Source: an uncultured Bacilli bacterium (lineage in GTDB: Bacteria; Bacillota_I; Bacilli_A; RF39; UBA660). Taken from it: a stretch of DNA of 64,000 nt. The translations under genes were made by a program, and so were the position numbers. The notes beneath the pieces are model-generated. The model had not been told where the DNA came from. It saw only the letters and a list, made by a program, of their open reading frames with translations, and searched no databases. The stretch spans positions 6,115 through 70,114 of the forward strand of contig CAKOHH010000001.1 of the NCBI GenBank assembly GCA_934085675.1, given 5' to 3'. Of this stretch, positions 1-64,000 are shown piece after piece; within the stretch, counting starts at the first letter, position 1; each line of letters starts with the position of its first letter.

Positions 1-296
1 ATGGTGAATTTGTGGCATGTTCTAACTATCCAAATTGTAAGTACATAAAAAAAGAAGAAAGAAAAGTAGTAGAAGTTATGGATTGTCCAAAATGTGATGG
101 TAAAATCATTGAGAAAAAAACAAAAAGAGGTAAGATTTTCTATGGTTGCAGCCATTATCCTAAATGTGATTTTGCTACTTGGGATAAACCAGTTAGGGAA
201 AAATGTCCTTCTTGTGGCGGAGTTCTTGTTATTAAAAAAGATGGGCTTCATTGTTTAAGTTGTGATTATCATAAAGAAATATTAGAAGAAAATTAA
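1..296 (+). CDS. topA: DNA topoisomerase I, C-terminal zinc-ribbon region (5'-partial, gene continues upstream of window)
   Basis: Reading frame is open from window start (GEFVACSNYPNC...); repeated C4 zinc-ribbon motifs CxxC...CxxC typical of TopA C-terminus; stop at 294-296. Confidence 0.6.
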   Translation, partial: GEFVACSNYPNCKYIKKEERKVVEVMDCPKCDGKIIEKKTKRGKIFYGCSHYPKCDFATWDKPVREKCPSCGGVLVIKKDGLHCLSCDYHKEILEEN

Positions 297-297
297 A

Positions 298-324
298 AGA
301 TTGCTATTTAAAGCAATTTTTTTT
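298..324 (+). terminator. Rho-independent terminator after topA fragment
   Basis: Inverted repeat attgct/agcaat with 6-nt loop followed by T8 run. Confidence 0.5.
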
Positions 325-400
325 CATGTCAAATAAATGTCACACCACTTTAAAAAGCAAAATTATCTTGATATACTTGAAAGGTGAAAGGTAGGAAAAA

Positions 401-2629
401 ATGAAACAAGAATGGAATGGATTTAAAGATGGAATATGGACAGAAGAAATAAATGTTTCAGATTTCATTTTAAAAAATTATAAAGCTTATGATGGAGAGG
501 AATCTTTTTTGACTTCTTCATCAGCCAAAACAAAAAAAGTTTGGAATACATGTGAAAATTTACTTAAAGAAGAATTAAAAAAACATGTTTTAGATATTGA
601 TACAAAACATATGTCTGGAATAAATAGTTTTGCTCCAGGATATATTTGTGATGAAGATGATGTGATTGTTGGACTACAAACAGATAAGCCTTTAAAAAGA
701 ATTGTCAATCCTTATGGAGGAATAAGGATGGTTCATCAAGAACTCGAGGCTTATGGTTATCATTTAGATGAAACCGTAGCCAAATATTTTAAGGAATTTC
801 GTAAAACTCATAATGATGGCGTTTTTGATGCTTATCCAGAAAGTGTTCGTAAAGCTCGCCATGTTGGTCTTTTAACAGGACTTCCTGATGCCTATGGTCG
901 TGGTCGTATTATTGGAGATTATAGAAGAGTTGCTTTATATGGTATTGATTATTTAATGCAGGAAAAGAAAAAAGATTGGGATAATTTAATTGGACCAATG
1001 ACGGATGATTTAATAAGACTTCGAGAAGAAGTATCCATGCAATATAAGGCTTTAGATGATATAAAAAAGATGGCTCTTTCTTATGGCTTTGATATTTCAA
1101 AACCGGCTTCTTGTGCACGTGAAGCAGTGCAATGGACATATTTTGCCTATTTAGCTGCGGTCAAAGAAAATAATGGGGCCGCTATGAGTCTAGGTAGAGT
1201 CGATGCTTTTTTTGATATTTACTTTGAAAGAGACTTAGAAAATGGTCTTTTAACAGAAGAAGAAGTTCAAGAAATCATTGATCAATTTGTAATTAAACTT
1301 CGCTTAGTAAGACATTTAAGAACACCAGAATATGATGAATTATTCTCTGGAGATCCTACTTGGGTAACATGTTCTATCGGCGGAATTACCGAAAAAGGCG
1401 AATCTTTAGTAACAAAGACTTCCTTAAGGCTTTTACATACGCTTACAAACTTAGATACTGCTCCAGAACCAAATATGACGGTTTTATGGAGTGAAAAATT
1501 ACCTGAAAATTTCAAAAAATACTGTGCTCGCATGTCTATTTTAACCGATGCAATTCAATATGAAAATGATGATGTCATGAGACCATTATATGGCAGTGAT
1601 TATGCCATTGCGTGCTGTGTTTCAGCCATGCGTGAAGGAAAAGATATGCAATTTTTTGGCGCTCGTTGTAATTTAGCTAAAGCCCTTCTTTATTCTATTA
1701 ACGGTGGTATTGATGAAATCAAAAAAGAAAAAGTCATAGATGGTTTTTTTAAAAATACAGATACCATTTTAAACTTTGAAACTGTTAAAGAAAACTATTT
1801 TAAAATGCTTAAAGAAATTGCTTCTGTTTACAGCGATGCTATGAATGTTATTCATTATATGCATGATAAATATGCTTATGAAGCTGGTCAAATGGCTTTG
1901 CATGATACCCATGTAAGACGTTTAATGGCTTATGGCGTTGCGGGACTTTCTGTGGTAGCTGATTCTTTATCTGCGATTAAATATGCCAAAGTAAAACCCA
2001 TAAGAGATGAAGATGGCTTAGCTATTGATTTTGAAATTGAAGGAGATTTTCCTAAATATGGTAATGATGATGACCGGGTAGATGATTTAGCTAAAGAAGT
2101 TTTAGAAAAATTTTATGAAGAACTTTCCAGCCATAAATGTTACCGTGACGCTCATCCAACTTTATCAGTTTTAACTATAACCTCTAATGTGGTATACGGT
2201 TCTAAAACAGGTGCTACTCCAGATGGTCGTAAAAAAGGTGTTGCCTTTGCCCCAGGTGCCAATCCAATGCATCAACGAGATGAAAGTGGTGCAATTGCAA
2301 GTTTAAATTCGGTTGCTAAGATTCCTTACCAAGGTTGCTGTGAAGATGGTATTTCTAATACATTCAGTATTGTCCCAACAAGTCTTGGCCATTCTTTAGA
2401 CGAACAAATAAATAATCTTGTTTCCTTATTAGAAGGTTATTTTAGTCAAGGAGCACATCACCTAAATGTTAACGTTTTAAATCGGGAAATGCTTGTTGAT
2501 GCCATGAACAATCCGTTAAAATATCCTCTTTTAACTATTAGAGTTTCTGGTTATGCTGTTCGTTTTAATCGCTTGACAAGAAAACAACAGGAAGAAGTTA
2601 TTTCTAGAACTTTCCATGAGAAGCTATAA
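401..2629 (+). CDS. pflB: Formate C-acetyltransferase (pyruvate formate-lyase), glycyl-radical enzyme
   Basis: 742 aa; C-terminal glycyl radical motif RVSGYAV; active-site CC (IACCVSAMR); followed by activase gene. Confidence 0.95.
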
Positions 2630-3351
2630 TGAATGGATATATTGATTCAATCGAGTCTTTTGGCCTTGTTGATGGTCCAGGCATTCGGACAGTCGTCTTT
2701 TTAAAAGGGTGTCAATTAAGATGTTTGTATTGTCATAACCCTGAAATGTGGAAGATGAATGGTAGTACTATTAGCCCAGATGAACTTGTCAGTAAAATAA
2801 AAAGAAATAAACCTTATTTTAAAAGAAATCATGGTGGGGTTACTTTCTCAGGTGGCGAACCTCTCTTACAAAAAGATTTTTTAATAGCAGTCATGACTAA
2901 ATTAAGACAAGAAAACATTCATATTGCCCTTGATACTGCTGGAGTAGGGATAGGGGATTATGATAAAATTTTATCTTTAGTAGATTTAGTTTTGTTTGAT
3001 GTTAAATACGCGGATAAAGAAGGGTACCAAAAATTAACAGGATATCCTATTGATGAGTCTGAAAAATTTATTGAAGCTTTAAATAAAAGTGGTAAACCAG
3101 TTTGGATACGCCAAGTTATTGTTCCTTCTATGATGGATAATGAAGATTATTTAAAAAAACTAGCGTTATATTTAAATAAAATAAATAATATTGAAAAAAT
3201 TGAATTTTTACCATTTCACCATTTAGGTTTTAATAAATATGAAAAACTACATTTAACAAATCCCTTAATTAATACACCTGAAATGGACCCAGAAAAATGT
3301 GAAAAACTATTTGCAACATTTCAAAAAATTAGAGCAAACATAGCTACTTAG
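2629..3351 (+). CDS. pflA: Pyruvate formate-lyase activating enzyme (radical SAM)
   Basis: CxxxCxxC motif (CQLRCLYCHNPE) near N-terminus; ATGA overlap with pflB stop; 240 aa. Confidence 0.93.
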   Translation: MNGYIDSIESFGLVDGPGIRTVVFLKGCQLRCLYCHNPEMWKMNGSTISPDELVSKIKRNKPYFKRNHGGVTFSGGEPLLQKDFLIAVMTKLRQENIHIALDTAGVGIGDYDKILSLVDLVLFDVKYADKEGYQKLTGYPIDESEKFIEALNKSGKPVWIRQVIVPSMMDNEDYLKKLALYLNKINNIEKIEFLPFHHLGFNKYEKLHLTNPLINTPEMDPEKCEKLFATFQKIRANIAT

Positions 3352-3454
3352 CTTTGTTTGTTTTTTTATAAACGATTGGATGATAACAAAAAAAATTAAG
3401 TTGTTAGCAAACGAAGAAATATGATATACTAAATAAGAGAATAGAGGGAATAGT

Positions 3455-5056
3455 ATGCAGGAAAATTCGAATCCTTTAAAATATCCTAGTATTGGTTTAT
3501 TTATGTCATTTAAATCAGTGATGGAAGTTATAATTTATATGTTTGAATGCCTTTGGCGGGGTATTGTTTATGTTTTTAAAGATTTACCAACTTTTTTATG
3601 GCAACACGCCAGTGTCAAAGTATCAGAAGCTGTGGCTCCGGTAAATAAAAGAACAAGTGATAATGCAGGTACGAAGGCAAAGGCGGAAGAAAAGAAAAAA
3701 AGTGTTTTAAATATGGATATTAATGATCTATTAAAAAACACAACTTTTATGAAAAAGAAAATAGAAGGCCTTGAAAAAGAAAAAATAAAACTTTTAAAAG
3801 AATTGGAAACAACAGGTAAAATTAGAAGTAAAGAAGCTCAAGTATACCGTTTTACAGCCAAAAATAAAGAAGGTAAAATTGAAACAGGTATTATGAACAG
3901 TTTTTCTAAATTAGATGTTAACACTTTTCTTGTTCAAGATGGTTATGACGTTTATAAAATTGAAACAAGTGATTTTATTAATTTAGTTTATGGCAAATCA
4001 AGTCTTTTTTCTGTTCGCTTAAAAAATAAAGATTTATTATTTTGGCTAACACAACTTTCGACTTATTTAAAAAGTGGTATTCCTTTAACAGATTCTATTA
4101 AAATACTTAATCGTCAAATGAATAAAAATGCTACTTATAAAAGAGCCTTTCAATCCATTATTTATGAACTTACCATGGGTGAATCTTTTTCAAATGCTCT
4201 AGAAAAACAAGGTAATATGTTTCCGGCCCTTCTTATTAATATGATAAAAGCTGCCGAGGCAACTGGAGAACTTGAAGAAACCTTAGATGATATGGCTAAT
4301 TATTACGAAGAAATTGAAAAGACAAGAAAACAAATGGTGTCTGCTTTGACTTATCCAACTATTATTATGATTTTTGCTTTAGCGGTTATTACTTTCATTA
4401 TGGTTTGGGTAGTTCCTCAATTTGTAAACATTTATGAGGAAGCAGGAGCTACCTTAAATGGCTTTACGCTTCTTATTTTAAATATTAGTAATTTCTTACA
4501 AGCCAATGCTTTAACACTCATTTTAATTATTGCTTCTGTAATTCTAGTTATTGCTTTGCTTTATCAAAAGATAAAGGCTTTTCGTAAATCTTTACAAACT
4601 TTTGCCATGAAAATACCTGTTATTGGCAAAGTTATTATTTATAACGAGATGACTATTTTCTCAAAAACGTTTGCATCTCTTTTAAAAAACAATGTTTTCA
4701 TTACTGATAGTATTGATATTTTAAGTAAAATAACCAATAATGAAATTTATAAAGAAATTATGTATAATACTATCGACAATATTGTGAAAGGTGATAAAAT
4801 AAGCCTAGCTTTTAAAGATCATTGGGCCGTGCCTGATGTTGCCTATTTTATGATTGAAACAGGTGAATCAACAGGACAACTTGCAGAAATGATGAGTAAA
4901 GTAAGTACTTATTATCAAGAAATGCACCGTTCCATGGTAAACAGTTTAAAATCGTTTATTGAACCAGTTACCATTTGTTTATTAGCGGTTATAGTCGGTA
5001 TTATTTTAATGGCTGTTATGATTCCAATGTTCGATTTATATGGAAAACTAGAATAG
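3455..5056 (+). CDS. Type IV pilus / competence pseudopilus platform protein (GspF/PilC/ComGB family) with ~130-aa N-terminal extension
   Basis: 533 aa; paired GspF-type domains (YRFTAKNKEGKIETG N-domain; multiple TM helices); good RBS AGAGGGAA before ATG 3455; N-terminal region hydrophobic+coiled-coil not typical of PilC. Confidence 0.75.
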   Translation: MQENSNPLKYPSIGLFMSFKSVMEVIIYMFECLWRGIVYVFKDLPTFLWQHASVKVSEAVAPVNKRTSDNAGTKAKAEEKKKSVLNMDINDLLKNTTFMKKKIEGLEKEKIKLLKELETTGKIRSKEAQVYRFTAKNKEGKIETGIMNSFSKLDVNTFLVQDGYDVYKIETSDFINLVYGKSSLFSVRLKNKDLLFWLTQLSTYLKSGIPLTDSIKILNRQMNKNATYKRAFQSIIYELTMGESFSNALEKQGNMFPALLINMIKAAEATGELEETLDDMANYYEEIEKTRKQMVSALTYPTIIMIFALAVITFIMVWVVPQFVNIYEEAGATLNGFTLLILNISNFLQANALTLILIIASVILVIALLYQKIKAFRKSLQTFAMKIPVIGKVIIYNEMTIFSKTFASLLKNNVFITDSIDILSKITNNEIYKEIMYNTIDNIVKGDKISLAFKDHWAVPDVAYFMIETGESTGQLAEMMSKVSTYYQEMHRSMVNSLKSFIEPVTICLLAVIVGIILMAVMIPMFDLYGKLE

Positions 5057-5064
5057 GTGGTTTT

Positions 5065-5838
5065 ATGAATGTGTTTAATGGAATAATGTGTTTTATTTTA
5101 GGAAGCGTTCTTGCTTCCTTTTATGGGGTAATGGCTTGTCGTTTACCCCTTAATAAATCAATTGTAAAACCAAGAAGTCATTGTGATTACTGTAATCATC
5201 CTTTAGCTTTTTATGAATTGATTCCCATTTTTTCTTATCTTTTTTTAAAAGGAAGATGTTCTTCATGTCATCAGAAACTTTCAAAAACAATGATAATTAC
5301 CGAGATAGGTTTAGGCCTTTCTTTTGCTTTTTCTTATTTTTATTATGGCTTTTCTTATAACTTTTTAATATCGCTTTTTCTTTTTTCACTATTTGATTTA
5401 ATCTTTCTAACCGATATTAAATATATGATAATTTTGGATTCGCCTTTACTAATAAGTGCTCTAGGCATTTTTCTTTTAGAGTGGTTCTTCTATGGTCTTT
5501 CTTTTGCCTTTTCTAGAATACTTGCCGGTATCATCTTATTTTTCTTTATGTATTTCATTGGTATTTTAGGAAAATTTTTATTTAAAAGAGAAGCCTTAGG
5601 TGGTGGGGATATTAAACTTTCCTTTCTTTTTGGCTTAGTTTTAGGCCTTTCTCATGGTCTTATTGCCCTTACTTTATCTACTTTTTTAGCTTTGCCTTAT
5701 GCAACGTTTAATTTATATTCATCACATACAAATGAACTACCGTACGGTCCATTTTTAATAAGTGCTTTATGCTTAGTTTTCTTTTTCTATGATAAGTTCT
5801 CATGGTTTTTAGATTTTTTGTTTCAAGTTAGATTTTGA
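5065..5838 (+). CDS. Prepilin peptidase (PilD/ComC family, A24 aspartic peptidase)
   Basis: Zn-binding CDYC...CSSC pair, GGGDIKL active-site region, polytopic membrane protein; RBS AGGTGG before ATG 5065 (ORF track start 4975 is upstream read-through overlapping pilC). Confidence 0.85.
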   Translation: MNVFNGIMCFILGSVLASFYGVMACRLPLNKSIVKPRSHCDYCNHPLAFYELIPIFSYLFLKGRCSSCHQKLSKTMIITEIGLGLSFAFSYFYYGFSYNFLISLFLFSLFDLIFLTDIKYMIILDSPLLISALGIFLLEWFFYGLSFAFSRILAGIILFFFMYFIGILGKFLFKREALGGGDIKLSFLFGLVLGLSHGLIALTLSTFLALPYATFNLYSSHTNELPYGPFLISALCLVFFFYDKFSWFLDFLFQVRF

Positions 5839-5958
5839 TACTTATTCCAAGAAGTAGCAATGATTTTTAATCTATACTTTAGAAAAAAAATGTGATATTC
5901 TTTAATAGTAGAAGAGAGTAATGTAATTGTACTCTTAAAATAGAAAGAGGTTCTCAAT

Positions 5959-8223
5959 ATGAATAATGAAAATGATAATTTGAGTAAAAAAGAAGATACG
6001 AAAGAACTTAATACTTTGAGTGATTTAGCCTTAGAATCTTTGGAAAACATGGCCAATGAGTATCAAAATGAATTTGATGAACATATGAAAGATTCGGATT
6101 TGATTTTTAAAACAGAGGTAGAAACGAAAGAAGAAATGAAAAAAGAAGAACCTCCTAAGAAAAAAAAGCCTTTAGATAAATTAAAAGATTGGTGGAAGTC
6201 ACTTGATAAAAAAAAGAAAATTATCTTTTCTATTATTGCTTTATTAATTGTACTATTAATTATAGGAATCATTGTTTTCTTCGCTTTTAAAAAAGATGAT
6301 TCTTCTTCCTTAACGAATCCTGATGTTATTTTAGAAAAAGATAATTATCGTTATGAAAATGGTACGCTTATTTTACTTGATAAAGATGGCAAAGAACTTG
6401 GTAAATATGAGTGTGAGAATAAAGACGAAAAACAATGCGAAGTGGCTTTTTTAAATCAAGATGCCGTGATGGATACAACAAGACTTGATAACGAAAAAGA
6501 AGAGCCTTTACAGCTTCGTTCTTCTATTTATCATAATCGGTTTGTTTTCATTAGAGATACAAAAGATGAAAATGTAAAAAACTATATTTTGTATGATCTA
6601 AAAGATGAAAAAATAATTAGTACAGTGTATGATGCTTTAACCAGTTATCAGTATGAAAATGATATCATTATCAAAAACGAAGAAAGTAAATATGGTTTAA
6701 TAGAATTAACTGAAGATGAAGCTAAAACGGTTATTCCTGCTACTTATGATGAATTGCATATTATTCCTAATCAAGAGGAATTAAAACTTGTTTCGGTTCG
6801 TAAAGATAACAATTCCTATGTATCTAATTTAGAAAATAAGCCTTTAACTAAAGCTTTTAATGAGACAATTGTGAATGCTAGTGATAAATATGTGGTAACA
6901 AAAAATAGTCAAAATAAATATCATGTTTATGATTATAATGCTAAAGAAGTAAATAAAAATGATAATCAAGACTATATTGTCCTTTTAAAAGATATTATGC
7001 TTTCTGTCCGTCAAAATAAGTTATATGTTTTAGATTATGAAGATAATTTATACAGCATGAAAGATATTGAATTAAAAAATAATGTTTATAATAAAACAGA
7101 AATTTACAATAATGATTTAAAACTTATAAATACCAAAAAATCATTTGATTATGAATTAACAGATGATATTCTTCTTATTAATGTTTATGATGATGAGGAG
7201 AAAACAAACTATAACGTTAACTTAAAAGAAGGTAGATTGTCTAAAACCCAAGCATTCTTAAGTTATTTTGATGGCTCTTTGTATATTTATGGTGATAGTA
7301 GCAAAAAAGAACTTTTAGGTTCTTATCGTTGTAACAATCAAAATACAATTGAAAATAATACCCAAAAATTTACTAATTGTACTATAGCCAGTGATTCTGT
7401 TTATAGAGAAACAAATGGAAATATGAAAGAAACAGGAGACGTTAAAGAAGGCTATATTCCTATTATTGGCAAAAAATATGCCTTCATTAAAGATGGTTCT
7501 AGTATTTATTTAGTTGATTTAAATAATACTACCAAACCAATTAGTGAATTTTCTAGTGTGGATACTTCTTCTTATACAGGTGGTGAAGATGTCACATTTA
7601 TAACTCCTTCTAATTTATATTTTATTGCTGTTTCAAAAGCAAGCGGTAAATACGGTGTAAATAAAATAACAAGTGAAGGCGTAAGTTCTGTTATTCAATT
7701 TAATAAATCTGAAATTAAACGTTTAGGCGACTACTTTGTTGTAACAGAAAATAATAAATATTCTTTGTATGATAAAAATGGTTCGAAACAAACTGAAGAT
7801 AAAGCTTCTCCTATTGTCGACTATTACAAAAATTATTTAAAAACTTTTAAAGATAACATGTTCTTTGTTCATTCATTTGCTAAAGAAATAAGTAGTACAG
7901 CCTATAATTATGTAGAACTTTATGATGATTTTTATGCCGCTGTTATTAATCATCGTGTTCATTTATATCGTTATGATGAACCAAATAAAGAGTTCATTTA
8001 TGAAGTAAATGGGGATGAAAAAGGTGAGAATGGACTTAAGCTTCTAACAGACCGTTATTATGGAAGTAATGTTAATGCCTTTAGAATAACTTTTGATAGT
8101 AAATATATTTATGTTGAAATTGGCAATACTAATAATACTTATAATGCTCCTTTAAAATTTTTATTAGACGGTAGTTATGTAAGTGAGAAAGAAGAGACGA
8201 CTGATGGACAAGAGAATAACTAA
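5959..8223 (+). CDS. Hypothetical bitopic membrane protein, acidic cytoplasmic N-terminus, single TM, large Asn/Lys/Tyr-rich extracytoplasmic domain
   Basis: 754 aa; TM IIFSIIALLIVLLIIGIIVFFAF after KKKK stretch; RBS AAAGAGG; follows pilC-pilD. Confidence 0.6.
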   Translation: MNNENDNLSKKEDTKELNTLSDLALESLENMANEYQNEFDEHMKDSDLIFKTEVETKEEMKKEEPPKKKKPLDKLKDWWKSLDKKKKIIFSIIALLIVLLIIGIIVFFAFKKDDSSSLTNPDVILEKDNYRYENGTLILLDKDGKELGKYECENKDEKQCEVAFLNQDAVMDTTRLDNEKEEPLQLRSSIYHNRFVFIRDTKDENVKNYILYDLKDEKIISTVYDALTSYQYENDIIIKNEESKYGLIELTEDEAKTVIPATYDELHIIPNQEELKLVSVRKDNNSYVSNLENKPLTKAFNETIVNASDKYVVTKNSQNKYHVYDYNAKEVNKNDNQDYIVLLKDIMLSVRQNKLYVLDYEDNLYSMKDIELKNNVYNKTEIYNNDLKLINTKKSFDYELTDDILLINVYDDEEKTNYNVNLKEGRLSKTQAFLSYFDGSLYIYGDSSKKELLGSYRCNNQNTIENNTQKFTNCTIASDSVYRETNGNMKETGDVKEGYIPIIGKKYAFIKDGSSIYLVDLNNTTKPISEFSSVDTSSYTGGEDVTFITPSNLYFIAVSKASGKYGVNKITSEGVSSVIQFNKSEIKRLGDYFVVTENNKYSLYDKNGSKQTEDKASPIVDYYKNYLKTFKDNMFFVHSFAKEISSTAYNYVELYDDFYAAVINHRVHLYRYDEPNKEFIYEVNGDEKGENGLKLLTDRYYGSNVNAFRITFDSKYIYVEIGNTNNTYNAPLKFLLDGSYVSEKEETTDGQENN

Positions 8224-9154
8224 AAGTGCCGGTATTACCATTGTTATTTTACTCGTCCTTTCTTCCTTTTTAGGGGGATATGGCATGTTTTTACATCATT
8301 CTAAAAAACAGATTATCATTAATAATGAAAAACCAAATACAAATAAAGAAAAATTTTTTGATAATAAATTATGGTTTTATTCGGAAGACGGAGAGTTAAT
8401 TGGTAATTATGAATGTGTTTCTAGTGAATGCGACATTGCTAAAAATACTGTGACTGATGGTACATATAAAAAGACTTTTATTGATTCTTCTGCTTACGTT
8501 AAAGTTATTCAAGATAGATATGCTTTTATTACAGATGATGGAATAACTTTCTTATATGATATAAAAACAAAATCAGCCTATAAAACTACAACTTATAAAG
8601 AAGTTAAAGATTATGGACAGGGACTAACTAATGATAATGTTATTTTAGCCGATATGGATGGTAATTATGGCGTAATGAGTTTTCTAAATATGCCCCATAT
8701 GCTTATTCCTTTTACTGATAATTATAAGTTCATTGGTCTTTCTTATGAAGAAAGTACAGAACTTTTAAATTCGGATTATTACATTGCTTTAAAAGATGGA
8801 ACTTGGAATATTATTGATACTAATGACGCGACTTTAACAGCAAATATTACTGAACCAATCGTAGCTTTTAATGGGGACGTTATTATCATTGAAACACTTA
8901 ATAATGATAATGTTTTGATTGATTATAATAATAATGAAAAATTAGATGGTCATTTTAAAAAATTATCTTTTACAGGTAAATATTTAAATTGTACAACAAA
9001 TGAAGATACTTTCTATGTTTACGATTTAATGAATAATAAAATAATTAGTGATACCTTTTCTTTGGCTGGTAATGAAGGTAAAACAATTTTAGAAGAAACA
9101 AATCTAAAAGTATATGTTGGTAATAGTTTAAGACAAACGATTAAACTATCTTGA
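8183..9154 (+). CDS. Hypothetical bitopic membrane protein, paralogous to the preceding gene
   Basis: 323 aa; N-in TM anchor; shares GxYEC...C motif just after the TM and YAFI[KT]D..YL.D motif with the 754-aa protein; overlaps its stop. Confidence 0.55.
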   Translation: MRKKRRLMDKRITKSAGITIVILLVLSSFLGGYGMFLHHSKKQIIINNEKPNTNKEKFFDNKLWFYSEDGELIGNYECVSSECDIAKNTVTDGTYKKTFIDSSAYVKVIQDRYAFITDDGITFLYDIKTKSAYKTTTYKEVKDYGQGLTNDNVILADMDGNYGVMSFLNMPHMLIPFTDNYKFIGLSYEESTELLNSDYYIALKDGTWNIIDTNDATLTANITEPIVAFNGDVIIIETLNNDNVLIDYNNNEKLDGHFKKLSFTGKYLNCTTNEDTFYVYDLMNNKIISDTFSLAGNEGKTILEETNLKVYVGNSLRQTIKLS

Positions 9155-9179
9155 TTTTTAGAAAATATACTGGTATGAT
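9151..9179 (+). promoter_or_regulatory. Sigma-A type promoter for valS leader (TTGATT-17-TATGAT with TG extension)
   Basis: cTTGATTtttagaaaatatacTGgTATGAT. Confidence 0.45.
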
Positions 9180-9185
9180 ATTTAA

Positions 9186-9380
9186 GAAATGCGAAGAAGT
9201 TAAAGGAGTATAAAATAAATTTTTTAAAGAGAGTTTATGGTTGGTGTAAATAAACAAAAATTATTTTAGAAGGTTGTTAACAAATGCATGTAGGAGATTA
9301 CTCCTTTATCAAAAAAAGAAAAAATAAGGATGGTACCGTCAGCTTTGACTCCTTTGAGGCACCATCTTTTTTATTTTAGA
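9186..9380 (+). promoter_or_regulatory. T-box leader (putative Val specifier) with terminator
   Basis: T-box sequence AATAAGGATGGTACCGTCAG forming 5' arm of terminator GATGGTACC...GGCACCATC followed by T6; AGAGAG and GGTTGGTG stem-I like elements; candidate specifier GUU-A. Confidence 0.55.
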
Positions 9381-9394
9381 AAGGATTTAATTTA

Positions 9395-9823
9395 ATGAGA
9401 GAAGTTTTATTAGTTACAAAAAACGGAGATGTACATTCAGGCGTTCCTGGAGATAAAATTAGACATGATATAGTTGCCGGGGCCATATTAAAAAACCGTA
9501 TAGACGCGGATTATCAAGAACCTCCTACTGCTATAGCTATGTATGATAATTCTCTTAATGCTGCCAAATTTTATCAAATATTAGCCATTTTGGATGATGA
9601 TAACGATTTGGTTGCCTTTTTCCCAGATGTTATTTCCCCTAAACAAATTATTTACTTTATTGAAAATTTTGCAGAAGAGGCTGAAGAAAAGAAAAATATT
9701 AAAAGATTTCATCTTGTAAAATATGTTGCATCATCTGATAAATTAAAAGAAATAAATATGAATAAACTTTTGGATATTTATGCAAAAATAAAGGAGGAAA
9801 AACAAAATGGACTTAATCGATAA
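9395..9823 (+). CDS. Hypothetical protein (142 aa) between T-box and valS
   Basis: ORF with RBS GAAAGGA; stop overlaps valS start region; no recognisable motif. Confidence 0.45.
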   Translation: MREVLLVTKNGDVHSGVPGDKIRHDIVAGAILKNRIDADYQEPPTAIAMYDNSLNAAKFYQILAILDDDNDLVAFFPDVISPKQIIYFIENFAEEAEEKKNIKRFHLVKYVASSDKLKEINMNKLLDIYAKIKEEKQNGLNR

Positions 9824-12335
9824 AAAATATAATCATTTAGAAGTAGAAGAGGGAAAATATAATATTTGGAAAGAAAATGGCTATTTTGAAAGTGGTAAAA
9901 ACAATGGCAAACCATTTTGTATTGTTATTCCCCCACCTAATGTAACAGGAAAATTACATCTTGGTCATGCTTGGGATACATCTATTCAAGATATTATGAT
10001 TCGTTATAAAAGAATGCAAGGCTTTGATGCTTTATGGGTTCCAGGAATGGATCATGCTGGTATTGCCACTCAAGCTAAGGTAGATAAAAAACTTCGTGAA
10101 GAAGGCATTGACCCACGTAGTATGAAAAGGCAAGATTGGCTAAAAGAAGCCTGGAAATGGAAAGATGAATATGCATCTAATATTCACCGTCAATGGGCTA
10201 AACTTGGCCTAAGTGTCGATTATTCTAAAGAAAGATTTACTTTAGATGAAGGACTATCTAAAGCTGTCCGTAAAGTATTTGTTGATTTATATAACGAAGG
10301 CCTTATCTATCGGGGAGAAAGAATGATTAACTGGGATCCTGTTGCTAAAACGGCCTTGTCAAATGAAGAAGTTATTTATAAAGATGTACCAGGTAATTTT
10401 TATCATTTAAAATACCCAATTAAAGGCACAGACGAATATTTAGATGTAGCCACAACTCGTCCAGAAACAATGTTTGGGGATATGGCAGTTGCGGTTAATA
10501 AAGACGATAAAAGATATCAAAAATACATTGGTAAAACCGTTATTTTACCACTTGTTAATAGAGAAATACCTATTATTGCCGATGAACACGCTGATATGGA
10601 AAAAGGTACAGGTTGTGTTAAAATAACCCCTAAAAGTGATCCAAATGACTACGAAGTAGGCAAAAGACATAGTCTAAAAGGTATTGATATTTTAAATTTA
10701 GATGGTACTATGAATGAAAATTGTCTTTCTTATGTTGGTATGGACCGCTTTGTATGCCGAGAAAAATTACTCGAAGAATTAAAAGAAAAAGGATACTTAC
10801 TTAAAGTAGAACCTATTATCCATAGTGTGGGCCACTCTGAAAGAACTGATGCTATGGTAGAGCCTATGGTTTCTAAACAATGGTTTGTTAAGATGAGACC
10901 TTTGGCTGATAAAGTTTTAGAAAATCAAAAAAACAAAGAAACGAAAGTTAAATTTTTACCAGCACGTTATGAAAAAATAATGAATCACTGGATGGAAATA
11001 ACCTATGACTGGTGTATTTCAAGACAACTTTGGTGGGGACATCAAATACCAGCTTGGTATAAAGATGGCAATGTTTACGTTGGTATGGAATCTCCTAAAG
11101 AAGAAGGCTGGGTTCAAGATGAAGATGTTTTAGATACGTGGTTTTCCAGTGCCTTATGGCCATTTTCAACCCTTGGTTGGCCTTTAAACACAGATTTACT
11201 TTCTAAGTATTATCCAACGAATGTCTTAGTAACTGGTTATGATATTATTCCTTTCTGGGTTAATAGAATGACTTTTCAAGGCCTTCATTTTACAAATACT
11301 CGTCCTTTTGAATATTGTTATATTCATGGTTTAATTAGGGATAAACAAGGTAGAAAAATGAGTAAAAGTCTTGGCAATGGGGTAGATCCTATGGATGTAA
11401 TAGATTCTTATGGGGCTGATGCTTTAAGATACTATTTAACTACTTCTACAGCTGGGGGAACTGATTTAAGATACGATGAAGAAAAAGTAAAAAGTACTTG
11501 GAATTTCATTAATAAAATCTGGAATGCTTCTCGTTTTGTGATGATGAATTTAGACGGTTTAGATGAAAAAGAAGAACTTACCTTAAATAAAGAGGATAAA
11601 TGGATTTTAACAAAATATAATGAAACAGTTAAAGCTGTAACAAAATATATGGATAAATTTGAATTCCAAAACGTTGGTACTATTTTATATCGTTTTATTT
11701 GGGAAGATTTCTGTGATAAATATATCGAAATGGCCAAATTTCATATGAGTGAAAATACAACAAAACTTGTTTTACGTAAAGTTTTAGTAGGCATTTTAAA
11801 AATGCTTCATCCATTCATGCCTTTTGTAACAGAAGAAATTTATCAAAAAGTTTTAGAAACAAAAGAGACTATTATGTTGAGTGAATATCCAAAATATGAT
11901 AAAAAAGAAGTGTTTAAAGAAGTTTGTTTAGACGTTGATGATGAAATGGAATTCATTCGTATATTTAGAAATATGAAAGCAGAACATAACATTGGCAAAG
12001 AATATCACGTTTTATTAAATAATAAAGAAGATTATAACTTTATTATGCAAATATTAAAAATAACAGATCATATAGCCTCTGAAAGTCAAAGTCAAAATAA
12101 ATATGAAGTAGTTTATAAAAACTATAATATGACTTTATGTGACGAAAAAGAAGAAAGTAAAGAAGATATTGAGAAAAAAGAAAAAGAAATATCTTTCTTA
12201 AAAGCAAGTATTGAAAAAAGAGAAAAATTATTAGCCAATGAAAACTTTGTAAAAAAAGCACCAGAAAAACTTGTTAAAGAAGAACAAGAAAAATTAGAGG
12301 CTGAGAAGCAAAAATTAAGTTTATTAGAGAAATAA
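9807..12335 (+). CDS. valS: Valyl-tRNA synthetase
   Basis: 842 aa; HIGH motif (PNVTGKLHLGHA), KMSKS motif, C-terminal coiled-coil; RBS AAGGAGG. Confidence 0.95.
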   Translation: MDLIDKKYNHLEVEEGKYNIWKENGYFESGKNNGKPFCIVIPPPNVTGKLHLGHAWDTSIQDIMIRYKRMQGFDALWVPGMDHAGIATQAKVDKKLREEGIDPRSMKRQDWLKEAWKWKDEYASNIHRQWAKLGLSVDYSKERFTLDEGLSKAVRKVFVDLYNEGLIYRGERMINWDPVAKTALSNEEVIYKDVPGNFYHLKYPIKGTDEYLDVATTRPETMFGDMAVAVNKDDKRYQKYIGKTVILPLVNREIPIIADEHADMEKGTGCVKITPKSDPNDYEVGKRHSLKGIDILNLDGTMNENCLSYVGMDRFVCREKLLEELKEKGYLLKVEPIIHSVGHSERTDAMVEPMVSKQWFVKMRPLADKVLENQKNKETKVKFLPARYEKIMNHWMEITYDWCISRQLWWGHQIPAWYKDGNVYVGMESPKEEGWVQDEDVLDTWFSSALWPFSTLGWPLNTDLLSKYYPTNVLVTGYDIIPFWVNRMTFQGLHFTNTRPFEYCYIHGLIRDKQGRKMSKSLGNGVDPMDVIDSYGADALRYYLTTSTAGGTDLRYDEEKVKSTWNFINKIWNASRFVMMNLDGLDEKEELTLNKEDKWILTKYNETVKAVTKYMDKFEFQNVGTILYRFIWEDFCDKYIEMAKFHMSENTTKLVLRKVLVGILKMLHPFMPFVTEEIYQKVLETKETIMLSEYPKYDKKEVFKEVCLDVDDEMEFIRIFRNMKAEHNIGKEYHVLLNNKEDYNFIMQILKITDHIASESQSQNKYEVVYKNYNMTLCDEKEESKEDIEKKEKEISFLKASIEKREKLLANENFVKKAPEKLVKEEQEKLEAEKQKLSLLEK

Positions 12336-12339
12336 AAAG

Positions 12340-12366
12340 AAAGTCAGGTTAAAATCTGGCTTTTTC
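12340..12366 (+). terminator. Rho-independent terminator after valS
   Basis: AGTCAG...CTGGCT stem (one G-U) followed by TTTTTC. Confidence 0.6.
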
Positions 12367-12386
12367 TTCTTTTATATGCTACTATT

Positions 12387-13433
12387 ATGATGGTGATAAA
12401 AGTGAAGTCTAAAAAGAGATATATTTTATTTATATTATTTTTCTTCTTGCTTATTTTTGCCACTTATTATTTTATTTTAAAAGATTATTCTTTAGAAGCT
12501 TTAAAGTTTTCATTACAAAATTGCCATGTATCCACTTTATTATGGGGTCTTGTTTTTATGTCTTTTTATGCTTTTTGGGGAGCATTTTTCTTAAAAAGAA
12601 TGTTATTTCATTTTGGTAAAAAAGCAACTTTATTAGCTTCTTTAGGCTATGTTTGTACAGAAAATTATTTTTCAGCCATAACTCCTAGTAGTATGGGAGG
12701 ACAACCTGTTGAAATGTATGAAATGAATAAAGATAATATTCCTTATCGAATTAATTGTATTATTATTCTTCTTAATACTATTCTTTATAAAATTGCCTTA
12801 ATATTATTAGCTTTCATTTTATTTCCTATTTATTTTCATTCTTTGTTTTCAATTAACAAAGTCTTTACGATTTTAGTAATATTAGGATTTGCCACGACCA
12901 TTTTGGTTATATTTCTTTTCTTACTTCTGGTATATAGTCATAAAATTTTTCCTCAATTTATGATAAGATTAATTCATTTAGGAAGTAGACTTCATTTAGT
13001 TAAAGACGAAAAAAAGAAAAAAGATGAATTTCAGAAAGCTTTGAAAGACTATAAGGCCTGTGCTGAACTCACCAAAAAGAAACCCCTTATTTTATTAGAA
13101 GGCTTATTTTATATGATTTTTCAAAGACTTTCTTTGCTTGGTGTTAGTTATATTATTTATTTATCATTTGGACTTCATGATTATAGTATCTTTTACTTAA
13201 TTGCTGTTCAAGTAGGAATTACCCTAGCCAGTGATTTTGTTCCCTTTCCGGGAGGAGTTGTCGTTAGTGAAAACCTTTTATTAGCCATTAATGAATCAGT
13301 TTATGGACCGTTACTAGCAACTTCAGCGATGATTTTACTAAGAACCATAAGTTTTTATTTATTTGTTATTTTTTGTGCAATAGTTTATTTAATATTTCAT
13401 TCCATTAAAAGAAAGAGAGTAGTAGATTTATGA
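12387..13433 (+). CDS. Polytopic membrane protein, YbfM/UPF0104 (lysylphosphatidylglycerol-synthase TM-domain-like) family
   Basis: 348 aa, ~8 TM helices; position in a ybfM-pssA-psd type phospholipid operon. Confidence 0.6.
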   Translation: MMVIKVKSKKRYILFILFFFLLIFATYYFILKDYSLEALKFSLQNCHVSTLLWGLVFMSFYAFWGAFFLKRMLFHFGKKATLLASLGYVCTENYFSAITPSSMGGQPVEMYEMNKDNIPYRINCIIILLNTILYKIALILLAFILFPIYFHSLFSINKVFTILVILGFATTILVIFLFLLLVYSHKIFPQFMIRLIHLGSRLHLVKDEKKKKDEFQKALKDYKACAELTKKKPLILLEGLFYMIFQRLSLLGVSYIIYLSFGLHDYSIFYLIAVQVGITLASDFVPFPGGVVVSENLLLAINESVYGPLLATSAMILLRTISFYLFVIFCAIVYLIFHSIKRKRVVDL

Positions 13434-14050
13434 TAGGAATTTTTGATTATACAACGTTATTTACGTTTTTAGGAACTTTATGTGGCATATTAAGTATATA
13501 TTTTTCTATGTCCGGTTCTCTTTTATATAGTTTATTATGCTTGATGGCCTCTGGACTTTTCGATTCTTTAGATGGCACGGTTGCAAGGACTAAAAAGAAT
13601 CGCTCTGATTTTGATAAAAGATATGGCATTCAATTAGACTCTTTATCAGATGTTATTTGTTTTGGGACGGCCCCTTTATTTATTGGTCTTACGATTGCTA
13701 AAGATAATATGTGGCTTCAAGTTTTATGCTTAATTTATCTTTTAACGGCTATTTCACGTCTTGCCTGGTTTAATGTGGATGAAGAAATTAGAAGAACAAA
13801 AGAAACAACGGCAAGAAAGTATTATACAGGTCTTCCTGTGACACCTGCTGCGCTTATTTTTCCCACTGTTTATTTGCTTTTTCATAATTTTACAGAAGTT
13901 TTTTCTTATATTTATATAGCAAGTATGATTGTTGTAGCCATACTGCAAATATCAAAACTTAAAGTTCCTCATTTAAAAGGAAAGGGTGAAACCATATGTG
14001 TGATTTACGGGATAGTTCTTCTTGGAGCTCTGCTACACTTTTGTATGTAA
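13430..14050 (+). CDS. pssA: CDP-diacylglycerol--serine O-phosphatidyltransferase (CDP-alcohol phosphatidyltransferase family)
   Basis: DGxxAR...G...G...D...D motif (DSLDGTVARTKKNRSDFDKRYGIQLDSLSDVICFGTAP); ATGA overlap with upstream gene. Confidence 0.85.
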   Translation: MIGIFDYTTLFTFLGTLCGILSIYFSMSGSLLYSLLCLMASGLFDSLDGTVARTKKNRSDFDKRYGIQLDSLSDVICFGTAPLFIGLTIAKDNMWLQVLCLIYLLTAISRLAWFNVDEEIRRTKETTARKYYTGLPVTPAALIFPTVYLLFHNFTEVFSYIYIASMIVVAILQISKLKVPHLKGKGETICVIYGIVLLGALLHFCM

Positions 14051-14868
14051 AAGAATATCAGGAAAATAAGTTTTTATCTTTTCTTTATGAAAATAATTTA
14101 GGTCAAAAATTGCTGCCATTAATTACCTCAAAAGGTTTAACTACTTTAATGGGAAAGTTTTATGATTCTAGATTATCTAAAAAAATAATTCCAGGTTTTA
14201 TAAAGAAAAACCAAATGGATATAAAACCTTATAAGAAAAAAGAGTATACGAGTTTTAATGATTTTTTTACGAGAGAAAAAAAGAAGATAAACTTTTCTTC
14301 AGTTTCCAAAGATTTATGTTCACCATGTGACGCTTATTTAAGCGCTTATCGTATTGATTTGCAAAGTAAATTTAAGATAAAGGGATTAGAATACTCTTTA
14401 GAAGATTTAATTTTAAATCAAGGATTAGCCCAAAAATATAAAGGTGGCCTTTTATATATCTTTCGTCTTATCCCAACAAATTACCACCGTTACCATTATT
14501 TTGATGATGGCAACCTTTTATTTGTTAAAAAAATAAAGGGTGCTTTTCATACTGTTCGAGATGTTGCTTTAAAGAAAACGCATGTTTATTTAGAAAATAC
14601 AAGAGAATATTCTTTTATAGAAACAAAAAACTTTAAAGAGGTAATATATCTCGAAGTTGGAGCTTTAGGTGTTGGAAAAATCTTTAATCATTATCAAAAA
14701 AATTTTAAAAGAGGAGAAGAAAAGGGGATGTTTTTCTTTGGGGGTTCCACGGTGATTTTATGTTTTATGAAAGACACTTTAAAAGAGCCTGTAAAGTTAC
14801 TAGAAAAATCTTTAAAAGGGGAAGAGGCTGTGGTAAAATGTGGACAGAAAATAGGTGAAATTAAATGA
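13996..14868 (+). CDS. psd: Phosphatidylserine decarboxylase proenzyme
   Basis: C-terminal GST self-cleavage motif (FFFGGSTVIL); N-terminus resembles Firmicutes Psd; start uncertain (overlaps pssA by 55 nt). Confidence 0.85.
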   Translation: MCDLRDSSSWSSATLLYVKEYQENKFLSFLYENNLGQKLLPLITSKGLTTLMGKFYDSRLSKKIIPGFIKKNQMDIKPYKKKEYTSFNDFFTREKKKINFSSVSKDLCSPCDAYLSAYRIDLQSKFKIKGLEYSLEDLILNQGLAQKYKGGLLYIFRLIPTNYHRYHYFDDGNLLFVKKIKGAFHTVRDVALKKTHVYLENTREYSFIETKNFKEVIYLEVGALGVGKIFNHYQKNFKRGEEKGMFFFGGSTVILCFMKDTLKEPVKLLEKSLKGEEAVVKCGQKIGEIK

Positions 14869-15245
14869 ATAAAAAAGGATTTACACTAGTGGAGCTAGTT
14901 ATTACTATTGCTCTTTTAGGTGTCTTGGGCATGGTTATTGTCTCCAATATGAGTGGCATTTTAAATAAAGAGCAGGATAAACAATACGATCTTTTTAAAA
15001 CAACTCTTTCGAAGGCCGCTTGTAGTTATATTCATTTAAATGCCGGCAAAACACTTCGAAGTACATGTGTTACTAGGGGTAAATGTGATGTGGCTGTAAC
15101 TGTCTTATTAGAACAAGGCCTTATTAGTGATGATGATTTAATAGATCCTCGAAAACACGAGAAGATTTCTTCTAAAACATATGTTGAAATCACTTATCAA
15201 AATAGCGAATTTACTTGTTCAGTTGATTCTTTAGATTCAAAATAA
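14865..15245 (+). CDS. Type IV pilin-like / ComGC-like pseudopilin (class III signal peptide)
   Basis: MNKKG|FTLVELVITIALLGVLGMVI: prepilin cleavage site G|F, Glu+5, hydrophobic helix; ATGA overlap with psd. Confidence 0.8.
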   Translation: MNKKGFTLVELVITIALLGVLGMVIVSNMSGILNKEQDKQYDLFKTTLSKAACSYIHLNAGKTLRSTCVTRGKCDVAVTVLLEQGLISDDDLIDPRKHEKISSKTYVEITYQNSEFTCSVDSLDSK

Positions 15246-15396
15246 AAATTAGACATTGGCTTTGACAGATATATTTTATTATGATAGTATTTTTTCTTGA
15301 GGAGAAAATTATTCTCCTTGAAGCTGTTTATAGCCTTTATTTTAAAGGTTATGGCAGTTTATCGTATTCATTTTTTGCTTTCTTCTAAGTAGTAGA

Positions 15397-15420
15397 AAAG
15401 AAGACTTATTCGTCTTCTTT
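15397..15420. terminator. Bidirectional hairpin between comGC-like gene (+) and gatD (-)
   Basis: AAAGAAGAC(ttattc)GTCTTCTTT; overlaps gatD stop codon; T-rich flank on plus strand. Confidence 0.45.
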
Positions 15421-16137
15421 TTCGTTTAATAAATTTTTTTGATATTCATGGTAAGCAGTAATTTCAATTTCATCTTCAAAGGGCTTGTATTCTAATTTTC
15501 GTTGCTTTAATATTTCCTTAATTATTTTTTCTGTAAAATAAGGATTACGAATAAATATAGGACCTAGAAGATAAGTGCCATAAAAATGTTTCTTTAAAAT
15601 ACCATCTTTTGTTTCATTCGGAGCATAACCTGTTCCAGATTTAACCGTGAATAAATTTTTTTCATGCACATTTTTTAAAACCGAATTTCTATTTTCAAAA
15701 CCAATAACTTCATCTTTTAAATCTTTCATTTCAAATACTTGTTCACCAACAATGCGGAAATCTGTTTCATAACTTTGATATTTAAATAAGCCTAATGTTT
15801 CATATTTGACATCATCTACTGTTGTGAAACTTTCGCCAAAGAAATCTAGGGCATTACCGGTCACAAAGAAAAATTTATTTTTATTATAAGCCTTAACTAT
15901 ATCTTCTTTTCTTTTCATTAAATCATTTAAAGAAAGAAGAAAGGATTCTTTAGAGCCACTTCCTATATAAAAAATATCATAATCATCAAATTTAATTTTA
16001 TCATCAATACTTAAATTGTGTACAATGACACGGACATCATGACTTTCCAAATGATGAGTTAAACATCTTACATTGCCATGTTCACCATATAAATTCATGA
16101 GATCATAATATAAATGCGCTATTTTAATTGTTTCCAT
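15406..16137 (-). CDS. gatD: GatD-type glutamine amidotransferase-like subunit (CobB/CobQ-like GATase) of lipid II isoglutaminyl synthase; catalytic Cys apparently absent
   Basis: 243 aa, overlaps murT; conserved C-terminal GTYLxGP region; position of nucleophile elbow reads FVTGNAL with no Cys (only Cys at residue 25). Confidence 0.7.
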   Translation of the reverse strand: METIKIAHLYYDLMNLYGEHGNVRCLTHHLESHDVRVIVHNLSIDDKIKFDDYDIFYIGSGSKESFLLSLNDLMKRKEDIVKAYNKNKFFFVTGNALDFFGESFTTVDDVKYETLGLFKYQSYETDFRIVGEQVFEMKDLKDEVIGFENRNSVLKNVHEKNLFTVKSGTGYAPNETKDGILKKHFYGTYLLGPIFIRNPYFTEKIIKEILKQRKLEYKPFEDEIEITAYHEYQKNLLNEKEDE

Positions 16138-17467
16138 TATTGTACTCCTTTATTTTCTTTTTGATGATTTCTGTCATATCAAAACATACCATTGTATAAA
16201 TATCACCAATTGATTCTTTTTTTACTGTATCAATTAAATTGTTTAAATCGTCAATAAGAACGATTTTTTTAGCCTTAATCTTCGCATATTTAAGCCTTAC
16301 TAAAACATCCCATTTAAACCGGCCAATTAAAAATATTTTTTCAATACTGTCGTCATTTAGAAGTTCAAAATCAACATCCCAAAGCCAACTTAAATCATTA
16401 AATTTATATCTTCTTGAAACATTATCAAAACCTAAAATAACACTTTTTTGACCATCTTCGTTCACAATATATCGTAAAGACTGATAATAACTCAAAGCAT
16501 TTTCGTTTTTACTTTCAAGCATTAAAACATGTCGGTTATCAATCAAATATTCATGTCCTCTTTTAGATTCAATCATGTCGTCATTTAAAGCATATAAAAT
16601 TTGTTTCTCTTTAATACCTATGGTATTTGTAAGAGCATAGGCCGCTAAGGTAGCATAGGCTGTAAAAAAGAAATTTTTATTTAAGCAAACCTCATTATTG
16701 TTAATTAACATTGTTTTATTTTTTAAATCAACTTTAGTTGCCGTATAATCAGGGTTTCCTCTTTTAAAGTCACAGTTTTGGCAATAATAAGAACCAATAT
16801 GACCATAATGATAATAATAATACACAAGTTTTTTATGACATTTTGGACAGTAAGCATTATCTACTGAAAAGTTTTCTTTTTTAGAATAAGAATCTTTTGT
16901 CTTATTAATACCATAAGTAACTATTTTACCCTTAAAGTTAATTTTTTCTTTCATAAGACCTGGGTCATCAGCGTTTAAAATAAGCGTTGTTTGCTCATCT
17001 ATGGCATTAAAAATAGCGTCATAAATAAGATCTGGAGAACCGTTTCTAGCAGGTTGATCACGGGTAATATTGGTTACCACAAGATGTGTCATTTTATTTT
17101 TACCAAAAGCTAAATGTAAGTGCTTTTCATCAAGTTCTAAAAGTAAAACATCATGTTTAAACTTACCTGTTAAGGTACAGTTATTTAAAATTAAGGTTGT
17201 AATTCCCCGAATACCGTTACTTCCAGAGGCGTTATAACTAACATCTAAACCAGCATCTGTTAAAATATGATAAATCATTTGGGTTGTAGTGCCTTTACCA
17301 CTAGAACCAGTTACACCAATCACATATTTTGGATATTTAATTTTTTCTAGGACATGTTGATTCATATTGTAACTGATTGCTCCTGGAAATTGACTGCCGT
17401 TTCTATGAAATAATTTACAAACGAACGTCAATGTTTTGTTAACTATTATTTGTAAAGTTGTCATCAT
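16124..17467 (-). CDS. murT: Mur-ligase family lipid II isoglutaminyl synthase subunit MurT
   Basis: P-loop GVTGSSGKGTT, MurT-specific Cys4 ribbon (CPKCHKK...CQNCDF), C-terminal DUF1727-like DNVSRRYKFNDLSWLWDVDFE; start set at ATGATG 17467 (RBS GGTGA) because ORF-track start 17515 lies inside the promoter. Confidence 0.85.
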   Translation of the reverse strand: MMTTLQIIVNKTLTFVCKLFHRNGSQFPGAISYNMNQHVLEKIKYPKYVIGVTGSSGKGTTTQMIYHILTDAGLDVSYNASGSNGIRGITTLILNNCTLTGKFKHDVLLLELDEKHLHLAFGKNKMTHLVVTNITRDQPARNGSPDLIYDAIFNAIDEQTTLILNADDPGLMKEKINFKGKIVTYGINKTKDSYSKKENFSVDNAYCPKCHKKLVYYYYHYGHIGSYYCQNCDFKRGNPDYTATKVDLKNKTMLINNNEVCLNKNFFFTAYATLAAYALTNTIGIKEKQILYALNDDMIESKRGHEYLIDNRHVLMLESKNENALSYYQSLRYIVNEDGQKSVILGFDNVSRRYKFNDLSWLWDVDFELLNDDSIEKIFLIGRFKWDVLVRLKYAKIKAKKIVLIDDLNNLIDTVKKESIGDIYTMVCFDMTEIIKKKIKEYNNGNN

Positions 17468-17486
17468 CTTTTCATCACCTAAGAAA

Positions 17487-17515
17487 ATTATAGCAAATAC
17501 CTTTCCATTTGACAA
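17487..17515 (-). promoter_or_regulatory. Sigma-A promoter for murT-gatD (TTGTCA-17-TATAAT)
   Basis: minus strand TTGTCAaatggaaaggtatttgcTATAAT, ~20 nt upstream of RBS GGTGATGAAAAG-ATG; -35 overlaps a plus-strand TTGACA facing xerC. Confidence 0.55.
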
Positions 17516-17545
17516 TAAAGATGCTAGAATTAAAACGTGATATAA

Positions 17546-18427
17546 ATGAAAAATAAAGTCGTAGAATTTTTACAATACTTGACAGATGTGAAGATGGTTT
17601 CTTCCAATACTGTGTTAGCTTATCAAACAGATTTAAATGAATTTGCCTTATTTTTAAAGGAACATAACTTGTCATATTTATCTTTAACTAAAGAAGATGT
17701 ACGAACATATTTAAAATTGTTGGATCAAGAAAAATTCAAAAACAAAAGTATTGCTAGACACTTAAGTGCTCTTCGTAGTTTTTACAGTTATTTAGAACAA
17801 AAAGGTGTAGTAGAAAATAATGTTTTTGAAAAAATTCATAATCCTAAACTAAATAAACCTTTACCTAATACCTTAAACTATGAAGAAACTGAGAAACTTT
17901 TACATTTTGATAAACTTGAAACGCCTTGGGATATTGAATGCAATCTTGTTTTAGAACTTCTTTATTCAACAGGCCTTCGTGTCAGTGAATTATCCGATAT
18001 TAAATTAAAGGATATTAATAGTTCAGAAAGAATTATCGTGGTTAAGGGAAAAGGGCAAAAATATCGCACGGTTTATTATGGCGAAGTAGCCAAAGATGTT
18101 TTAACTAAATACCTTGAAGTACGACTAAGTCTTTTAAATAAAGAAAAACATGATTATTTATTAGTAAATCAAAGGGGCGGAAAATTAAGCCGCAGTAGTA
18201 TTTTTAAAATACTAGAAAAAAAAGCCAAGTTATCAGGCCTTAATCATCATCTATCTCCTCATACATTAAGACATACTTTTGCAACACATCTTCTTTCAAA
18301 CGGCGCTGATATTAAAACGGTTCAAAACTTACTAGGTCATGAAAACTTAGGAACCACCGAAATTTACACACATTTATCTAATTCTTATTTGCAAGAAGAG
18401 TATCGCCACAAAATGATGCGAAAATGA
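17546..18427 (+). CDS. Tyrosine recombinase, XerC/XerD family
   Basis: 293 aa; catalytic R..HxxR..Y (RHTFATHLLSNGADIKTVQNLLGHENLGTTEIYTHL); N-terminal SAM-like core-binding domain. Confidence 0.85.
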   Translation: MKNKVVEFLQYLTDVKMVSSNTVLAYQTDLNEFALFLKEHNLSYLSLTKEDVRTYLKLLDQEKFKNKSIARHLSALRSFYSYLEQKGVVENNVFEKIHNPKLNKPLPNTLNYEETEKLLHFDKLETPWDIECNLVLELLYSTGLRVSELSDIKLKDINSSERIIVVKGKGQKYRTVYYGEVAKDVLTKYLEVRLSLLNKEKHDYLLVNQRGGKLSRSSIFKILEKKAKLSGLNHHLSPHTLRHTFATHLLSNGADIKTVQNLLGHENLGTTEIYTHLSNSYLQEEYRHKMMRK

Positions 18428-18552
18428 GGTCTTTTGAGAGTCTATTTCAATATAAAATAATCCGGCAGGTTGTTTAGTGTATTTCTAATATATTCTAAAA
18501 AAGCAATGTAATTAACTATTAAACGTGCTTCTTTAGATGATTGGTGTAAAAA

Positions 18553-18590
18553 ATGTTGACGATTTCTTATAAAAGGGGTTAAAATAAAAG
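18553..18590 (+). promoter_or_regulatory. Putative promoter for asnS T-box leader (TTGACG-18-TAAAAT)
   Basis: aatgTTGACGatttcttataaaaggggtTAAAATaaaag. Confidence 0.4.
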
Positions 18591-18594
18591 AGGT

Positions 18595-18815
18595 CTTTTA
18601 AGAAAGAGACGAGTAGAAAAGTATATTTATAACAAAGAGAGAGCTAGTGGGTGTAAATGCTTTTATAATGCTTTTTGAAAAACAACTCTTTATATCCTTA
18701 AAACGGTTGAACCGATAAAACTATTTTTGAGAGTACCTAGGTAAAATAAGGTGGCACCGCGGCTTTTTAAGTCGTCCTTATAAAATTACTTAGGTTTTTT
18801 TGTTAAAAGAAAGGG
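18595..18815 (+). promoter_or_regulatory. T-box leader upstream of asnS
   Basis: Canonical T-box AAATAAGGTGGCACCGCGG followed by terminator helix and T7; AGAGAGA and GGGTG stem-I elements; AAC triplet in candidate specifier region. Confidence 0.65.
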
Positions 18816-18825
18816 ATGAATAAAA

Positions 18826-20190
18826 ATGTATTTAATGGATATTTATAAAGATGAAGAGAAATTAATGGATAAAGAAATAAAGGTGAGTGGTTGGATTCGT
18901 AATCATCGACATGGCTCTAATTTTGGCTTTATTGATTTAGCAGATGGCACTTCTATTAAAAAACTTCAGGTTGTCTATGATACGACTTTACCAAATTTTA
19001 AAGAAGTGGATACAATTAACTTTGGCTCTTCTATTGAAGTAGAAGGTATCTTAAAAAAAGGAGAGGGAACGCAAAGTGTTGAATTAAAAGCTACAAAAAT
19101 AACCTTACTTGGCGAGTGTGCAAAAGATTATCCTTTACAACCTAAAAAACATAGTAAAGAATTTTTAAGAAGCATCGCTCATTTAAGACCAAGAGCAAAC
19201 TTATTCCAAGCCGTCTTTCGGATTCGTTCTTTGGCTGCTTTTGCCATTCACGAATACTTTCAATCAAGAGGTTATATTTACTTTAATGCTCCTTTAATTA
19301 CAGCATCTGACTGTGAAGGCGCTGGGGAAATGTTTCAAGTAACAACAATACCTTTAGATAAAATAAAAGGCGAAGTAGATTATAAAAAAGATTTCTTTGG
19401 TAAACAAACTTCTTTAACAGTATCTGGCCAATTAGAAGCTGAAACTTTTGCAACTGCTTTTTCCAAGGTTTACACCTTTGGCCCTACTTTTAGAGCAGAA
19501 AACTCAAATACCAAAACGCATGCTGCAGAATTTTGGATGGTCGAACCAGAAATTGCTTTCTGTGATTTAGATGAGTTAATGGATATTGAAGAAGATATGT
19601 TAAAACATGTTGTTTCTTATGTATTAGAACATGGTAAAGATGAATTAGCTTTCTTAGATAAATTCGTATCTAATGGCTTAATTAACAAACTAGAAACCTT
19701 AACTAAAAGTACTTTTACCCGTGTTACTCATGAAGAAGTTATTACTATTTTAAAAAATGCTAAGCAAAAATGGGAATTTGAACCAGAATATGGAGAAGAT
19801 ATTCATAAAGAACATGAAACCTTTATTACCGAATATTTTCATGGTCCTGTTTTCATCACTGATTGGCCTAAAGATATTAAAGCCTTTTATATGAAACAAA
19901 ATGAAGATGGTAAAACCGTTCGAGCTGTAGACTTAGAAGTTCCTTTATCCGGTGAACTTATGGGCGGTAGTCAAAGAGAAGAAGATTATGACAAGCTTTT
20001 AAAACGTATGGAAGAGCTTCATATGAATACCGAAGAGTTAAAATGGTATACCGATTTACGTAAATACGGTACGGTAGTCCATTCTGGTTTTGGTATGGGC
20101 TTTGAAAGACTTTTAATTTATCTAACTGGCGTTGATAACATTCGTGATGTTATTGCTTACCCAAGAGTTCCAGGTTCTTGTGAATTCTAG
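18826..20190 (+). CDS. asnS: Asparaginyl-tRNA synthetase
   Basis: 454 aa class IIb; FRAENSNTKTHAAEFWMVEPEIAF and GGSQREE/GFGMGFERL motifs characteristic of AsnRS rather than AspRS. Confidence 0.93.
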   Translation: MYLMDIYKDEEKLMDKEIKVSGWIRNHRHGSNFGFIDLADGTSIKKLQVVYDTTLPNFKEVDTINFGSSIEVEGILKKGEGTQSVELKATKITLLGECAKDYPLQPKKHSKEFLRSIAHLRPRANLFQAVFRIRSLAAFAIHEYFQSRGYIYFNAPLITASDCEGAGEMFQVTTIPLDKIKGEVDYKKDFFGKQTSLTVSGQLEAETFATAFSKVYTFGPTFRAENSNTKTHAAEFWMVEPEIAFCDLDELMDIEEDMLKHVVSYVLEHGKDELAFLDKFVSNGLINKLETLTKSTFTRVTHEEVITILKNAKQKWEFEPEYGEDIHKEHETFITEYFHGPVFITDWPKDIKAFYMKQNEDGKTVRAVDLEVPLSGELMGGSQREEDYDKLLKRMEELHMNTEELKWYTDLRKYGTVVHSGFGMGFERLLIYLTGVDNIRDVIAYPRVPGSCEF

Positions 20191-20326
20191 AGATGAACTA
20201 AACTTAAAAGAAGTCCTGATGATTTAAAACAAGTACTACTGGTATGGATAACTTAATGGGTTTCATAAGTAGTCTTACTGAAATACAATTAAAAAACTCA
20301 TTATCAGAGTAAGAGAGGAGAAAAAA

Positions 20327-20623
20327 ATGAATAAATTTACAAAAGAAATGATTGATAGTTATGCGGATAAATTACTTATTGGCTTAACCGATGAAGAAAA
20401 AGATATGATAACTCTTGAATTCGATAATATTGATAAGAGTATACAATCTGTTTTAGAAATACCTAATTTAAGTGAAGTAGAGCCTATGACACATACTTTA
20501 GATGATTTTGTTTACGAATTAAGAGAAGATGAACCAGAAGAATCGGTTCCAATTGATGATTTATTAAGAAATAGTGGCGATGAAGACGGTGCCTACATCG
20601 TCGTACCAAAGGTGGTGGGATAA
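20327..20623 (+). CDS. gatC: Glu/Asp-tRNA(Gln/Asn) amidotransferase subunit C
   Basis: 98 aa, immediately precedes gatA/gatB; RBS AGAGAGGAG. Confidence 0.9.
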   Translation: MNKFTKEMIDSYADKLLIGLTDEEKDMITLEFDNIDKSIQSVLEIPNLSEVEPMTHTLDDFVYELREDEPEESVPIDDLLRNSGDEDGAYIVVPKVVG

Positions 20624-22075
20624 ATGATGGATAAAAGTATTAGTTTCTTACATGAAAAATTAATTAATAAGGAAGTGACAAGTGATGAACTTGTTAAAGA
20701 GTCTTTAGAAAAATCACATGAAGTTCAAGCCTCATGTAATGCCTTTGTTACCATTTTAGATGATGCAAAAGGCACTGAAGTAACAGATAACTTATTATCT
20801 GGTATTCCTTATGGTGTTAAAGATAATTATTCTACGGCTGGTGTTTTATCAACGGGTTCTTCTAACATCTTAAAAAACTATGTACCATTTTTTGATGCAA
20901 CTGCTGTTAAAAACTTAAAAAAAGCTGGCGCGATTATGGTTAATAAAACTGCTTTAGACGAATTTGGAATGGGGGGAACCGGAACAACTTGTCATACAGG
21001 TGTTGTGACAAACCCTTGGGATCACACAAGAATGACTGCAGGATCATCTGCTGGTTCTGCAGCTGCTGTCGCGGCTGGTGTTTATCCTTATGCTCTTGGA
21101 AGTGATACTGGGGACTCTATTCGTAAACCGGCGGCTTACTGTGGTATTGTTGGTTACAAACCTACTTATGGTATGATTAGTCGTTATGGGTTATTTCCTT
21201 TTGCTTCTAGTTTAGACCACTGTGGTGTTTTAACAAGAAGTGTTTTAGATGCCGCCATCGTAGTTGATGCTATGAAAGGTATTGATAAAAATGATATGAC
21301 TAGTTTTGATAGTAAAGATATCCATTTAAAAGACGCTCTTCAAAAAGATATACCTTTAAAGAAAGTTTGTTATATTAAAGAAATATGTGATATGAATCGT
21401 TACCCTAATGCTAGTGATGAATTAAAAAGTCATTTAGAAAACTTCCATAATACTTTAAAACATTTTAAAGATTTAGGTATTGAAGTAGATGAAGTATCCG
21501 TTGATGAAAAACTTTTAAAGGCTGTGGCAAGTGTCTATGTTATTATTTCTTGCGCTGAAGCAAGTAGTAATATGTCTAACTTAACTGGTATCATTTTTGG
21601 CCCAAGAGGTGAGGGTGATAATTACATTGATATGATGAAAGATGCCCGTACTAAAGGATTCTCAAGTTTAATTAAACGTCGTTTTGTGATAGGCTCTTAT
21701 GTTTTACAAAAAGAAAATCAAGACCGATATTTCCATAATGCTCAACGTGTTCGTCGTTTAATTGTAGATACTTACAAAAATTTATTCAAAGAATATGATG
21801 CCGTTATTTTACCAGTGGGATCAGGACCAGCTAAAAAACTTAGTGAAGCTAAAAATATTTTAGATGAAAATACGCAAGTCTTAGAAGAACATTTACAAAT
21901 TGGTAACTTTGGTGGTTTCCCATCTATAACTATTCCTGATGGCTTTGTAAATGGCTTACCTGTAGGTATTAATATTACGGGTAATTGTTATGAAGATGAA
22001 AAAGTTTTAAAATTAGCATCCTTATTAGAAAGTCAAATGAATTATAAAGGCCAAATTGCTAAGGAGGTAAAATAA
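20624..22075 (+). CDS. gatA: Glu/Asp-tRNA amidotransferase subunit A (amidase signature family)
   Basis: 483 aa; amidase signature GGSSGGSAAAVAAG-like (AGSSAGSAAAVAAG), Ser-cisSer-Lys. Confidence 0.95.
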   Translation: MMDKSISFLHEKLINKEVTSDELVKESLEKSHEVQASCNAFVTILDDAKGTEVTDNLLSGIPYGVKDNYSTAGVLSTGSSNILKNYVPFFDATAVKNLKKAGAIMVNKTALDEFGMGGTGTTCHTGVVTNPWDHTRMTAGSSAGSAAAVAAGVYPYALGSDTGDSIRKPAAYCGIVGYKPTYGMISRYGLFPFASSLDHCGVLTRSVLDAAIVVDAMKGIDKNDMTSFDSKDIHLKDALQKDIPLKKVCYIKEICDMNRYPNASDELKSHLENFHNTLKHFKDLGIEVDEVSVDEKLLKAVASVYVIISCAEASSNMSNLTGIIFGPRGEGDNYIDMMKDARTKGFSSLIKRRFVIGSYVLQKENQDRYFHNAQRVRRLIVDTYKNLFKEYDAVILPVGSGPAKKLSEAKNILDENTQVLEEHLQIGNFGGFPSITIPDGFVNGLPVGINITGNCYEDEKVLKLASLLESQMNYKGQIAKEVK

Positions 22076-23532
22076 TGAGTAAATATATTGCTAAAATTGG
22101 CTTAGAAATGCACTGTGAGATATCAAAAACTAAAAGTAAAGTATTCTCAAGTGCAAGAAACACTTATTCAGATGAGCCAAACTCTTCGGTAAGACCTTTA
22201 GATATGGCTTTCCCAGGAACTTTGCCAGTTGTTAATAAAGAAGCCGTAAGACTTTCTTTAATGGCTTCCATGATTATGCATTGTTCGCAACCAGAATATA
22301 TGTATTTTGAAAGAAAAAACTACTATTATCCTGATTTACCAAAAGGTTTTCAATTAACGCAAGAAACTAAACCAATACCCGTTGGTATTTATGGTTATGT
22401 AGATTATGAATGTGATGGAGAAATGAAACGTGTACGCGTTAATAATATTCACTTAGAAGAAGATGCGGCTAGTCTTGATCACTATGAAACAACATCGACA
22501 ATTGATTATAATAGAGCAGGAGTGCCTTTACTAGAACTTGTTACTGAGCCAGATTTTCATTCAGCCAATGAGGCAGTGGCTTTTCTAGAACATATGCGTC
22601 GTACTTATCAATATGCTGGTATTTCAGATGCCGATCCTAAAAAAGGCCAAATTAGATGTGATGTGAACGTATCTATTATGGATAACAGTCTTGATGAAGA
22701 AAATCCAGCAAACTGGGGTACTAAAATTGAAATTAAAAATGTTAACTCTTTTGGTGGTGTAAGAGATGCCATTAACTATGAGATTGAAAGACAAACAGAA
22801 CTTAAAGAAAATGGCACTTATGATGAAATGCCACAGCAAACAAGAAGATGGGATGAAGATACTTTTAGCACGATTTACATGCGTAGTAAAGCCGATGCCG
22901 TTGATTACAAATATTTTGTAGAACCTAATATTCCTAAATTTAAAATTAGTCCTTCTTGGTTAGAAGAAATAAGATCTTCTATTCCAAAACTAGCTCATGA
23001 ACGTAAAGAAGATTATACGAGAAACTATGGTTTATCTTCTTATGACGCTAATGTCCTAGTTAAAGATAAAGCTATTTCTGATTATTTTGAAGAATGTTTA
23101 AAACTCTCTATAGATCCTAAAACAGCGTCTAATTGGATAACTGTTACTATTGTGGGTGAACTTAATAAAGAAAATATAAATATTAGTGACTTTTTTATTA
23201 CTCCTGTTTATTTAAAACAAATTATTGATGGTATCAAAGATGGGATTTTATCTTCCAAACAAGCCAAAGAAGTTTTTTATAAAGCCCTTGAAGAGAAAAA
23301 AGAACCGAAAAACTTTATTAGTAAGGAAAATGGCCAAATTTCAGATACCACTGAACTTACTTCAATTATTGTAAATATTCTTGATAAAAATCAAACGCAA
23401 ATTGAGGCTTATAAAGCAGGAAAAACAAATTTATTTGATTATTTCGTTGGTCAAGTTATGAAAGAAACAAGAGGAAAAGCCAATCCTGTTTTAACCAAAG
23501 AAATTTTAACACAGGAACTTAATAAAAAATAA
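22075..23532 (+). CDS. gatB: Glu/Asp-tRNA amidotransferase subunit B
   Basis: 485 aa; MAFPGTLPV, NRAGVPLLE(L)VTEPD motifs; ATGA overlap with gatA. Confidence 0.95.
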   Translation: MSKYIAKIGLEMHCEISKTKSKVFSSARNTYSDEPNSSVRPLDMAFPGTLPVVNKEAVRLSLMASMIMHCSQPEYMYFERKNYYYPDLPKGFQLTQETKPIPVGIYGYVDYECDGEMKRVRVNNIHLEEDAASLDHYETTSTIDYNRAGVPLLELVTEPDFHSANEAVAFLEHMRRTYQYAGISDADPKKGQIRCDVNVSIMDNSLDEENPANWGTKIEIKNVNSFGGVRDAINYEIERQTELKENGTYDEMPQQTRRWDEDTFSTIYMRSKADAVDYKYFVEPNIPKFKISPSWLEEIRSSIPKLAHERKEDYTRNYGLSSYDANVLVKDKAISDYFEECLKLSIDPKTASNWITVTIVGELNKENINISDFFITPVYLKQIIDGIKDGILSSKQAKEVFYKALEEKKEPKNFISKENGQISDTTELTSIIVNILDKNQTQIEAYKAGKTNLFDYFVGQVMKETRGKANPVLTKEILTQELNKK

Positions 23533-23690
23533 AAGTGAAAGTAACTTTTAAAATTCAGTTTTTAAAAAAAATAACGGTGTACCGTTAGCATTTTCTAAAA
23601 AAGTATGTTATAATGTCTATGGATGAGGAAAAACTCATCTATAGCCTCGGCTATTAAGTCCTTAGTTTTTACTTAGGATAGGGTTTACGG

Positions 23691-23725
23691 AAAAATAGAT
23701 AGGCAAAAGCGTCTATCTATTTTTG
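23691..23725. terminator. Bidirectional Rho-independent terminator between gatB (+) and HTH gene (-)
   Basis: AAAAATAGATAG(gcaaaagcgt)CTATCTATTTTT, A-run/T-run on both sides. Confidence 0.6.
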
Positions 23726-23750
23726 TTTGTGATAATTTTTTCTAAATCTT

Positions 23751-24011
23751 TTAAGAATTAATTTTTGATTTAGGATAAGGTTTGCGAATATCAGTAAGCC
23801 CTAATAAATAATCTATACTGACATCATAAAATTTAGCCAGCATGGCTATTTTATCAATAGGCATAACTCTAATACCACGTTCATATCTGGAATATTGTAC
23901 TTGGCTAGTTTTCAAAACTTTGGCAATATCCACTTGCTGTAAATCACGGTCTTGTCTAATTTCTTTTAATCTATCTATATTCAACTTTATCACCCAACAC
24001 CATTTTTTCAT
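23751..24011 (-). CDS. XRE-family helix-turn-helix transcriptional regulator
   Basis: 86 aa; HTH_3-like QQVDIAKVLKTSQVQYSRYERG; start codon uncertain. Confidence 0.7.
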   Translation of the reverse strand: MKKWCWVIKLNIDRLKEIRQDRDLQQVDIAKVLKTSQVQYSRYERGIRVMPIDKIAMLAKFYDVSIDYLLGLTDIRKPYPKSKINS

Positions 24012-24133
24012 ATAACCAAATAGTTATCTTAAATTTATTACCAATCAGTTATATCATATGAATAACCTTCTAAATATATAATGAAAATAACTAATAAAAT
24101 AAGAAAGACAACTAAATAATTTTTTAAACAGCA

Positions 24134-24163
24134 TTGCTAATCGTTTTATTTTATTGTATAATT
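24134..24163 (+). promoter_or_regulatory. Sigma-A promoter (TTGCTA-17-TATAAT, TG-extended) driving a structured leader
   Basis: TTGCTAatcgttttattttatTGTATAAT. Confidence 0.5.
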
Positions 24164-24169
24164 TAATTA

Positions 24170-24340
24170 CCAAGTGTAAGATAGTTACATAAAACCGACT
24201 ATGGTGATATACGGGAATCAGAACCTTATATGGTGTAGAAAACTAATCCGTTAAGTGCATTAGGATCCTAAAATGTAAGTGAGATGCCCACCTGCGAGAA
24301 AGCGGGGATTTTATCACGCTGACTTACATTTGGTTTTTTT
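24170..24340 (+). promoter_or_regulatory. Structured 5' leader with intrinsic terminator (riboswitch/attenuator-like, class not assigned)
   Basis: ~170-nt leader; terminator AAATGTAAGT...ACTTACATTT + T7 at 24271-24340; alternative pairing GGTGATA(24202)/TATCAC(24311); internal hairpin CCUGC-GAGAAA-GCGGG. Confidence 0.5.
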
Positions 24341-24362
24341 ATGAAATAAAGGTTGTGATATT

Positions 24363-25052
24363 ATGTTTGAAAGAATTGAAAGATTATTAGAAATTGAAAC
24401 TATCAATAAAATAAAAGAGACAAAGATTTTGTTAATTGGTTTAGGTGGTGTGGGAGGCTATACCTTTGAATCTCTTCTTAGAACAGGATTTAAAGAAATA
24501 GCTGTCATAGACAAGGATGTTTTTGACATTACCAATTTAAATAGGCAAATTTACGCCACAACAAAAACTATTGGCATAGATAAAGTCGAGGCGGCCTTTA
24601 AAAGAGCTACTTTAATTCCTTCAAATACCCTTGTTACAAGGATTAAAAAAGAATTAACAGAAGAAGATATTACTAAAGAGTTTTTAACTAATTATGACTA
24701 TATTTTAGATGCTTGTGACTGCGTACCGGTAAAAATTAAACTCATTGAAGTATGTAGTAGAGAAAAAATAAAACTGATTACATGTATGGGAACAGCCAAT
24801 AAAACACATCCTGAAATGCTTCAGATTGTTCCTCTTAAAAATACGCAAAGTGATCCTTTAGCTAAAAAAATTCGTAACAAATTAAGTAAGAATCCTAAAG
24901 CTATGAAATCTATATGTGTTTGTAGTTTAGAAGTTCCTAAACACCAAGCTCTTTTAGGTACCATTTGTGCAGTACCAATGGCAGCCGGGGCAATGATGTC
25001 TAGTTATGTAATTAATGACATTAAAAAAACAGCTATTAATCATGAAAAATAG
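24363..25052 (+). CDS. ThiF/MoeB/TcdA-family E1-like adenylyltransferase-fold protein (tRNA ct6A dehydratase-like)
   Basis: 229 aa; Rossmann GxGxxG (LIGLGGVGGYTFESL), DxD...NRQ motif; no C-terminal CxxC pair. Confidence 0.75.
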   Translation: MFERIERLLEIETINKIKETKILLIGLGGVGGYTFESLLRTGFKEIAVIDKDVFDITNLNRQIYATTKTIGIDKVEAAFKRATLIPSNTLVTRIKKELTEEDITKEFLTNYDYILDACDCVPVKIKLIEVCSREKIKLITCMGTANKTHPEMLQIVPLKNTQSDPLAKKIRNKLSKNPKAMKSICVCSLEVPKHQALLGTICAVPMAAGAMMSSYVINDIKKTAINHEK

Positions 25053-25920
25053 CTGTTTTTAATTTATCTGAAACTTTATTTAAGGATAAACTTTCAGATA
25101 TTCCCTCAAAAATAGGGAGGGTGATATCCTTATCCTTTAAAATGCGCTTTACCGTTTCTAAATTTGCTAAACCTTCTACGGTATTTTTTGAAAGATATTT
25201 TTTTCTTTTATTAACATCATGAATTAAGGTTCCATAAGTAAAATTTCGGGAATCTTTCATTGAACAAGTAAGAAGTAAGTCTCCTAAAAAAGGATAAATA
25301 TCTTCATCTACTAAGCTTTGAAGTTCTTTAATTACCTCATTTAAATAGGTAAAATGGCTATTTTGAAAAGGATATAAAGAACTTATCATTCCTGCTCCTA
25401 TGGCATAAATATTTTTTAAATTATTACATATTTCCAACGAAATAGCGTCTTTTATAAAGATAGGTTTAATAAAAGGTGGCCATAAAGTTTTAATTTGATT
25501 TGTCTTTTTAAAATCATTAATTGAAAAAGTAATTGAAGTAGGAGAGGCTTCATTTAATTCTTTGGCTAAATTAGGTCCGCCAAAAATAGAATATGAAACT
25601 TGTTTTTTATCTAAATAATTACTTATAAAATAAGGTGGCTTTGGTAAAAAACCTTTTGTTCCTAAAAATAAAATTTTATTTGTTAAATCATTTGTTAAGA
25701 TTTGTTCTAATATTTTTTCTAAATAAGGAGTACTAACTAAAACAAAAATAAAATCATTATTTTGAACAGCTTCATTTAAATTGTAAGTAATATTTAACTT
25801 TTTCTTTTTTAAATGAAAATTAGGACTCCACATGGTAAGATTGTTTTCCTTTTTGTTTTGAAAAACATGATATAAGGCTTTGGAAAAGGCTCCATCGCCA
25901 ACAAGTAGTATTTTGTTCAT
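25036..25920 (-). CDS. gpsA: NAD(P)H-dependent glycerol-3-phosphate dehydrogenase-like protein
   Basis: 294 aa; GGPNLAKELNEASPTSITFS and C-terminal TYGTL..DV...VEG...LPI resemble GpsA; N-terminal dinucleotide motif degenerate (GDGAFS). Confidence 0.6.
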   Translation of the reverse strand: MNKILLVGDGAFSKALYHVFQNKKENNLTMWSPNFHLKKKKLNITYNLNEAVQNNDFIFVLVSTPYLEKILEQILTNDLTNKILFLGTKGFLPKPPYFISNYLDKKQVSYSIFGGPNLAKELNEASPTSITFSINDFKKTNQIKTLWPPFIKPIFIKDAISLEICNNLKNIYAIGAGMISSLYPFQNSHFTYLNEVIKELQSLVDEDIYPFLGDLLLTCSMKDSRNFTYGTLIHDVNKRKKYLSKNTVEGLANLETVKRILKDKDITLPIFEGISESLSLNKVSDKLKTAIFHD

Positions 25921-25921
25921 A

Positions 25922-27118
25922 TTATTCTCCCTTCATTTCGTGCCATAGTTTATTTAAATTATTTTCATATTTATTATCACGTGGATGATAATATTTTTTT
26001 CCTCTTAAGTTAGATGGCAAATATTCTTGTTTAACGTAAGAATTTTTATAGTTATGAGGATATAAATAAGTAGTACTAGTTGTTTTAATATTATCTGGAA
26101 CATTACCAGTAGAGCCTTTTCTAATGTCATTTAAGGCTTCATCTAAGGCTATGTGAGCAGAGTTTGATTTGGGAGACAAGGCCATCTCGGTAATGACTGT
26201 GCCCAAAGGAATGCGAGCCTCAGGAAGACCTACTAATTCGGCTGCAGAAATAGCGGCCATTACCTTGGGACCAATGGAAGGATTGGCAAGACCAATATCT
26301 TCATAAGCAATCACACTCATTCGTCTATAAATGCTATCTAAGTCACCTGCTTCAATTAAACGAGCCAGATAATGTAAAGCAGCATCCACATCACTTCCCC
26401 GAATTGATTTTTGAAAAGCCGACAATACATCATAATGTCCATCTTCGTTTTTATCATGAAAAAAGACTGGCTTACTTTGAATATTCTTTAATAATTCAAG
26501 CGTTAAATGATGATCACTAGAAGCATAATAAGCTGTTTCTAATAAATTTAAGGCACTTCTTACATCGCCACTTGAGTAGGTAGCAATATAGGAAAGGGCG
26601 TCATCTTCAATTTGACAACCTTCTAATTTAGTCACGGCTCTTTTAAGGCCTACTATAATATCTTCTTTTGTTAAATCATGAAGTTCAAAAATTTGCACAC
26701 GACTTCTAATAGCCGGATTAATTTTATGGTAGGGATTCGAAGTAGTAAGGCCAATTAAAGTAATTAAGCCAGATTCAATATGGGGTAATAAAATATCTTG
26801 TTTATCTTTGTTCATACGATGTATTTCATCAACAATTAAAATTAAATTACCATGCATTTTGGCTTCTTCAATAGCTATATCAAAATCACTTTTATTATTC
26901 ATAGTTGCATTTAAAAATTTATAAGGCATTTTTAAATCATGAACAATCGCATTAGCAATTGAGGTTTTGCCAATACCCGGACGGCCATATAAAATCATCG
27001 AACATAAATGTTTATTTTTTACTAAATTGGTTATAATCTTATTTTCTCCGACAAGATGTGTTTGACCAATGACTTCTTTTAAAGTTGTTGGCCGCATCTG
27101 ATTTGCTAATATTTCCAT
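25922..27118 (-). CDS. rarA: Replication-associated recombination protein A (AAA+ ATPase RarA/MgsA)
   Basis: Walker A GRPGIGKTSIA, Walker B LIVDEIHR; start set at MEILANQMRPTTL (ORF-track start 27199 is 27 codons upstream, no RBS). Confidence 0.9.
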   Translation of the reverse strand: MEILANQMRPTTLKEVIGQTHLVGENKIITNLVKNKHLCSMILYGRPGIGKTSIANAIVHDLKMPYKFLNATMNNKSDFDIAIEEAKMHGNLILIVDEIHRMNKDKQDILLPHIESGLITLIGLTTSNPYHKINPAIRSRVQIFELHDLTKEDIIVGLKRAVTKLEGCQIEDDALSYIATYSSGDVRSALNLLETAYYASSDHHLTLELLKNIQSKPVFFHDKNEDGHYDVLSAFQKSIRGSDVDAALHYLARLIEAGDLDSIYRRMSVIAYEDIGLANPSIGPKVMAAISAAELVGLPEARIPLGTVITEMALSPKSNSAHIALDEALNDIRKGSTGNVPDNIKTTSTTYLYPHNYKNSYVKQEYLPSNLRGKKYYHPRDNKYENNLNKLWHEMKGE

Positions 27119-27146
27119 ATATATCACCTTTGTTAAGTATATCAGT

Positions 27147-27175
27147 TTGACAACCTTTTGAAAAGACTTTATACT
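27147..27175 (+). promoter_or_regulatory. Sigma-A promoter for second xer-family gene (TTGACA-17-TATACT)
   Basis: TTGACAaccttttgaaaagacttTATACT, 15 nt upstream of ATG 27191. Confidence 0.55.
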
Positions 27176-27190
27176 TATCTTGTGATAAAT

Positions 27191-28066
27191 ATGGAACACG
27201 AAATTACAAATTATTTGGATTATTTAAAATACGAAAAAAAGTTAAGCGACAACACATTAAAATCTTATGCTAATGACTTAGAAGAATTTTTAAAATTTTT
27301 TGGCCCTTGTTCTTCCTCTTTAAAATTAGAAGAAAAAGATATTATTAACTTTCTAAAAACAAAAGGAAATAATGTTCGAACCCATTCTCATTATCTTTCT
27401 ACTTTAAAGGGATTTTACGCTTTTTTAAATGAAGATAAAAATATCGAACATAATCCATGCAAACAAATACCTTTTCCTAAAGTAAATGAAAAGTCTCCTA
27501 ATTATTTAACATATGAAGAAGTGGATAAATTGCTAAATTTTCCTTTAAAAACTGTATATGACTACCGAACAAAGGCCATGTTAGAAGTTTTATATGCTAC
27601 GGGACTTCGTATTAGTGAACTTGTTTCTTTAAAAGATAAAAATATTGATTTTCAAAATGAATGGTTACGTATTGAAGGAAAGGGTAAGAAAGAAAGAATT
27701 GTCCCTTTAAATGAAACATCTCTTTATTATTTGAAATTATATTTAAATAACTATCGTTCTAAACTTAAAAAGAAAGATAAAAACTATGATGAATTATTTT
27801 TAAATAATCGTGGTACGCCTATAACAAGACAAGGTATGAACAAATTATTAGGAGAAATTTCTTTAAAAACAATTGAAAGACAAGTAAATCCTCATATGTT
27901 ACGTCATTCTTTTGCTACTCATCTTCTTTTAAATGGGGCCAATTTACGGGTTATTCAAACATTTTTAGGACATAGTAGCATTACTACTACGGAGATATAT
28001 ACGCATTTTACATCCGTGAAAAATAAAGAGGAATATGATTCTTTTCATCCTCATGCCAAAAAATAA
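27191..28066 (+). CDS. Tyrosine recombinase, XerD/XerC family (second copy)
   Basis: R..HxxR..Y (RHSFATHLLLNGANLRVIQTFLGHSSITTTEIYTHF); ORF-track TTG start 27158 lies upstream of the -10 element so ATG 27191 preferred. Confidence 0.85.
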   Translation: MEHEITNYLDYLKYEKKLSDNTLKSYANDLEEFLKFFGPCSSSLKLEEKDIINFLKTKGNNVRTHSHYLSTLKGFYAFLNEDKNIEHNPCKQIPFPKVNEKSPNYLTYEEVDKLLNFPLKTVYDYRTKAMLEVLYATGLRISELVSLKDKNIDFQNEWLRIEGKGKKERIVPLNETSLYYLKLYLNNYRSKLKKKDKNYDELFLNNRGTPITRQGMNKLLGEISLKTIERQVNPHMLRHSFATHLLLNGANLRVIQTFLGHSSITTTEIYTHFTSVKNKEEYDSFHPHAKK

Positions 28067-28092
28067 GGAAGAAATAAATCATTCTTCCTTAT
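28064..28092 (+). terminator. Hairpin after xer gene
   Basis: AAGGAAGAA(ataaatcat)TCTTCCTT followed by A/T-rich tract. Confidence 0.45.
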
Positions 28093-28198
28093 TAAATTAA
28101 TCACAATTTTTTTCTTGATTTCTAGATTCACGTTTTTGATTTTGGTTATTATTTTTACGTTCTTGTTTTCTAGAATTGTTTTTTTGATTTTTTTTCAT
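28088..28198 (-). CDS. Small highly basic Lys/Asn/Gln-rich protein (36 aa), not in ORF track
   Basis: minus strand GGGAGGtaaaataaaatATG...; translation MKKNQKNNSRKQERKNNNQNQKRESRNQEKNCD*; strong SD at 10-nt spacing. Confidence 0.35.
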
Positions 28199-28334
28199 AT
28201 TTTATTTTACCTCCCACTAGTATTATGGATAAAGATTAAAAAAAGATACGTAAATTAAATAACAAATATTGGTAAAAAAGAGACTTGAGATTTTAGAAAT
28301 TTTCGGCTAAAATATATTGACGTAGGGGGAGTTT

Positions 28335-29375
28335 ATGAAAAATAGTAAATATTATTTAATCGCCGCAAATGGGGCTGTTGGCAAAGTTGTAAAGATACCT
28401 AGTATTGCGACAGAAGGACAAGATTTTTTTAAGGATATTTCAATGCTTGATTTAATTTCTATGGGACAATCCAAAGAAGACTTCATAAAATCTATTCTAC
28501 CTTATAACGAAAGTATTTCCTTTCGCAGTGATACTGATTTATTTGTTTTAAGAATAGCAAATAGCAAAGAAAATTTAATAAACTTGCACACATATGAATT
28601 GATTTTTGATTATCCTTTACCAGATAGATTAAGAGCCTTAAAAAGCAAGCTTTATTTAGGATTAAAAAGAGAAGCATTAGTAAGACTTTCAAAAGTTAAT
28701 GATGCAAAATCTAGAACTATTTCTTTAAAGAAAGATGTTGAATTCAAAAATTATGCTAGAATGTTGATTCGCAATATTACTAGTAATTCAAATACTTTTG
28801 CAACACATTTTAATTTTGAAACTTGTGCGTGCCTTGATCCTCAAATATTAAAGCAGCTTATTGATTATAAAGAATTTAAAGAACCAAGTATCTTAACAGA
28901 ATTGCAATCATATAAAAAATTAAGAGGATTGTCTTTAGAATATTTAAGTTATTTAAATAAGACACCTTTTGATAAAGCAAAAATAAAAAGCAGAATAAAT
29001 TATTTTTATCCTAAAATAATTTTTGGCTTTAAAAATTCTAATGAAATGATGACTATCAATGAGGCTCGAAAAATTTTTAAAGAAGGGGCTTTACATAGTA
29101 AATTAATGAGTCCTAAAGAAACTGAAATCATGGTAACACTTGAAAAATTATCTTTAATAGAACAAATTAAATGGCAACCATTTGATAATCCTGAGTTAGA
29201 AAGAGTTTATTATAGTGTTTCAAACAGCAAAGAAAATGGTTTAGAAGCCGTCATGGAACAAATGGACGCTAATGATATTTATGATTCAAGTCCAGAAGAT
29301 TTACTTAGAATAGGTTTTTATAGTAATGAACAATATTTAAAAATTAAAAAGAAAAATTCTAAGAAATTGATTTAA
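28335..29375 (+). CDS. Hypothetical protein (346 aa)
   Basis: RBS GGGGGAG; upstream TTGAGA-17-TAAAAT promoter-like element; no recognisable motif. Confidence 0.6.
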   Translation: MKNSKYYLIAANGAVGKVVKIPSIATEGQDFFKDISMLDLISMGQSKEDFIKSILPYNESISFRSDTDLFVLRIANSKENLINLHTYELIFDYPLPDRLRALKSKLYLGLKREALVRLSKVNDAKSRTISLKKDVEFKNYARMLIRNITSNSNTFATHFNFETCACLDPQILKQLIDYKEFKEPSILTELQSYKKLRGLSLEYLSYLNKTPFDKAKIKSRINYFYPKIIFGFKNSNEMMTINEARKIFKEGALHSKLMSPKETEIMVTLEKLSLIEQIKWQPFDNPELERVYYSVSNSKENGLEAVMEQMDANDIYDSSPEDLLRIGFYSNEQYLKIKKKNSKKLI

Positions 29376-29400
29376 GACATACACTTTATTAGGTGATACT

Positions 29401-30153
29401 ATGTCTTTTTTTATTCCTTTACTGTTATCGTCATTAGCAGGATTATCGACTGTATTAGGTACATTTGTAATTTTTTTTAAATGGCAAAGAGAAAACATTA
29501 ATAAATTTATAACTTTTTGTTTGAGTCTTTCATTAGTGATAATGATTGGTATATCTGTTTTAGAATTAATACCCGAAGCCAGTTTTATTATCTTAACTAA
29601 ATTTAAACTTGTTAAAGGAATTTTTCTTTCTTTAATAATCTTTATTTTTTCTATTTTAGCCATTCGTTTTATAAACCAAAAAATAGAGAAGGGAAGAGGG
29701 GATGTTCCTTTATATCGTTTAGGAGTTTTAAGTATGATTACTTTAATGTTACATAATTTACCAGAAGGAATTCTTACATTCTTAAGTAGTTATCAAAACA
29801 TTACCTTAGGCCTTCATATTAGTATTGCTATAATGCTTCATAATATTCCGGAAGGTATTAGCATTGCTGTTCCCATTTATTATGCGACAGGAAGTAAAAA
29901 GAAAGCCATTAAAATGACATTTCTATCAGGAATAGCTGAGCCATTAGGAGCCTTATTAGCGTGTACATTTTTAAGAAATTATATTTCGTCAGAATTAATT
30001 GGTTTTATTTTATTATTTGTCGGTGGTATTATGATTACGTTGGCCATTGAAGAATTACTTCCTAAAGCCCTTTCTTATCATCAGGAAAAGTATTTATTTT
30101 TAGGTAGCATAATAGGGATTATTATTTTATTAATAAATCATTTTTTATTGTAG
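29401..30153 (+). CDS. zupT: ZIP-family zinc transporter
   Basis: 250 aa, 8 TM; duplicated HNxPEGx motifs (HNLPEGIL, HNIPEGISIA). Confidence 0.85.
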   Translation: MSFFIPLLLSSLAGLSTVLGTFVIFFKWQRENINKFITFCLSLSLVIMIGISVLELIPEASFIILTKFKLVKGIFLSLIIFIFSILAIRFINQKIEKGRGDVPLYRLGVLSMITLMLHNLPEGILTFLSSYQNITLGLHISIAIMLHNIPEGISIAVPIYYATGSKKKAIKMTFLSGIAEPLGALLACTFLRNYISSELIGFILLFVGGIMITLAIEELLPKALSYHQEKYLFLGSIIGIIILLINHFLL

Positions 30154-30387
30154 TTTAAAATATAGCGGTTAACATAATATATATTATGAAACTTTTAAAA
30201 ATTAAGATAAAATTGTTAAATTAAATTCTATTAAGTATTTTCTTTAAGAAAACTTAGCATCACTTTATTAAAGTTATCCTTATCTAAAATAATATTTTGG
30301 GTATTGATACAATGAATTTAATTTTAATTGCTAATAATTTATAAACATTTTATTAAATTAAAAATATATTATTTAGAGACCCTATCT

Positions 30388-30439
30388 AATTTGCAACGAA
30401 AATATTTAAAATGGATAGTTATCCATCTCGTTGCAAATT
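30388..30439. repeat. Perfect 12-bp inverted repeat (AATTTGCAACGA / TCGTTGCAAATT) enclosing inner ATGGATA/TATCCAT hairpin
   Basis: seen directly at 30388-30399 and 30428-30439; T4 follows on plus strand. Confidence 0.5.
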
Positions 30440-30473
30440 TTAGCAAAGAAAAAATATCTATTTATCTAGATAT

Positions 30474-31265
30474 TTATTCATCCATATTCATAATGGATCC
30501 TCGTGATTCAATTTCGGCAATTTTTTCTATAATTTCTGAAGCGTTTGATTCATTTAATTCAGAATAACCAAGTTCTTTTAAGGCTTGAGTTCTTAAAGTA
30601 AATAATTGTTGGGTACGACTTAATTTTTCTTCTTTCTGCTTTTCAATCTCTTGAACAAAACGCTTATGAGATAGGGCAAGTTTACTTCGTGAGGCTCCCC
30701 CATTATTATAAAGTGTTAGGGCAGAGTACAAAATTCCTTCAAAAATGAATTGTCTATCTTCATTAAATCTAAATTCTTCTGGATTTGTAAAACCTGTTGC
30801 CTTTGACATATATCCAAAAATATATTTTATTTCTGGAACATTATCCATAGATTGCAACATATGGTACAAATACAAAAAGGCATAATAATTCTCTTGCTTT
30901 TTTTCATCCCCTAGTCTTTCTCGTAACAAATTCAAGATGTTTGTAATTAATATTTGAGAATCCTTATTAAGATTTTTTAAATCAAAATAATTAGAAATAC
31001 TAGCCGAACCTTTGACACTTGTATTAAGACGATTTTCAACACTCATAAGATAATCTGTCGTTACTTTGATAGAATCAATCGTTTGATTATTTTCATCATT
31101 AATATCTAATAAACGGTACAACAAAATCTTTTTTTCCTTAGGCCATTTATTAATGTCATCAAGTTCAAGATAATTATAGACCATTTGTCTTGATACCCCT
31201 AAATATTTTGCAAGTCTAACTTTAGAAATTCCTAATTCTTGTAATAATTCATTTAATCTGTTCAT
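30474..31265 (-). CDS. HTH-domain DNA-binding protein with uncharacterised C-terminal domain
   Basis: 263 aa; N-terminal HTH (LAKYLGVSRQMVYNYLE). Confidence 0.65.
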   Translation of the reverse strand: MNRLNELLQELGISKVRLAKYLGVSRQMVYNYLELDDINKWPKEKKILLYRLLDINDENNQTIDSIKVTTDYLMSVENRLNTSVKGSASISNYFDLKNLNKDSQILITNILNLLRERLGDEKKQENYYAFLYLYHMLQSMDNVPEIKYIFGYMSKATGFTNPEEFRFNEDRQFIFEGILYSALTLYNNGGASRSKLALSHKRFVQEIEKQKEEKLSRTQQLFTLRTQALKELGYSELNESNASEIIEKIAEIESRGSIMNMDE

Positions 31266-31383
31266 TTCAATTTGCCTACTCTCTTTTTATTTAATTTACA
31301 TTCTAATTATAAGGCACTAGACACTTTTGTGTCAAGTAAAAGTAAACAATGAAAATAAATCTTTAAAAAAAATACGGTACTTT

Positions 31384-32499
31384 TTAATTATTTAAATACC
31401 ATATTTTATCATTATTTTTATAAATTTCTTTAATAACCCCACTACCGAAACAAACATCTCCATCATAAAAAACGCAAAATTGTCCTGGTGTCACCGCTTT
31501 CACGCCTTCTTTATAAGTAACATGCGCCATATTGCCTTTTAATAATTCTAATTCAATAGGGTACTCTTCTCCCCGATAACGAAACTTGGCTTGACATTTT
31601 TTGGGTGGATTATCAATAGTAATATTTACATCTTCTAAAAGACAACTATCACTAATTAAATATTTTGAATCATCACCAAAAGCAACATATAATTCGTTTT
31701 TCGCTACATTTTTACCACACACATAATGTCTTTCTTGGAATCCTGAAAGTCCCACATTACGTCTTTGCCCAATTGTATAGTTCATAAGACCAGTATGAGT
31801 ACCAATTACATTTTTAGTTTCGACATCAATAATATTACCAGGATTAGGTTTTAAGTAATTACGAATAAATTCTTGATAATTTCTTTCGCCAATAAAACAA
31901 ATACCTGTTGAATCTTTCTTTTTGGCAACATTTAGGCCACACTCTGAAGCAATTTTTCTTACTTGCTCTTTATGAAGGTCTCCGACTGGGAATAAAACAT
32001 CTTCTAGTTGTTTTTTACTTAACTGGGCTAAAAAATAAGTTTGATCTTTATTCTCATCAACACCCTTTAAAAGTTTACCATCTTTAAGTCTAGCATAATG
32101 ACCGGTAGCCATAAAATCAGCTCCTAGACGTTTAGCTTCTTTTTTAAAAACATCAAATTTAATATATTTATTGCAAAGTAAATCGGGATTAGGTGTTCGT
32201 CCTTTTTTTAGTTCATTTAAAAAATAAGTAAATACATTATCCCAATATTCTTTAATAAAATCTACACGATGCAAAGGAATACCAATAATCTCACATGTTT
32301 TTAAGGCATCATTATAATCTTGCTCTTGAGGACAAATATTATTATTTAAAGTAGGGTTCCCTAAAATATCATTATTAAGTCCCGCATCCCAATTGCGCAT
32401 AAATAAGCCTTCTACTTCATATCCTTGTTGTTTTAATAAATAAGCACTTACTGCAGAGTCTACTCCCCCACTCATACCGACAATTACTTTTTTTGCCAT
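31384..32499 (-). CDS. mnmA: tRNA-specific 2-thiouridylase
   Basis: PP-loop VIVGMSGGVDSAV; catalytic Cys pair; 371 aa. Confidence 0.92.
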   Translation of the reverse strand: MAKKVIVGMSGGVDSAVSAYLLKQQGYEVEGLFMRNWDAGLNNDILGNPTLNNNICPQEQDYNDALKTCEIIGIPLHRVDFIKEYWDNVFTYFLNELKKGRTPNPDLLCNKYIKFDVFKKEAKRLGADFMATGHYARLKDGKLLKGVDENKDQTYFLAQLSKKQLEDVLFPVGDLHKEQVRKIASECGLNVAKKKDSTGICFIGERNYQEFIRNYLKPNPGNIIDVETKNVIGTHTGLMNYTIGQRRNVGLSGFQERHYVCGKNVAKNELYVAFGDDSKYLISDSCLLEDVNITIDNPPKKCQAKFRYRGEEYPIELELLKGNMAHVTYKEGVKAVTPGQFCVFYDGDVCFGSGVIKEIYKNNDKIWYLNN

Positions 32500-32532
32500 A
32501 ATATCCGACCTCTTTTTCTCTAGCCTATTCTA

Positions 32533-33114
32533 TCATATTTCTAGTAGAAAAGCAAAAATGTTTAAAATTGGTTTATTAAATAAAAGCAAACAAAAGTCAT
32601 ATAAAGTTTGTAATAAAATAAGTAAGCCACAACTCTTTGTCATAGAAATAAGATAGTTTGCAGGATTCGTTTTATAAATCATTTTACCTATCATTTTTCT
32701 TGTAATATTAAAACATTTGATAAAAAAGAAATATAAAATAATTAAATAAAATAATTGAGTGACAGTATAAAATATAATGGCATATAAAAGTCCTTTTAAA
32801 GATAATGTTAGACTAAAAATACCCAAAAGAAAACCGAAAGATATACCTTGGTAAAAGATAAGCGTACATAGTAAAGGAAGTCCTATGATAAAAAATGAAC
32901 CTATAAAACTAATAACTAAAAAGAAAAAATGAATATAGATGTAATTAAATGACAAACCTTGATAATTGTTAATATAATAATAAACATTGTCTTTTAAAGT
33001 ATTTATATTTTTAAAACTTAAGTATAGTCCCACTAAAATACCTATAAATGTGAGGATGCCCATAAATAAAAAAAGGTATTTCTTACGACTTAAAAATTTT
33101 TTTAAAATCGTCAT
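32533..33114 (-). CDS. Polytopic membrane protein (possibly SpoIIM-like), co-transcribed with mnmA
   Basis: 193 aa, ~5 TM helices; 33-nt gap to mnmA. Confidence 0.5.
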   Translation of the reverse strand: MTILKKFLSRKKYLFLFMGILTFIGILVGLYLSFKNINTLKDNVYYYINNYQGLSFNYIYIHFFFLVISFIGSFFIIGLPLLCTLIFYQGISFGFLLGIFSLTLSLKGLLYAIIFYTVTQLFYLIILYFFFIKCFNITRKMIGKMIYKTNPANYLISMTKSCGLLILLQTLYDFCLLLFNKPILNIFAFLLEI

Positions 33115-33218
33115 CTTATCACCTATCAGATTGTATGTTTTAAAATAATTTTTTATGTACTTTTTTGGTAGTTTATGATAAAGTTATAATGAATTTCATT
33201 TAGAAGGAGACGATAAGA

Positions 33219-33314
33219 ATGAGTAAAAAAACAAGACAAATTGTCACTTGGCTTACTTTAATTATTATGGTATTAGGTATTGCTGGTAGTATTATTGCCT
33301 ATGCTATTTCATAA
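33219..33314 (+). CDS. Small single-TM membrane peptide (31 aa), not in ORF track
   Basis: RBS GAAGGAG 9 nt before ATG; MSKKTRQIVTWLTLIIMVLGIAGSIIAYAIS*; followed by terminator. Confidence 0.4.
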   Translation: MSKKTRQIVTWLTLIIMVLGIAGSIIAYAIS

Positions 33315-33337
33315 TTATTAAAATATAGATACTTAAA

Positions 33338-33365
33338 AATGGTAATCCAGTTATTACCATTTTTT
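33338..33365 (+). terminator. Rho-independent terminator after small peptide gene
   Basis: AATGGTAAT(ccagt)TATTACCATT + T7. Confidence 0.5.
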
Positions 33366-33404
33366 TATATTAGTAAACCACCATAATATAAGTGAGGTGA
33401 TAAT

Positions 33405-34391
33405 TTGAAAAAGATTTATTTAAGTATGTTCTTATTTCTTTATTTTCTTTTTCCTAGTATAACACTTGCCTATTCTGATAAAGTGGCTCTTGGTGGAGAA
33501 AACATCGGTATTCAAATAAAAACACCAGGTGTATTAGTAGTTGGCTTTTATAAAGTAAATGGTGCTTATTTAAAGGGTACACCAGAAATTAAAATTGGGG
33601 ACTATATTTTAAAAGTTGGTGAGAAAGAGATTTCTTCTGTGAATTCTTTAAGTGAAGCTATTTTACAAAATGTTAAAGATAATCAAGTAAAATTAACTTT
33701 AAAAAGAAATGAACAGGTCATGAATATTACGATGCCACTTCAAAATGTTGATGGTATTTACAAGACAGGTCTTTATGTCAAAGAAAGTATTACAGGCCTT
33801 GGTACCTTAACCTATATTGATCCTAATAGTAAAATATATGGTGCTTTAGGCCATGAAATTTTAGAAAGTAATAGTTTACAATTAGTAGAGGTTAAAACTG
33901 GTCATATTTTTGAAAGTCCTGTGACAAGTATTCGTAAAAGTACAAGAGGTAATGCCGGAGAAAAAAATGCCGAATTTCACTTTAATAAAGTGTATGGTTC
34001 TTTAGATAATAATACGAGACATGGAATATATGGAATTTATAAAGATACTATTCCTTCTAATTTTATTCCTGTGGCTAAAAATAAAGAAATTAAAATTGGG
34101 GAAGCCGAAATCTACACTGTTTTAAACGGTCAGGAGAAAAAAAGTTATAAAATAGATATTACATCTATTCAAGAATATAACGATGTTAAAAACATTTCTT
34201 TTACTGTGACAGACGATAACCTTATTAATACCGCAGGTGGGATTGTTCAAGGAATGAGTGGTTCTCCTATTGTTCAAAATGGCAAAATTATTGGAGCAGT
34301 AACCCATGTAATTACAGACAATCCTATTACAGGGTATGGAATATTTATTACAACGATGCTAGAAACAGGAGATAATCTCTTAAAAAAATAG
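33405..34391 (+). CDS. SpoIVB-family S55 serine peptidase with PDZ domain (sporulation signalling protease-like)
   Basis: Signal/TM N-terminus; PDZ-like IKIGDYILKVGEKEISS; catalytic His (GALGHEI) and Ser (VQGMSGSPIVQNGKIIGAVTHV) motifs. Confidence 0.75.
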   Translation: MKKIYLSMFLFLYFLFPSITLAYSDKVALGGENIGIQIKTPGVLVVGFYKVNGAYLKGTPEIKIGDYILKVGEKEISSVNSLSEAILQNVKDNQVKLTLKRNEQVMNITMPLQNVDGIYKTGLYVKESITGLGTLTYIDPNSKIYGALGHEILESNSLQLVEVKTGHIFESPVTSIRKSTRGNAGEKNAEFHFNKVYGSLDNNTRHGIYGIYKDTIPSNFIPVAKNKEIKIGEAEIYTVLNGQEKKSYKIDITSIQEYNDVKNISFTVTDDNLINTAGGIVQGMSGSPIVQNGKIIGAVTHVITDNPITGYGIFITTMLETGDNLLKK

Positions 34392-34426
34392 AAAAAAAAT
34401 CAAAGGAAAATAATAACCTTTGATTT

Positions 34427-35854
34427 TTAATATTGTTTACCAAAATAAATTTTATATTTAGCTTTTTCACCACAGTAAGCACAAACGCCATCACTAATTT
34501 CTTCTTTAATGCAACGACTTTTTAAACCTGTTTCTTCTTTAATTTTGTCTTCACAAGAAGTATTACCACACCAAGAAATTAAAATGAAACCTGGTTTATT
34601 TTGCGCAATATCCTGAAATTCTTCTTTCGTTTTTGCTTCATAAATCATGCTGTCACGTCTTTTTAAAGCTCTATCATACATATTGTTTTGAATGTCGACT
34701 AATAGTTTTTCTACTCTTTCTTTAAAAGCCGAAATAGCAATTGTTTCTTTTTCTAAAGTATCTCTTCTTACTAAAGTGATTTCTTTATTTTCTAAATCTC
34801 TTTTACCAATTTCCACGCGAATAGGAATACCTTTTACTTCCGCATCAGCAAATTTAAAGCCTGGTGATTTTTCAGATTCGTCAATTTGATATGTGATTTC
34901 TTCAGGAAGAGTGCTTGCTAATTCTTTTACCGTCTTTAAAACTTCTTCATCTTTGCCAATAGGAATAAATACCACTTTAGTAGGAGCAATATTAGGAGGT
35001 AAAACAAGACCATGATTATCGCCATGAGTCATGATAATGGCCCCAATCATTCTTGTTGTTACGCCCCAGCTTGTTTGATATGGTGTTTTTAAAGTATTGT
35101 CCGTATCTAGAAATTGAATACCAAAAGCTTTAGCAAAATGTTGGCCAAAATAATGGCTTGTACCATTTTGAAGTGCTACTCCATCATACATCATGGCTTC
35201 AATTGTATAAGTTTCTTCAGCACCAGCAAATTTTTCTTTTTCTGTTTTACGTCCTGTAATAACAGGTAAAGCTAGGATATTTCTTTGAAAATCTTCATAA
35301 ACCTTAAACATTCTAAGTGTTTCATTTCTCGCTTCTTCACGAGTTTGATGAAGAGTATGACCTTCTTGCCATAGTATTTCTCTACTTCTTAAAAAAGGTC
35401 TTGTTGTTTTTTCCCAACGCACAATCGTGCACCACTGATTATATAAAAGGGGTAAATCACGATAGGACTTTACAATATTTTTGAAGTGTTCGCAAAATAA
35501 AACTTCACTAGTAGGTCTAACACACATTCTTTCATCTAATTTATTTTCCCCACCATAAGTTACCCAAGCTACTTCTGGGGCAAAACCTTTAACATGTTCT
35601 TTTTCTACATTTAATAAAGATTCCGGAATAAACATTGGCATTTGAACATTTTGGTGACCTAATTTTTTGAATTCTTTATCTAATATTCTTTGCATATTTT
35701 CCCAAATCGCGTAGCCATATGGGCGAATAATCATGCTGCCTTTGACACTTGAATAACTTACTAAATCAGCTTGTTTTAAAACATCTGTGTACCATGTAGC
35801 AAAATCTGTATCTCGATCAGTTATTTTCGTTACTAGTTTGCTCATTTGTTTCAT
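34427..35854 (-). CDS. proS: Prolyl-tRNA synthetase (archaeal/eukaryote-like type without editing insertion)
   Basis: 475 aa class II; motif 2/3 and C-terminal zinc-binding CxxC...CxxC (CAYCGEKAKY). Confidence 0.92.
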   Translation of the reverse strand: MKQMSKLVTKITDRDTDFATWYTDVLKQADLVSYSSVKGSMIIRPYGYAIWENMQRILDKEFKKLGHQNVQMPMFIPESLLNVEKEHVKGFAPEVAWVTYGGENKLDERMCVRPTSEVLFCEHFKNIVKSYRDLPLLYNQWCTIVRWEKTTRPFLRSREILWQEGHTLHQTREEARNETLRMFKVYEDFQRNILALPVITGRKTEKEKFAGAEETYTIEAMMYDGVALQNGTSHYFGQHFAKAFGIQFLDTDNTLKTPYQTSWGVTTRMIGAIIMTHGDNHGLVLPPNIAPTKVVFIPIGKDEEVLKTVKELASTLPEEITYQIDESEKSPGFKFADAEVKGIPIRVEIGKRDLENKEITLVRRDTLEKETIAISAFKERVEKLLVDIQNNMYDRALKRRDSMIYEAKTKEEFQDIAQNKPGFILISWCGNTSCEDKIKEETGLKSRCIKEEISDGVCAYCGEKAKYKIYFGKQY

Positions 35855-36074
35855 CTTCTTTCATTAAAAAATCTTGGGCTTCACCGTCTGTACCGATGAT
35901 TTTATTCACTTGCTCTGTTGCATTATCTAATTTTTCTTGACATATTTTAACCAAGTTCATCGCATCTGTATATTTACTAATGGCGTCTTCCAAAGGAATA
36001 TTGCCGTTTTCTAAATCTTTAATGATCCCGTCTAAATTATTTAAAGCGGTTTCAAACGTCATTTCTTTCATCAT
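35817..36074 (-). CDS. xseB: Exodeoxyribonuclease VII small subunit
   Basis: 85 aa, FE.AL..LE.IV..LE.G motif; overlaps xseA stop. Confidence 0.85.
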   Translation of the reverse strand: MMKEMTFETALNNLDGIIKDLENGNIPLEDAISKYTDAMNLVKICQEKLDNATEQVNKIIGTDGEAQDFLMKEDETNEQTSNENN

Positions 36075-37398
36075 TTATCTCCTCTACTTTCACTTTTAAT
36101 GTTCCTTTTGCTAAAGTAACATCTAATTTATCGTTTATATTAATTTTAGCAGTATTTTTGATAATTTCGTTATCTTTTTTGACAATAGAATAGCCTTGTT
36201 CTAAGATATTTAAAGGATTAAGCAGTTTTAAATTTTGAATCGTATAATAAAGCAGTTGTTTTTTATCATTCATATATTTAACTATTTCTTTTTGTAAGGC
36301 TTCTTTTCTATCCCAATATCTTTCTAAAGATTTTTGATAAAGAACCTTAGGATTGTTCAATATATAATTGCCTTTATACTTATCTAATTTTACCTGTAAA
36401 GAATTTAAATAATAAGTATAACTTTTATTTAAATTATCGGTTAAATTATCTAATTTTTGCATTTTTACTTCATATAAAATATGTGGATTTTTTAATACAT
36501 AATGGTTACTTAAAATACTAAGTTGATGTTTAGCAAATTGAAGTTTAGACAAGAATAGATGATTAATTTCATCTTTTTTTTGAGTCAAAATAGTCATAAC
36601 TTCTTCTTTGGTTGGCACTGCCATTTCGGCTGCCCCTGTAGGAGTCGGTGCTCTTCTATCAGCTACATAATCGGCAATCGTAAAATCTATCTCATGACCA
36701 ACAGCACTAATAATAGGTATTTTAGAAGCAAAAATGGCTCTGGCTACTATTTCTTCATTAAAAGCCCATAAATCCTCAATGGAACCGCCACCTCGCCCAA
36801 CGATTAAAACATCAAGTTTATAATGATTAGCTAAATAAATATTTTTAGCAATATCCTTTGCCGCCGAAACACCTTGAACTAAACTAGGAAAAAGAAGGGT
36901 TTTAGCATATGGAAATCTTCTTTTTAAAGTGCTCAAAATATCTTTGATAGCTGCCCCTGTGGGCGCGGTAACAATACCTATTTTAGTAGGATATTTAGGA
37001 ATAGGCTTTTTGTATTTTGAATCAAATAAGCCTTCGCTCGCTAGTTTCTCTTTTAGTTTTTCAAATTCTATATAAAGATTACCTAGGCCATCCATTTCCA
37101 TTTTTTCAATATATATTTGGTAGTTTCCTCCCATAGGATAGACAGAAATACGTCCTGTTACTAAAACATTCATACCATCTTCTGGTTTAAAGTTCAAATT
37201 AGAAGCAGCACTTTTAAACATAATAGCACTTATTCTTGACTCGTCATCTTTAAGAGTTAAATAAAGATGTCCGGAAGAATGATGTTTAAAGTTACTAATT
37301 TCTCCTTTTAAATAAACTTTTTTTAAAAAAATATTAGTATCAAAAATATTTTTAATATAATTATTAATCTCAGCAACACTTAAATATTTAGGAATCAT
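36052..37398 (-). CDS. xseA: Exodeoxyribonuclease VII large subunit
   Basis: 448 aa; N-terminal OB-fold, GRGGGS catalytic region (VGRGGGSIEDLWAFNEE). Confidence 0.92.
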   Translation of the reverse strand: MIPKYLSVAEINNYIKNIFDTNIFLKKVYLKGEISNFKHHSSGHLYLTLKDDESRISAIMFKSAASNLNFKPEDGMNVLVTGRISVYPMGGNYQIYIEKMEMDGLGNLYIEFEKLKEKLASEGLFDSKYKKPIPKYPTKIGIVTAPTGAAIKDILSTLKRRFPYAKTLLFPSLVQGVSAAKDIAKNIYLANHYKLDVLIVGRGGGSIEDLWAFNEEIVARAIFASKIPIISAVGHEIDFTIADYVADRRAPTPTGAAEMAVPTKEEVMTILTQKKDEINHLFLSKLQFAKHQLSILSNHYVLKNPHILYEVKMQKLDNLTDNLNKSYTYYLNSLQVKLDKYKGNYILNNPKVLYQKSLERYWDRKEALQKEIVKYMNDKKQLLYYTIQNLKLLNPLNILEQGYSIVKKDNEIIKNTAKININDKLDVTLAKGTLKVKVEEINDERNDV

Positions 37399-38390
37399 AA
37401 GCTTCGATCCTTTACTAAACGACTCATTTGTTCATAATGTGGAACATAAACTCTTAAAATTTGTTCAGCATATTTTTTTAAATCTTCTTTTTGATAAATA
37501 TTTATAATACGTTCCATAGCTTCCTTGATATTTTCTGGTGTTAAAATATTTTGCTGACGATAAAATTCTTTTTTAAAATTTTCCGCCGAAGACGAAAAAT
37601 AACGTGTAAAATCCTCATAAATACTTTCTATACTGTTTTCATAAGATTTCATCGAATTATTTTTGTCTAAATCTGTAAAAAAACAATCAAAACTTAAATC
37701 AACATCATATAAAGGTGACAAAGTATAATTACCATAAATATCTATTATTTCCCAATTTTTAAGATGAAAATCTTTATTCATTATCATAAAGGAAAATAAG
37801 TAACGTTTTGTTAAATCTTTGACAATTCTTTCGGTAATAATTTGGCTATTTTCTTTATCTTTAAATTGAAAACTTAAAGCATCCCAGATAAAATTTAAAG
37901 AATTACAATTGACATGCCGGCGTTCAAAAGCAGCCATCATACCCTCTAAATACTGATCATGAAAATCTTCTTGTTCCTCAGGAGTTAAGGGAGTATCTAA
38001 CCATAAACATAGTAAATTATTAGAGTATAAATATTGTAAATAATTAATAACAATTTCTTTGCCTGATAAAATGTTATCATCATATTTAATATAATTGGTT
38101 GACATCAGGCCATAAATATTTGAACCAGCATCAACTATCTTAGAATGGACTGTTTCAATTCCAACCATTCTAGCTAGTTCTTCCCCAATTATTTGAACAA
38201 AAATTTCTTTAGAAATACCATTTTTTTTAGAAATTTTTAAAAAGTAATTTTCTCCTTCAATATCATTTAACCAATATCCTGAATAATAACAACCACACAA
38301 ATCATTTGGAACAACAGTGTGATTTTTAATAGCCTTTCGCCAATTTGGAACAATACTTTTAAGATTTACAATTCCATTATTAACTTCCAT
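37395..38390 (-). CDS. HipA-family kinase-like protein (HipT-sized), embedded in nusB-xseAB operon
   Basis: 331 aa; catalytic-loop-like DFHLKNWEI (cf HipA DDHLKNFS) and LSPLYDVD (cf HipA LAPAYD); start/stop overlap nusB and xseA; not FolD. Confidence 0.5.
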   Translation of the reverse strand: MEVNNGIVNLKSIVPNWRKAIKNHTVVPNDLCGCYYSGYWLNDIEGENYFLKISKKNGISKEIFVQIIGEELARMVGIETVHSKIVDAGSNIYGLMSTNYIKYDDNILSGKEIVINYLQYLYSNNLLCLWLDTPLTPEEQEDFHDQYLEGMMAAFERRHVNCNSLNFIWDALSFQFKDKENSQIITERIVKDLTKRYLFSFMIMNKDFHLKNWEIIDIYGNYTLSPLYDVDLSFDCFFTDLDKNNSMKSYENSIESIYEDFTRYFSSSAENFKKEFYRQQNILTPENIKEAMERIINIYQKEDLKKYAEQILRVYVPHYEQMSRLVKDRSL

Positions 38391-38785
38391 TAGGACTCCT
38401 TAACATATTTATCTAAAGAAGCATTAATCATATCAGCAAGTTCCTTATCAGTATAAGTTTTAGCAAGCTCTACAGCTTCATTTATAACGACAATTGCCGG
38501 AGTATCCATATATTTTAGTTCATAAAAAGCCATTCTTAAAATATTAGCGCCTGCTTTATCTAAACGATTTATTTTCCAATTGGTTAAATAAGTGTTACAT
38601 AATTTATCAATCTCATCTAAGTGTTGGGTGACTCCATTAACAACTAAGTATACAAAGTCATTTTCAATTTCTAAATTATCTTTTAAAATTTCATCCACAT
38701 TAATGTCATGCTTATTTTGTCTTAAAATATCAATTTGATATAAGCATGTCATACAAACTTTCCGTGCCTCACTTCTAGTAAGCAT
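38390..38785 (-). CDS. nusB: Transcription antitermination factor NusB
   Basis: 131 aa; RSEARKVCMTCLYQ...ILRMAFYEL...INEAVELAK motifs. Confidence 0.9.
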   Translation of the reverse strand: MLTRSEARKVCMTCLYQIDILRQNKHDINVDEILKDNLEIENDFVYLVVNGVTQHLDEIDKLCNTYLTNWKINRLDKAGANILRMAFYELKYMDTPAIVVINEAVELAKTYTDKELADMINASLDKYVKES

Positions 38786-38971
38786 CTAAATCACCTTCAT
38801 TCCTAACTATTTTATCAAAAAAAGATACAAGTTACTAGGCTAAATCAACCTTTTTCTTTGTATTTTTAAAGGCACCACGACCATATTTAGTGTCAATTAA
38901 GTGTCAACGTCTTATCTTTTATATTTTTAAAGTTCATTTAAAGGTATAATAAGTTTTTGAAAGAGGAAATT

Positions 38972-39793
38972 ATGGAAAAAATTGAAATTACAAAGAGCGA
39001 TTTAGAAAAACTTAAAATCATTGGTCGTGGAACAGAAGGAACAATTTATCAATATAGTAATGATGAATTAATTAAAATTTATCATAGTCATTCGGATTAT
39101 AATCAAGGAAAAAGGCAAAATATTATTGTTGATGAAAGTGGCGTTAATATAACACCTATTAAAAAGGTACAAAAGACAAATATTAAAGATCAAACGATTC
39201 AATATTTTGACACTGAAGGAGTTCGTTTAGCCAGAGAAGACGCGATTATAAAAGCCATTGAAGCCCAAAAAAATATTTATTTAACAAAACTACCCCAAAA
39301 AGCTGTATACCTAGATGGAAAAATAAGGGGATGTTCCTTATATTATCATAAACATGCCACAAATATTTATAATGTGATGCATATTCCTGTTTATAAATGG
39401 CGGTTAAAAATCGTTAAAGAAATTTTAAAAGAAGTAAAAGAGTTAGCAGATCATAATATTTATCATATTGATTTATGCCAACATCCTACTAAAGAAAATA
39501 AAAACACCAATATTTTACTCATGAGAGATTTTCATCCTGAGATTATTGATATTGATGGTCATTCTGCTATTTACTCTGAAACGCCAAGTGAATGTTATGA
39601 AAGGTCAACAACTCTTTCTTTAAGTGTCTTAGTAATTGAACTTTTATCTCGAGAGTACATTACTGATTTTTTGAGAAATCCCGAAGATATTGATCTTCAT
39701 GAGTTAGTAAGTGGGAAAATTCCTGAAGCCTTAATAGATGATTTTTTAAATGAAAAATTAACTTTAGAAAAGATTAGTAAACATTTATCTTAA
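38972..39793 (+). CDS. Protein-kinase-like (PKL/APH-fold) protein
   Basis: Gly-rich loop IIGRGTEGTIYQY, Lys in ELIKIY, catalytic-loop-like YHIDLCQHP...N, metal-binding-like IIDIDG; RBS AAGAGG before ATG 38972 (track TTG 38957). Confidence 0.55.
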   Translation: MEKIEITKSDLEKLKIIGRGTEGTIYQYSNDELIKIYHSHSDYNQGKRQNIIVDESGVNITPIKKVQKTNIKDQTIQYFDTEGVRLAREDAIIKAIEAQKNIYLTKLPQKAVYLDGKIRGCSLYYHKHATNIYNVMHIPVYKWRLKIVKEILKEVKELADHNIYHIDLCQHPTKENKNTNILLMRDFHPEIIDIDGHSAIYSETPSECYERSTTLSLSVLVIELLSREYITDFLRNPEDIDLHELVSGKIPEALIDDFLNEKLTLEKISKHLS

Positions 39794-39841
39794 AAAAAGA
39801 AACTCAGTAAAATAACTATTAAGTTTCTTTTTTCTTTACAC

Positions 39842-40447
39842 TTAGTTTTCTTTTTTTCTAGTAAGACCAGTTTGATTTTGGTCTATTTCGTTTGCTTTTA
39901 AAGAATAATAAGAAAGACACCAATTATAACAAGGTATTGATGCAATTAAAGATACATTTTCTTGTAAGAAAGATATATTTTGACTTAAAATTGCTTGATT
40001 TATTTGACGATAGATTTCTCTTCTTTCCTTATAAATTGTTAGAATTTCTTCATCTGTTTTTCCTTCACAAGAAATATAAAAAGTATCAGCTCTATAAATT
40101 GCTCTTTCTTTTAAAGAACGTCCTACATCGGCAATACCAACAATAGCATTTATTTTCATAATATTATTAGGATTAAATTCATGCAACAATTTATGAATAA
40201 TAGGCATATCTTTAATCTTACAATTTTTCATAGGTAAATCAAGAATCTGATTTAATTTTTTCATGCTTTTGTGACAAATATAATATAAGTCAATAAATGA
40301 ATTTAAAGCACTTGTATAATCACCAGCATATAAGATTTTTAAAATAATTTGTTTTACTTCTAGACCATTTTTTAACTCACCATATTCATCAGGTAGTCCA
40401 AAGTGGTTAATGTAATAAGTTTTAACATTGTCCTCCATAATAATCAC
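39842..40447 (-). CDS. Hypothetical protein (201 aa)
   Basis: ORF between kinase-like gene and mutS; no recognisable motif. Confidence 0.5.
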   Translation of the reverse strand: MIIMEDNVKTYYINHFGLPDEYGELKNGLEVKQIILKILYAGDYTSALNSFIDLYYICHKSMKKLNQILDLPMKNCKIKDMPIIHKLLHEFNPNNIMKINAIVGIADVGRSLKERAIYRADTFYISCEGKTDEEILTIYKERREIYRQINQAILSQNISFLQENVSLIASIPCYNWCLSYYSLKANEIDQNQTGLTRKKEN

Positions 40448-40472
40448 CTTTCTAAATTATATTATAGCATAT

Positions 40473-43007
40473 TTATTTTAATTCTTCTTTTAATTCATAA
40501 ATGAAATTAATAGCTTCCAAAGGCGTCATATGTAAAATATCCGCATTTTTTAATTTTTCTTTAATAGGATCTTCTTTTTCCTCTGGAAATTCCATTACAA
40601 ATTGAATTTGCTCTTCATTTTTTTTCTTTTTAGTTTGTTTTTCATGCTTTGATAAGATATCATTGGCATCATTAATAATTTGTTCTGGTAGGCCTGCTAG
40701 TTTGGCAACATGAATACCATAACTTTTATCTACCGCCCCATTTTTGATTTTATGTAAAAAAATTAAATTACCATTTTCTTCAACGGCACTCACATGAACA
40801 TTTTTAATAGAAGGAATTTTACTTTCTAAAGTTGTTAATTCGTGATAATGCGTTGAAAAAAGTGTTTTACAACGAATATGAGTAGCTACATAAGACAAAA
40901 TACTTTCTGCTAAACTCATACCATCATAAGTAGCTGTTCCTCTTCCTAATTCATCAAATAAAATTAAACTATCTTCAGTAGCATTACAAATAGCGTTTTT
41001 GGCTTCTTTCATTTCTACCATAAAGGTAGATTCACCACTTACTAAGTCATCACTTGCCCCTATTCTCGTAAATATTTTATCAACAATTGGCAAATTAGCC
41101 GATGTAGCAGGAACAAAAGAACCCATCTGAGCCATGATTAAAATGATGGCTAATTGTCTCATATAAGTAGATTTACCACTCATATTAGGGCCCGTAATTA
41201 AAAGGGTATTAATAGATTCATCCATAATACAATCATTAGAAACGTATTCTTTATTACTTACTTTTTCAATCACAGGATGACGCCCATTTTTTATTTCAAT
41301 TTTATGATTCGTATTTAAAGTTGGTCTTACTAAATGAAGTTCTTCTGCATCCACAGATAAAGCCGTAATCGCGTCTAACTCTGCCACTAAATTGGCAGTA
41401 TCTGTTAATTTCAAAATTTGTTTTTTGATAGTTTCCTTAATTTCACAGAACAAACGATATTCTAAATCAATAATTTTTTCCTCAGCATTCAAAATAAGAG
41501 CTTCTTTTTCTTTTAACTCAGGACTAATATATCTTTCACATCCTGTCAGAGTTTGTCTTCTTTCCCAATGAAGACTTTCTGGAACATTACTAATTTGACC
41601 TTTTGTAATTTCAATGTAATATCCGAATACTTTATTAAAACCAACTTTTAAGTTTTTAATACCCGTTTCTTCTTTTAATTTGTTTTCAATACTTGCAATA
41701 AACTCTTTACCACCACTTCTTATTTTCTTTAATTCATCTAATTCCTGATTATAACCTTCTTTAATGAGGTAGCCTTCTTTAATTGTAACAGGAGGATCTT
41801 CATAAATAGCCTCTTCTAATAGATTATATAAATCTTCGTGGGTATTAATTTCCATATCAAAATGCAAATTACAAACAATTTCTTTAATTTTAGGTAGTTC
41901 TTTTAAACTTTGTTTTAATTGTAATAAATCACGAGCATTTAAAGAACCACAAGAGACTTTTCCACATAATCTTTCAATATCATAAATATTATATAAAGAA
42001 TTACGAAGTTCATCTTTTAAAATAAATTCTTGATTTAATATTTCAATTTTATTATAACGTTCTTCAATAAGAGTTTGGTTTTTTAAAGGATTCATAAGCC
42101 AAAATTTTAATTTTCTAGAACCCATACTTGTTTTAGTTTTGTCTAAAAGCCAAATTAAAGAATAGGTTCTTTCTTTAAGACGAAGGGTTTCAATTAATTC
42201 TAAGTTGCGAACCGTGTGAACATCCATCATCAAATAATCATCAGGAATAACCACTTCGACTGGTTTAAAATGTGATAAATCTTTTAATTCTTTTACAACT
42301 AAATAATGCATTAAATGTTTAATAGCTTCAATATAATGTGGTTCTTCAACATTTTCATAAACGGATTCATAAGCATTTTCTAAAAGTTCTTCGTCAAAAG
42401 ACATTTCAATACCATAATTTCCTTTTAGGCTTGCTTGAAGATCATAATCTAAATCTTTTTTAATAACAACTTCTAAAATATTTAGATTTAAAATAGTACT
42501 TAATAGTTTCTCTTTTTGATGAGGTAGAATAGAAACGTAAATACTACCCGTTGATATATCAGCATAACAAAGAGTATATATATAAGAAAAGTCTAGAATA
42601 CTAGCAATGTAATGGTTATTATGTTCATTTAGTAATTCTAAATCAACAACCGTTCCTTTACTAATAACTTGTGTAACACCTCGTTTTACCATTCCTTTAG
42701 CGTCTTTTGGATCTTCTAGTTGTTCACATATGGCTACTTTATAGCCTTTGTTAACTAACTTTTCAATATAAGGCTTTACAGAATGAAAAGGAACTCCACA
42801 CATAGGGACTCTTTCCTTAAGACCAGCATTTTTACCAGTTAAAGTAAGTTCTAGTTCTCTTGAAGCTGTAATTCCGTCTTCAAAGAAAAGTTCATAAAAG
42901 TCCCCGATACGATAAAAAAGAAGTTCTTCTTCATACTCTTTTTTTGTGTCCATATATTGTTTCATCATAGGACTTAATTCTTCATAATTCACATCACTGC
43001 GTTTCAT
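40473..43007 (-). CDS. mutS: DNA mismatch repair protein MutS
   Basis: 844 aa; Walker A GPNMSGKSTYMRQ, ABC signature/ Walker B (LILFDELGRGT), N-terminal mismatch-binding GDFYELF. Confidence 0.95.
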   Translation of the reverse strand: MKRSDVNYEELSPMMKQYMDTKKEYEEELLFYRIGDFYELFFEDGITASRELELTLTGKNAGLKERVPMCGVPFHSVKPYIEKLVNKGYKVAICEQLEDPKDAKGMVKRGVTQVISKGTVVDLELLNEHNNHYIASILDFSYIYTLCYADISTGSIYVSILPHQKEKLLSTILNLNILEVVIKKDLDYDLQASLKGNYGIEMSFDEELLENAYESVYENVEEPHYIEAIKHLMHYLVVKELKDLSHFKPVEVVIPDDYLMMDVHTVRNLELIETLRLKERTYSLIWLLDKTKTSMGSRKLKFWLMNPLKNQTLIEERYNKIEILNQEFILKDELRNSLYNIYDIERLCGKVSCGSLNARDLLQLKQSLKELPKIKEIVCNLHFDMEINTHEDLYNLLEEAIYEDPPVTIKEGYLIKEGYNQELDELKKIRSGGKEFIASIENKLKEETGIKNLKVGFNKVFGYYIEITKGQISNVPESLHWERRQTLTGCERYISPELKEKEALILNAEEKIIDLEYRLFCEIKETIKKQILKLTDTANLVAELDAITALSVDAEELHLVRPTLNTNHKIEIKNGRHPVIEKVSNKEYVSNDCIMDESINTLLITGPNMSGKSTYMRQLAIILIMAQMGSFVPATSANLPIVDKIFTRIGASDDLVSGESTFMVEMKEAKNAICNATEDSLILFDELGRGTATYDGMSLAESILSYVATHIRCKTLFSTHYHELTTLESKIPSIKNVHVSAVEENGNLIFLHKIKNGAVDKSYGIHVAKLAGLPEQIINDANDILSKHEKQTKKKKNEEQIQFVMEFPEEKEDPIKEKLKNADILHMTPLEAINFIYELKEELK

Positions 43008-43090
43008 TTTCTACCACCCGTACTAAAGATTATAACATATATGTTATACATTTTGTTAAAGAAAAATCAAGGAATAACCCTTGATTTTCA

Positions 43091-44992
43091 CTAATTTGCT
43101 AACTTGTCACAGATAAGACTTGCAAGTTCTGTTGGATTTTCAAGAGGAAGGCCTTCAATAAGTCTTGCTTCAGCATATAAAATTTTAGTATAGTCTTTTA
43201 AAGCTTCTTTATCTGTTTCATACAACGTTTTTAATTTTTGAGCAATTTTATGATTTGCATTAATTTCTAATACTTTATTGGCATTTATCTTTTCATCTGT
43301 TGGCATGGCATTAATAACCTTTTCCATTTCGATGGAAATATCTCCTTCAGATACTAAACAAACTGGATGATTTTTTAAACGATTAGTAAATTTTACCCCG
43401 GAAACATCTTTTAAAGATTCCTTCATAGTAGCAAGTAAATCTTTACTATCTTCATTTAATTTTTGCAATTCTTCTTTTTCTTCTTCTGTATCTAAATTTA
43501 AATCTTCTTTGCAAATGTTTACAAATTTCTTACCTTCATATTCTCTTAAACTTTGGAAAGTAAATTCATCAACATACTCAGTGCAATATAAAATTTCATA
43601 GCCTTTATCTGCGACTTGTTCTACTTGAGGCATAAGTTTTATCTTATCTGTTGTTTCCCCACAAGCATAATAAATAGCATCTTGTTTATCTTTCATTCTA
43701 GAAACATAATCTTTTAAAGAAGTCATTTTATCTTCATAAGAAGAAGGGAAAATAATTAAATCTTGAAGTTTTTCTTTATGCATACCAAAGTTTTCATAAA
43801 TACCATATTTAATAGTAGCACCGAAAGTTTTAAAGAATTTTTCATAATTTTCTTTATCTTCTTTCATCATACTTGTTAATTCTTTAATAATTTTGGTTTC
43901 AATATTTTTAGCAATTAATTTTAAATTTTTATCTTGTTGCAACATTTCCCGAGAAATATTTAAAGATAAGTCTGGAGAATCAACAACGCCTTTGACAAAA
44001 CTAAAGTAATCAGGAAGTAAATCAGCACAGTTTTCCATGATTAAAACCCCGTTAGAGTAAAGTTGTAAGCCTTTTTCATATGTTTTCGTATAAAAATCAT
44101 AAGGTGCATGACTTGGGATAAATAGTAAACTATTAAAACTTACTAAGCCTTCAGCGCTTGTATGAATGACTTTTAAAGGTTTTTCATAGTCCATGAATTT
44201 ATCACTATAGAAGGTATCATAATCTTCTTCTTTAATTTTTTTCTTATCTCTTTTCCATAAAGGAACCATATCATTTAAGGTTTCAATTTCGGTGTGATTT
44301 TCGTATTCATTTTCCGTTCCTTCTTTTAAATGACTGTGAGTAACCTCCATTTTTATAGGATAAGTAATATAATCAGAGTATTTTTTAATAAGTCCTTTTA
44401 AACGATATTCTTCTAAGTATTCTGAATATTTTTCATCTTCGGTGTCTTCTTTTAAAGTTAAGATAATGTCTGTTCCATAAGTATCTTTACTTGCTTTTTC
44501 AATGGTATAACCATCAATACCTTCACTTATCCATTTATAAGCTTCTTCACTGCCATAAGCTTTAGATATTACCTCTATTTTAGAAGCAACCATAAAGGCA
44601 CTGTAAAAACCAACACCAAATTGACCAATGATATCAATATCTTTTTGATGCTCTTTTTCTTCTTTAAAAGCAAGAGAACCGCTTTTAGCAATTGTTCCTA
44701 AATTGTTTTCTAGTTCTTCTTTAGTCATACCACAACCGTTATCTGTAATGGTTAAAGTATGTTTTTCTTTATCAGGTTTCACAAAGATAGCAAAGTCTTT
44801 AGTATTAACTTTTATATCTTTATTGGTAAGAGACTCATAATGAAGTTTATCAATTGCATCGCTGGCATTAGAAATGATTTCTCTTAAAAATATTTCTTTA
44901 TTAGTATATATAGAATTTATCATCAAATCCATTAATTTTTTTGATTCTGTTTTAAATTGCTTTTTAGCCATATTTATTCCTTCTTTCAACAC
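43091..44992 (-). CDS. htpG: Chaperone HtpG (Hsp90 family)
   Basis: 633 aa; GHKL ATPase N-domain EIFLRELISNASDA, GQFGVGFYSAFMVA. Confidence 0.95.
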   Translation of the reverse strand: MLKEGINMAKKQFKTESKKLMDLMINSIYTNKEIFLREIISNASDAIDKLHYESLTNKDIKVNTKDFAIFVKPDKEKHTLTITDNGCGMTKEELENNLGTIAKSGSLAFKEEKEHQKDIDIIGQFGVGFYSAFMVASKIEVISKAYGSEEAYKWISEGIDGYTIEKASKDTYGTDIILTLKEDTEDEKYSEYLEEYRLKGLIKKYSDYITYPIKMEVTHSHLKEGTENEYENHTEIETLNDMVPLWKRDKKKIKEEDYDTFYSDKFMDYEKPLKVIHTSAEGLVSFNSLLFIPSHAPYDFYTKTYEKGLQLYSNGVLIMENCADLLPDYFSFVKGVVDSPDLSLNISREMLQQDKNLKLIAKNIETKIIKELTSMMKEDKENYEKFFKTFGATIKYGIYENFGMHKEKLQDLIIFPSSYEDKMTSLKDYVSRMKDKQDAIYYACGETTDKIKLMPQVEQVADKGYEILYCTEYVDEFTFQSLREYEGKKFVNICKEDLNLDTEEEKEELQKLNEDSKDLLATMKESLKDVSGVKFTNRLKNHPVCLVSEGDISIEMEKVINAMPTDEKINANKVLEINANHKIAQKLKTLYETDKEALKDYTKILYAEARLIEGLPLENPTELASLICDKLAN

Positions 44993-45164
44993 CTAAAGTT
45001 ATAGCACATTTATTTAGCACTGTCAATATATGAGTGCTAAATATTTTTTCTTTATCTTAAAAATATTTGTCCCTATAAATCTCTGTACTTTTTATCCCAA
45101 AAAATTATATAATAAATTTGACATATAAAAATATATACAGCATAAATTAGATTAGGTGACTTAT

Positions 45165-45491
45165 ATGAAATTGAAATTAAATAACCAAGAAATTGAAATC
45201 AAAAAGGCTACTAACTTTAAAGACCGCCTTTTGGGCCTTATGGGTAAAACAAATATTACCTATGGAATTTTGTTTCCAAATTGTAATGCAATACATACTT
45301 TTTTCATGAAAGAAAACATTGATGTTATTGGCTTAAATGAAAATAATCAAGTGATTTATATATATCGTGATGTCCCTAAAAATAAAATTGTTAAGGTAAG
45401 TGAAGAGCCAAAAAAAACTAGTATTTTAGAAATTCCTAAAAATACTAGTCAAAAATTATACATTGGTTCCGTTTTAAAATTTATTCCTTGA
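45165..45491 (+). CDS. DUF192 (COG1430) family protein
   Basis: RLLGLMGK...GILFP...IHTFFM...IDVIGL motifs; ATG 45165 preceded by TAGGTGA. Confidence 0.6.
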   Translation: MKLKLNNQEIEIKKATNFKDRLLGLMGKTNITYGILFPNCNAIHTFFMKENIDVIGLNENNQVIYIYRDVPKNKIVKVSEEPKKTSILEIPKNTSQKLYIGSVLKFIP

Positions 45492-46761
45492 ATTCAAAAA
45501 TGTAATCCATGATTTGAACTTCATCGCCTCTTTTAGCACCTAAGCGTTCTAATTCATCATCAATACCCATACCTTTTAATTTTCGTCCAAAGCGTAAAAC
45601 AGCTTCTTTTTCTTCAAAACGAGTCATTTGAAACAATTTGGCAATTTCTTCGCCTCGAATAACCCATATACCATCTTCTTTCGTAATAGTGTATGGTTTT
45701 TCATTTTTAAAGCGATAAATCACAGTAGATTCAAAATCATCATTTTTATAAATCTCGGTTTTAGGTAAAGTATCAATAGTCTTTTTTAAATAAAGCATTA
45801 ATTCATCTAAGCCTTCATGAGTAAGACCACTTATTTCAAAGATGTCTTTAGAAGGATATTTTGCTTTAAATTTTTTTAGATTTTCTTCGTAAGAAGGTAA
45901 ATCTTTTTTATTGGCTAAAATAATTTCTTTTTTATTGGCTAAGGCTTCGCTGTAATTCACAATTTCTTTACGAATAATTTCATAATCAGAAATAGGATCT
46001 CTTCCCTCTTCGCTTCCCATATCAAGTACATGAGCCAAAATAAGACAACGAGAAGCATGTCTTAGAAAGTCAAGCCCTAGACCTACTCCTTTACTTGCTC
46101 CTTCAATCATACCAGGTAAATCAGCTAAAACGAAGGAAGTTTTATCTTTTAAAGTAACAACACCTAAGTTAGGACTTAAGGTTGTAAAGTGATAACTAGC
46201 AACTTTTGGGTTTGCACTAGTAACGGCACTTAAAATAGTACTTTTACCAACACTTGGCATACCAACAAGTCCTACATCAGCCAAAAGTTTTAATTCACAT
46301 TTAATATAACGTATTTCACCTGGTTCTCCTAATTCTGAAAATTCTGGGGCAGGTTTTTCATGAGTTGCAAAAGCTGTATTTCCTCTTCCTCCACGACCAC
46401 CATGAGCAACGATAACTCTATCTTTATCTTCTAATAAATCCGCTAATACCAAACCTGTATCATCATCAAAGATGGTGGTGCCAGCAGGCACTTTAATAAT
46501 TATATCTTCGGCATTGGCTCCTCGTCTATTTTTACCTTTGCCATTTTCTCCTTTTGTGGCTTTTACTATTTTATGATATTTCAAATCAACTAGTGTTTTT
46601 AAACTATCATCGCACTCAAAAATAATGTCGCCACCTTTACCACCTGATCCTCCATCTGGTCCACCCATAGGAATATATTTTTCTCTACGAAAAGAAGTAC
46701 ATCCATCGCCACCTTTACCGGCAATTAATTTCATTTTTACAATATCTACAAACATAATCAT
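45481..46761 (-). CDS. obg: GTPase Obg/CgtA
   Basis: Obg fold N-domain (GGKGGDGCTSFRREKY, Gly-rich), G1 GMPSVGKST, G3 DLPG, G4 NKKD; 426 aa. Confidence 0.93.
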   Translation of the reverse strand: MIMFVDIVKMKLIAGKGGDGCTSFRREKYIPMGGPDGGSGGKGGDIIFECDDSLKTLVDLKYHKIVKATKGENGKGKNRRGANAEDIIIKVPAGTTIFDDDTGLVLADLLEDKDRVIVAHGGRGGRGNTAFATHEKPAPEFSELGEPGEIRYIKCELKLLADVGLVGMPSVGKSTILSAVTSANPKVASYHFTTLSPNLGVVTLKDKTSFVLADLPGMIEGASKGVGLGLDFLRHASRCLILAHVLDMGSEEGRDPISDYEIIRKEIVNYSEALANKKEIILANKKDLPSYEENLKKFKAKYPSKDIFEISGLTHEGLDELMLYLKKTIDTLPKTEIYKNDDFESTVIYRFKNEKPYTITKEDGIWVIRGEEIAKLFQMTRFEEKEAVLRFGRKLKGMGIDDELERLGAKRGDEVQIMDYIFEFKE

Positions 46762-46941
46762 ATTCCTTTCTAAAATTGTTTTTTAAATTTTTGTGTCATT
46801 TTATAATTAATTTAATCTGTTATTATTGCTCGTTTTTTGCATTTTTTATTTTAACATAGTTTTATAAAGAAGACAATTGTTTTATTTTTACAAATTTTAT
46901 GAAAAAAGCCCCTTGTATAAAGGACTTTACAAATATATATT

Positions 46942-48105
46942 CTAAGAATTAGTTATTAATTTAATTTGTCTTTTTTCTTCATTAATTTTATTTTCTATAG
47001 CAATTCTTTGCAGAACAAAACACATTAAAATAATATTCATGTTATAACTTCCCCCATAACTTAAAAATGGAAGTGGTACGCCTGTCAAAGGAATTAAGGC
47101 TAAAGAACCGGCTAAATTTATGATTAAATGAAGCAAAATATAAATAAATGTTCCATAGCAAATAATAAAGTTACGGATATTATCACATGATTTCGCTATC
47201 TTTAAAATACGATATAATATTAAAATATAACCAATTAAAACGAAAATTCCTACTAAAAGTCCTAATTCTTCTACTAATATAGGAAAAATAAAATCGGTAT
47301 GGGCTTCAGGTAAATATAAATACTTTTGACTAGAATTACCAAGACCAACTCCAAAAAGTCCGCCATTATGATAAGCGATAAGACCATTGCATACTTGGTA
47401 CCCTGTATCGTCCATATAACGGCTACAAGGGGCATCAAACTTAAGTCGTGATAATTGCGAAGAATTAAAGATATCAGAGCCACTATAAAGAAGAACAATT
47501 GCACTTATTATAGAGCCAATACCTATATATTTTATAATATTTACTTTCTTTTTATCTGGAAATGGAATTTTTAAAAAAGTAAAAAAGACAATACCGGCGA
47601 TAATAGCAGCACCACCAAAGTCAGGTTGTTTGGCTACTAAAATAAAAATAAAAAGAGCGATAACAATAGGAATAAAATTATATAAAAAAGTTTTTTTTCT
47701 TTTCAAACTTTTCTCATAAAAAACGCCCATATATAAAATTAAAGCGGTCTTAGCAAACTCGGTTGGTTGCAGATTAAAAAAGCCAAAATCAATCCAACTT
47801 TGAGCACCACCAGCAATAGCTCCGTAGCCAAAAACATAAAGAAGTAAGGCCACGACACCAATTAAATAAAGTGGCGCAAACCATTTATAATTACGTGTAG
47901 GATATTTTAAAATGAATAAAAATCCTAAAAGACAAGAAAATAAAACAAATATCACTTGACGAATAAAAAAATAATAAGAGGAAACTTGATATCTTAATAC
48001 AGCTGAAACAGAAGAAGCACTTAAAATCATTACTATTCCCAAAATTATATAAACTAACATTAGAAAAAAAAGAGACCTATCTATTTTTTTCATTAAGGAC
48101 TTCAT
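46942..48105 (-). CDS. SEDS-family peptidoglycan polymerase (FtsW/RodA/SpoVE)
   Basis: 387 aa, ~10 TM, conserved GGS and PLP(F)LSYGGS C-terminal motifs. Confidence 0.85.
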   Translation of the reverse strand: MKSLMKKIDRSLFFLMLVYIILGIVMILSASSVSAVLRYQVSSYYFFIRQVIFVLFSCLLGFLFILKYPTRNYKWFAPLYLIGVVALLLYVFGYGAIAGGAQSWIDFGFFNLQPTEFAKTALILYMGVFYEKSLKRKKTFLYNFIPIVIALFIFILVAKQPDFGGAAIIAGIVFFTFLKIPFPDKKKVNIIKYIGIGSIISAIVLLYSGSDIFNSSQLSRLKFDAPCSRYMDDTGYQVCNGLIAYHNGGLFGVGLGNSSQKYLYLPEAHTDFIFPILVEELGLLVGIFVLIGYILILYRILKIAKSCDNIRNFIICYGTFIYILLHLIINLAGSLALIPLTGVPLPFLSYGGSYNMNIILMCFVLQRIAIENKINEEKRQIKLITNS

Positions 48106-48247
48106 AATATCACCTTATTATAATCGTATCACAAAAATAAATAGATAAAAAGGCATTTTAAAAAATGGTTGACAAAAATGATACACATTTTATATCACTT
48201 TTGCAAAAGATGTATAAAATATAATAGATAGATTAGGAGGTAATACT

Positions 48248-48436
48248 ATGTATTATTATGGTAATAATGGTTACTATGGTGGTATGGGTGGCGGATATAA
48301 TCCATGTTATAACACAGGATATGCCGGATACACTTCTGGTTACGGTGCCGGTGCTGCAATTTGGATTGTTTTATTCATCTTACTTGTTATCATTATAGGA
48401 GCCGGCTGGAATTGGAATAACAATTCTAACAACTAA
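48248..48436 (+). CDS. YjcZ-like small sporulation protein (Gly/Tyr-rich N-terminus + TM)
   Basis: 62 aa; GYYGGMGGGYN...AIWIVLFILLVIIIGAGW; strong RBS TTAGGAGGT. Confidence 0.55.
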   Translation: MYYYGNNGYYGGMGGGYNPCYNTGYAGYTSGYGAGAAIWIVLFILLVIIIGAGWNWNNNSNN

Positions 48437-48445
48437 GGATAGATA

Positions 48446-48482
48446 AAAAGGCAACTCATCTCGGGTTACCTTTTTTGATTAA
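48446..48482 (+). terminator. Imperfect hairpin + T-run after yjcZ-like gene
   Basis: AAAAAGGCAAC...GTTACCTTTTTT. Confidence 0.4.
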
Positions 48483-48586
48483 TGGTTGTAGTTTCCATTA
48501 AATCATTTTAACTTTGGTAACTTAAAAGAAAATTTTTGGTTTTTTTAGTTTTTGTGATACAATATTAATGTTTTGGGGTGTTGTAT

Positions 48587-49138
48587 ATGAATTTACCAAA
48601 GATACATATTTTAGAAGAATATGATAAAAAGTTAAGAATGACGAGTAAGGAAGTTACTTTTCCTTTAACAAAAGAAGAAAAAGATATGATTAATGATATG
48701 ATAACTTATCTTACCATGAGTCAAATTAAAGAATATGAAGAAAAGTATAATTTAAGACCTGGAATGGGCCTTTCAGCTGTTCAAGTTGGCTTATTAAAAC
48801 GAATTTTTGTTATTGTTGAAGAAAAAGATGACCATACTTTCAAAAATTATATTGTTATTAATCCAAAAGTTCTTGCTCACAGTGAAGAAGAAATATTTGT
48901 CGGTGAAGGTGAAGGATGTTTATCTATTAATCGTCCTGTCGAAGGAATTGTACCAAGATTTGCTAGACTTACTGTAGAAGCCTATGACACAGAAGGAAAT
49001 AAATTTCGAATTCGCGTTCGAGAAGATATTGCTATTGCCTTTCAACACGAAATTGATCATTTAAATGGTATTTTATTTATAGATAAAATCGATCCTAAAA
49101 ATCCTTTTAAAAATCGTGATAATATGCGAGAGATTTAA
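48587..49138 (+). CDS. def: Peptide deformylase
   Basis: GMGLSAVQVG, EGCLS, QHEIDHLNG (HExxH); ATG 48587 with RBS GGGGTG. Confidence 0.9.
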   Translation: MNLPKIHILEEYDKKLRMTSKEVTFPLTKEEKDMINDMITYLTMSQIKEYEEKYNLRPGMGLSAVQVGLLKRIFVIVEEKDDHTFKNYIVINPKVLAHSEEEIFVGEGEGCLSINRPVEGIVPRFARLTVEAYDTEGNKFRIRVREDIAIAFQHEIDHLNGILFIDKIDPKNPFKNRDNMREI

Positions 49139-49142
49139 TAAA

Positions 49143-49186
49143 AAACGCCTATCATAAAATAGAATTATGATTGGCGTTTTTTGACA
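49143..49186. terminator. Bidirectional terminator between def (+) and 375-aa gene (-)
   Basis: AAAAACGCC(A)...TGGCGTTTTTT; minus-strand gene stop codon lies inside the hairpin. Confidence 0.6.
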
Positions 49187-50292
49187 AGTACTTCTTTTGA
49201 TGATTCTTCAAAAGAAGTAAGACATTGTTTCATATTTTCATATAAAGACTTATAGGCATTTAATTCCATACGTAATTTTTGAATTTCCGCTGTTTTTTCA
49301 CTATCACTTTTTTTGAGTTCTTTATTTTCTATTTGCAAAGAATTTAATTCTTCTTTTAATTCTGAATATGTTAATTCATCACCTGCTCCAGCCTTAAAAT
49401 GAGAATTATTGATAGCATAGCAAAGTTTTTTTATATAAAAATCATCATAATCGGTACTAATTGGAAAAGCATTTTTACCAACAGAGGCCGTGATTTCTTC
49501 TAAGAAAGCATTGTTTCTTTCTTTTTCTAATGTCTTATCACGATTATTTAATAACACTCTTTCATAGTCACGAGAAACGACAATAGACATATCAAATTGA
49601 TTCGACCATTGTCTTAGTAATCGTAATCTCAATTTTTTTTCTTCGGAATTAAGCCACATTTTTTTATTAATTTTCTTAATAAAAAGTGTAGTTGGAAAAG
49701 AACACTCTTGTTTTTGTAAGTATTTCATATACTTATCAAGATTACTTTTATTCCAGCACATATTAGAAACAGGAATATAATGTGCATCTTCATCCTTACG
49801 TAAGCCTAATACGGCATAATCATCTTCCATTTCTTTAATAATTAAATAATCAACATCTATGGCTTCTGGTAAATCATCCTGCCAGTTTTTAGATTTATCA
49901 ATTTTTATTGTAGCAGCTACGGCTAACAAACCATAACGGATATTGGTTTCAAAAACTTTAATCTTTTCTTCAATCATCGGTGAAAAAAGCAAATTGAAAG
50001 CAATATTTTTCTTAATAAAATACCCATAAAAGCGATAATAATCATCTAACATATAACGAAGTAATTCAAAAGAATTCATTTTTTTGGTTTCTAATAATGG
50101 ATTGGCATTTTTAATCAAATCGGTATTCACCCCAAGTAAATGAGCAATTCTATTTTCATTAATTTTAAATTGTAAATTATCTCCTGAAGCTATATTGTAA
50201 TAAAAAGTAAAGTCCTTTGTCCGTAACTGTTCATAATATTCTAAACATTTTTTCAAAAGAATACATAATTTTTCATATTTTTCATAACTCAT
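49165..50292 (-). CDS. Hypothetical protein with C-terminal coiled coil (375 aa)
   Basis: ORF between def and smc; heptad-rich C-terminus (LKEELNSLQIENKELKK...). Confidence 0.55.
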   Translation of the reverse strand: MSYEKYEKLCILLKKCLEYYEQLRTKDFTFYYNIASGDNLQFKINENRIAHLLGVNTDLIKNANPLLETKKMNSFELLRYMLDDYYRFYGYFIKKNIAFNLLFSPMIEEKIKVFETNIRYGLLAVAATIKIDKSKNWQDDLPEAIDVDYLIIKEMEDDYAVLGLRKDEDAHYIPVSNMCWNKSNLDKYMKYLQKQECSFPTTLFIKKINKKMWLNSEEKKLRLRLLRQWSNQFDMSIVVSRDYERVLLNNRDKTLEKERNNAFLEEITASVGKNAFPISTDYDDFYIKKLCYAINNSHFKAGAGDELTYSELKEELNSLQIENKELKKSDSEKTAEIQKLRMELNAYKSLYENMKQCLTSFEESSKEVLVKKRQS

Positions 50293-50551
50293 AAAAATCT
50301 CCCCCTGTTTATAAAAACATATTCTATATTTCTAATTAAGAAGTGTCAAGTCTTTTTATACAGGATAAAACTATCAAAAAAAGAATAAAACCTTTGCTCA
50401 ATTTTATTCTTTATATATTTAGTCTTTCTTTAAAGCAATTATCTTGTTTTAACGTCGTACCAATTATCAGATATTTTTTTCAAATAAAAATTAAAACCAG
50501 TACTAAAATAGAACATAATAAATTTTTTTGAGAAGTTGACATTTTCATTAA

Positions 50552-53500
50552 CTACATATCCCTATTTTCTAAAGTAACACTGACAATTTTAGAAACACCT
50601 TGTTCTTGCATCGTAATGCCATATAAAGTACCAGCATATTCCATTGTTCTTTTCTTATGGGTAATAAGTAAGAATTCACTTTTATCTTTTTGTTCTTGTA
50701 AGTATTTACCAAATGTATCAACGTTTGCTTCATCTAAAGCTGCTTCTACCTCGTCTAAAATACAAAATGGTACAGGATAGACATTTAATATTGCAAATAA
50801 AAGAGAAATAGCTGTTAATGTTTTTTCACCACCTGACAATAGTTGAATACTATTTAATTTCTTTCCAGGAGGTTCTGCTACAATTTCAATACCAGTTTCT
50901 AAAATGTTTTCCGGTTCGGTAAGTCTTAATTCACCACGTCCACCTTTAAACATTTTTTTAAATACGATTGAAAACTCTTCTGCTATTTTTTTAAATGCTT
51001 CTTTTAAACGAGTTTCCATAACGCCATCCATCTCATCAATGATTTTATAAAGATCTGTGCAAGATTTTTCTAAGTCTTCTTTTTGCGTCATTAAAAATTC
51101 ATAACGTTCATTTACTCTTTCATATTCACTAATACTACCGACATTGACATCTCCTAAAGCTCGTATTTCATTTTTGAGACTCTTTACTTTTAATCTCGCA
51201 ATGTCTTCTTTAATATCAAGTTCATAGTCCATTTTAGCCTTTTCATAAGTAATATGATAATCTTCACTTAAAATATTAAGTAAATAATCCATTTTTGTAT
51301 CTAATTTACCAATTTCAATTTCATGCTTATTAATTTCATTTTCAATTTTATGAAAATGACTATTTTTCTCACGATATTTATTTTCTAATTCTGAAATAGA
51401 AGAAGAAAGTTCACTTTTTTCTTTTTGTAAGTCTGTCAAAGCACGGGTTATTTTTTCTTTGGCAATTTCCACATTCTTTTTCTCATCTAAAATAGTAACA
51501 ATAGAAGCCGCTACGGTGCCATTTTTTAACATACTTGCTGAAGCCATGTCCTCTTTTAAAGATGCTAATTTGTTTTCATTTTCCTCTTTATCTTTATTTT
51601 TACTTTTAAGTAGTTCTACTTGATAAAAAATATCTTTTTCTAATTTAGAAATTTTTTCTTTTCTTTCTTCACTTTCTTGTTGTAATTCTTCCTTTTTACT
51701 TAAAATATTTTTTAATGTAACTTCATTTTCTTTTAAAGCCTCTTGGGCATTTATTAAATCTTTCTTTTCTGTTAAAAATGACGTTTGTTTTTTAATAGAA
51801 CCACCAGTTAGTGAACCACCACTATGCATAATCTCACCATCTAAAGTAACTACTCGATAACGATAATTTAAAGATGAAGCAAGTTGATTCATAGCGTCAA
51901 AATCACGAACGACCAAAACATTACCTAATTGGTTAGTTATAATATTATTATATATTTCATCATACGAAACTAAGTCACTGGCAACACCTAAAAAGCCTAT
52001 AGTTTTTTTAGCTATTTCTAAATCTTCACCACTTATTTTTCGTCCTTTAATGACATTTAAAGGAAAGAAAGTAGCACGTCCTAAATGATTATTTTTTAAA
52101 TAATTAATGGCTTCTTTTGCACAAGTTTCATTATCACAAATGATAAAATTAGAAGAAGCTCCTAAGGCTATATCAATCGCTGTTGTTAATTCTTCTTTAA
52201 TATTTAAAGTTTTACCAATTGTTTTATGAATACCTTTTAAACGAGGATGATTAATAACATTTTTTACAGCAACAGGTAAAGACATATCTTGTTCAATATT
52301 TGCTTCTAATAAATTAATTTTATTTTTCAAAATCAAATTATTACGGGAACATTCCTCGTACTCAGTATTTAAGTGTCTTTCACTTAAAGTTTGCAAAGAA
52401 TCTTTTTCTTCTAAATCACTTAAATCTCTGCGAAAACGATTTAAGTTTGTCTCTAATTTAGTAATATCTTCTTGTAAAAGAGATAATCCTTTAGAAAGAA
52501 GAACTTCTTTTTCTTTTAAGGCTAATAAATTTTCATTAACTTTTTCTTCACTAACCTCATACTTTTGTCTTTCTAAAAGTAATGTGTATTCGGAATTTAT
52601 CTTGGCTAAATTTTCATTAACAGAAATAAGTTCCTTGTTCTTTTTATCGATATCTTCTTCTAAATGTAAAAGTTTTAATTTTAAACTTTCTGTTTCATTG
52701 TTATCTTTAGTACTTGTTACTTCAAGTTTCTCTTTTTCAATTTGTAACTCTTCCATTTCTTTAGCTAATACATTATAAACTTCATGAATTTGATTAATAT
52801 CATAAGTTGTTAAACTAATTTCTAAGCCTTCTAAATCTTTTTTGAAGTCTAAATATTTCTTAGCTTTAATACTTTGTTCTTTTAAAGGTTCTACTGATAA
52901 AGCAAGTTCATCCGTTACTAAAGTTACTTTTTCTAAATTGTCTTTTGTTTTTTCTAATTTACGAACACTTTCTGTTTTACGAGTTTTATATTTTAAAACC
53001 CCAGCGGCTCCTTCTAAGATTATTCTTCTATCATATGGTTTAGAATTTACAATAGATTCAATACTACCTTGACTAATAATGTTAAAAGAATCGACACCAA
53101 TCCCACTGTCTAAAAATAAGTTAGTGACATCTTTTAAACGAACTTTACTATTATTAATATAATATTCGTTTTCGCCTGTATGATAAAGGACTCTTTTTAC
53201 TTCTACATCTTGTAAATCCGTATTTAAAAAATGATCCGTGTTATCAAATGTTAACGCCACCTCACATCTTTTTAAAGGACTTCGTGTTTCACTACCAGCA
53301 AAAATAACGTCACTCATCGCTCCCGCACCACGAAGGCTTTTTACAGATTGTTCACCAAGTACCCATCTAACTGCATCCACAATATTACTCTTACCAGAGC
53401 CATTAGGTCCAACAATAGCTGTTATGTTTGTTTTTAGTTCAATATCTATTTTATCGGCAAATGATTTAAAACCATTAGCACGAATACTTTTTAATTTCAT
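50552..53500 (-). CDS. smc: Chromosome partition protein SMC (short-arm form, 982 aa)
   Basis: N-terminal Walker A GPNGSGKSN, hinge GRATFFPLN, C-terminal signature LSGGEKTLTAISLLFAI + Walker B ILDEVEAALD. Confidence 0.93.
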   Translation of the reverse strand: MKLKSIRANGFKSFADKIDIELKTNITAIVGPNGSGKSNIVDAVRWVLGEQSVKSLRGAGAMSDVIFAGSETRSPLKRCEVALTFDNTDHFLNTDLQDVEVKRVLYHTGENEYYINNSKVRLKDVTNLFLDSGIGVDSFNIISQGSIESIVNSKPYDRRIILEGAAGVLKYKTRKTESVRKLEKTKDNLEKVTLVTDELALSVEPLKEQSIKAKKYLDFKKDLEGLEISLTTYDINQIHEVYNVLAKEMEELQIEKEKLEVTSTKDNNETESLKLKLLHLEEDIDKKNKELISVNENLAKINSEYTLLLERQKYEVSEEKVNENLLALKEKEVLLSKGLSLLQEDITKLETNLNRFRRDLSDLEEKDSLQTLSERHLNTEYEECSRNNLILKNKINLLEANIEQDMSLPVAVKNVINHPRLKGIHKTIGKTLNIKEELTTAIDIALGASSNFIICDNETCAKEAINYLKNNHLGRATFFPLNVIKGRKISGEDLEIAKKTIGFLGVASDLVSYDEIYNNIITNQLGNVLVVRDFDAMNQLASSLNYRYRVVTLDGEIMHSGGSLTGGSIKKQTSFLTEKKDLINAQEALKENEVTLKNILSKKEELQQESEERKEKISKLEKDIFYQVELLKSKNKDKEENENKLASLKEDMASASMLKNGTVAASIVTILDEKKNVEIAKEKITRALTDLQKEKSELSSSISELENKYREKNSHFHKIENEINKHEIEIGKLDTKMDYLLNILSEDYHITYEKAKMDYELDIKEDIARLKVKSLKNEIRALGDVNVGSISEYERVNERYEFLMTQKEDLEKSCTDLYKIIDEMDGVMETRLKEAFKKIAEEFSIVFKKMFKGGRGELRLTEPENILETGIEIVAEPPGKKLNSIQLLSGGEKTLTAISLLFAILNVYPVPFCILDEVEAALDEANVDTFGKYLQEQKDKSEFLLITHKKRTMEYAGTLYGITMQEQGVSKIVSVTLENRDM

Positions 53501-53502
53501 CT

Positions 53503-54165
53503 TTATCTAGCCCTTTTCCGGTAAGCATCACAAGCAGCCTTTTGTTCAGCTTCTTTTTTACTTTTGCCAATTCCTGTTCCAAAAACAATACCATCAATAA
53601 TAACATTTACTTCGAAAGTCTTATCATGAGCTGGTCCTTCTTCTCTTACAATTTCATAGCTTAAACTTTCCTTATCAGTTTGGACCATTTCTTGTAAGGC
53701 TGATTTATAATCCGATAAAAATATTTCTTTTCTTTCAATATAAGGAACAATAATCTTTAAAGCATATTCTTTGGCTACTGTAAAACCACAATCTAAATAA
53801 ATAGCGCCTAAAACACTTTCGAAAACATCAGCCACAATCGTATCATTTATATTATCTAACTGACCATTACCGACTCTAATATATTTATTTAAACCTATTT
53901 CTTTGGCATAAGTAGCTAAGGCATGTTCGCAAACATAACTTGCCCGTGTTTTAGTCATATCACCTTCTCTTAAATCAGTGTTTAAATAAAAATACTCACT
54001 TGTAATAAGTTCTAAGACGGCATCTCCTAAAAATTCCAAACGCTCATATGATTCTAAGTGGTGTTCATTGGCATAAGATGTATGCGTTAATGCCGTTTGC
54101 ATTTGTTTTAAATCTTTTATTTGAATATGATATTTTGCAAAAAATTTTTCAAAGTTCATTTCCAT
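53503..54165 (-). CDS. rnc: Ribonuclease III
   Basis: ERLEFLGDAVLEL signature; C-terminal dsRBD; 220 aa; immediately upstream of smc. Confidence 0.93.
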   Translation of the reverse strand: MEMNFEKFFAKYHIQIKDLKQMQTALTHTSYANEHHLESYERLEFLGDAVLELITSEYFYLNTDLREGDMTKTRASYVCEHALATYAKEIGLNKYIRVGNGQLDNINDTIVADVFESVLGAIYLDCGFTVAKEYALKIIVPYIERKEIFLSDYKSALQEMVQTDKESLSYEIVREEGPAHDKTFEVNVIIDGIVFGTGIGKSKKEAEQKAACDAYRKRAR

Positions 54166-54238
54166 AACCTCCTGTCAAAATTATACACACAGAAAAGTTA
54201 TTTTACAAGTAAGTTTTTTTGTAGTAAAATGATTTTAG

Positions 54239-54454
54239 GTGATAGCTACGCAAAAGTTACTTATTTTTTTGATTAATTTTTATCAAAATTTACCTTTATC
54301 GTCCCACAGTTATTGTCGGTGTATTCCTACTTGTAGTGAATATACCAAACAAGCCATTTTAAAATATGGTTCTTTTAAAGGAATGAAATTGGGACTTCAA
54401 AGAATTATGAAATGCCGTCCTCATGGTATTTATGGCTATCAACCCTTAGAATAA
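54239..54454 (+). CDS. yidD: Membrane protein insertion efficiency factor YidD
   Basis: 71 aa; CRCIPTCSEY motif; GTG start. Confidence 0.75.
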   Translation: MIATQKLLIFLINFYQNLPLSSHSYCRCIPTCSEYTKQAILKYGSFKGMKLGLQRIMKCRPHGIYGYQPLE

Positions 54455-54467
54455 AAGGAGGTGGAAA

Positions 54468-55328
54468 ATGAAAAAAATTATTTATAGCTTCATTTTGGGA
54501 GTTTTACTACTTTTAGCTAGTGGTTGTAATAATCTCGAAAATGCCAATATTTATACGACAACTTATCCAATTGAATATTTAGCTAATACCCTTTATAGTG
54601 ATCACTCCACAGCCTCTTCTATTTATCCTGATGGCGCGGATGTCGAAAATTATACTTTAACTGAAAAACAAACTGATAATTTTAGTAAAGGAACTCTTTT
54701 TATTTATAATGGTACAACCGTTGAAAAGCAAATTGCTAATACCTTAGTAAAAAAGAATAAAAATCTAAAAATTATTGATGCCGCGTATGCCTTAAAATAT
54801 GACTATGGGGTGGAGGAATTATGGCTTAGCCCTAGCAATTATCTAATGCTCGCGGCTAATATTAAAGATAGCCTCCAAGAACAAATTGGTTCTAAATATA
54901 TTAATGCTGAAATTGAAAATAAATATAAAACATTGGAAGAAACTTTATCTATTATGGATGCTGAAATAAGAAGTATTGCTAAAAATGCCAAAAAAAGAAA
55001 TAATCACATTTTAATAGCCGATTCTAATACTTTTAAATATTTGGAAAACTATGGCTTTAAAGTAATTTCGTTAGAAGACTATACTTTAAATACTTCCCCA
55101 TTAGCTTCTTTAAAAAGTAATTTTAAAGCCGGTACTTATAAATATGTTCTAACTAAAAAAGGTGTTGATGAATCAGCCGTTTTAAAAGACCTTAAAAAAG
55201 ACACTTCAGCTGTTTCTATGCCAGTTGATTTTATGAATACTCTTTCTGAAGATAGTAGAAAAGCTAATGAAACATATTTAACAATTATGAAACAGTATAT
55301 TGCTAATTTGAAAACAATAGCCAATTAA
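54468..55328 (+). CDS. Lipoprotein, function unknown
   Basis: Lipobox LLLASGC; RBS AAGGAGGTGG; 286 aa. Confidence 0.7.
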   Translation: MKKIIYSFILGVLLLLASGCNNLENANIYTTTYPIEYLANTLYSDHSTASSIYPDGADVENYTLTEKQTDNFSKGTLFIYNGTTVEKQIANTLVKKNKNLKIIDAAYALKYDYGVEELWLSPSNYLMLAANIKDSLQEQIGSKYINAEIENKYKTLEETLSIMDAEIRSIAKNAKKRNNHILIADSNTFKYLENYGFKVISLEDYTLNTSPLASLKSNFKAGTYKYVLTKKGVDESAVLKDLKKDTSAVSMPVDFMNTLSEDSRKANETYLTIMKQYIANLKTIAN

Positions 55329-55336
55329 TTTTACAA

Positions 55337-55372
55337 ACTGCTTTAAAGGCAGTTTTTCTTTTTCCAGTATGG
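55337..55372 (+). terminator. Rho-independent terminator after lipoprotein gene
   Basis: AAACTGC(tttaaag)GCAGTTTTTCTTTTT. Confidence 0.55.
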
Positions 55373-55425
55373 CTTTTTTTAAAATATCCTTTATTTTTAA
55401 TTATCTTTGTTGTAAAATACGGATA

Positions 55426-55501
55426 TGTCCTCATAGTAAAATGGATATTACAAGATCCTCCTAAGATTTAGTTGTAGGTTCGATTCCTACTGGGGACACC
55501 A
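55426..55501 (+). tRNA. tRNA-Arg (anticodon CCU)
   Basis: Acceptor GTCCTCA/TGGGGAC (one G-U), D-arm GTAA/TTAC, anticodon loop CT-CCT-AA, T-arm GTAGG-TTCGATT-CCTAC, encoded CCA. Confidence 0.8.
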
Positions 55502-55502
55502 T

Positions 55503-55588
55503 GCAAGAATGGCGGAATTGGTAGACGCGCTACTTTGAGGGGGTAGTGAATTATATTCGTGGGAGTTCAAATCTCCTTTCTTGCACCA
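55503..55588 (+). tRNA. tRNA-Leu (anticodon GAG), type II with long variable arm
   Basis: Acceptor GCAAGAA/TTCTTGC perfect 7 bp, GGAATTGGTAGAC D-loop, anticodon loop TT-GAG-GG, 13-nt variable arm, T-loop TTCAAAT, encoded CCA. Confidence 0.85.
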
Positions 55589-55704
55589 ATGTAGAAGTTA
55601 GGTGAACTTTAGTTCAATTTTACCAATGATTATCAATTCTGGAAATGAAATTGACTTTTTTTACCAAAATGTGACAGAACATAAAACAAGCAAAATAATG
55701 ACTA

Positions 55705-56358
55705 CTAACTGTAGCCATTATTTTGCTTTATATTATTAAGTATGCCCATAACTTCATTATATACTTCACTATTATTTTCAAATATTTTCTTTATTTCCTT
55801 GTTTTGATACGATTTAATGAAGTTTTCTATTTCGCTTAACGCCAAAGTAATGTTATCTTTATTTATTTTATCTTTAATAATCATTAATGCTGTATTCCTA
55901 TAGCCCATAATCGCAACACCTGCCAATGATTTATAATATTCTTTATCTGGCAAATTCGATTTTAAATAAAAATTCATAGCAAGTTCATCGGTTATGTGTC
56001 TTGGATTAGTTGGAATTATTTTATTACTTTTAATTACACCAAGTGGTGATAATTCACTAGAGCACTCTATTATTTTAGTGCCATCTGGAATTATTACATC
56101 ATAAACGGTATCTCCGTTAACTAACCATCTTAATATTTTATCTTCGGCATAAAAATCAAATCCGCCCATTTGCTCAGGTTCAGAAGTATTGGGATTCCAT
56201 TTATTTGCAGTATTTACTTCATCAATTTTATATTTAAAATTAAATTCTTTATTTTCAAACATAACTTTCATATACTTTGGTTTACTATATAATTCATTTA
56301 TAATTAAACTGGTTTTATAGTTTTTTAGAAGATTACTTTGTTCTTTATTTGTTATCAT
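55705..56358 (-). CDS. Hypothetical protein (217 aa), second gene of two-gene operon
   Basis: ATGA start/stop overlap with upstream 708-aa gene; no recognisable motif; very AT-rich. Confidence 0.55.
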   Translation of the reverse strand: MITNKEQSNLLKNYKTSLIINELYSKPKYMKVMFENKEFNFKYKIDEVNTANKWNPNTSEPEQMGGFDFYAEDKILRWLVNGDTVYDVIIPDGTKIIECSSELSPLGVIKSNKIIPTNPRHITDELAMNFYLKSNLPDKEYYKSLAGVAIMGYRNTALMIIKDKINKDNITLALSEIENFIKSYQNKEIKKIFENNSEVYNEVMGILNNIKQNNGYS

Positions 56359-58481
56359 AATCTATTCTCTCCTGCTTTTTTACCTATTTCACTAACCAAA
56401 TAACTATCAATCATCTCAACTAATAAATCACTATCAATGCCTAATTCTTGTGAGTGTTTTATATATTTTTTTTTCGTTTCAATTTTATGCTTTTCATTTA
56501 AAATTGCATTTTTTAATATTTCCATATTCATTGCTTTTAACTGATTATCTTCTATAGAACTAATATCGTTTATTATTCCTATTAATATTTGATTTATAAT
56601 ATTCTTTGAAAAATACTTTTCTCTCAAATAGTTATGAGGATATCTTAAACCCATTCTATTATTTTCAAAATCGGTAACTATTCTTGTTAATAAACTAGAA
56701 TTATGTGTTTGATAAAATTCTTCAACCATTTTATTAATTTTAAATAATTCAGATATTGCACATTTTTCCCTATTTATCTTTACAACAGGAATGTTAAAAT
56801 CTTGTGCAGCTTTTAATGAAATTGCTTTTATTCTTTCTTGTTCAACTAATAATTGCTTAGTTTCTTCATCTATTTCTTGATTATTAATATCATTATCAAT
56901 TAATTCTTCAAACATTACTATATAATCTGGATTTTTCTTGTAATGTTCTCTATCTTGAGATAAATCTCTTCTTTCAAATACTAATTCATTATAATCACTT
57001 CGCGTATTATCAATTAAAGAATTTATACTCATAAATTCTCCAAAATGATCTTGAGAATTAATTTGCCTACTTGTACATGTAGAACCTAAATCATGTGAAC
57101 CAGATAATAATAGCATTCCAGTTTCAAAATTAGAAAAACCTAAACATATATTTCTAATTGTTGCAGTTGATAAATTATTATTTGCTATTAAACTGCAACA
57201 ATTACCGTGCGATCTTATAGAATTGTTATTCCAATATTTTGAATAATTTGATTGTGTTTCCATTTCAGGCCTATATGCGCCAACTGATGTTAATATTATT
57301 TTAAAATCTGTTCCAGCATCATATATTTTAACACCATCTTTTACTTCATAATTTTCACTATTGCATTTAAATGTAGAATTTGTTAAATGCCTTAAGAATA
57401 TATCTCTCATCCCATTTTCAAATAATGAAATTGTCATATAATCCAAACAAAAATTACAATTATTTGAAATTTTTTCATATATTTGAAATAATTTATTTAC
57501 ATCAGTTTCATTTGCAACATTATAAATACTTCTATACATGGAAATATATTTATCAGATTTATCAAAATCGATACCGTCTAAATTAAATTTTTCAATTATT
57601 GATTTAGCATAATCAAGTTCTATTCCGTAACTTCTCATCAATATAGCTGTTTTGATATTATTTATATCATCAGTCGAATATTCATTTTGATTCTTAAATT
57701 TATTAATTGATTCACTTGTAAAAGCTAATATTTTTTTTTCAATTTGCCTAAGTTCAGATATACTATTAATTGTAAATTCAAAATTATTATTAGAAAATAC
57801 AAATATCAACAAATCTAAATCATGTTCCGTTAATTGCTCATTTGTAAAAGCATGTGATAAATTTTTAAAACTTTGTGTTTTCTTTTGAAACATTTCATCA
57901 TTATATTTTGGAAATGTCAGCAAACTAGCAGTAATTGATGTTCCAATTATGCCAAGAATTCTTGATATATATGGTATTGCATTACTTGTTTCAGCAACAA
58001 CCTTATTATACATTTTTGAAAAAAGATTTAAACTTGCATCATCCAAACTTAAGATTAATTGTTGGATTCTAATATCAGTAACTAGAAAATCCATATATTT
58101 TTCCAAAAAAGAATATTTATCGTCCAGCAATAATGGATTTAATGTTTCATACCAAGAATCATTATTAGATACAATTTTTTTTAATCTTTTAAATTGTATT
58201 TCTGTTAAAGGCAACTTTACAATTTCAGATTTTACTAAATCATAATCCATCCATAATTGACCCAATAAAACTTTTGTCAAAGAATCAGTTATGTTATATT
58301 TAGAAATATAATATTGTAAATTATCACTTTTGTCACACATAATTTGATAATATTCCACCGGATAGCTATCATCGTTATAGTCTATTTCATCACTTATTCT
58401 ATTGATTAATTCATAATCTACTTTCATAGCCTCACATCCTTGTAATAATACAATATCATAAAAATGATGATACAATATCAA
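56355..58481 (-). CDS. Hypothetical large protein (708 aa by track; 690 aa if ATG 58427 is used), no recognisable catalytic motifs
   Basis: Track start is TTG; first ATG (MKVDYEL, 58427) has AAGGA ~10 nt upstream; no Walker A, no TM; Cys-containing segment HGNCCSLIANN...LSGSHDLGSTC. Confidence 0.6.
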   Translation of the reverse strand: MILYHHFYDIVLLQGCEAMKVDYELINRISDEIDYNDDSYPVEYYQIMCDKSDNLQYYISKYNITDSLTKVLLGQLWMDYDLVKSEIVKLPLTEIQFKRLKKIVSNNDSWYETLNPLLLDDKYSFLEKYMDFLVTDIRIQQLILSLDDASLNLFSKMYNKVVAETSNAIPYISRILGIIGTSITASLLTFPKYNDEMFQKKTQSFKNLSHAFTNEQLTEHDLDLLIFVFSNNNFEFTINSISELRQIEKKILAFTSESINKFKNQNEYSTDDINNIKTAILMRSYGIELDYAKSIIEKFNLDGIDFDKSDKYISMYRSIYNVANETDVNKLFQIYEKISNNCNFCLDYMTISLFENGMRDIFLRHLTNSTFKCNSENYEVKDGVKIYDAGTDFKIILTSVGAYRPEMETQSNYSKYWNNNSIRSHGNCCSLIANNNLSTATIRNICLGFSNFETGMLLLSGSHDLGSTCTSRQINSQDHFGEFMSINSLIDNTRSDYNELVFERRDLSQDREHYKKNPDYIVMFEELIDNDINNQEIDEETKQLLVEQERIKAISLKAAQDFNIPVVKINREKCAISELFKINKMVEEFYQTHNSSLLTRIVTDFENNRMGLRYPHNYLREKYFSKNIINQILIGIINDISSIEDNQLKAMNMEILKNAILNEKHKIETKKKYIKHSQELGIDSDLLVEMIDSYLVSEIGKKAGENRL

Positions 58482-58652
58482 AATAAAATAAAATTTTACA
58501 TTTTTTAACTAATTTTGCTAATACTGTGATATATTTATATCAGTTAGTAATTATTACTAGCTAAAAATTTAGGCCTAATAGTTGTAATACTTCTATCAAA
58601 AGGCATCCAACTAAATAACGATTAGTAAAAGAAGATTTATAAGGAATTATCA

Positions 58653-59165
58653 ATGAAATATAACAAAAATAATAAAATATATCCTATTATATGTAGTTCA
58701 TATGCAAACTTAGATATGACGCTTGATATATGGATAAAATTTACAAGTCATTTAAAACCAGAGGAAAAAGAAATTTTAGAAAAGATTAATTCAAAGTCAA
58801 TTGGAACTATTAACTCTATAGATTTTGAACAATACTTACAAATTAAAAAACGTCTTTGGAAAGCATGTTTATTTAAGAAATACCAAAACAAAGAATGTTC
58901 AAAGGAAGAAATACATGAGGTCATCTCTTTCATGCATTCTCCTTTAGAAGATTTTATGATAGAAAGATTAACTGAAAGTGAAAAACAAGAAGCTGATTTT
59001 TATCTTTCCCAAATGAATACATTAGAAGAATTGAAAGAATATCAAGAAAAAAAACAAAAAGATTATATTAATTTAAGTGTTAGTGAGGCTTATGTTTTAT
59101 TTAAAGTAAAAGAAAAAATTTATGATTTAGAACAAGATTTTTATCAAAAAAGGCAATCGCGATAA
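58653..59165 (+). CDS. Hypothetical protein (170 aa), divergent from the 708-aa gene
   Basis: ORF with downstream palindromic terminator; no recognisable motif. Confidence 0.5.
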   Translation: MKYNKNNKIYPIICSSYANLDMTLDIWIKFTSHLKPEEKEILEKINSKSIGTINSIDFEQYLQIKKRLWKACLFKKYQNKECSKEEIHEVISFMHSPLEDFMIERLTESEKQEADFYLSQMNTLEELKEYQEKKQKDYINLSVSEAYVLFKVKEKIYDLEQDFYQKRQSR

Positions 59166-59184
59166 CTACGAAAAAGGATATGAA

Positions 59185-59212
59185 TTCATATCCTCTTTTT
59201 TATGTTTTAAAT
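59185..59212. terminator. Bidirectional terminator (perfect palindrome around GAATTC) between 170-aa gene (+) and sortase (-)
   Basis: AAAAAGGATATGAATTCATATCCTCTTTTTT. Confidence 0.55.
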
Positions 59213-59227
59213 AAAAAGTTATCATCT

Positions 59228-59923
59228 TTAAAGAGAATAACTTTTTACCTCTTTCATTAAAATAAGTAAATAATCTCCCACTGCTTTATCATAGTTGCAT
59301 GTTTGTAAAACAAGTATTTTATCAGTAGCCTTCACCCCTACTTTCGTATCATATAAAGCATGTTCTTTCATCTTTTCTAAATGATGTAAAAATTCTGTTT
59401 GTGAAGAAAAAGTAAGCCTCATATGTTCATTATTATCTTTATTAACCCCTATAACACTAAAAATCAAGTATTCTGACTTTCTTTTTCTTGTTTCTAAGAA
59501 AAACTTTGGATATTCTTTGTAAAAAGCATAAGACGTGTAGTTAATTAAAGGGGCAAAAACACCCGTATGGTCTTTAAAATGATGTCCATAAATATTTAAT
59601 TGATAACTTTCATCTATTTTATTACGATAATCTAAGAATGCTTGTCCCTCTTTTGTTTCCTTATCATACAAATCATGTTTTAAATAATAGCTATTATTCG
59701 TACTTTGCGTTATCAATGTATCTATTCCAATTAAAGAAGTTAAATGAGCAACAACTTTTTCATTATTAAAAATATCTTTTTGAAAAGTATCATCTGTAGC
59801 AATTTCCAAATTTTCATTTTCCTTTGTTTTTTCTTTCTGATAACTATAAATTGCCTCTGGTTTAATAAAATAAAGTAGAAAAAGACTAATAACTACTAAT
59901 ATTAGTTCTAATATTTTTTGCAT
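59228..59923 (-). CDS. srtB: Class B sortase
   Basis: N-terminal TM anchor, His in NIYGHH, catalytic Cys in LVLQTCNYD (TLxTC-like), 231 aa; immediately downstream of an IPPTG-protein. Confidence 0.8.
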   Translation of the reverse strand: MQKILELILVVISLFLLYFIKPEAIYSYQKEKTKENENLEIATDDTFQKDIFNNEKVVAHLTSLIGIDTLITQSTNNSYYLKHDLYDKETKEGQAFLDYRNKIDESYQLNIYGHHFKDHTGVFAPLINYTSYAFYKEYPKFFLETRKRKSEYLIFSVIGVNKDNNEHMRLTFSSQTEFLHHLEKMKEHALYDTKVGVKATDKILVLQTCNYDKAVGDYLLILMKEVKSYSL

Positions 59924-61674
59924 ATTCTTTTCTTTAATATAAAAATAACCAAAGAAATTAAAATTAAAACAGGATAAGATAGTTTAAAGTTCTCTCCAGT
60001 TGGGGGAATTTGTTCTTCAAAAACAGCTGAAACTTTTTTATAAACGTATATGACCGTGATATCTTCTTTTTGATAAACGCCTTTACTATTTAAAGGAATA
60101 CCAACAAGTTCGTAGTTTAAAATTTCTTTACTTTCAGTTTCATAGTTATCATCTAATGAACCTGTCATTTCAATCGAACTTAATAGTTCATTTCCTTCTT
60201 CATCAACATATTTTACAATAACTTTACCAAGTAAATTATGGGCTGCTTTTAAAGAAATATTCTCTCTTGTTTCTAAAGCCTTATCATATTTTTGAACAAA
60301 ATAATTTTCTTCATCATGAACATTATATCTTTTTTCTTCCGTATCTAAATACCAATCATCAATCAAATGATCACAGTCATCTAAGTTCCAATTTATAGAT
60401 GTTTTAGAAAAGTTAAATAATGCGTCTGTTACATTATAAATATCATCCCCAGCTTTACCAGCGTGATTATTATATAAAGCACTATTAATAGCGTTAACAA
60501 TACCTTTATTATAAATACCACCACCATAAGTAGAAGCATGATTATTTTGAATAACAGCTTTATTTGGTAAAGTAAGTGTTCCGGCGTTAAAGATACCTGC
60601 GCCATTTGACTTATCTTTGTTTTCTGTAATTTCTAAAAAAACATCAGAATCAAATTTAAATTGACCATAATTTTCTAAGGCATTACTCTTATTACCTTTT
60701 AAAGTTACTTTGGCACCACTAGCAATATTACCAACACTTTTATTTAGGTTACCAGAAGTTCCAAGGCGCAGACCACCGCCGATAAAACCATAGCCATTTT
60801 CATTAGAAATAATAGTTGATGAATCATCTACCGTGATTTCATTTGTGGAAGTAATACCATAATAGGCATTGTTGGTTGCATTAATAACAGAATTATTAGA
60901 AACCTTTAAAATACCCGTTGATAAGCCATGGCCAGCATTATTCAAAAAATTAATCTTAGAATTCTTAGCTTCAAAAAGGCCACCATTAGAGGCATTAGCA
61001 GTACAATTTTGCACCGTAAAATTAGAATTTTCCACATAAACCGTTGGACTATTAACATAACCACGATTTGCCCCATCAATTAAAAAACTAGAATTATTTT
61101 TAACAAATATACCTGAACCTGCTGTCATATCAAGTTGAATACCTTGACCAGTTTTACCTAAAGTATTAAGGCCTTCTATTTTGAAATTAGCATTATTGAT
61201 AACATTAATTGTTGCTTTATTATCAGCATAAATAGCGTTTCTAACTCCTTTATTACTATCATAAGAAAATGTAATACTACCTTTATTTGTCGCGGTTAAA
61301 TTACCTCCTAAAACCATACTTGCCCAAGTAGGCGCTTCGCCATTATCTGCTTTTTGCATTTTTTCTTTCGAGTTAATAACTAAATGACTACCATCCAAAG
61401 TTAAATCACTTTTATAACGCCAACCATAAACATTGTAAGTAATTGTAAAATTCCCTTTAAATGTTAAACTTTTATAAAATGTTTTGGTCGGATTTACATC
61501 ACTTAAAAGAGTAATAGTGTCCTTATCTTGAGCACTTAAAATAGCCTCATCAATATCTTCATATTTTACTTCTTTACCATCTTTCACTAAAGATGCAACT
61601 TCTAAAGCCTCCACCTTACCTAAAAACATAAATAAACTAACTACTAAAATTATAAAATAACCTTTCCTTTTCAT
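59908..61674 (-). CDS. Sortase-anchored surface protein with Gly/Asn-rich parallel beta-helix-like repeats
   Basis: Signal peptide; repeated GxGI(F/Y)N / NNxAxxGG segments (Pmp/pectate-lyase-like); C-terminal sorting signal IPPTGE + hydrophobic TM + KKRICKKY tail. Confidence 0.75.
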   Translation of the reverse strand: MKRKGYFIILVVSLFMFLGKVEALEVASLVKDGKEVKYEDIDEAILSAQDKDTITLLSDVNPTKTFYKSLTFKGNFTITYNVYGWRYKSDLTLDGSHLVINSKEKMQKADNGEAPTWASMVLGGNLTATNKGSITFSYDSNKGVRNAIYADNKATINVINNANFKIEGLNTLGKTGQGIQLDMTAGSGIFVKNNSSFLIDGANRGYVNSPTVYVENSNFTVQNCTANASNGGLFEAKNSKINFLNNAGHGLSTGILKVSNNSVINATNNAYYGITSTNEITVDDSSTIISNENGYGFIGGGLRLGTSGNLNKSVGNIASGAKVTLKGNKSNALENYGQFKFDSDVFLEITENKDKSNGAGIFNAGTLTLPNKAVIQNNHASTYGGGIYNKGIVNAINSALYNNHAGKAGDDIYNVTDALFNFSKTSINWNLDDCDHLIDDWYLDTEEKRYNVHDEENYFVQKYDKALETRENISLKAAHNLLGKVIVKYVDEEGNELLSSIEMTGSLDDNYETESKEILNYELVGIPLNSKGVYQKEDITVIYVYKKVSAVFEEQIPPTGENFKLSYPVLILISLVIFILKKRICKKY

Positions 61675-61740
61675 CTTTTCCTCCGTAAAATATATTTTTT
61701 ACTTCTTAAAAATCTTAAGGGTTAAAAACTTATTCAGTTT

Positions 61741-62370
61741 TTAACGTACTTCATAATACTGCCGTAGTTTTTTTAAGCTCTTTTGTTCATATCTAGAAAT
61801 CATTACTTGACTCATACGCATTTTTTTGGCCGTTTCACTTTGCGTTAAATCATTAAAATAACGATACTTAATAATTTTCTGTTCTTCTTCTTCTAAAGAT
61901 TCTATTCCCTCTTCAAGGGTCAGTTTTTCTTCTAGGGAAATGCTTTCTTTACTCGGAATGGTCTCATAAAGTTCTCTTGCTTCCTTGGTGTTATCATCAA
62001 GACTAGTCATTTCTCTTGTTACATATAAAACTTCTGCAATTTGAGTTAAAGGAATCTCTAAATATTGGGAAAGTTCTTCGTAATTAGGAATTTTTCCTAG
62101 TTTTAAACTAAGAGCATTTCTGGCGTGTTCAATTTGTTTTGCTAATTTTAAAATGTCTTTTGTTACTTTAATCTTACGATTTTTCATAACAAGTTCATAC
62201 ATTTCTCCAAAAATATAATCATAAGCATACGAGGAAAACTTCACATTGTTATTTTGACGATAGTTTTTATAGGCTTTTAAAACCCCTATCGCTCCAGCTT
62301 GCATTAAATCTTCAAACGGAACTTCATAGAACTTAGCTGCGATGTGTTTGATTAAAGGAGATAACTCCAA
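61741..62370 (-). CDS. Sigma-70 family sigma factor, SigF/SigG/SigB-like (group 3), N-terminally short
   Basis: 209 aa; regions 2.2-2.4 (FEDLMQAGAIGVLKAYKNY...KFSSYAYDYIFGEM), region 3, region 4 HTH (LTQSETAKKMRMSQVMISRYEQKSLKKLR); TTG start, frame closed 7 codons upstream. Confidence 0.8.
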   Translation of the reverse strand: MELSPLIKHIAAKFYEVPFEDLMQAGAIGVLKAYKNYRQNNNVKFSSYAYDYIFGEMYELVMKNRKIKVTKDILKLAKQIEHARNALSLKLGKIPNYEELSQYLEIPLTQIAEVLYVTREMTSLDDNTKEARELYETIPSKESISLEEKLTLEEGIESLEEEEQKIIKYRYFNDLTQSETAKKMRMSQVMISRYEQKSLKKLRQYYEVR

Positions 62371-62400
62371 AATAAGCGAAGCTGTGTTTATTTAAATCAC

Positions 62401-62706
62401 TCACTTTCCATTTTGTATGCGCATACGATATCCCATTAAACTTTCTTTAATATCATTTTTTACATTGCAAAGCAGAAATTTTCCTTGTTGTTTTTTCAAA
62501 ATAATTTTTGTTTTTAAAAGAACATACCTCCCTTCACTATCAACCTTCTTTAAATCTCGGCAATCTAAAATAAAAGAAGAAATGTTGTTTTTTTGCAAAT
62601 AAGGAATTACATAATGGTTAATCTTATATGTTTCTTTCTTAGTTAAATTGCCTTTTATCTTCGCGTACAAAGTATGTCCTTCTAAGCTTAAATTTAAAAT
62701 TAGCAT
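62401..62706 (-). CDS. STAS-domain anti-sigma-factor antagonist (SpoIIAA/RsbV-like)
   Basis: 101 aa; FILDCRDLKKVDSEG matches SpoIIAA phosphoserine region (DSSG), GKFLLCNV C-terminal motif; RBS AGGGTGA. Confidence 0.75.
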   Translation of the reverse strand: MLILNLSLEGHTLYAKIKGNLTKKETYKINHYVIPYLQKNNISSFILDCRDLKKVDSEGRYVLLKTKIILKKQQGKFLLCNVKNDIKESLMGYRMRIQNGK

Positions 62707-62787
62707 TCTATCACCCTCGCCTATTTTAATATAGAAGATTTTTTAAATATTTTAAAGAAGTTCGACAAGATAAGCTAAAAAAAATAA

Positions 62788-64000
62788 CTAGTTAGAGCCA
62801 GTTATTTCATCAATTTTTTGAATAGCCTCGGAAATACTACTTGAAGAAGGCATCATAACATAAGAATATAAATCAGGCATAGAAAGAGTCTTTTGATAAT
62901 CATCGACACCTGCTAAGACATTTGTTTTAATTTCCCAACTAGGCATATTATCAAGTTGCCACTCCATAAAGCTTTTGATGGAATCTAAAGACATATTCGT
63001 TGTGAAATTTCCCTCGATACTGCCAATAATTTCGGGATATTTTATCAAAATCGTTGGGGAAGTTACTTTGTTTACAATACCCTTAATAACTTGTTGTTGA
63101 TGTCGAGCACGAGCCACATCACCTTCTCTTAAATTATATCTTTCTCTAACATAAGCAAGAGCTTGTTTACCATTTAAGTCTATTTCGCCTTTTTTAAACA
63201 CATAATAAATGTGTTCGTCTTCTTCTTCGTAATCAGCCGTGAATAAAAAGGGATTATCAACCGTAATGCCACCTATAGCGTCAACAATTTTAATAAGGGA
63301 AGTAAAATTTAAACGAACATAATAATTGATATCTGTTTCTAAAAGATTTTCAATCGTTTTAACCGTTGTTTCGACACCTTTTAAGCCCGTATGTGTTAGT
63401 TTGTCTTTTAAATCATTTTCACTTCCATAAACGCTTACATAATAATCTCTTGGAATACTTGTTAAAAGAACTTGATGGGTTTTAGGATTAACCGTCACCA
63501 CCATATTAACATCACTTCTACTTACACTTGAAAGTTTCCCGTAGGTATCAATGCCTGTAATATAAACACTAAAAGGTTCTTTAGTAATTTCTACTTCTTT
63601 GGCAATATTTTCTTTTTCATAATTTACTTCTAAAACTTCAATAATCCGAACATCATCACTTAAAGAAGAATTCATTTCTTTATAGAGATTAAATTCTTCT
63701 TTTTCCATAAGAATTGCTTCTGTATAACCTTTTTTTAGTCGTTCTATTAAAGAAGTTGTATTACTAATAGGTCTATCTTTTAAAGTTACCTTTTTTGAAA
63801 GTGTTTGAAAGGCTTTTTGGGCTCCTTTCTTACTTTCTAAATAATCTATTTCTTTAGAAGAAAGATCATCTAAGCTTTCATAATTACTTTCTTTTAAAAC
63901 TAAGACATAGTAAGTTTCAGTTTGAATATTCAAAAAAGAAATATTTTTCAAAAAGTTTTCTGTCACACTTTGATAATAAAGGATAAAACTAAAGGATAAA
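62788..64000 (-). CDS. LytR-CpsA-Psr (LCP) family cell-wall glycopolymer transferase (5' end probably beyond window)
   Basis: LTSIPRDYYV, DKLTHTG, VRERYNLREGDVARARHQQQV motifs; no N-terminal TM within the 392 aa seen, ORF open to window edge. Confidence 0.8.
   Translation of the reverse strand, partial: LSFSFILYYQSVTENFLKNISFLNIQTETYYVLVLKESNYESLDDLSSKEIDYLESKKGAQKAFQTLSKKVTLKDRPISNTTSLIERLKKGYTEAILMEKEEFNLYKEMNSSLSDDVRIIEVLEVNYEKENIAKEVEITKEPFSVYITGIDTYGKLSSVSRSDVNMVVTVNPKTHQVLLTSIPRDYYVSVYGSENDLKDKLTHTGLKGVETTVKTIENLLETDINYYVRLNFTSLIKIVDAIGGITVDNPFLFTADYEEEDEHIYYVFKKGEIDLNGKQALAYVRERYNLREGDVARARHQQQVIKGIVNKVTSPTILIKYPEIIGSIEGNFTTNMSLDSIKSFMEWQLDNMPSWEIKTNVLAGVDDYQKTLSMPDLYSYVMMPSSSSISEAIQKIDEITGSN

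Follow-up and report, generated by a model that had tools for sequence, protein, structure and literature searches.

Does a platform-protein gene with a prepilin-peptidase gene, followed on the same strand by two genes for paralogous membrane proteins, constitute a new pilus operon? This question is raised by a locus of an uncultured Bacilli bacterium, located in a stretch of 64,000 nucleotides that was analysed as a whole (the window). The first-pass annotation of this DNA had proposed that the two membrane proteins, here named ORF3 and ORF4, are either novel accessory components of a competence-type pseudopilus or an unrelated surface system that happens to adjoin pilus genes. A comparison with relatives, described below, indicates that pilC-pilD came to lie beside ORF3-ORF4 when gene order changed recently within a single genus, and that the locus is not a new pilus system. 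We consider it quite probable that the locus consists of two unrelated transcription-level units side by side, i.e. genes of a dispersed filament machinery and an independent ORF3-ORF4 pair. All four ORFs were indeed present on the plus strand, and the features relevant to the argument are the following:

3455..5056, + strand: pilC, 533 aa, a long-form T2SSF-family platform protein with three TM helices
3455..3829, + strand: N-terminal extension of PilC, about aa 1-125, outside all PilC/GspF profiles and outside 3jc8
5065..5838, + strand: pilD/comC, prepilin peptidase, 257 aa, beginning 8 nt past the pilC stop
5839..5958, no strand: pilD-ORF3 spacer, 120 bp
5959..8223, + strand: ORF3, bitopic membrane protein, 754 aa, TM at aa 88-106
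8204..9154, + strand: ORF4, bitopic membrane protein, 316 aa, TM at aa 11-29, one ectodomain
9185..9356, + strand: T-box-like leader at the head of the ORF5-valS unit, and hence the downstream limit of the ORF3-ORF4 unit
9807..12335, + strand: valS, with tRNA-synt_1 and related domains, the conserved downstream neighbour of ORF3/ORF4
14865..15245, + strand: the sole prepilin-type gene of the window, 126 aa, its start overlapping the psd stop
45156..48105: DUF192 (+), obg (-) and rodA/ftsW (-), at the distal end of a ~43-kb segment that is inverted in comparison with congeners

The filament genes and their state

The pilC product contains two T2SSF stretches (Pfam PF00482, E 2.5e-53) and TM segments at aa 302-320, 352-370 and 505-523, as is characteristic of T2SSF platform proteins. 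It shares these features with PilC, GspF and ComGB proteins, such as Myxococcus xanthus PilC (3jc8, residues 16-416; E 5.6e-47), over a match that runs from aa ~128 to the C-terminus, and the GspF/PilC/ComGB profiles cover aa ~130-530. The protein scored below every NCBIfam equivalog cut-off tested (GspF, PilC, HofC, ComGB), with 156.5 bits against a cut-off of 240 for ComGB, 274.3 against 424 for GspF, and 235.4 and 208.6 against 700 for PilC, and its sequence does not assign it to a subtype. The unusual N-terminal extension of ~130 aa that had been reported is real and measures about 125 aa, because the GspF/PilC profiles and 3jc8 align only from about aa 128-131; in comparison with these, the conserved segment is present in the window PilC alone. 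It is conserved in congeners and recurs in PilC homologues of 525-570 aa throughout the clade (60-72% identity, query coverage 95-100%), and purifying selection acts on it (dN/dS 0.08-0.17; pilC itself has 0.04-0.08, a value obtained, like that of pilD below, between four congeneric species at dS 0.5-1.7). The extension is made up of a conserved, moderately hydrophobic block, a variable linker and a K/E/L-rich, putatively coiled-coil-like stretch. The hydrophobic segment noted earlier can be retained as a conserved block but not as a normal TM helix, since its Kyte-Doolittle maximum of 1.46 over 19 aa stays under the usual threshold. A Shine-Dalgarno sequence (GAGGGA) precedes the pilC ATG at 3455. 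The protein is of modest value as a clade-specific long form of PilC.

In the case of PilD, both domains of the A24 prepilin peptidases were recovered (A24_N_bact, PF06750, E 3.6e-27; Peptidase_A24, PF01478, E 3.5e-09). The translation displays CxxC...CxxC, a first Asp block TDIKYMIILD and GGGDIKL, and the two catalytic Asp residues, including that of GxGD, were assigned by inspection. The gene likely starts at the ATG at 5065 and not at the TTG at 4975.

The single pilin-like gene was correctly placed at 9.8 kb, measured from the end of pilC, and motif scans of the 64-kb window added no second prepilin candidate, so that a set of several pilins is not found there. The product matches N_methyl (E 4.9e-07) and TIGR02532 (E 2.2e-06), and its leader, MNKKG|FTLVE (MNKKG|FTLVELVITIALLGVLGMVIV), has the properties of a class III signal peptide (G-1, F+1, E+5 and a hydrophobic helix). 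In relatives without pilC nearby the gene is kept after mprF/psd. The reported absence of a PilB/ComGA ATPase gene was borne out as well: no T2SSE ATPase was detected in the 64-kb window by phmmer with E. coli HofB and two T2SSE proteins of the clade, nor was an ATPase gene or remnant by tblastn at E<=1. Gene calls reaching 5.6 kb and 7.7 kb past the window ends (13 kb of flank) were likewise empty of T2SSE, and the absence thus covers about 77 kb of the 215-kb contig. A complete type IV filament locus, in which T2SSE is encoded with the platform protein, is hence not present in the window. The T2SSE proteins of the clade carry the Walker-A sequence GATGTGKST.

These observations could be taken to mean that a competence or pilus system has been lost and that pilC-pilD is what is left of it, decaying and without function, with the ATPase gene deleted in the course of a rearrangement. 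The lack of T2SSE, and of any relic of it, in the region searched would agree with such a loss, as would the rearrangement breakpoint that abuts pilC (see below) and the reduced genomes of lineages of this kind. However, the frames are intact, PilD retains its catalytic GGGD and Asp motifs, and pilC, pilD (dN/dS 0.07-0.14) and the prepilin gene (0.03-0.15) are about as constrained as valS (0.04-0.08), and we consider a remnant very unlikely. Because of this constraint, the machinery probably works, and its ATPase would be encoded at another place in the genome. We propose that pilC and pilD, as a closely spaced pair, are part of a type IV filament machinery of the competence-pseudopilus type, the genes of which would be dispersed among housekeeping operons in this low-GC clade, with the pilin gene as the last of the mprF-pssA-psd lipid operon. 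A filament gene set scattered in this way could bear on DNA uptake in such reduced-genome bacteria; a literature search on pili in RF39-like Bacilli yielded nothing usable.

Gene order across relatives

Synteny was studied in 80 species-level loci from the uncultured gut Bacilli clade, with the informative loci as denominators. ORF4 follows ORF3 in 55/75 loci, and valS is found on the same strand, at most 3.5 kb past the end of ORF3, in 55 of the 63. The gene pilD, on the other hand, lies within 2 kb upstream of ORF3 in only 4/58 loci (L006-L009), all of the window's own genus and with ORF3 identities of 77-94%. In nearly all relatives ORF3-ORF4 adjoins valS, the valyl-tRNA synthetase gene, and pilus genes are not close by. 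Within this genus the pilD-ORF3 spacer is itself variable: it holds an ORF of 301 aa in L006 and one of 238 aa in L008, both unrelated, and its length is about 0.8 kb in L007 and about 80 bp in L009. The next relatives have the order pflB-pflA-GNAT-obg-DUF192-ORF3, and more distant ones rpmF-ORF3-valS or hemN-GDPD-ORF3-ORF4.

The region upstream of pilC has been rearranged too. L006, L007 and L009 share the order rnc-smc-def-MYG1-rodA-pilC-pilD-ORF3, relative to which the window carries the ~43-kb inversion, with the nearer of its breakpoints immediately upstream of pilC. The rodA, def, smc and rnc genes of the window are found in reversed orientation at 46.9-54.2 kb (obg and DUF192 at the far end were placed by phmmer and tblastn, rodA/ftsW by FTSW_RODA_SPOVE). 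The sister lineages L087 and L088 share the arrangement dnaG-rpoD-trmK-pilC-pilD-(gtrA)-T2SSE(-), the T2SSE gene being convergent. The L088 locus shares its contig with an ORF3 locus (L016) at a distance of about 30 kb, and in two relatives pilC-pilD-T2SSE resides on the same contig as ORF3, yet tens of kb away. The description of pilC-pilD as an 'orphan' module therefore holds for the ~77 kb examined, but its best explanation is rearrangement, because the sister lineages have a convergent T2SSE gene right after pilD. Rearrangements in the window's genus would have parted pilC-pilD from the ATPase gene and set the pair ahead of ORF3.

The order around comC, the prepilin peptidase gene of B. 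subtilis outside the comG operon, is folC-comC-spoIIB-maf (PMC7232415). The window is similar in that the peptidase gene is found among housekeeping genes and at a distance from those for the ATPase and the pilin, and different in that the platform gene pilC accompanies it. The B. subtilis order is echoed by the location of L087 pilD just upstream of radC-mreC. In B. subtilis the stretch continues with radC-mreBCD and has valS before it, and comGB is kept with comGA in the comG operon. The pairing of pilC with pilD, rather than with an ATPase gene, sets the window apart from known PilC/GspF/ComGB systems.

With respect to the boundaries of the transcription units, the pilD-ORF3 spacer of the window contains no terminator-like hairpin and only one weak promoter-like match, and for that reason read-through co-transcription from pilD into ORF3 is possible in this genus. 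The promoter scan cannot decide the matter, as it gave 52 matches in this DNA of 29% GC where 40.5 were expected. Downstream of ORF4, a focused search identified the T-box-like leader (58.3 bits, E 5e-12) at a score below the Rfam gathering score, at which no T-box was found in the window; full-score T-box leaders are located between ORF4 and valS in L025, L044, L050, L059 and L067. A promoter-like sequence, TTGATT-17-TGnTATGAT, is found at 9151-9179. ORF3 and ORF4 would form a translationally coupled pair that is conserved clade-wide, with T-box-regulated valS as its fixed neighbour.

ORF3 and ORF4 as a pair of membrane-anchored proteins

Both proteins have one TM segment with lysines on its N-terminal side. 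ORF3 begins with an acidic cytoplasmic tail that includes a near-invariant Thr14, has KKKK ahead of the TM segment, and continues with a tandem pair of beta-propeller-like ectodomains, at about aa 124-421 and 434-735. The paralogy proposed in the first-pass annotation proved to be stronger than claimed: an ORF4 profile aligns to ORF3 aa 81-422 (E 1.5e-42) and to aa 399-727 (E 4e-33), and ORF3 therefore holds two tandem ORF4-type ectodomains. The shared motifs, originally given as GxYEC...C and YAFI-D/YL-D-L, reappear among 77 homologues as G-x-Y-x-C...C and YxFIxD...LYD, invariant or nearly so, and the two Cys of each ectodomain module are invariant. ORF4 most likely starts at the ATG at 8204; the resulting overlap of 20 nt with the ORF3 stop agrees with the start/stop overlap described before and is also returned by the gene caller (14 nt in L003).

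In the ectodomains, four-stranded antiparallel sheets recur as blades, and their structural matches are dominated by propellers, which points to a generic beta-propeller-like fold without a close solved relative. The closest tandem propellers are the Gemin5 WD40 pair, IFT-A subunits and UTP proteins, the closest single bacterial propeller-like proteins EUBREC_1955 (3s25) and Lmo1340 (4nlm). Neither ORF3 nor ORF4 has a Pfam family. Matches of ORF3 to Pfam ETRAMP and Orf78 were discarded as compositional (lysine run and TM), and a PDB profile search with the ORF3 family returned helix/TM matches only (syntaxin, VAMP), all insignificant (E>=0.04). The ORF3 family resembles the WG-repeat proteins (WG_beta_rep, PF14903) in its repeated 'x-YG-(V/L)' beta-hairpin motifs, and 2/29 ORF3 homologues match weakly (best E 1.6e-06). 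However, window ORF3 and ORF4 gave no match at E<=0.1, and hence none at the gathering score, so that membership is not supported.

Are ORF3 and ORF4 nevertheless lineage-specific accessory parts of the filament (i.e. an alignment/receptor complex, or an adhesin or DNA receptor) that work with PilC-PilD wherever these are encoded? Several observations are in line with this: the fact that in the window and L009 the genes adjoin directly on one strand with nothing like a terminator between them, the location of the prepilin gene 5.7 kb past ORF4 but within one conserved block with it, and the apparently clade-wide occurrence of both long-form PilC and the ORF3 family. Co-occurrence cannot separate ORF3/ORF4 from the pilus genes, precisely because both sets seem clade-wide. 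The pilus adhesin PilY1 has a beta-propeller fold, and ORF3 and ORF4 are like PilY1 and the Neisseria PilC adhesins in having a beta-propeller outside the cytoplasmic membrane and, in the window, in adjoining pilus genes. Against this, the adjacency is confined to the four loci mentioned and is interrupted in two of them (L006 and L008), the folds do not resemble those of PilY1, PilN or PilO in any specific way, and neither a PilM/N/O or PilY1 match nor a conserved pilus linkage was found. An accessory role is accordingly very improbable indeed, and a variant in which the two proteins are the missing outer parts of a minimal, dispersed filament machine around the extended PilC is less likely than the envelope-family reading given below. 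The other option of the first-pass annotation, an unrelated surface system next to pilus genes, is the one that stands, with ORF3-ORF4 as a conserved unit and valS as its constant neighbour. The case calls for caution, as what looks like a pilus operon with accessory proteins of a new kind falls apart when the gene order of relatives is taken into account.

As an independent unit, ORF3 and ORF4 may associate into a hetero-complex on the outside of the cytoplasmic membrane. Such a complex could work independently of the pilus, as a platform that binds or scaffolds a ligand from the cell envelope or the environment. The two proteins might alternatively be fast-evolving, host- or environment-facing adhesins or receptors and not a housekeeping envelope scaffold. 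In favour of this, both diverge far more than the genes around them, with clade-wide identities of only 33-50% for ORF3 as compared with 60-72% for PilC; ORF4 reaches a dN/dS of 0.27 and is dispensable in some lineages, and the weak WG_beta_rep matches could be counted on the same side. On the other side, ORF3 is seemingly single-copy with a fixed chromosomal place among core genes (80 distinct loci), the core motifs, including the two Cys per module, are invariant, and no sortase, cell-wall-anchor or known adhesin domains were found, which makes adhesins or receptors of this kind a rather unlikely, though not negligible, outcome. With the odds somewhat against it, ORF3 and ORF4 may define a novel family of proteins with one or two tandem beta-propeller ectodomains on a membrane anchor, which would span this clade of uncultured, reduced-genome gut Bacilli and could be a core envelope or division factor. 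Relatives of ORF3 are encoded by ~205 GTDB species. The family comprises about 200 clusters at 50% identity, without a Pfam family and without a cultured representative, and as a conserved, unannotated beta-propeller family in a large uncultured clade of gut Bacilli it is a candidate new Pfam family. By analogy with MapZ-type proteins, the near-invariant Thr14 of ORF3 could be a candidate Ser/Thr-kinase target.

Gene order and the pilus-type genes

The window is low-GC chromosomal DNA (GC about 29%) and is identical to a segment of a 215-kb metagenome contig (ENA ERZ27287180 k141_325049) from an uncultured gut bacterium. It holds the genes for a T2SSF platform protein (pilC) and a prepilin peptidase (pilD), followed by those for two paralogous bitopic membrane proteins (ORF3 and ORF4).

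Genes and leader in the window
401-2629, +, pflB
2629-3351, +, pflA
3455-5056, +, pilC, 533 aa
5065-5838, +, pilD, 257 aa
5959-8223, +, ORF3, 754 aa
8204-9154, +, ORF4, 316 aa
9185-9356, +, T-box-like leader, sub-threshold, 58 bits
9395-9823, +, ORF5, 142 aa
9807-12335, +, valS
12387-13433, +, mprF-like TM-domain gene
13430-14050, +, pssA, CDP-OH_P_transf family
13996-14868, +, psd
14865-15245, +, prepilin gene, 126 aa

The first-pass annotation had described this four-gene arrangement, pilC-pilD-ORF3-ORF4, as lacking a PilB/ComGA-type assembly ATPase (T2SSE) within the 64 kb and as accompanied by a single pilin-like gene, and both observations stand. Searches of the window with phmmer (queries E. 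coli HofB and two T2SSE proteins of the same clade) recovered no ATPase, those with tblastn no remnant at E<=1, and the gene calls for the two flanks (5.6 kb on the upstream side, 7.7 kb on the downstream side) include no T2SSE; only one prepilin-type gene was found in the window. This gene comes last in what appears to be a phospholipid operon (mprF-like TM domain, pssA, psd; 12387-15245), its ATG overlapping the psd stop codon. The mprF/psd-pilin order recurs in relatives (L013, L017, L019, L022 and L042), and a pilin downstream of mprF or psd is also seen where no pilC is near. The pilin gene is followed at once, in the reverse orientation, by a MurT/GatD-type pair (Mur_ligase_M plus MurT_C; GATase_3; 15406-17515, -). 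MAG deposits of the relatives are labelled Bacilli, "Tenericutes", Mycoplasma or Erysipelotrichaceae, with Candidatus Ventrenecus among them; the presence of this pair, FtsW/RodA and LytR-CpsA-Psr in the window suggests that the 'Tenericutes'-labelled organisms make peptidoglycan.

PilC, with two T2SSF domains (E 2.5e-53) and three TM helices, is followed, as had been proposed, by a prepilin peptidase carrying both A24 domains and the motifs CxxC...CxxC and GGGD. No alignment to the GspF/PilC profiles or to Myxococcus PilC (3jc8) begins before about aa 128-131 of PilC, and therefore its N-terminal extension, noted earlier as unusual and about 130 aa long, is real, at about 125 aa. It is kept in four congeneric species (a short linker excepted) and clade-wide in PilC homologues of 525-570 aa (60-72% identity), and its dN/dS is 0.08-0.17; a Shine-Dalgarno sequence (GAGGGA) precedes the pilC ATG at 3455. 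The hydrophobic stretch in the extension stays below TM-like hydropathy (maximum 1.46). The long-form PilC is mildly new.

Comparison of the window with the four congeners (dS 0.5-1.7) gave dN/dS values of 0.04-0.08 for pilC, 0.07-0.14 for pilD, 0.03-0.15 for the prepilin gene and 0.04-0.08 for valS. Judged by these ratios, pilC, pilD and the prepilin gene are maintained by selection, and for that reason an ATPase gene presumably exists elsewhere in the source genome.

The ORF3-ORF4 family and its genomic context

ORF3 and ORF4, each with one TM helix preceded by lysines, matched no Pfam or NCBIfam family. Their paralogy, recognized in the first-pass annotation, is solid: ORF4 matches two separate regions of ORF3 by BLASTP (E 6e-08 and 8e-04), and a profile built from 58 ORF4 sequences aligns twice to ORF3, over aa 81-422 with E 1.5e-42 and over aa 399-727 with E 4e-33. 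By these alignments, therefore, ORF3 consists of an anchor and an ORF4-type ectodomain duplicated in tandem. The shared GxYEC...C motif seen earlier proves to be an invariant G-x-Y-x-C...C that opens each module. The proposed start/stop overlap likewise holds, ORF4 probably starting at ATG 8204, 20 nt ahead of the ORF3 stop, and a similar overlap is called in one distant relative.

AlphaFold2 yielded confident models for ORF3 (pLDDT 86.6, 77 sequences) and ORF4 (pLDDT 83.0, 13 sequences). In the former, the TM helix (aa 84-110), itself preceded by long helices (aa 20-62 and 71-80), leads into two all-beta domains of about 28 and 24 modelled strands, consistent with a propeller-like fold of some seven and six four-stranded blades. 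No specific structural relative was found for either protein, nor any likeness to PilY1, PilN or PilO, and a sequence-profile search of the PDB returned nothing significant. When 1.84 billion representatives were searched exhaustively by profile, 201 clusters matched with E<1e-30 and 1302 with E<0.001, full-length members among the matches listed being usually 620-830 aa long; the WG_beta_rep Pfam model touched only 2 of 29 homologues. Scanning one genome per GTDB species, we found an ORF3 relative encoded in 205 genomes, and no locus title among the best 80 of these names a cultured isolate. The pair represents an unannotated, clade-specific family of membrane proteins of predicted beta-propeller fold, which is mildly new.

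The two proteins could be accessory components of a pseudopilus, as was initially suggested, or, in the alternative then offered, an unrelated surface system next to pilus genes. Searching all ORFs of the best 80 of the 205 loci (up to 10 kb of flank each) with the window proteins, we found pilD within 2 kb upstream of ORF3 in only 4 of 58 loci, all from the window's own genus (L006-L009, ORF3 identity 77-94%), which, with the missing likeness to PilY1, PilN and PilO, argues against the pseudopilus reading. The congeners themselves differ at the pilD-ORF3 junction (a 301-aa ORF in L006 and a 238-aa ORF in L008, neither with a Pfam match). Among the same best 80, the gene right after ORF3 is ORF4 in 55 of the 75 loci with enough sequence, and valS comes no more than 3.5 kb after ORF3, in the same orientation, in 55 of 63. 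The order is pflB-pflA-GNAT-obg-DUF192-ORF3 in the next relatives (46-58% identity) and rpmF-ORF3-valS or hemN-GDPD-ORF3-ORF4 in more distant ones. Five relatives have full-score T-box leaders in the ORF4-valS interval; the weaker one of the window (9185-9356) sits just past a promoter-like site (9151-9179). From these counts, the variable junction and the leaders it follows that ORF3-ORF4 is a two-gene unit of its own, positioned with respect to valS and not to pilus genes, which supports an unrelated surface system.

ORF3 and ORF4 presumably associate on the external side of the membrane, as a complex that would bind a ligand from the cell envelope or from outside the cell. The pair of invariant cysteines opening each module may form a disulfide or bind a metal, and the acidic cytoplasmic tail contains a near-invariant threonine, Thr14, as a candidate for regulation. 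ORF5, without a Pfam family, lies between the T-box-like leader and valS, whose start it overlaps by 17 nt; it is kept only in the close relatives L006, L007, L009, L013 and L014. The more distant relatives, too, carry a T-box leader ahead of valS, after ORF4.

Location of filament genes and rearrangement

Long-form pilC and pilD follow dnaG-rpoD-trmK in two relatives, L087 and L088, and are themselves followed by a convergent T2SSE gene (439-462 aa, PF00437 E ~1e-125); L088 shares its contig with the ORF3 locus L016, about 30 kb away. The next genes in L087 are radC, mreC, M23 peptidase, M50 peptidase, rplU and rpmA. This order matches the comC neighbourhood of Bacillus subtilis, whose map continues radC-mreBCD...rplU-rpmA-obg, with valS upstream of folC. 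In B. subtilis comC itself sits between folC and maf (PMC7232415).

T2SSE genes in relatives
L076 13859-15148, -, Walker A GATGTGKST
L087 12951-14339, -
L088 12418-13737, -

The ATPases of the clade are short (429-462 aa). That of L076, with a Walker A of GATGTGKST as against the common GPTGSGKT/S, is a close homologue of the L087 and L088 proteins (E ~1e-182 to 1e-191) and is encoded alone, flanked by a radical-SAM gene and a 579-aa ORF. With the prepilin gene placed behind mprF or psd in relatives that have no pilC close by, the filament genes of this clade lie dispersed over housekeeping operons.

The window (pflA-pilC-pilD-ORF3 ... DUF192-obg(-)-rodA(-)-def-smc(-)-rnc(-)) and L006, L007 and L009 (rnc-smc-def-MYG1-rodA-pilC-pilD-ORF3) differ by an inverted segment of about 43 kb. 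Its breakpoints (regions of 3455 and 45156-54165) fall immediately in front of pilC and in the obg-rodA interval; pilC is flanked by pfl genes in the window and by rodA in the congeners. The position of pilC-pilD beside ORF3-ORF4 is a genus-specific juxtaposition made by rearrangement, not a new pilus system.

A 375-aa PBECR4-domain protein (phage barnase/EndoU/colicin-like nuclease) is encoded between smc and def (49165-50292, -). L006, L007 and L009 lack it and carry an ORF of about 300 aa (MLTICDNL...FHADDVF; MYG1-like by eye) between def and rodA. Elsewhere in the window, an overlapping pair of 708-aa and 217-aa ORFs without a Pfam match and, nearby, a 588-aa MucBP-domain protein with a 231-aa ORF (55705-58481, -, and 59228-61674, -) adjoin genes for a sigma-70-family factor (61741-62370), a STAS-domain protein and a LytR-CpsA-Psr protein; the whole group looks like a surface-protein cluster.

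What the first reader, a model, noticed from the sequence alone, without database searches (positions are those of the whole stretch)
15406..16137. GatD homologue (MurT partner) apparently lacking the catalytic cysteine of the glutaminase site
CobB/CobQ-type GATase domains, including GatD of the MurT/GatD lipid II amidation complex, use a Cys in a G-x-C-G-G nucleophile elbow. In this 243-aa protein the equivalent segment reads FFVTGNALDFFG. The only Cys in the whole protein is residue 25 (VRCLTH). The conserved C-terminal GTYLxGP region, where the catalytic His normally sits, reads GTYLLGP. MurT itself looks intact: P-loop, Cys4 ribbon and DUF1727 motif are all present. Either this complex uses free ammonia with a pseudo-glutaminase scaffold, or a Ser/Thr substitutes.
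Basis: seen in the sequence. Interest (0 to 1): 0.5.

Follow-up and report, generated by a model that had tools for sequence, protein, structure and literature searches.

The report
MurT partner with dead glutaminase site
This gut bacterium's cell-wall amidation enzyme pair (MurT/GatD) has a GatD subunit that has lost both catalytic residues for splitting glutamine, and this is the conserved state of a large, undescribed family, which most likely uses free ammonia instead.

Summary
The 243-aa ORF (15406-16137, minus strand) is a GatD-type class I amidotransferase. It overlaps the stop of an upstream murT by 14 nt. Aligned to S. aureus GatD, Cys94 is Gly94 (V-T-G-N-A) and His189 is Leu191 (GTYLLGP). 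The lone Cys25 is not conserved.

It is not an artefact. Of 504 full-length homologues examined, 501 have Gly at the Cys site and a non-His residue at the His site. dN/dS is 0.03-0.07, the same as for murT. MurT-docking residues, the NLYG lid and (in this subtype) Arg128 are kept. Natural MurT-GatD-like fusions exist.

The partner MurT keeps its ATP site, zinc ribbon and GatD-facing Asp/Trp/Asp gate. It has its own signature, with DNAAD replaced by DNVSRRY.

Best explanation (about 0.55): an ammonia-dependent lipid II D-isoglutamate amidating complex in which GatD is a non-catalytic scaffold or ammonia port. Engineered S. aureus GatD C94G behaves this way (Münch 2012), and CPS I is an analogous case.

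Main rival: the diverged MurT attaches a different nucleophile.

I found no paper describing this family. Biochemistry is untested.

The parts
15406..16137 (-). GatD-like subunit, 243 aa: class I (CobB/CobQ-type) amidotransferase fold with the GatD-specific C-terminal helix but no catalytic Cys/His
   Evidence: ORF. Pfam GATase_3. NCBIfam GatD equivalog models score about 100 bits against a cutoff of 400-450. PDB phmmer. AF2 pLDDT 91.8. Foldseek to 5n9m, TM 0.85.
15853..15861 (-). Codons for Thr93-Gly94-Asn95, the remodelled nucleophile elbow (S. aureus Ile93-Cys94-Gly95)
   Evidence: Sequence ACC GGT AAT on the minus strand. In 122 full-length representatives, Gly is 100%, Thr 89% and Asn 87% conserved.
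15559..15579 (-). GTYLLGP (residues 187-193). Leu191 (15565-15567) replaces the catalytic His of GTYLHGP. Gly192 and Pro193, which dock on MurT, are kept.
16072..16095 (-). NLYGEHGN (residues 15-22): the lid/gate loop that in canonical GatD caps the active site and faces the MurT opening. It is conserved here.
   Evidence: N15 89%, L16 97%, Y17 95%, G18 and N22 invariant. Role in canonical GatD from PMC6085368 and PMC5871853.
15748..15759 (-). FRIV, containing Arg128, the glutamine-sequestering Arg of canonical GatD, retained in this subtype
   Evidence: R is 84% conserved in the family. It is lost in the 'PGK' subtype.
16124..17467 (-). MurT-like Mur-ligase subunit, 447 aa from ATG 17467. The mechanical ORF runs on to TTG 17515, but that TTG is the -35 box. 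Its stop overlaps the gatD-like start by 14 nt.
   Evidence: Pfam Mur_ligase_M plus MurT_C. PDB MurT 6gs2_B at 1.6e-41. Homologues align from residue 17. RBS and promoter.
17285..17308 (-). ATP P-loop GSSGKGTT (canonical MurT: GTNGKTTT)
16772..16849 (-). Cys4 zinc-ribbon insertion, CPKC...CQNC
16370..16426 (-). DNVSRRYKFNDLSWLWDVD. The canonical DNAADGR motif is replaced by DNVSRRYKF. The Asp equivalent to Sa MurT D349, the Trp equivalent to Y354 / S.pn W360, and the Asp equivalent to D355 are retained.
   Evidence: Roles from PMC6113224 and PMC6085368.
16145..16150 (-). AAGGAG ribosome-binding site, 7 nt before the gatD-like ATG and inside the end of murT (translational coupling)
   Evidence: Read.
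17475..17515 (-). Promoter-like site: TTGTCA, 17-nt spacer, TATAAT with extended TG (17515-17487). It is followed by the AGGTGA RBS (17480-17475) for murT.
   Evidence: 11 of 12 consensus match, the best in the region. Sequence.

Best explanation
[quoted passage not shown] Its GatD subunit is a pseudo-glutaminase: it cannot hydrolyse glutamine. MurT activates the carboxyl with ATP as in canonical MurT. The nitrogen most likely comes from free ammonia. The GatD-like subunit is retained because MurT needs it docked on its C-terminal domain to be active. It may also serve as the entry port to the conserved gate leading into MurT. Shown here: loss of both catalytic residues, conservation of the fold, docking surface and gate, strong purifying selection, strict gene pairing, and natural fusions. 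Inferred: ammonia as the donor, lipid II as the acceptor, and the port role.
For: (1) Cys94 is Gly and His189 is Leu in every alignment and at the elbow of a confident model.
(2) 501 of 504 full-length homologues share this state. dN/dS is 0.025-0.07 for unsaturated pairs, equal to murT.
(3) murT lies immediately upstream in all 38 genome loci and in 4 more distant contexts. MurT-GATase_3 fusion proteins carry the same elbow.
(4) GatD residues that dock on MurT are conserved (F146, G21, G190, P191, K195, A228 equivalents). So are the MurT counterparts and gate, the D349, Y354/W360 and D355 equivalents (roles).
(5) Direct experimental precedent: S. aureus MurT/GatD-C94G loses glutamine-dependent activity but keeps NH3/NH4Cl-dependent lipid II amidation at pH 8.5, and MurT alone is inactive (PMC3266927).
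(6) Analogy: CPS I lacks the catalytic Cys of its amidotransferase domain and works only with free ammonia (PMC7657897).
(7) The organism makes a wall: FtsW/RodA, sortase and an LCP protein are in the window.
(8) The closest relatives come from animal-gut MAGs. That the gut is ammonia-rich is general knowledge, not tested here.
Against: In S. aureus the NH3-dependent reaction was seen only at pH 8.5, not at pH 7.5, so efficient use at cytoplasmic pH would need adaptation that I cannot demonstrate. The partner MurT has replaced DNAAD, KNPxG and the acidic residues of the RDQxDRxGE loop, which could mean a different nucleophile or substrate. The elbow is strongly conserved as T-G-N rather than decayed. 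That fits a structural role (Gly in a strained turn, Thr/Asn capping the helix), but it could reflect a new ligand site. Arg128, which captures glutamine in canonical GatD, is retained in this subtype. The cell uses glutamine amide transfer elsewhere: gatCAB is at 20.3-23.5 kb. I could not search the rest of the genome for a second, canonical gatD. The peptidoglycan chemistry of these uncultured bacteria is unknown.
Confidence: 0.55

Rival explanations
1. The diverged MurT is a ligase that attaches something other than ammonia to the D-isoglutamate alpha-carboxyl. Candidates are an amino acid or a diamine, as in glycine- or diamine-substituted walls or B-type cross-bridges. The GatD-like subunit would be a scaffold or the binding site for that nucleophile.
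For: MurT partners of all Cys-less GatDs share their own C-terminal-domain signature: DNAADGR becomes (D/x)N(V/I)SR(R/K)Y with a 2-residue insertion, or NNINHT in the second subtype. KNPxG becomes KNEN..SY, and the loop loses two acidic residues. In other Mur ligases the C-terminal domain binds the incoming amino acid (general knowledge; the MurE D(D,N)P(N,A) motif is cited in PMC6113224). Arg128 and the remodelled, conserved T-G-N pocket could bind a carboxylate ligand. The lineage sits near the Erysipelotrichales. From my own knowledge, not tested here, cultured members of that order have B-type peptidoglycan whose D-Glu alpha-carboxyl ligase is unidentified.
Against: The GatD-facing gate of MurT is kept, which suits a small molecule passing from GatD to MurT. 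Arg128 is dispensable in the second subtype. There is no chemical data on these walls. Canonical DNAAD is conserved across both Lys- and DAP-type species, so its loss may simply reflect release from coupling to the glutaminase, because it is directly connected to D349.
Confidence: 0.15
2. The GatD-like subunit is a glutamine (or other metabolite) sensor. It binds the ligand without hydrolysing it and allosterically gates an ammonia-dependent MurT.
For: The lid NLYG, Arg128 and the G59xG61 strand are conserved although catalysis is gone. In canonical complexes, interdomain signalling between the sites is proposed.
Against: Arg128 is lost in the PGK subtype. Many of the conserved residues are also docking or gate residues, so their conservation needs no ligand. 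There is no direct evidence for binding.
Confidence: 0.1
3. A canonical GatD or another glutaminase encoded elsewhere in the genome supplies ammonia to this MurT. The adjacent GatD-like protein is a non-catalytic paralogue with a regulatory or assembly role.
For: Only 64 kb of the genome is visible.
Against: The docking surface is conserved on the Cys-less protein itself, and fusions link it covalently to MurT, so it occupies the single GatD site. In 42 loci no second GATase_3 gene lies near murT. The only canonical hit among the 38 genome loci came from an unrelated genus, Thermosyntropha.
Confidence: 0.08
4. The protein is still a glutaminase that uses non-canonical residues, for example Thr93 or Asn95 with Glu19 and the MurT Asp.
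For: Thr93 (89%) and Asn95 (87%) are newly conserved at the elbow. Glu/Asp19 and the MurT Asp are kept.
Against: Thr93 lies within strand 89-94, one residue before the elbow. Aligning it with Cys94 needs an indel in a gapless block. The general-base position is Leu/Ile/Thr/Val. In S. aureus even the conservative C94S change abolishes activity (PMC6113224), and H189A abolishes glutaminase activity (PMC5871853).
Confidence: 0.05
5. It is a sequencing or assembly artefact, or a decaying pseudogene.
For: None found.
Against: The ORF is intact with an RBS and translational coupling. Independent assemblies are 97-99% identical. About 500 homologues share the same state. dN/dS is 0.03-0.07.
Confidence: 0.01

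Closest known systems
MurT/GatD lipid II isoglutaminyl synthase (glutamine-hydrolysing) of S. aureus, S. pneumoniae and S. pyogenes (PDB 6gs2, 6h5e, 6fqb, 9sq9)
   Same: Two-gene operon with overlapping genes. GatD fold including the extra C-terminal helix (TM 0.85). Same docking residues on both partners. MurT has the Mur-ligase middle domain, Cys4 ribbon and MurT_C domain. The Asn of the G(A/S)N motif, the Mg-binding acidic pair and the GatD-facing Asp/aromatic/Asp gate are kept.
   Different: GatD lacks Cys94 (Gly) and His189 (Leu). The elbow is T-G-N-A instead of I-C-G-G, and the oxyanion strand is GSG rather than GGG. MurT lacks DNAAD, has a KNEN..SY insertion and an altered P-loop, and its active-site loop lacks two acidic residues. 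Both proteins score far below the NCBIfam equivalog cutoffs (100 vs 400; 175 vs 800).
Engineered S. aureus GatD C94G in complex with MurT (Münch et al. 2012, PMC3266927)
   Same: The identical substitution at the nucleophile. That mutant complex still amidates lipid II with NH3/NH4Cl and still requires the GatD subunit.
   Different: It is a laboratory mutant, active with ammonia only at pH 8.5. Here the substitution is natural, accompanied by loss of His and by co-evolution of MurT, and fixed across a large family.
Carbamoyl-phosphate synthetase I of terrestrial vertebrates (versus glutamine-dependent CPS III)
   Same: An amidotransferase whose class I glutaminase domain lost the catalytic Cys but is retained. 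The enzyme uses only free ammonia (PMC7657897).
   Different: Unrelated synthetase and pathway, with fused domains. This is an analogy of evolutionary route, not homology of the system.
CobQ/CobB cobyric/cobyrinic acid amidotransferase GATase_3 domains (Pfam PF07685)
   Same: Same Pfam domain family. Weak NCBIfam hits to cobB and CfbB.
   Different: Those domains are fused to a CobQ/CobB ATPase domain and keep the Cys/His dyad. Here the domain is stand-alone, paired with MurT, and closest to GatD by sequence and fold.

Membership tests
GatD, glutaminase subunit of lipid II isoglutaminyl synthase (NCBIfam NF045636 / NF052463) | Class I (CobB/CobQ-type) amidotransferase fold with the GatD-specific extra C-terminal helix | tested here: met
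   Pfam GATase_3 at 1.4e-15. AF2 model pLDDT 91.8 with terminal helix 223-236. The nine best Foldseek matches are all GatD chains, TM 0.81-0.86.
GatD, glutaminase subunit of lipid II isoglutaminyl synthase (NCBIfam NF045636 / NF052463) | Nucleophilic Cys at the elbow (S. aureus Cys94) | tested here: not met
   Gly94 in the window protein and in 501 of 504 homologues. It sits at the strand-helix junction of the model.
GatD, glutaminase subunit of lipid II isoglutaminyl synthase (NCBIfam NF045636 / NF052463) | Catalytic His in GTYLHGP (S. aureus His189) | tested here: not met
   Leu191. In the family the position is I 47%, L 28%, T 15%.
GatD, glutaminase subunit of lipid II isoglutaminyl synthase (NCBIfam NF045636 / NF052463) | Encoded next to murT and carrying the MurT-docking residues | tested here: met
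   The gene overlaps the murT stop by 14 nt. murT is upstream in all loci examined. The F146, G21, G190, P191, K195 and A228 equivalents are conserved.
GatD, glutaminase subunit of lipid II isoglutaminyl synthase (NCBIfam NF045636 / NF052463) | Score at or above the curated equivalog cutoff | tested here: not met
   100.4 bits against a cutoff of 400, and 94.8 against 450.
GatD, glutaminase subunit of lipid II isoglutaminyl synthase (NCBIfam NF045636 / NF052463) | Glutaminase activity that supplies ammonia to MurT | not testable with these tools
   Needs the NMR glutaminase assay or the lipid II amidation assay. Sequence predicts no activity.
MurT, Mur-ligase-like synthetase subunit (NCBIfam NF045635 / NF052464) | Mur ligase middle domain plus MurT C-terminal domain, with no N-terminal UDP-binding domain | tested here: met
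   PF08245 at 2e-14 and PF08353 at 9.7e-21. PDB MurT chains at E 1.6e-41.
MurT, Mur-ligase-like synthetase subunit (NCBIfam NF045635 / NF052464) | ATP P-loop, Mg-binding acidic pair, Asn of the GAN motif, Cys4 zinc ribbon | tested here: met
   GSSGKGTT, LELDE, GSN and CPKC...CQNC. Variant spellings, but the functional residues are present.
MurT, Mur-ligase-like synthetase subunit (NCBIfam NF045635 / NF052464) | Asp349 / Tyr-Trp354 / Asp355 segment facing GatD | tested here: met
   NDLSWLWDVD aligns with RDTSWIYDAD.
MurT, Mur-ligase-like synthetase subunit (NCBIfam NF045635 / NF052464) | Conserved DNAAD motif of the C-terminal domain | tested here: not met
   Replaced by DNVSRRYKF with a 2-residue insertion in all partners of Cys-less GatDs. 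The canonical control L038 keeps DNAADGR.
MurT, Mur-ligase-like synthetase subunit (NCBIfam NF045635 / NF052464) | Score at or above the curated equivalog cutoff | tested here: not met
   174.8 and 168.5 bits against a cutoff of 800.
MurT, Mur-ligase-like synthetase subunit (NCBIfam NF045635 / NF052464) | ATP-dependent amidation of lipid II D-isoglutamate | not testable with these tools
   Needs an in vitro assay or muropeptide analysis.

The most novel reading that the evidence does not exclude
The Cys-less GatD-like/MurT-like pair is not an amidase system at all. It would be a widespread, unrecognised ligase that attaches an amino acid or amine to the alpha-carboxyl of D-isoglutamate in lipid II. 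That would make it, for example, the missing first enzyme of B-type or otherwise alpha-substituted peptidoglycan in Erysipelotrichales-related Bacilli and some Clostridia. The dead glutaminase would be recycled as the nucleophile-binding or scaffold subunit.
Probability: 0.15. Interest if true: 0.8.

Novelty: new variant of a known kind. Interest (0 to 1): 0.6.

Why it matters
MurT/GatD is treated as a strictly glutamine-dependent, essential amidotransferase and as a drug target. Here a large, ancient sister family has given up glutaminase chemistry while keeping the complex. It includes abundant uncultured gut Bacilli (the relatives here are labelled only as uncultured Bacilli or Tenericutes MAGs, plus Candidatus Ventrenecus) and cultured Oscillospiraceae.

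If it uses ammonia, wall amidation in these anaerobes is tied to environmental or cytoplasmic ammonia rather than to the glutamine pool. By general knowledge, amidation also affects cross-linking and recognition of muropeptides by host innate receptors. The family would then be a natural prokaryotic parallel to the CPS III to CPS I transition.

If it uses another nucleophile, it identifies a missing peptidoglycan-diversifying enzyme.

Either way, automatic annotation currently calls these proteins 'hypothetical' or 'glutamine amidotransferase'. The first says nothing and the second is probably wrong. The question is directly testable with published assays.

Tried and rejected
- Artefact or pseudogene: rejected by independent assemblies, about 500 homologues and low dN/dS.
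- Cys25 as a displaced nucleophile: rejected, because the column is A/V/I in the family.
- Thr93 as the nucleophile through a one-residue register shift: rejected as unlikely, given the gapless alignment block, the strand position in the model and the absence of a general base.
- A second amidotransferase in the window: none found. I ran Pfam on 50 ORFs, including all of those of at least 120 aa. The only amide-transfer genes are gatA and gatB (Pfam), with a gatC-like small ORF read upstream.
- Literature: searches for a natural Cys-less GatD, a pseudo-glutaminase or a MurT link to B-type walls found no description. The Bulleidia paper mentions MurT phylogeny only.
- Organism names: cluster look-ups gave almost none.
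- The afdb50 fold library was unavailable.
- The neighbour-joining tree has no support values and is only suggestive.

Full report
**1. What is in the sequence**

The minus-strand ORF 15406..16137 encodes 243 aa. It matches Pfam GATase_3 at 1.4e-15.

Its closest solved relatives are the GatD subunits of S. aureus, S. pyogenes and S. pneumoniae, at E 6e-24 to 2e-19. The alignment with S. aureus GatD is colinear over residues 3-228.

In that alignment S. aureus "tICGGyqflG" lies opposite "vTGNAldffG", and "GTYLHGP" lies opposite "GTYLLGP". So Cys94 corresponds to Gly94 and His189 to Leu191 in this protein's own numbering.

The protein has a single Cys, at position 25. That column is Ala/Val/Ile in relatives.

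An AlphaFold2 model built on 55 relatives is confident: pLDDT 91.8, pTM 0.90. It has a strand at 89-94 followed directly by a helix at 95-100, so Gly94 occupies the nucleophile-elbow position. Foldseek's nine best PDB matches are all GatD chains, with TM up to 0.86.

**2. The partner gene and the operon**

The upstream ORF overlaps the gatD-like start by 14 nt. It carries Mur_ligase_M and MurT_C domains and matches S. aureus MurT at 1.6e-41.

The mechanical TTG start at 17515 is really the -35 hexamer of the best promoter-like site in the region: TTGTCA, 17-nt spacer, TATAAT with extended TG, 11 of 12 consensus positions. An AGGTGA ribosome-binding site precedes ATG 17467, and homologues align from that Met. 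MurT is therefore 447 aa.

An AAGGAG site lies 7 nt before the gatD-like ATG.

**3. Not an artefact, not a one-off**

The 120 closest database proteins (50-98% identity) all have Gly at the Cys site and Leu/Ile at the His site.

I ran an exhaustive phmmer search of 1.84 billion cluster representatives. Of the best 150 hits (29-47% identity for near-full-length hits; short fragments reach 95%), all but two carry T-G-N at the elbow and a non-His residue at the His site. The two exceptions, P0252 and P0264, are canonical ICGG/GTYLHGP proteins.

Over all full-length sequences gathered, 501 of 504 are Cys-less and His-less.

A profile of the family finds 3739 clusters at E <= 1e-10. Some of those may be canonical.

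A second subtype reads DLYGD...GPGK...TGN...GFINRT...TWxLGP and also lacks Arg128. It occurs in Oscillospiraceae, including cultured Zongyangia hominis and Hydrogenoanaerobacterium, and in Erysipelotrichaceae MAGs.

The close relatives of the window protein come from animal-gut MAGs labelled uncultured Bacilli, Tenericutes or Firmicutes, and from Candidatus Ventrenecus. That fits the RF39/RFN20/ML615J-28-type walled, reduced Bacilli described in PMC10868615.

A rough neighbour-joining tree groups the four canonical sequences apart from all Cys-less ones. This suggests one old split, but it has no support values.

**4. The protein is under selection**

For unsaturated comparisons dN/dS is 0.025-0.072 for the gatD-like gene and 0.025-0.065 for murT.

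Within the family the elbow is not decayed but re-fixed: Gly94 100%, Thr93 89%, Asn95 87%. The His position is variable but aliphatic or small.

My structural reading, which is inference, is this. Gly suits the strained elbow conformation once the nucleophile is not needed. Thr and Asn are good helix N-caps, so they may satisfy the backbone NH groups that formed the oxyanion hole.

**5. What is kept**

The following are conserved on the GatD side:
- the lid/gate loop NLYG-x-x-GN;
- G59xG61;
- Arg128, in this subtype;
- GF-x-N;
- the G-P after the former His;
- the Ala of the C-terminal helix.

According to the S. aureus and S. pneumoniae complex structures, F146, G21, G190, P191, K195 and A228 are docking residues. 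The MurT residues D349, Y354/W360 and D355/D361 face GatD, and the W360-G34 contact is essential for complex formation (PMC6113224 and PMC6085368).

The window MurT reads NDLSWLWDVD at that segment, so it keeps all three.

murT is immediately upstream of the Cys-less gene in all 38 genome loci and in four distant contexts, with otherwise unrelated neighbours.

Two database proteins are MurT-GATase_3 fusions with the same ATGN elbow.

The two proteins therefore still form the complex.

**6. What has changed in MurT**

All MurT partners of Cys-less GatDs share a signature that is absent from S. aureus MurT and from the canonical control locus L038, Thermosyntropha:

| Feature | Canonical MurT | Partner of Cys-less GatD |
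|---|---|---|
| P-loop | GTNGKTTT | GSSGKGTT (closest group only; distant partners keep GSNGKT/GTTGKT) |
| GAN motif | GAN | GSN |
| Active-site loop | RDQxDRxGE | RDQx(A/T)RNG(S/H/N) |
| KNP motif | KNPxG | K-N-(E/Q)-N-x-x-S-(Y/F), with an insertion |
| DNAAD motif | DNAADGR | DNVSRRYK(Y/F), or NNINHT in the second subtype |

The ATP and Mg residues and the Cys4 ribbon are intact.

Both window proteins fall far below the NCBIfam equivalog cutoffs: 100 vs 400 for GatD and 175 vs 800 for MurT.

They are best described as a sister subfamily rather than as members of the characterised GatD and MurT families.

**7. Mechanism**

Münch et al. made the same substitution in S. aureus. GatD-C94G abolishes glutamine-dependent lipid II amidation. 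NH3/NH4Cl-dependent amidation at pH 8.5 is unaffected. MurT alone is inactive with any donor (PMC3266927).

C94S, H189A and R128A also kill glutamine use.

Vertebrate CPS I is an independent case. Its class I amidotransferase domain lost its Cys, was retained, and the enzyme uses only free ammonia (PMC7657897).

The most economical reading is an ammonia-dependent MurT whose GatD-like subunit is an obligatory scaffold. It may also be the port to the conserved gate. I give this about 0.55.

Several points weigh against it:
- The S. aureus mutant needs pH 8.5 to use ammonia.
- The MurT C-terminal motifs have changed wholesale.
- Arg128 and the T-G-N pocket are conserved.
- The cell does use glutamine amide transfer elsewhere, in gatCAB at about 20.3-23.5 kb.
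- I could not inspect the rest of the genome.

**8. Rivals**

- The diverged MurT ligates a different nucleophile, an amino acid or an amine, to D-iGlu. This is suggested by the basic SRRY motif in the domain that binds the incoming amino acid in other Mur ligases, and by the lineage's proximity to the Erysipelotrichales. About 0.15; this is the most novel reading.
- The dead glutaminase is a ligand sensor. About 0.1.
- A canonical GatD elsewhere serves MurT. About 0.08. The conserved docking surface and the fusions argue against it.
- A cryptic glutaminase uses other residues. About 0.05.
- An artefact or pseudogene. About 0.01; refuted.

**9. Context**

The window shows a walled, probably sporulating bacterium. 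It has an FtsW/RodA-family protein (46942-48105), a sortase, a MucBP surface protein, an LCP protein and SpoIVB. The target of the complex is therefore plausibly peptidoglycan precursor.

**10. Novelty**

Full-text searches found no description of natural Cys-less GatD proteins or of this MurT subfamily. The distribution survey in PMC6085368 does not mention them. Source annotations read 'hypothetical protein' or 'glutamine amidotransferase'.

I rate it a new variant of a known kind, with moderate-to-high interest. It is directly testable with published assays, and at least one carrier is in culture.

Noticed in passing
window 17467-17515 (-): The longest-ORF start of murT (TTG 17515) coincides with the -35 hexamer of a near-consensus promoter (TTGTCA, 17-nt spacer, TATAAT with extended TG). 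The real start is almost certainly ATG 17467, behind an AGGTGA RBS.
   Followed up: yes
P0211 (793 aa) and P0242 (435 aa, fragment): Natural single-chain fusions of Mur_ligase_M, MurT_C and GATase_3 that carry the Cys-less A-T-G-N elbow. This is Rosetta-stone evidence that the dead glutaminase still works with MurT.
   Followed up: partly
L043 8001-8726 (Zongyangia hominis, GCA_014385095.1) and L044; proteins P0154, P0189, P0203, P0235, P0245, P0458: A second Cys-less subtype (DLYGD / GPGK / TGN / GFINRT / TWxLGP) also lacks the glutamine-capturing Arg128. It occurs in Oscillospiraceae, including cultured species. Its MurT partner has NNINHT where canonical MurT has DNAADGR.
   Followed up: partly
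window about 20326-23532 (+): A gatC-gatA-gatB operon (Asp/Glu-tRNA amidotransferase) lies 3 kb from the locus. The cell therefore still runs glutamine-dependent amide transfer with an amidase-type glutaminase.
   Followed up: partly
window about 17500-30000: Gene orientation converges: mostly + strand to the left and - strand to the right. GC skew changes sign and cumulative skew peaks near 24-28 kb. Two XerC/XerD-type recombinase genes lie at 17546-18427 and 27158-28066. This looks like a replication terminus region. I did not search for a dif site.
   Followed up: no
window 37395-38390 (-): An ORF with a HipA_C-like kinase domain (weak, 5.7e-09) sits between xseA (exonuclease VII large subunit) and nusB, an unusual neighbourhood for a HipA-type protein.
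   Followed up: no
window 49165-50292 (-): A 375-aa ORF with a PBECR4 (phage Barnase/EndoU/ColicinE5-D/RelE-like nuclease) domain, next to smc and def.
   Followed up: no
window 3455-9154 and 14865-15245 (+): A type IV pilus or competence-pilus gene set: a T2SSF platform protein, a prepilin peptidase, and a pilin with an N-methylation motif just downstream of psd. Two large adjacent ORFs have no Pfam match (5959-8223, 754 aa; 8183-9154, 323 aa).
   Followed up: no
window 55705-63966 (-): A surface-protein cluster: ORFs of 708 aa and 217 aa with no Pfam match, a sortase (59228-59923), a MucBP-domain protein (59908-61674), a sigma-70 family factor (61741-62370) and an LCP-family protein (62788-63966).
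   Followed up: no
window 12387-14868 (+): A phospholipid gene run directly upstream of the pilin gene: an LPG_synthase_TM-family membrane protein, a CDP-alcohol phosphatidyltransferase and phosphatidylserine decarboxylase. The last two ORFs overlap by about 55 nt as listed.
   Followed up: no

Follow-up and report, generated by a model that had tools for sequence, protein, structure and literature searches.

The 64-kb stretch of DNA from an uncultured Bacilli bacterium analyzed here (the window) encodes on its reverse strand five overlapping genes: nusB, a gene for a 331-aa protein that we predict to be a kinase, xseA, xseB, and proS (Table 1). The kinase gene is coupled to its neighbors on both sides, as the first-pass annotation had proposed: the nusB stop codon and the kinase start codon overlap by 1 nt in a TAATG junction, and the kinase stop codon and the xseA start codon by 4 nt in an ATGA junction. 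Further downstream, xseA and xseB overlap by 23 nt, and xseB and proS by 38 nt. We found no terminator-like site within the nusB-kinase-xseA-xseB-proS operon. The promoter-like site in the gap 5′ of nusB is suggestive by its placement alone and not by the number of such sites, as their count in the nusB upstream region is not above that of shuffled sequences. The overlaps imply that a single mRNA would carry the kinase together with NusB, exonuclease VII, and ProS. The gene lies in a chromosomal housekeeping operon, and its composition is like that of the adjacent genes (GC content of 26%, versus 29% for the window). A divergent neighboring open reading frame (38957–39793) also contains kinase-like motifs; its single-sequence structure model is unusable (pLDDT 32.5).

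Table 1. Genes and sequence features of the kinase operon, with positions in the window.
Feature	Position	Strand	Basis
Kinase gene, 331 aa, predicted CtkA/HipA-fold core kinase	37395..38390	-	
nusB, operon gene 1	38390..38785	-	PF01029, E 3e-30
xseA, exonuclease VII large subunit	36052..37398	-	PF02601, E 8e-100
xseB, exonuclease VII small subunit	35817..36074	-	PF02609, E 2e-17
proS, last of five overlapping genes	34427..35854	-	tRNA-synt_2b, HGTP_anticodon, ProRS-C_1 domains
Shine-Dalgarno AAGGAG of kinase gene, within nusB 3′ end	38396..38401	-	Sequence reading
Promoter-like site TTGACA-16-TATGGT, in 171-bp gap 5′ of nusB	38880..38907	-	Consensus scan
K52 codon, predicted ATP-binding beta3 lysine	38235..38237	-	Aligns with K of CtkA ‘YMVKFP’
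Q66 codon, alphaC glutamate position	38193..38195	-	
Catalytic loop D207-F-H-L-K-N212	37755..37772	-	
Mg-binding motif S225-P-L-Y-D229	37704..37718	-	

The 331-aa protein matches the Pfam model HipA_C (PF07804) over residues 188–294 with 36.4 bits (gathering threshold 30.5, E 5.7e-9). The predicted kinase is core-only, and its HipT-like size agrees with the initial reading. The same model is matched by 34 of 52 family members at E ≤ 0.01. The initial assignment to HipA/HipT stands at the level of the HipA_C superfamily but needs correction below it: the closest characterized relative, both by profile and by fold and over both lobes, is CtkA and not HipA or HipT. The literature searched contained no paper with a structural comparison of CtkA and HipA. 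The family comprises about 130 clusters at 50% identity from low-GC gut and rumen Bacilli and carries no prior annotation. It was revealed by an exhaustive HMMER search, while a word-indexed search gave three close clusters only, and just five proteins when repeated with the 52-sequence alignment. The diverse family alignment contains no conserved stretch of 7–10 residues. Judged from sequence, the gene is real and conserved and its predicted product is a HipA/CtkA-type protein kinase without an antitoxin partner; its family is an unannotated branch of these kinases that has no partner gene.

Two of the motifs by which Hip kinases are recognized (Gerdes et al., 2021; PMC8262856), the catalytic D-x-H-x-K-N and the Mg2+-binding x-P-x-Y-D, are present in the 331-aa protein. 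Residues D207 to N212 align with D309 to N314 of HipA, with DMHLKN of HipT(Lp), and with DRHNGN of CtkA, while S-P-L-Y-D229 aligns with HipA D332 and with SPAYD of HipT(Lp). The expected superposition of the two motifs on HipA D309/H311/K313/N314 and D332 was thereby borne out by alignment. Since the global hhalign alignment to E. coli HipA is reliable in the C-lobe only (N-lobe confidence is zero), we relied on the CtkA profile alignment for equivalences in the N-lobe. Across the 108 members of the family alignment, a lysine occupies the K52 position in 105, D207 and N212 are found in all, and D229 is invariant; the same four residues are also kept in every member of known gene context. The alphaC position is more variable. 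It is a glutamate in 94 of 108 members, as in CtkA (‘FSEYVA’), a glutamine in the window clade, and A, S, or N in P0022, P0027, and P0025. Because of the change from Glu to Gln, kinase activity in the window clade could be weak or atypical. Neither the Gly-rich loop of the HipA/HipT type (S-x-x-G-x-Q-x-K) nor its autophosphorylated Ser is conserved across the family. In the window clade, the loop before strand 36–44, which leads to the K52 hairpin, contains L-C-G-C-Y-Y-S-G-Y-W.

These proteins might not be protein Ser/Thr kinases at all, but pseudokinases or scaffolds that bind nucleotide or partners, or small-molecule or lipid kinases of the same fold. We consider this quite improbable, as the Lys, the catalytic Asp, the Asn, and the metal-binding Asp remain invariant at an overall identity of 20–25%, which argues for retained phosphotransfer, and as the closest relatives by sequence and by fold (CtkA, HipA, and HipT) are protein Ser/Thr kinases.

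The similarity to characterized systems is limited. CtkA (JHP0940) of Helicobacter pylori (PDB 3akj/3akk/3akl) shares only 10–13% identity with the window kinase. Its gene is carried by the tfs3 ICE, and the protein has been investigated as a pro-inflammatory Ser/Thr kinase that is secreted (PMC5536186), whereas the window kinase is a chromosomal operon cistron of gut Bacilli with no mobile-element, ICE/T4SS, or secreted-effector context; the alphaC Glu of CtkA is, moreover, the position replaced by Gln in the window clade. Compared with HipT of hipBST (E. coli O127, 7ab3; Legionella, 8ezr/7wcf) and HipA of hipBA (E. coli, 3tpd; Shewanella, 4pu3), the sequence match is confined to the C-lobe (residues 188–294), the Gly-rich loop and the autophosphorylation Ser are not conserved, and the gene lies outside any toxin-antitoxin-like bicistron or tricistron. 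While hipB and hipS lie immediately upstream of hipT in hipBST, the window kinase is preceded by nusB (PF01029). Short clade-XI Hip kinases (HipI, HipJ, HipM, and HipG) are likewise core-only (279–321 aa) and some occur in Firmicutes; their defining feature is the partner gene that follows them (HipS-like/HIRAN, HipS, resolvase-like, or Stl-like; PMC8262856). PDC-M03 consists of a HipA and a HIRAN protein (PMC13245101). Unlike the clade-XI kinases and PDC-M03A, the window kinase has no partner gene of this kind. It resembles HipH/YjjJ in being a solitary Hip-type kinase without an adjacent antitoxin gene (PMC8262856), but HipH is extended at its N terminus by an HTH region of about 100 aa, whereas the window kinase has no HTH and resides in a housekeeping operon. 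Membership of HipH was rejected (14 bits against the NCBIfam YjjJ model, with a cut-off of 401 bits).

No antitoxin-like partner (HipB, HipS, or HIRAN) adjoins the kinase gene, which is flanked by nusB and xseA. The absence of a small HipB/HipS-like neighbor noted initially was confirmed with Pfam, NCBIfam, and PADLOC, none of which returned a partner gene among the flanking open reading frames, and neither of two nearby open reading frames (278 and 201 aa) matches an HTH, HipS, or HIRAN domain. The locus thus lacks a toxin-antitoxin type of organization, be it an adjacent HipB, HipS, HipN, HipP, or HipR or an HTH, HipS, or HIRAN domain in cis, and the first-pass label ‘persistence-type’ finds no support, there being no sign of a toxin-antitoxin module. 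The best PADLOC matches of the kinase are to PDC-M03A, with E values from 5e-10 to 8.5e-6, and one is near full-length (kinase residues 39–254 versus profile positions 27–214 of 305). The A-gene HMMs of the two-gene PDC-M03 definition are thus matched (E 5e-10), but the HIRAN partner gene is missing. Tblastn searches of phage and plasmid collections returned no relatives of the kinase, and IMG/VR contained none, neither of the window kinase nor of a second family copy in a related locus (L021). These searches and the composition of the gene, which matches that of its neighbors, gave no sign of a mobile-element origin.

The gene between nusB and xseA was initially described as lying where folD normally does. 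We found that this description is only partly right and holds for more distant Firmicutes alone. Of 88 related xseA loci, 40 have nothing in the slot, 20 have the kinase, eight have FolD, and 11 have other genes, with nine loci unscorable. In S. aureus, nusB and xseA have consecutive locus tags (PMC7829806). Unrelated genes fill the slot in other lineages, so it may simply be permissive. When E. coli FolD was used as a tblastn query, the eight other loci were matched (1e-83 to 1e-87), and no match was found anywhere in the 64-kb window. Because FolD holds the same slot in these eight more distant loci, the kinase could be imagined as a functional FolD replacement at the folD position of a nusB-folD-xseA operon. 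As observed from the outset, however, it is unlike FolD, with no Pfam match to the THF dehydrogenase/cyclohydrolase domains and no similarity in fold; the nearest lineages usually have an empty slot, and no dehydrogenase or cyclohydrolase chemistry is plausible for a kinase fold. The fold assignment effectively refutes this explanation.

The nusB-X-xseA order is kept in seven orthologue clusters, P0003 (63% identity), P0004 (42%), P0006 (38%), P0008 (33%), P0022 (24%), P0025 (22%), and P0027 (24%), thus down to an identity floor of 22–26%, and in eight further metagenome loci. The kinase is under purifying selection (dN/dS 0.10 and 0.25) and changes two- to fivefold faster than the adjacent genes. 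The gene is a long-resident positional orthologue, and its initial description as ‘inserted’ finds no support. Nonetheless, the nested relative L016 and the majority of related lineages lack it, which indicates that it is dispensable and would also fit an accessory or defence role. Neighbor-joining trees are crude at such divergence and served for presence/absence patterns only.

Other members of the family are found in DNA-repair operons. Two members with a mutual identity of only 42% lie between ruvA and ruvB, and others are located directly upstream of ligA (X-X-ligA) or between xseA and xseB (xseA-[Bro-N, X, GNAT]-xseB). The second family copy in L021 and L025 adjoins a Bro-N protein and a GNAT protein. 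This association counts about six independent contexts, picked post hoc. The ruvAB, ligA, and xseA-xseB contexts of these sister members raise the speculation that the substrate or signal of the kinase may concern DNA repair or recombination. A more far-reaching proposal is a DNA-repair-coupled signaling kinase, wired into the ExoVII, RuvAB, and LigA operons of gut Bacilli with reduced genomes, that would phosphorylate the co-translated repair enzymes or report their state. It would then be the functional counterpart, in prokaryotes, of PI3K-like DNA-damage kinases, members of the same fold superfamily. We regard this proposal as unlikely.

An explanation to be taken seriously, albeit on the unlikely side, is that the protein acts as an orphan toxin of the HipA-like kind or as a defence kinase of abortive infection. 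Its restraint would come in cis, through autophosphorylation or low activity for instance, rather than from a separate antitoxin, and when triggered it would halt growth by phosphorylating a translation factor, for example an aminoacyl-tRNA synthetase. The kinase is a HipA_C member, its top PADLOC match is the kinase of a candidate HipA+HIRAN defence pair (PMC13245101), there are precedents for monocistronic Hip kinases, HipH/YjjJ among them (PMC8262856), and proS shares the operon. Fast evolution, patchy presence (including the loss in L016), and the second copy next to Bro-N and GNAT in L021 and L025 point in the same direction. Against these observations, no antitoxin, HTH, HipS, or HIRAN domain occurs in cis or adjacent, constitutive expression would follow from the translational coupling to housekeeping genes, and the Gly-rich loop Ser of HipA/HipT autoregulation is not conserved. 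In addition, the gene has been retained vertically in one chromosomal slot down to 22–26% identity at a dN/dS of 0.1–0.25, phage, plasmid, and IMG/VR contigs have no relatives, and the proS linkage exists in L016 without the kinase.

Our preferred reading, to which we assign a probability of roughly 0.55, is that of a resident, catalytically competent orphan kinase that is co-expressed with NusB, ExoVII, and ProS and is possibly linked to DNA repair. The absence of an adjacent antitoxin, the slot kept under purifying selection, and the lack of phage or plasmid relatives argue for a resident kinase rather than a classical hipBA/hipBST toxin, and the relatives within other DNA-repair operons likewise make it look resident and not like a classical persistence toxin. 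As a core-only HipA/CtkA-fold enzyme keeping K52, D207, N212, and D229, it would, by analogy to CtkA, HipA, and HipT, pass phosphate from ATP to a Ser/Thr of a protein substrate and act as a constitutively co-expressed regulator of this lineage of gut Bacilli.

HipA-type kinases have been seen almost wholly as toxins of toxin-antitoxin and defence systems, with families defined by antitoxin context (PMC8262856). Here, a whole branch of Hip/CtkA kinases has no partner, keeps its catalytic residues under purifying selection, and is coupled into nusB-xseAB-proS, ruvAB, and ligA operons of abundant uncultured Bacilli of the human gut and the rumen. If active, these proteins would extend the reach of Hip/CtkA kinases beyond conflict systems to resident cellular regulation, with ExoVII, RuvAB, NusB, and ProS as candidate substrates. 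If they are self-limited toxins instead, they would represent a new housing for a toxin, inside an essential operon. In either case, proteins that are now labelled ‘hypothetical protein [Bacilli bacterium]’ gain a name and a hypothesis.

The kinase ORF is embedded in the nusB-xseA-xseB operon, as the first-pass annotation had read it, and every detail observed there holds. In coding-strand orientation, base 38390 belongs both to the nusB stop codon and to the start codon of the ORF (TAATG), and positions 37395-37398 (ATGA) join the stop of the ORF to the start of xseA; these are the 1-nt and 4-nt overlaps originally claimed. The ORF has a strong Shine-Dalgarno sequence, and AAGGA precedes the xseA start. 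Pfam identifies the flanking genes as NusB, Exonuc_VII_L, Exonuc_VII_S, and ProS. Since xseA and xseB overlap by 23 nt and xseB and proS by 38 nt, the junctions overlap throughout and the five genes form one overlapping unit. A promoter-like TTGACA-16-TATGGT lies in the 171-bp gap 5' of nusB, and no terminator-like site was detected within the unit; over the full scan, sites were no more numerous than in shuffled sequence. The kinase gene is probably cotranscribed with nusB-xseAB-proS.

Coordinates of the kinase gene, of other window genes, and of features in related loci (L numbers)
Feature	Sequence	Coordinates	Strand	Remark
Kinase ORF	window	37395..38390	-	331 aa
Shine-Dalgarno AAGGAG	window	38396-38401		within last nusB codons
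Kinase-motif ORF	window	38957-39793	+	278 aa
ORF between mutS and 278-aa ORF	window	39842-40447	-	201 aa
PBECR4 protein	window	49165-50292	-	375 aa
Two adjacent tRNA genes	window	55427-55585	+	Rfam scan
ruvA-X-ruvB kinases (P0015, P0021)	L100, L101	1516-2511, 2100-3032
P0037 kinase pair	L015	829-2686		297 and 319 aa
xseA-xseB insert	L021	5483-7678		three genes
TsaD/Kae1-like slot gene	L080	2972-3907
TsaD/Kae1-like slot gene	L086	3054-3992
TsaD/Kae1-like slot gene	L088	460-1401
TsaD/Kae1-like slot gene	L093	3013-3981
TsaD/Kae1-like slot gene	L094	3040-3999
Membrane protein in slot	L078	2876-3904		342 aa; also in L079, L083

The protein has a HipA_C-superfamily kinase fold, with CtkA as its closest relative. 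Pfam HipA_C matches residues 188-294 significantly (E 5.7e-9; 36.4 bits against a gathering score of 30.5), in line with the initial assignment. Both motifs noted at first are present (DFHLKNWEI, residues 207-215; LSPLYDVD, residues 224-231) and superimpose on the catalytic residues of E. coli HipA (reference sequence 100% identical to PDB 2wiu_A): in an hhalign alignment with the family, D207 corresponds to D309, H209 to H311, K211 to K313, N212 to N314, and D229 to D332. A four-sequence profile built from the closest homologues matches Legionella HipT in the PDB (E 3e-4), with MNKDFHLKN aligned to GNEDMHLKN and SPLYD to SPAYD. With the family profile, CtkA is the top sequence match in the PDB (E 8.6e-11); the alignment includes the catalytic region and the N-lobe, where K52, the predicted ATP-binding lysine, falls on 'YMVKFP' and position 66, the alphaC Glu position, on 'FSEYVA'. 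The protein probably works like a core kinase of the CtkA/HipT type.

A word-indexed search retrieved only three clusters of close homologues (98, 85, and 63% identity); when 1.84 billion representatives were searched exhaustively with HMMER, a family of 129 clusters at E<=1e-3 emerged, nearly all 290-335 aa long. Functional names are absent from all members looked up, whose sole label is 'hypothetical protein [Bacilli bacterium]'. The alignment of full-length members shows no exception at D207, N212, or D229, and 105 of its 108 sequences have K52. The conservation of these phosphotransfer residues among sequences with a mere 20-25% identity argues for catalysis probably being kept family-wide. 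The catalytic loop reads Q-x-D-R-H-x-x-N-W-E in remoter members, versus N-K-D-F-H-L-K-N-W-E. At position 66, 94 of 108 members have Glu; the window clade (the query and its close relatives) has Gln, and P0022, P0027, and P0025 have Ala, Ser, or Asn. There is no conserved version of the HipA/HipT-type Gly-rich loop across the family alignment; in the window clade, L-C-G-C-Y-Y-S-G-Y-W precedes the K52-bearing beta-hairpin. The Gln of the window clade and the lack of a conserved Gly-rich loop would fit a pseudokinase or a non-protein kinase, which we hold to be improbable beside the retained phosphotransfer residues. P0083 (522 aa) is an apparent fusion of two kinase modules (HipA_C, 45-161; HipA_2/PI3_PI4_kinase, 296-469), and P0030, P0072, and P0100, among several members of about 505-515 aa, are extended at the C terminus by about 200 aa that match nothing in Pfam.

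Hip kinases share four motifs, and their individual families are set by toxin-antitoxin gene organization (Gerdes et al., PMC8262856). The query has the catalytic and Mg motifs; its locus lacks toxin-antitoxin organization and, as claimed before for a HipB/HipS-like one, any adjacent partner gene. With this gene organization and the closer relationship to CtkA, the earlier label of a HipT-type persistence kinase needs revision. The query cannot be filed under the HipA, HipT, HipH, or clade-XI families, and it differs from CtkA, which has an ICE context (PMC5536186), in having none. We rate it as belonging to the HipA/CtkA superfamily, in a subfamily of orphan kinases embedded in operons.

The nusB-X-xseA placement (X being a family kinase) is conserved among relatives. 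The 63%-identical orthologue, from 'uncultured Bacilli' assemblies of the human gut (Hadza among others), has the same mutS..nusB-X-xseA-xseB-proS..spoIVB surroundings with identical overlaps, and the placement recurs for P0004 (42% identity), P0006 (38%), P0008 (33%), P0022 and P0027 (24% each), P0025 (22%), and eight more metagenome loci. In a crude XseA tree, the window clade (window, L001-L007, L010, L014, L096, L098) carries the kinase throughout except in the nested L016, which implies vertical inheritance with loss. No relatives were found in 50,697 phage and 72,556 plasmid records (tblastn) or in scans of IMG/VR, and the GC content of the gene (26.4%) matches that of the window (28.9%). 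Identities between the window and L001 are 94% for MutS, 82% for NusB, 77% for XseA, and 63% for the kinase (74, 57, 57, and 25% for L014), so the kinase is changing at a far higher rate than the genes around it. Selection on it is nonetheless purifying, with dN/dS of 0.10 against L005 and 0.25 against L001 (neighbours, 0.02-0.18). The fast evolution and patchy presence, together with PADLOC matches to PDC-M03A (E 5e-10), PDC-M03 being a HipA + HIRAN pair (PMC13245101), could also point to an orphan kinase that limits itself and serves as a toxin or in defence, a possibility to which we give limited credence for this partner-less, vertically inherited gene.

The ORF had also been placed at the normal position of folD. 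B. subtilis has the order nusB-folD-xseA-xseB. We surveyed 88 loci, 80 with XseA at 40-65% identity (metagenome scan, XseA alignment) plus the earlier ones. FolD does occupy the slot in eight, all of a remoter outgroup (XseA identity 42-44%), but the slot is empty in 40 and holds a family kinase in 20, so the position is not generally that of folD. Other genes fill it in 11 loci: one type is ASKHA TsaD-like (~312 aa), another encodes a membrane protein resembling acyltransferases, and the third is a 123-aa ORF; nine were not scorable (locus cut, or no upstream nusB). The TsaD/Kae1-like genes (by eye; start M..GIDTSNYTTS, ~312-322 aa), from remoter, partly high-GC relatives, indicate that the slot hosts different genes per lineage. 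The membrane protein, from another lineage again, is multi-pass and acyltransferase-like by eye. The S. aureus nusB and xseA have consecutive locus tags (PMC7829806). No FolD homologue lies within the 64-kb window, and replacement of FolD by the kinase is extremely improbable.

Family members also occur in other operons. P0015 and P0021 (42% mutual identity, ~30% to the query) are arranged as ruvA-X-ruvB with 4-9 nt separating adjacent genes, a second conserved placement within a DNA-repair operon. P0037 and its tandem paralogue, both HipA_C-like, are directly 5' of the NAD-dependent DNA ligase gene ligA, which the pair overlaps by ~20 nt. Besides the kinase in the nusB-xseA slot, L021, L022, L024, and L025 encode a further one of more canonical type (GDRHAGNY, 269 aa) between xseA and xseB, flanked by a Bro-N protein (277 aa) and a GNAT acetyltransferase (178 aa). 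P0009 and P0064 are standalone, the former at most two genes from a uracil-DNA glycosylase and the latter within the same distance of a 3-methyladenine glycosylase. The K/D/N/D set is intact in every one of them. Of some six independent contexts, four are in or against DNA-repair or recombination operons, a suggestive count made post hoc from few look-ups.

Divergent from nusB is the 278-aa ORF, with eukaryotic-like kinase motifs by eye (IGRGTEGTIY..K, HIDL..N, IDIDG). Its PDB matches, PINK1 and an effector of the Legionella Dot/Icm system, are all sub-threshold (E 0.02-0.4); it has no family in Pfam, NCBIfam, or PADLOC, and its single-sequence AlphaFold model is unusable (pLDDT 32.5); it is 61-79% conserved in L001 and L005 and absent from L010 and L014. 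The 201-aa ORF, without family match, is the fastest-evolving gene of the neighbourhood (48% identity where MutS has 94%; dN/dS 0.42). The PBECR4 protein (phage-Barnase-EndoU-ColicinE5/D-RelE-like nuclease 4; Pfam, E 8e-8) is encoded amid housekeeping genes and is a possible toxin or nuclease of defence. Besides tRNA, no Rfam family scored above threshold in the window.

With a probability of about 0.55, we read the protein as a catalytically competent, core-only Ser/Thr kinase that would be made alongside NusB, ExoVII, and ProS by cotranslation and would serve the cell as a resident regulator rather than as the toxin of a toxin-antitoxin pair. That its substrate relates to DNA repair would extend this reading speculatively. 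Partner-less Hip/CtkA kinases wired into nusB-xseAB and ruvAB operons would surprise specialists in toxin-antitoxin systems and kinases, and the substrates of the predicted kinase are directly testable.

Follow-up and report, generated by a model that had tools for sequence, protein, structure and literature searches.

A Strain-Variable Cassette at a tRNA-Leu Flank beside Species-Fixed and Family-Conserved Genes in an Uncultured Gut Bacilli Genome

Introduction

tRNA-associated genomic islands and islets arise by integrase-mediated insertion at the 3′ ends of tRNA genes. In the partner-switching modules SpoIIAA-SpoIIAB-SigF and RsbV-RsbW-SigB, an anti-sigma kinase gene normally lies between the antagonist gene and the sigma factor gene. 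Class B sortases with cognate substrates include C. difficile SrtB, which has (S/P)PxTG substrates, and SrtB of Listeria and Staphylococcus.

In this study, a locus with likeness to all three systems was analyzed in an uncultured human-gut Bacilli genome of about 29% GC. The window is the whole stretch of DNA that was analyzed (64,000 nucleotides). A first-pass annotation had described the segment at 55.6–62.7 kb as a possible genomic islet at a tRNA gene between core genes. The apparent 7-kb (7.3-kb) accessory block resolved into an approximately 3.6-kb hotspot at the tRNA flank, beside species-fixed and family-conserved genes.

Results

The features of the block were as follows:
55427–55501, plus strand: tRNA-Arg(CCT) (ARAGORN; Rfam tRNA, 60.2 bits)
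55503–55588, plus strand: tRNA-Leu(GAG) (ARAGORN; Rfam tRNA)
55590–58610, minus strand: inserted strain-specific cassette, 3.02 kb, without counterpart in empty-site contigs
55688–55728, minus strand: intrinsic-terminator-like hairpin where the 217-aa gene ends, with an 18-bp stem and then a T-run
55705–56358, minus strand: 217-aa gene
56355–58427, minus strand: 690-aa gene
58653–59165, plus strand: p170, a divergent 170-aa orphan
59228–59923, minus strand: SrtB-like sortase (PF04203, TIGR03064, alignment to PDB SrtB)
59908–61674, minus strand: MucBP surface protein, 588 aa (PF06458, 63.8 bits)
61741–62370, minus strand: SigB/F/G-like sigma factor, 209 aa (Sigma70 r2/r3/r4; TIGR02980, E 4e-41)
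62401–62706, minus strand: STAS anti-sigma-antagonist-like protein, 101 aa (PF01740, 33.5 bits)

Profile searches agreed with the gene content first described: an unknown two-gene operon, a divergent orphan, a sortase/adhesin pair, and a sigma/STAS pair. The dN/dS was 0.06–0.25 over the tested block genes, indicating real genes under purifying selection. The block had been said to start at the tRNA-Leu 3′ end; both tRNA genes were real, but the coordinate given was the start of tRNA-Arg. The flanking genes were rnc-smc-yidD-ZnuA lipoprotein on one side and LCP on the other, and all contigs compared were metagenome assemblies. Both flanks had been taken as core. This held for the left flank, which was syntenic family-wide. 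On the right, the conserved unit was LCP, STAS, and sigma together, so the proposed border fell inside the backbone. In other genera, no gene of the block came after znuA, and LCP was not syntenic with the left flank. The tRNAs therefore mark a synteny breakpoint, not an insertion between conserved neighbors.

LCP-STAS-sigma was syntenic at 48–67% identity in six relatives (L106–L108, L110, L111, and L116). In L106, L108, and L116, which are without sortase, MucBP, and p170, sigma directly adjoined tRNA-Arg(CCT). The sigma factor scored 141 bits against TIGR02980 (cut-off 234), and the STAS protein scored 32.7 bits against TIGR00377 (cut-off 53.45); the PF01740 and Sigma70 r2/r3/r4 domains were present. 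The STAS protein had a DSEG motif. At this locus, no anti-sigma serine kinase gene was found between STAS and sigma, which are separated by 30 nt. The same kinase-less two-gene layout was seen in L108 and L116.

Composition statistics were taken on 55590–58606. The GC content of the cassette was 24.2%, against 29.1% for the remainder of the window, and this was the lowest 3-kb stretch of the window. Its 4-mer distance was 0.309, against 0.174 ± 0.023 (about 6 sd), making it the strongest compositional outlier in the window. The p170-sortase-MucBP and sigma-STAS parts were indistinguishable from the backbone in composition. The slightly low GC of the whole segment (26.8%) was thus due to the cassette alone, and the AT enrichment noted earlier, like the k-mer deviation, applied to the cassette but not to the other genes. 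The GC of the cassette equaled the flank GC of the genomes with the closest copies (L100, 25.2%; L011, 24.1%). The contrast was repeated in a second higher-GC host, L123, with 23.6% for the cassette copy and 28.5% for the host.

The tRNA-Leu flank was polymorphic among strains. Among contigs with an identical ZnuA protein, tRNA-Leu led directly to p170 in L001 (and six similar contigs), L003 (and one similar), and L004–L008; the cassette was carried by L002 and two similar places. The flanks of the empty-site contigs were 98–99% identical to the window, with junctions resolved to a single base. The cassette was missing from L001, L003–L008, L103, and L105, which read TTGCACCAA joined directly to CTAAATAAC. 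The L103/L105 lineage is 7% divergent and had the identical empty site; this site was common to strains at three levels of divergence (1.3%, 2.1%, and 7%). Absence from contigs with 98–99% identical flanks and from the 7%-divergent lineage indicates that the cassette was inserted. Its left junction reads TTGCACCAA followed by TGTAG, and its right junction reads GGCATCCAA followed by CTAAATAAC; since CCAA is repeated, the position is ambiguous by 4 nt. The cassette starts 1–2 nt past the CCA of tRNA-Leu(GAG).

A third conspecific form, L121, had a divergent p170 allele (180 aa, 61% identical) and a Ppx/GppA gene between 55595 and 59228. L121 was conspecific by amino acid identity (Smc, 99.5%; Rnc, 100%; sigma, 99%; STAS, 100%). 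Homology with the window stopped at 55595 for L121 and at 55589 for the empty-site contigs, and the right breakpoint in L121 was the sortase stop codon. This replacement form sets the variable slot at 55590–59227. Conspecific strains thus had at least three configurations, all with the tRNA-Leu(GAG) CCA end as the left breakpoint. Two conspecific contigs (L009 and L010) broke within tRNA-Leu, and a 99%-identical 217-aa protein was present in an independent Logan assembly. The islet proposed at the tRNA was therefore upheld as the strain-variable 55590–59227, but not as 55.6–62.7 kb. Presence/absence polymorphism among relatives, the check put forward in the first-pass annotation, was found for 55590–58610 and the p170 slot, but not for sortase, MucBP, sigma, and STAS; roughly half of the block had conserved synteny and core-like composition, the outcome that the annotation had named as refuting an islet.

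The cassette was a compact unit with its own extended −10-like promoter and terminator, and the 217-aa start codon overlapped the 690-aa stop codon (ATGA). Homology among cassette copies spanned only about −38 to just beyond the terminator. In L100, homology reached 55681 and so took in the hairpin, which is part of the conserved unit. Related cassettes sat at different loci in other organisms, and their ends were not conserved between loci. No integrase, transposase, or recombinase domain and no IS was found in the ORFs of the block with Pfam, NCBIfam, and PHROGs, and the tRNA region had no recurring k-mer of at least 13 nt, in agreement with the first-pass annotation. The search for an attR-like copy of the tRNA-Leu 3′ end gave only a direct repeat of 7/8 nt at the junctions, GCA(T)CCAA (GCACCAA and GCATCCAA), which could be chance or a deletion scar.

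tRNA genes lay convergent and downstream of the small gene in four of five cassette contexts (Leu-GAG, Gly/Cys, Cys, and Leu-TAG/Met; binomial P about 1e-5 to 2e-7). L100 and L014 have downstream genes in common and may represent one ancestral insertion, which would reduce the number of independent tRNA-adjacent events. Radical-SAM/SPASM and HMUDK_hel genes were present in the region of the L011 copy. Homologs of the 690-aa gene at about 40% identity occurred alone among housekeeping genes (LeuRS/PFOR and CoaE/TilS), which indicates that the family is not intrinsically mobile.

The 217-aa and 690-aa proteins had no match in Pfam, NCBIfam, PADLOC, or PHROGs; for the PADLOC-DB v2 defence models, this held at E ≤ 0.1. 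Searches of phages, plasmids, and IMG/VR contigs did not recover the pair. The 690-aa protein (AF2 model, pLDDT 86.5) had helical N- and C-terminal domains around a conserved alpha/beta core at residues ~355–515, and E481 was invariant across 133 sequences. Neither a fold match nor a sequence match was found for it, including in Pfam and PDB. No sequence, profile, or fold similarity to the catalytic domain of H-Y-E ADP-ribosyltransferases (PARP/DT type) was found. The family had at least 939 cluster representatives at 50% identity, and the dN/dS of the gene was 0.17–0.19. Its distant members were single genes in stable housekeeping neighborhoods or very large chromosomal proteins in spore-formers; Pfam placed an HD domain in 13 of 38 large relatives, and a motif search in 28 of 90. 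The 217-aa protein consisted of an N-terminal helix, a beta-rich domain, and a helical bundle. Its family, at least 300 clusters of mostly solitary ~185-aa genes, was unusually conserved (60–70% identity) and was fused to a P-loop kinase in 7 of 30 cases. Among the copies examined, the N-terminal extension was seen only in those linked to the 690-aa gene.

The sortase/MucBP pair was present in every conspecific contig covering its site, including the 7%-divergent lineage, and had normal composition. The pair was not found in other genera, and the MucBP gene was not beside sigma in L107, L108, and L116. The sortase was the most divergent gene of the block (83–86% amino acid identity). It scored 27.8 bits against PF04203 (cut-off 26.6) and aligned to PDB SrtB structures (E 6e-18), with a GHH and an LQTC visible (conserved His and TLxTC-type Cys). 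It did not reach the SrtB equivalog TIGR03064 (103.5 bits; cut-off 153.75), and no catalytic Arg was found after the Cys in the C-terminal tail, NYDKAVGDYLLILMKEVKSYSL, in three strains. The MucBP protein had a signal peptide, a MucBP domain at 484–546, and a C-terminus with an IPPTGE sorting signal (IPPTG), a hydrophobic stretch, and KKRICKKY, which was conserved in L001. The MucBP protein is likely the substrate of the adjoining sortase. For p170, only six clusters were found, and its dN/dS (0.06–0.17) indicated a real gene under purifying selection.

Discussion

The block is probably a composite of three layers that differ in age, not one island. LCP-STAS-sigma followed by a tRNA is an old, vertically inherited backbone arrangement. 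The sortase/MucBP-adhesin pair is a lineage-specific layer between sigma and the tRNA-Arg/tRNA-Leu pair. The third layer is the strain-variable hotspot at 55590–59227, directly 3′ of tRNA-Leu(GAG). There, a self-contained 3.02-kb cassette (promoter, 690-aa gene, coupled 217-aa gene, and terminator) was inserted exactly past CCA+A after horizontal gain from a lower-GC relative. The data show the anatomy of the block, its strain polymorphism, and the polarity of the change. With no encoded recombinase and no conserved ends, insertion was most likely either catalyzed in trans, which is a conjecture, or the product of illegitimate recombination, with GCA(T)CCAA as the microhomology; confidence in this mechanism is low.

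That the whole 55.6–62.7 kb is one old islet, which entered at the tRNA between core genes and whose integrase and att repeats have decayed, is highly improbable and largely refuted. It would fit a segment of 26.8% GC in which every gene is uncharacterised, surface, or regulatory and none comes after znuA in other genera. However, the low GC comes wholly from the cassette, the linkage of STAS-sigma with LCP persists in lineages as distant as 48% identity, a break in synteny falls at the tRNAs, and three conservation ages lie inside the block. The reverse polarity, in which the cassette was ancestral and most strains lost it when the short GCA(T)CCAA repeats recombined, is very unlikely. The 7/8-nt direct repeat does lie at the segment borders, and microhomology-mediated loss would give exactly the observed empty site. 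Yet the same site in the 1.3%, 2.1%, and 7% divergence classes would need repeated identical deletions, the cassette deviates strongly in composition and resembles lower-GC genomes, and related cassettes occur at other loci in other organisms. An assembly chimera might be suspected in metagenome assemblies, two of which (L009 and L010) break in tRNA-Leu, but it is extremely unlikely: the arrangement recurs in L002 and two similar places, the 99%-identical protein comes from an independent assembly, the junctions are base-clean, the genes are intact and under purifying selection, and contig breaks in the tRNA are the expected product of within-sample polymorphism.

The 690/217 pair may form a cytoplasmic two-protein complex, in which the 690-aa protein would be enzyme-like, with Glu, Arg, and Asp invariant in its core, and the 217-aa partner would dock onto it by means of the N-terminal extension of the smaller protein; this is proposed with low confidence. 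No fold or profile match backed any specific chemistry. At a similarly low level of confidence, nucleotides or phosphate esters are probably involved in its chemistry, given that HD phosphohydrolase domains are fused to distant relatives of the large protein and P-loop kinases to those of the small one. These fusions, all in distant relatives, are the sole basis of the functional reading. A novel anti-phage defence or toxin-antitoxin-like conflict module, which would for that reason be strain-variable, AT-rich, and moving between loci, is unlikely. The compact, horizontally acquired operon of two genes, equipped with a promoter and a terminator of its own, the L011 context, and the enzyme-like core with its invariant Glu would suit such a module. 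Against it stand the missing PADLOC and PHROG matches, the absence from phages, plasmids, and IMG/VR contigs, the stable housekeeping or large chromosomal settings of distant relatives, and the 60–70% identity of the partner family, unlike typical immunity or antitoxin proteins. It is rather improbable that the promoter-690-217-terminator unit is a new minimal mobile module that lands preferentially, and convergently, by tRNA genes, in which the 690-aa protein would represent an enzyme class not seen before (a conflict/defence effector, or acting in its own tRNA-flank targeting) and the 217-aa protein a regulatory or targeting partner. The basis named for it is the invariant Glu-Arg core, the lack of a Pfam/PDB relative, and the recurrent HD phosphohydrolase fusions.

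These results are relevant to island calling from tRNA proximity and gene content alone in uncultured gut Bacilli. Two large families absent from Pfam, PDB, PADLOC, and PHROGs were brought out, and their compact pair has moved between loci in significant association with tRNA genes. The recurrent HD and P-loop-kinase fusions provide a testable entry point to the biochemistry of both families. Practical importance is modest unless the cassette is a new defence or mobility module.

Comparison with Known Systems

Like tRNA-associated islands, the insert of the window starts at a tRNA 3′ end, is strain-variable and compositionally deviant, carries accessory cargo, and has alternative inserts at the same site in different strains. 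Unlike them, the cassette is 3 kb long, lacks a recombinase and a duplicated tRNA 3′ segment (7/8 nt only), and has ends that are not conserved. Its large protein can be compared with uncharacterised multidomain Bacillota proteins composed of DUF4116 repeats, the 690-aa module, and HD, in that order. They have in common with the window protein a module of ~600 residues and an invariant core (W, GF, D, T, NE, R, and P.Y). The window protein is the bare module, with a separate, translationally coupled 217-aa gene downstream, on the same side as the HD domain of the large relatives.

As in SpoIIAA/AB/SigF and RsbV/W/SigB, a STAS antagonist-like gene is immediately upstream of a SigB/F/G-like sigma gene, and the STAS protein keeps the DSxG serine motif. 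Unlike in those modules, no kinase gene lies between the two in the window or in any relative examined; the sigma factor is short (209–214 aa) and below the family cut-offs, and the pair has an LCP transferase gene as a linked neighbor. The sortase and surface-protein genes are adjacent and overlapping, as in class B sortase systems, and at the C-terminus of the surface protein IPPTG precedes a hydrophobic segment and then a basic tail. The pair differs from SrtB systems in its sub-cut-off score and the lack of a visible Arg, and its cargo is a MucBP adhesin, not a haem-uptake protein.

Gene content of the block

The DNA examined came from a metagenome-assembled contig (ENA ERZ27287180 k141_325049; L002) of a Bacilli lineage from the human gut that is uncultured, and the GC content of the whole window was 28.9%. 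The genes considered here were as follows.

55427-55501, tRNA-Arg(CCT)
55503-55588, tRNA-Leu(GAG)
55705-56358, minus strand, 217-aa gene, in an operon with the 690-aa gene
56355-58427, minus strand, 690-aa gene, in an operon with the 217-aa gene
58653-59165, plus strand, p170, an orphan gene of 170 aa divergent from the 690/217 operon
59228-59923, SrtB-like sortase gene, overlapping the next gene
59908-61674, MucBP surface-protein gene
61741-62370, SigB/F/G-like sigma factor gene
62401-62706, STAS (anti-sigma-antagonist-like) protein gene, with the LCP transferase gene next
Other flank: smc, rnc, yidD and a ZnuA-type lipoprotein gene

The first-pass annotation had listed tRNA-Leu, the operon, the divergent orphan gene, the sortase/adhesin and sigma/antagonist pairs and the flanks, and this inventory was correct. 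It had also reported no integrase and no IS, and neither was present in the block. The 217-, 690- and 170-aa proteins had no match in Pfam, NCBIfam, PADLOC or PHROGs. Rfam detected no structured RNA other than the two tRNAs in 54-64 kb.

Presence and absence of the cassette

A presence/absence comparison, proposed at first pass, revealed both filled and empty forms among conspecific contigs. Contigs encoding exactly the ZnuA protein of the window were compared, and two forms occurred among them. The 217-aa and 690-aa pair was present in the window's own contig and two similar places. The tRNAs were followed directly by p170, without the pair, in L001 (and six similar contigs), L003 (and one similar) and L004-L008. 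By DNA alignment, the flanks of filled and empty contigs were 98-99% identical; homology stopped at 55589 and restarted at ~58603-58611. Base-by-base reading gave TTGCACCAA joined directly to CTAAATAAC at the empty site. At the filled site, the left junction was TTGCACCAA followed by TGTAG, and the right junction was GGCATCCAA followed by CTAAATAAC. The ends of homology and the junctions therefore place the insert at 55590-58610 (3.02 kb), starting one base past the CCA of tRNA-Leu.

The L103/L105 lineage, in which the right flank is 7% divergent and other genes lie left of the tRNAs, had exactly the same empty site. Therefore, the empty state is ancestral and the cassette was gained by insertion.

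Two further conspecific contigs, L009 and L010, terminate within tRNA-Leu at window-equivalent 55539, and L010 matches the window at 100% identity along its left flank. These ends are consistent with assembly-graph branching where a sample is polymorphic.

A third configuration

A third arrangement was reached through a p170 homologue in the conspecific strain L121 (GCA_977039205.1). Protein identities between L121 and the window were 99.5% for Smc, 100% for Rnc and 99.7% for ZnuA on one side, and 99% for sigma, 100% for STAS and 99.5% for LCP on the other. From window-equivalent 55595 to 59228, L121 lacked the 217-aa and 690-aa pair and carried a 180-aa allele of p170 (61% identical) and a Ppx/GppA gene (both within L121 7752-9793). 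The Ppx/GppA gene had a GC content of 24.8% and no homologue in the 64-kb window. The strain-variable slot thus begins where tRNA-Leu ends and reaches the stop codon of the sortase gene (55590-59227), and the hotspot has at least three states. p170 is an orphan of narrow distribution, with only six clusters among 5.8 billion sequences; a dN/dS of 0.06-0.17 still marks it as a real gene.

In the left flank, a PBECR4-domain gene of a phage/toxin-type nuclease family (375 aa, 49165-50292, minus strand) lies between def and smc. L121 has an additional 190-aa ORF in this interval. In other genera (L024, L029, L047) def directly adjoins smc, so the def-smc interval is a second lineage-specific insertion slot.

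Sortase, sigma factor and the synteny breakpoint

No conspecific contig covering the sortase and MucBP genes lacked them, and L103 and L121 are among these contigs. The MucBP protein has a classical sorting signal at its C-terminus, made up of IPPTG, a hydrophobic stretch and KKRICKKY. The sortase was alignable to SrtB structures and scored under the SrtB equivalog cut-off. It has the His and TC motifs; no Arg follows the catalytic Cys, and the tail is NYDKAVGDYLLILMKEVKSYSL (3/3 strains examined). Its gene differed more between strains than any other in the block, with 83-86% amino acid identity versus 97-100% for its neighbours. In L004 (12424-14230) two ORFs of 86 aa and 469 aa take the place of an intact MucBP gene, likely through a frameshift.

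Wider synteny was followed with the sigma factor as anchor in metagenomes and rnc as anchor in 185,579 species genomes. LCP-STAS-sigma linkage was kept at 60-67% identity, and LCP and sigma were still adjacent at ~48-50%. In L106, L108 and L116, tRNA-Arg(CCT) came next after sigma, and sortase, MucBP and p170 were all absent. With the rnc anchor, the order ftsW-def-smc-rnc-yidD-znuA was conserved family-wide, and different tRNAs and genes followed znuA from genus to genus. Synteny therefore breaks at the tRNA pair. The sigma, STAS and LCP genes are backbone, and the sortase/MucBP pair is a lineage-specific addition.

Across lineages, a STAS-sigma pair without an anti-sigma kinase gene between its members is conserved by the LCP gene (window 61741-62706, L108 2228-3188, L116 9651-10612). 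The sigma factor of this pair is short (209-214 aa) and falls under the SigB/F/G cut-offs. The DSEG serine motif is kept in the STAS protein; this implies either that the kinase gene lies elsewhere or that the mechanism needs no kinase. In L008, the sigma ORF was called at 187 aa (8425-8988) and LCP at 447 aa, with an rve-type transposase fragment (11107-11325) after LCP.

Composition and origin of the cassette

The AT enrichment noted at first pass held for the cassette (24.2% GC), which was the most AT-rich 3-kb stretch of the window, but p170-sortase-MucBP and sigma-STAS were backbone-like in composition. The tetranucleotide distance of the cassette was 0.309, compared with 0.174 ± 0.023 for other windows of the same size. 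Genomes with the closest cassette copies had flank GC equal to the ~24% of the cassette (25.2% in L100, 24.1% in L011). In L123, with host GC of ~28.5%, the cassette (23.6%) likewise stood out. A GC of 24% is not an inherent property of the cassette genes relative to every host, and the composition is consistent with uptake from a relative of lower GC. Both cassette genes had dN/dS of 0.14-0.25, indicating purifying selection.

Close copies occurred in five different neighbourhoods.

Neighbourhoods of close cassette copies (amino acid identity; adjacent tRNA; distance past the small gene)
Window; tRNA-Leu(GAG); 116 nt
L100, 84%; tRNA-Gly and tRNA-Cys; 152 nt
L014, 60%; tRNA-Cys; 161 nt
L123, 84%; tRNA-Leu(TAG) and tRNA-Met; 527 nt
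L011 (Clostridium sp. CAG:628), 79%; no tRNA

The tRNA was convergent with the small gene in all tRNA-linked contexts. With tRNA clusters occurring roughly once every 44 kb in these loci, adjacency in 4/5 contexts (3/4 if L100 and L014 represent one event) had a binomial P between 2e-7 and 1e-5.

Several signs of mobility were looked for. An att-like repeat was rejected: no copy of the tRNA-Arg/tRNA-Leu region of at least 13 nt was found elsewhere in the window, as the first-pass annotation had stated for the tRNA 3' end when it suggested an attR search, and 11-12-mers were rarer than chance. The sole repeat flanking the insert is an imperfect GCA(T)CCAA, and a general repeat search gave only AT-rich chance pairs. 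Conserved cassette termini were also rejected. DNA homology between copies ran from ~38 bp before the start of the 690-aa gene, with an extended -10-like element at this edge, to just beyond a strong terminator hairpin, thus halting at promoter and terminator; in the insertion studied here, the outermost 90-140 bp had no matches. Carriage by phage or plasmid was rejected, as the cassette was absent from the phages, plasmids and viral contigs of IMG/VR, INPHARED and PLSDB. The cassette is therefore a self-contained expression unit, not self-mobile by recognisable means. At ~40% identity, the 690-aa gene occurred alone among housekeeping genes.

Cassette proteins

A profile search found 939 relatives of the 690-aa family among 1.84 billion cluster representatives. 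Many are 1,000-2,200 aa long, with DUF4116-type repeats N-terminal to the module; a C-terminal HD phosphohydrolase domain was found in 13/38 large relatives by Pfam and 28/90 by strict motif. No papers on DUF4116 combined with an HD domain were found. One large-relative gene sits in the ordinary chromosome of a spore-former. The large relative P0274 recurred on ~38-kb contigs, which raised the idea of a phage or plasmid; this was rejected on its chromosomal context (enolase, GerA, SpoIID).

The core conserved over 133 sequences comprises W399, G430-F431, D446, T475, N480-E481, R486, P500 and Y502, with E481 in 100% of them. A diverse core profile matched nothing in PDB or Pfam, and PDB searches with whole-family profiles and two core-domain profiles (A1, A2, A3, A4) gave noise only. 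An H-Y-E ADP-ribosyltransferase identity was rejected, as motif resemblance had no support from any search. HD and kinase fusions hint that the cassette proteins may perform chemistry on nucleotides or phosphate esters.

The 690-aa and 217-aa genes overlap by ATGA, and 690-linked copies of the 217-aa family have ~25 extra N-terminal residues, absent from the solitary copies examined. The two proteins may form a physical complex. The window's 217-aa protein departs from the family consensus at several nearly invariant positions (FNFS to FDFY, VRGD to VNGD and VFRSN to VIKSN among them), so constraint on this copy may be altered or relaxed. Against L100, dN/dS was 0.25 for its gene and 0.19 for the 690-aa gene. 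The 217-aa family has a further tRNA adjacency in L117 (5867-6555), where a solitary member of 184 aa follows tRNA-Trp at a distance of 61 nt and is co-directional with it.

Extent of the hotspot

The reading of 55426-62706 as one tRNA-anchored islet rested on a real observation, and the checks proposed with it were apt, but the interpretation has to be redrawn: the islet is a ~3.6-kb hotspot flanking tRNA-Leu, and the sortase/adhesin and sigma/antagonist pairs lie outside it. True variability is confined to the 3.6 kb nearest the tRNA, which in this strain is at present occupied by a 3-kb cassette acquired horizontally. Variable DNA at tRNA 3' ends is already a well-known phenomenon; this case is of moderate interest because it lacks any recombinase or att repeat, because the cassette is significantly associated with tRNA genes in other genomes, and for its two sizeable uncharacterised protein families.
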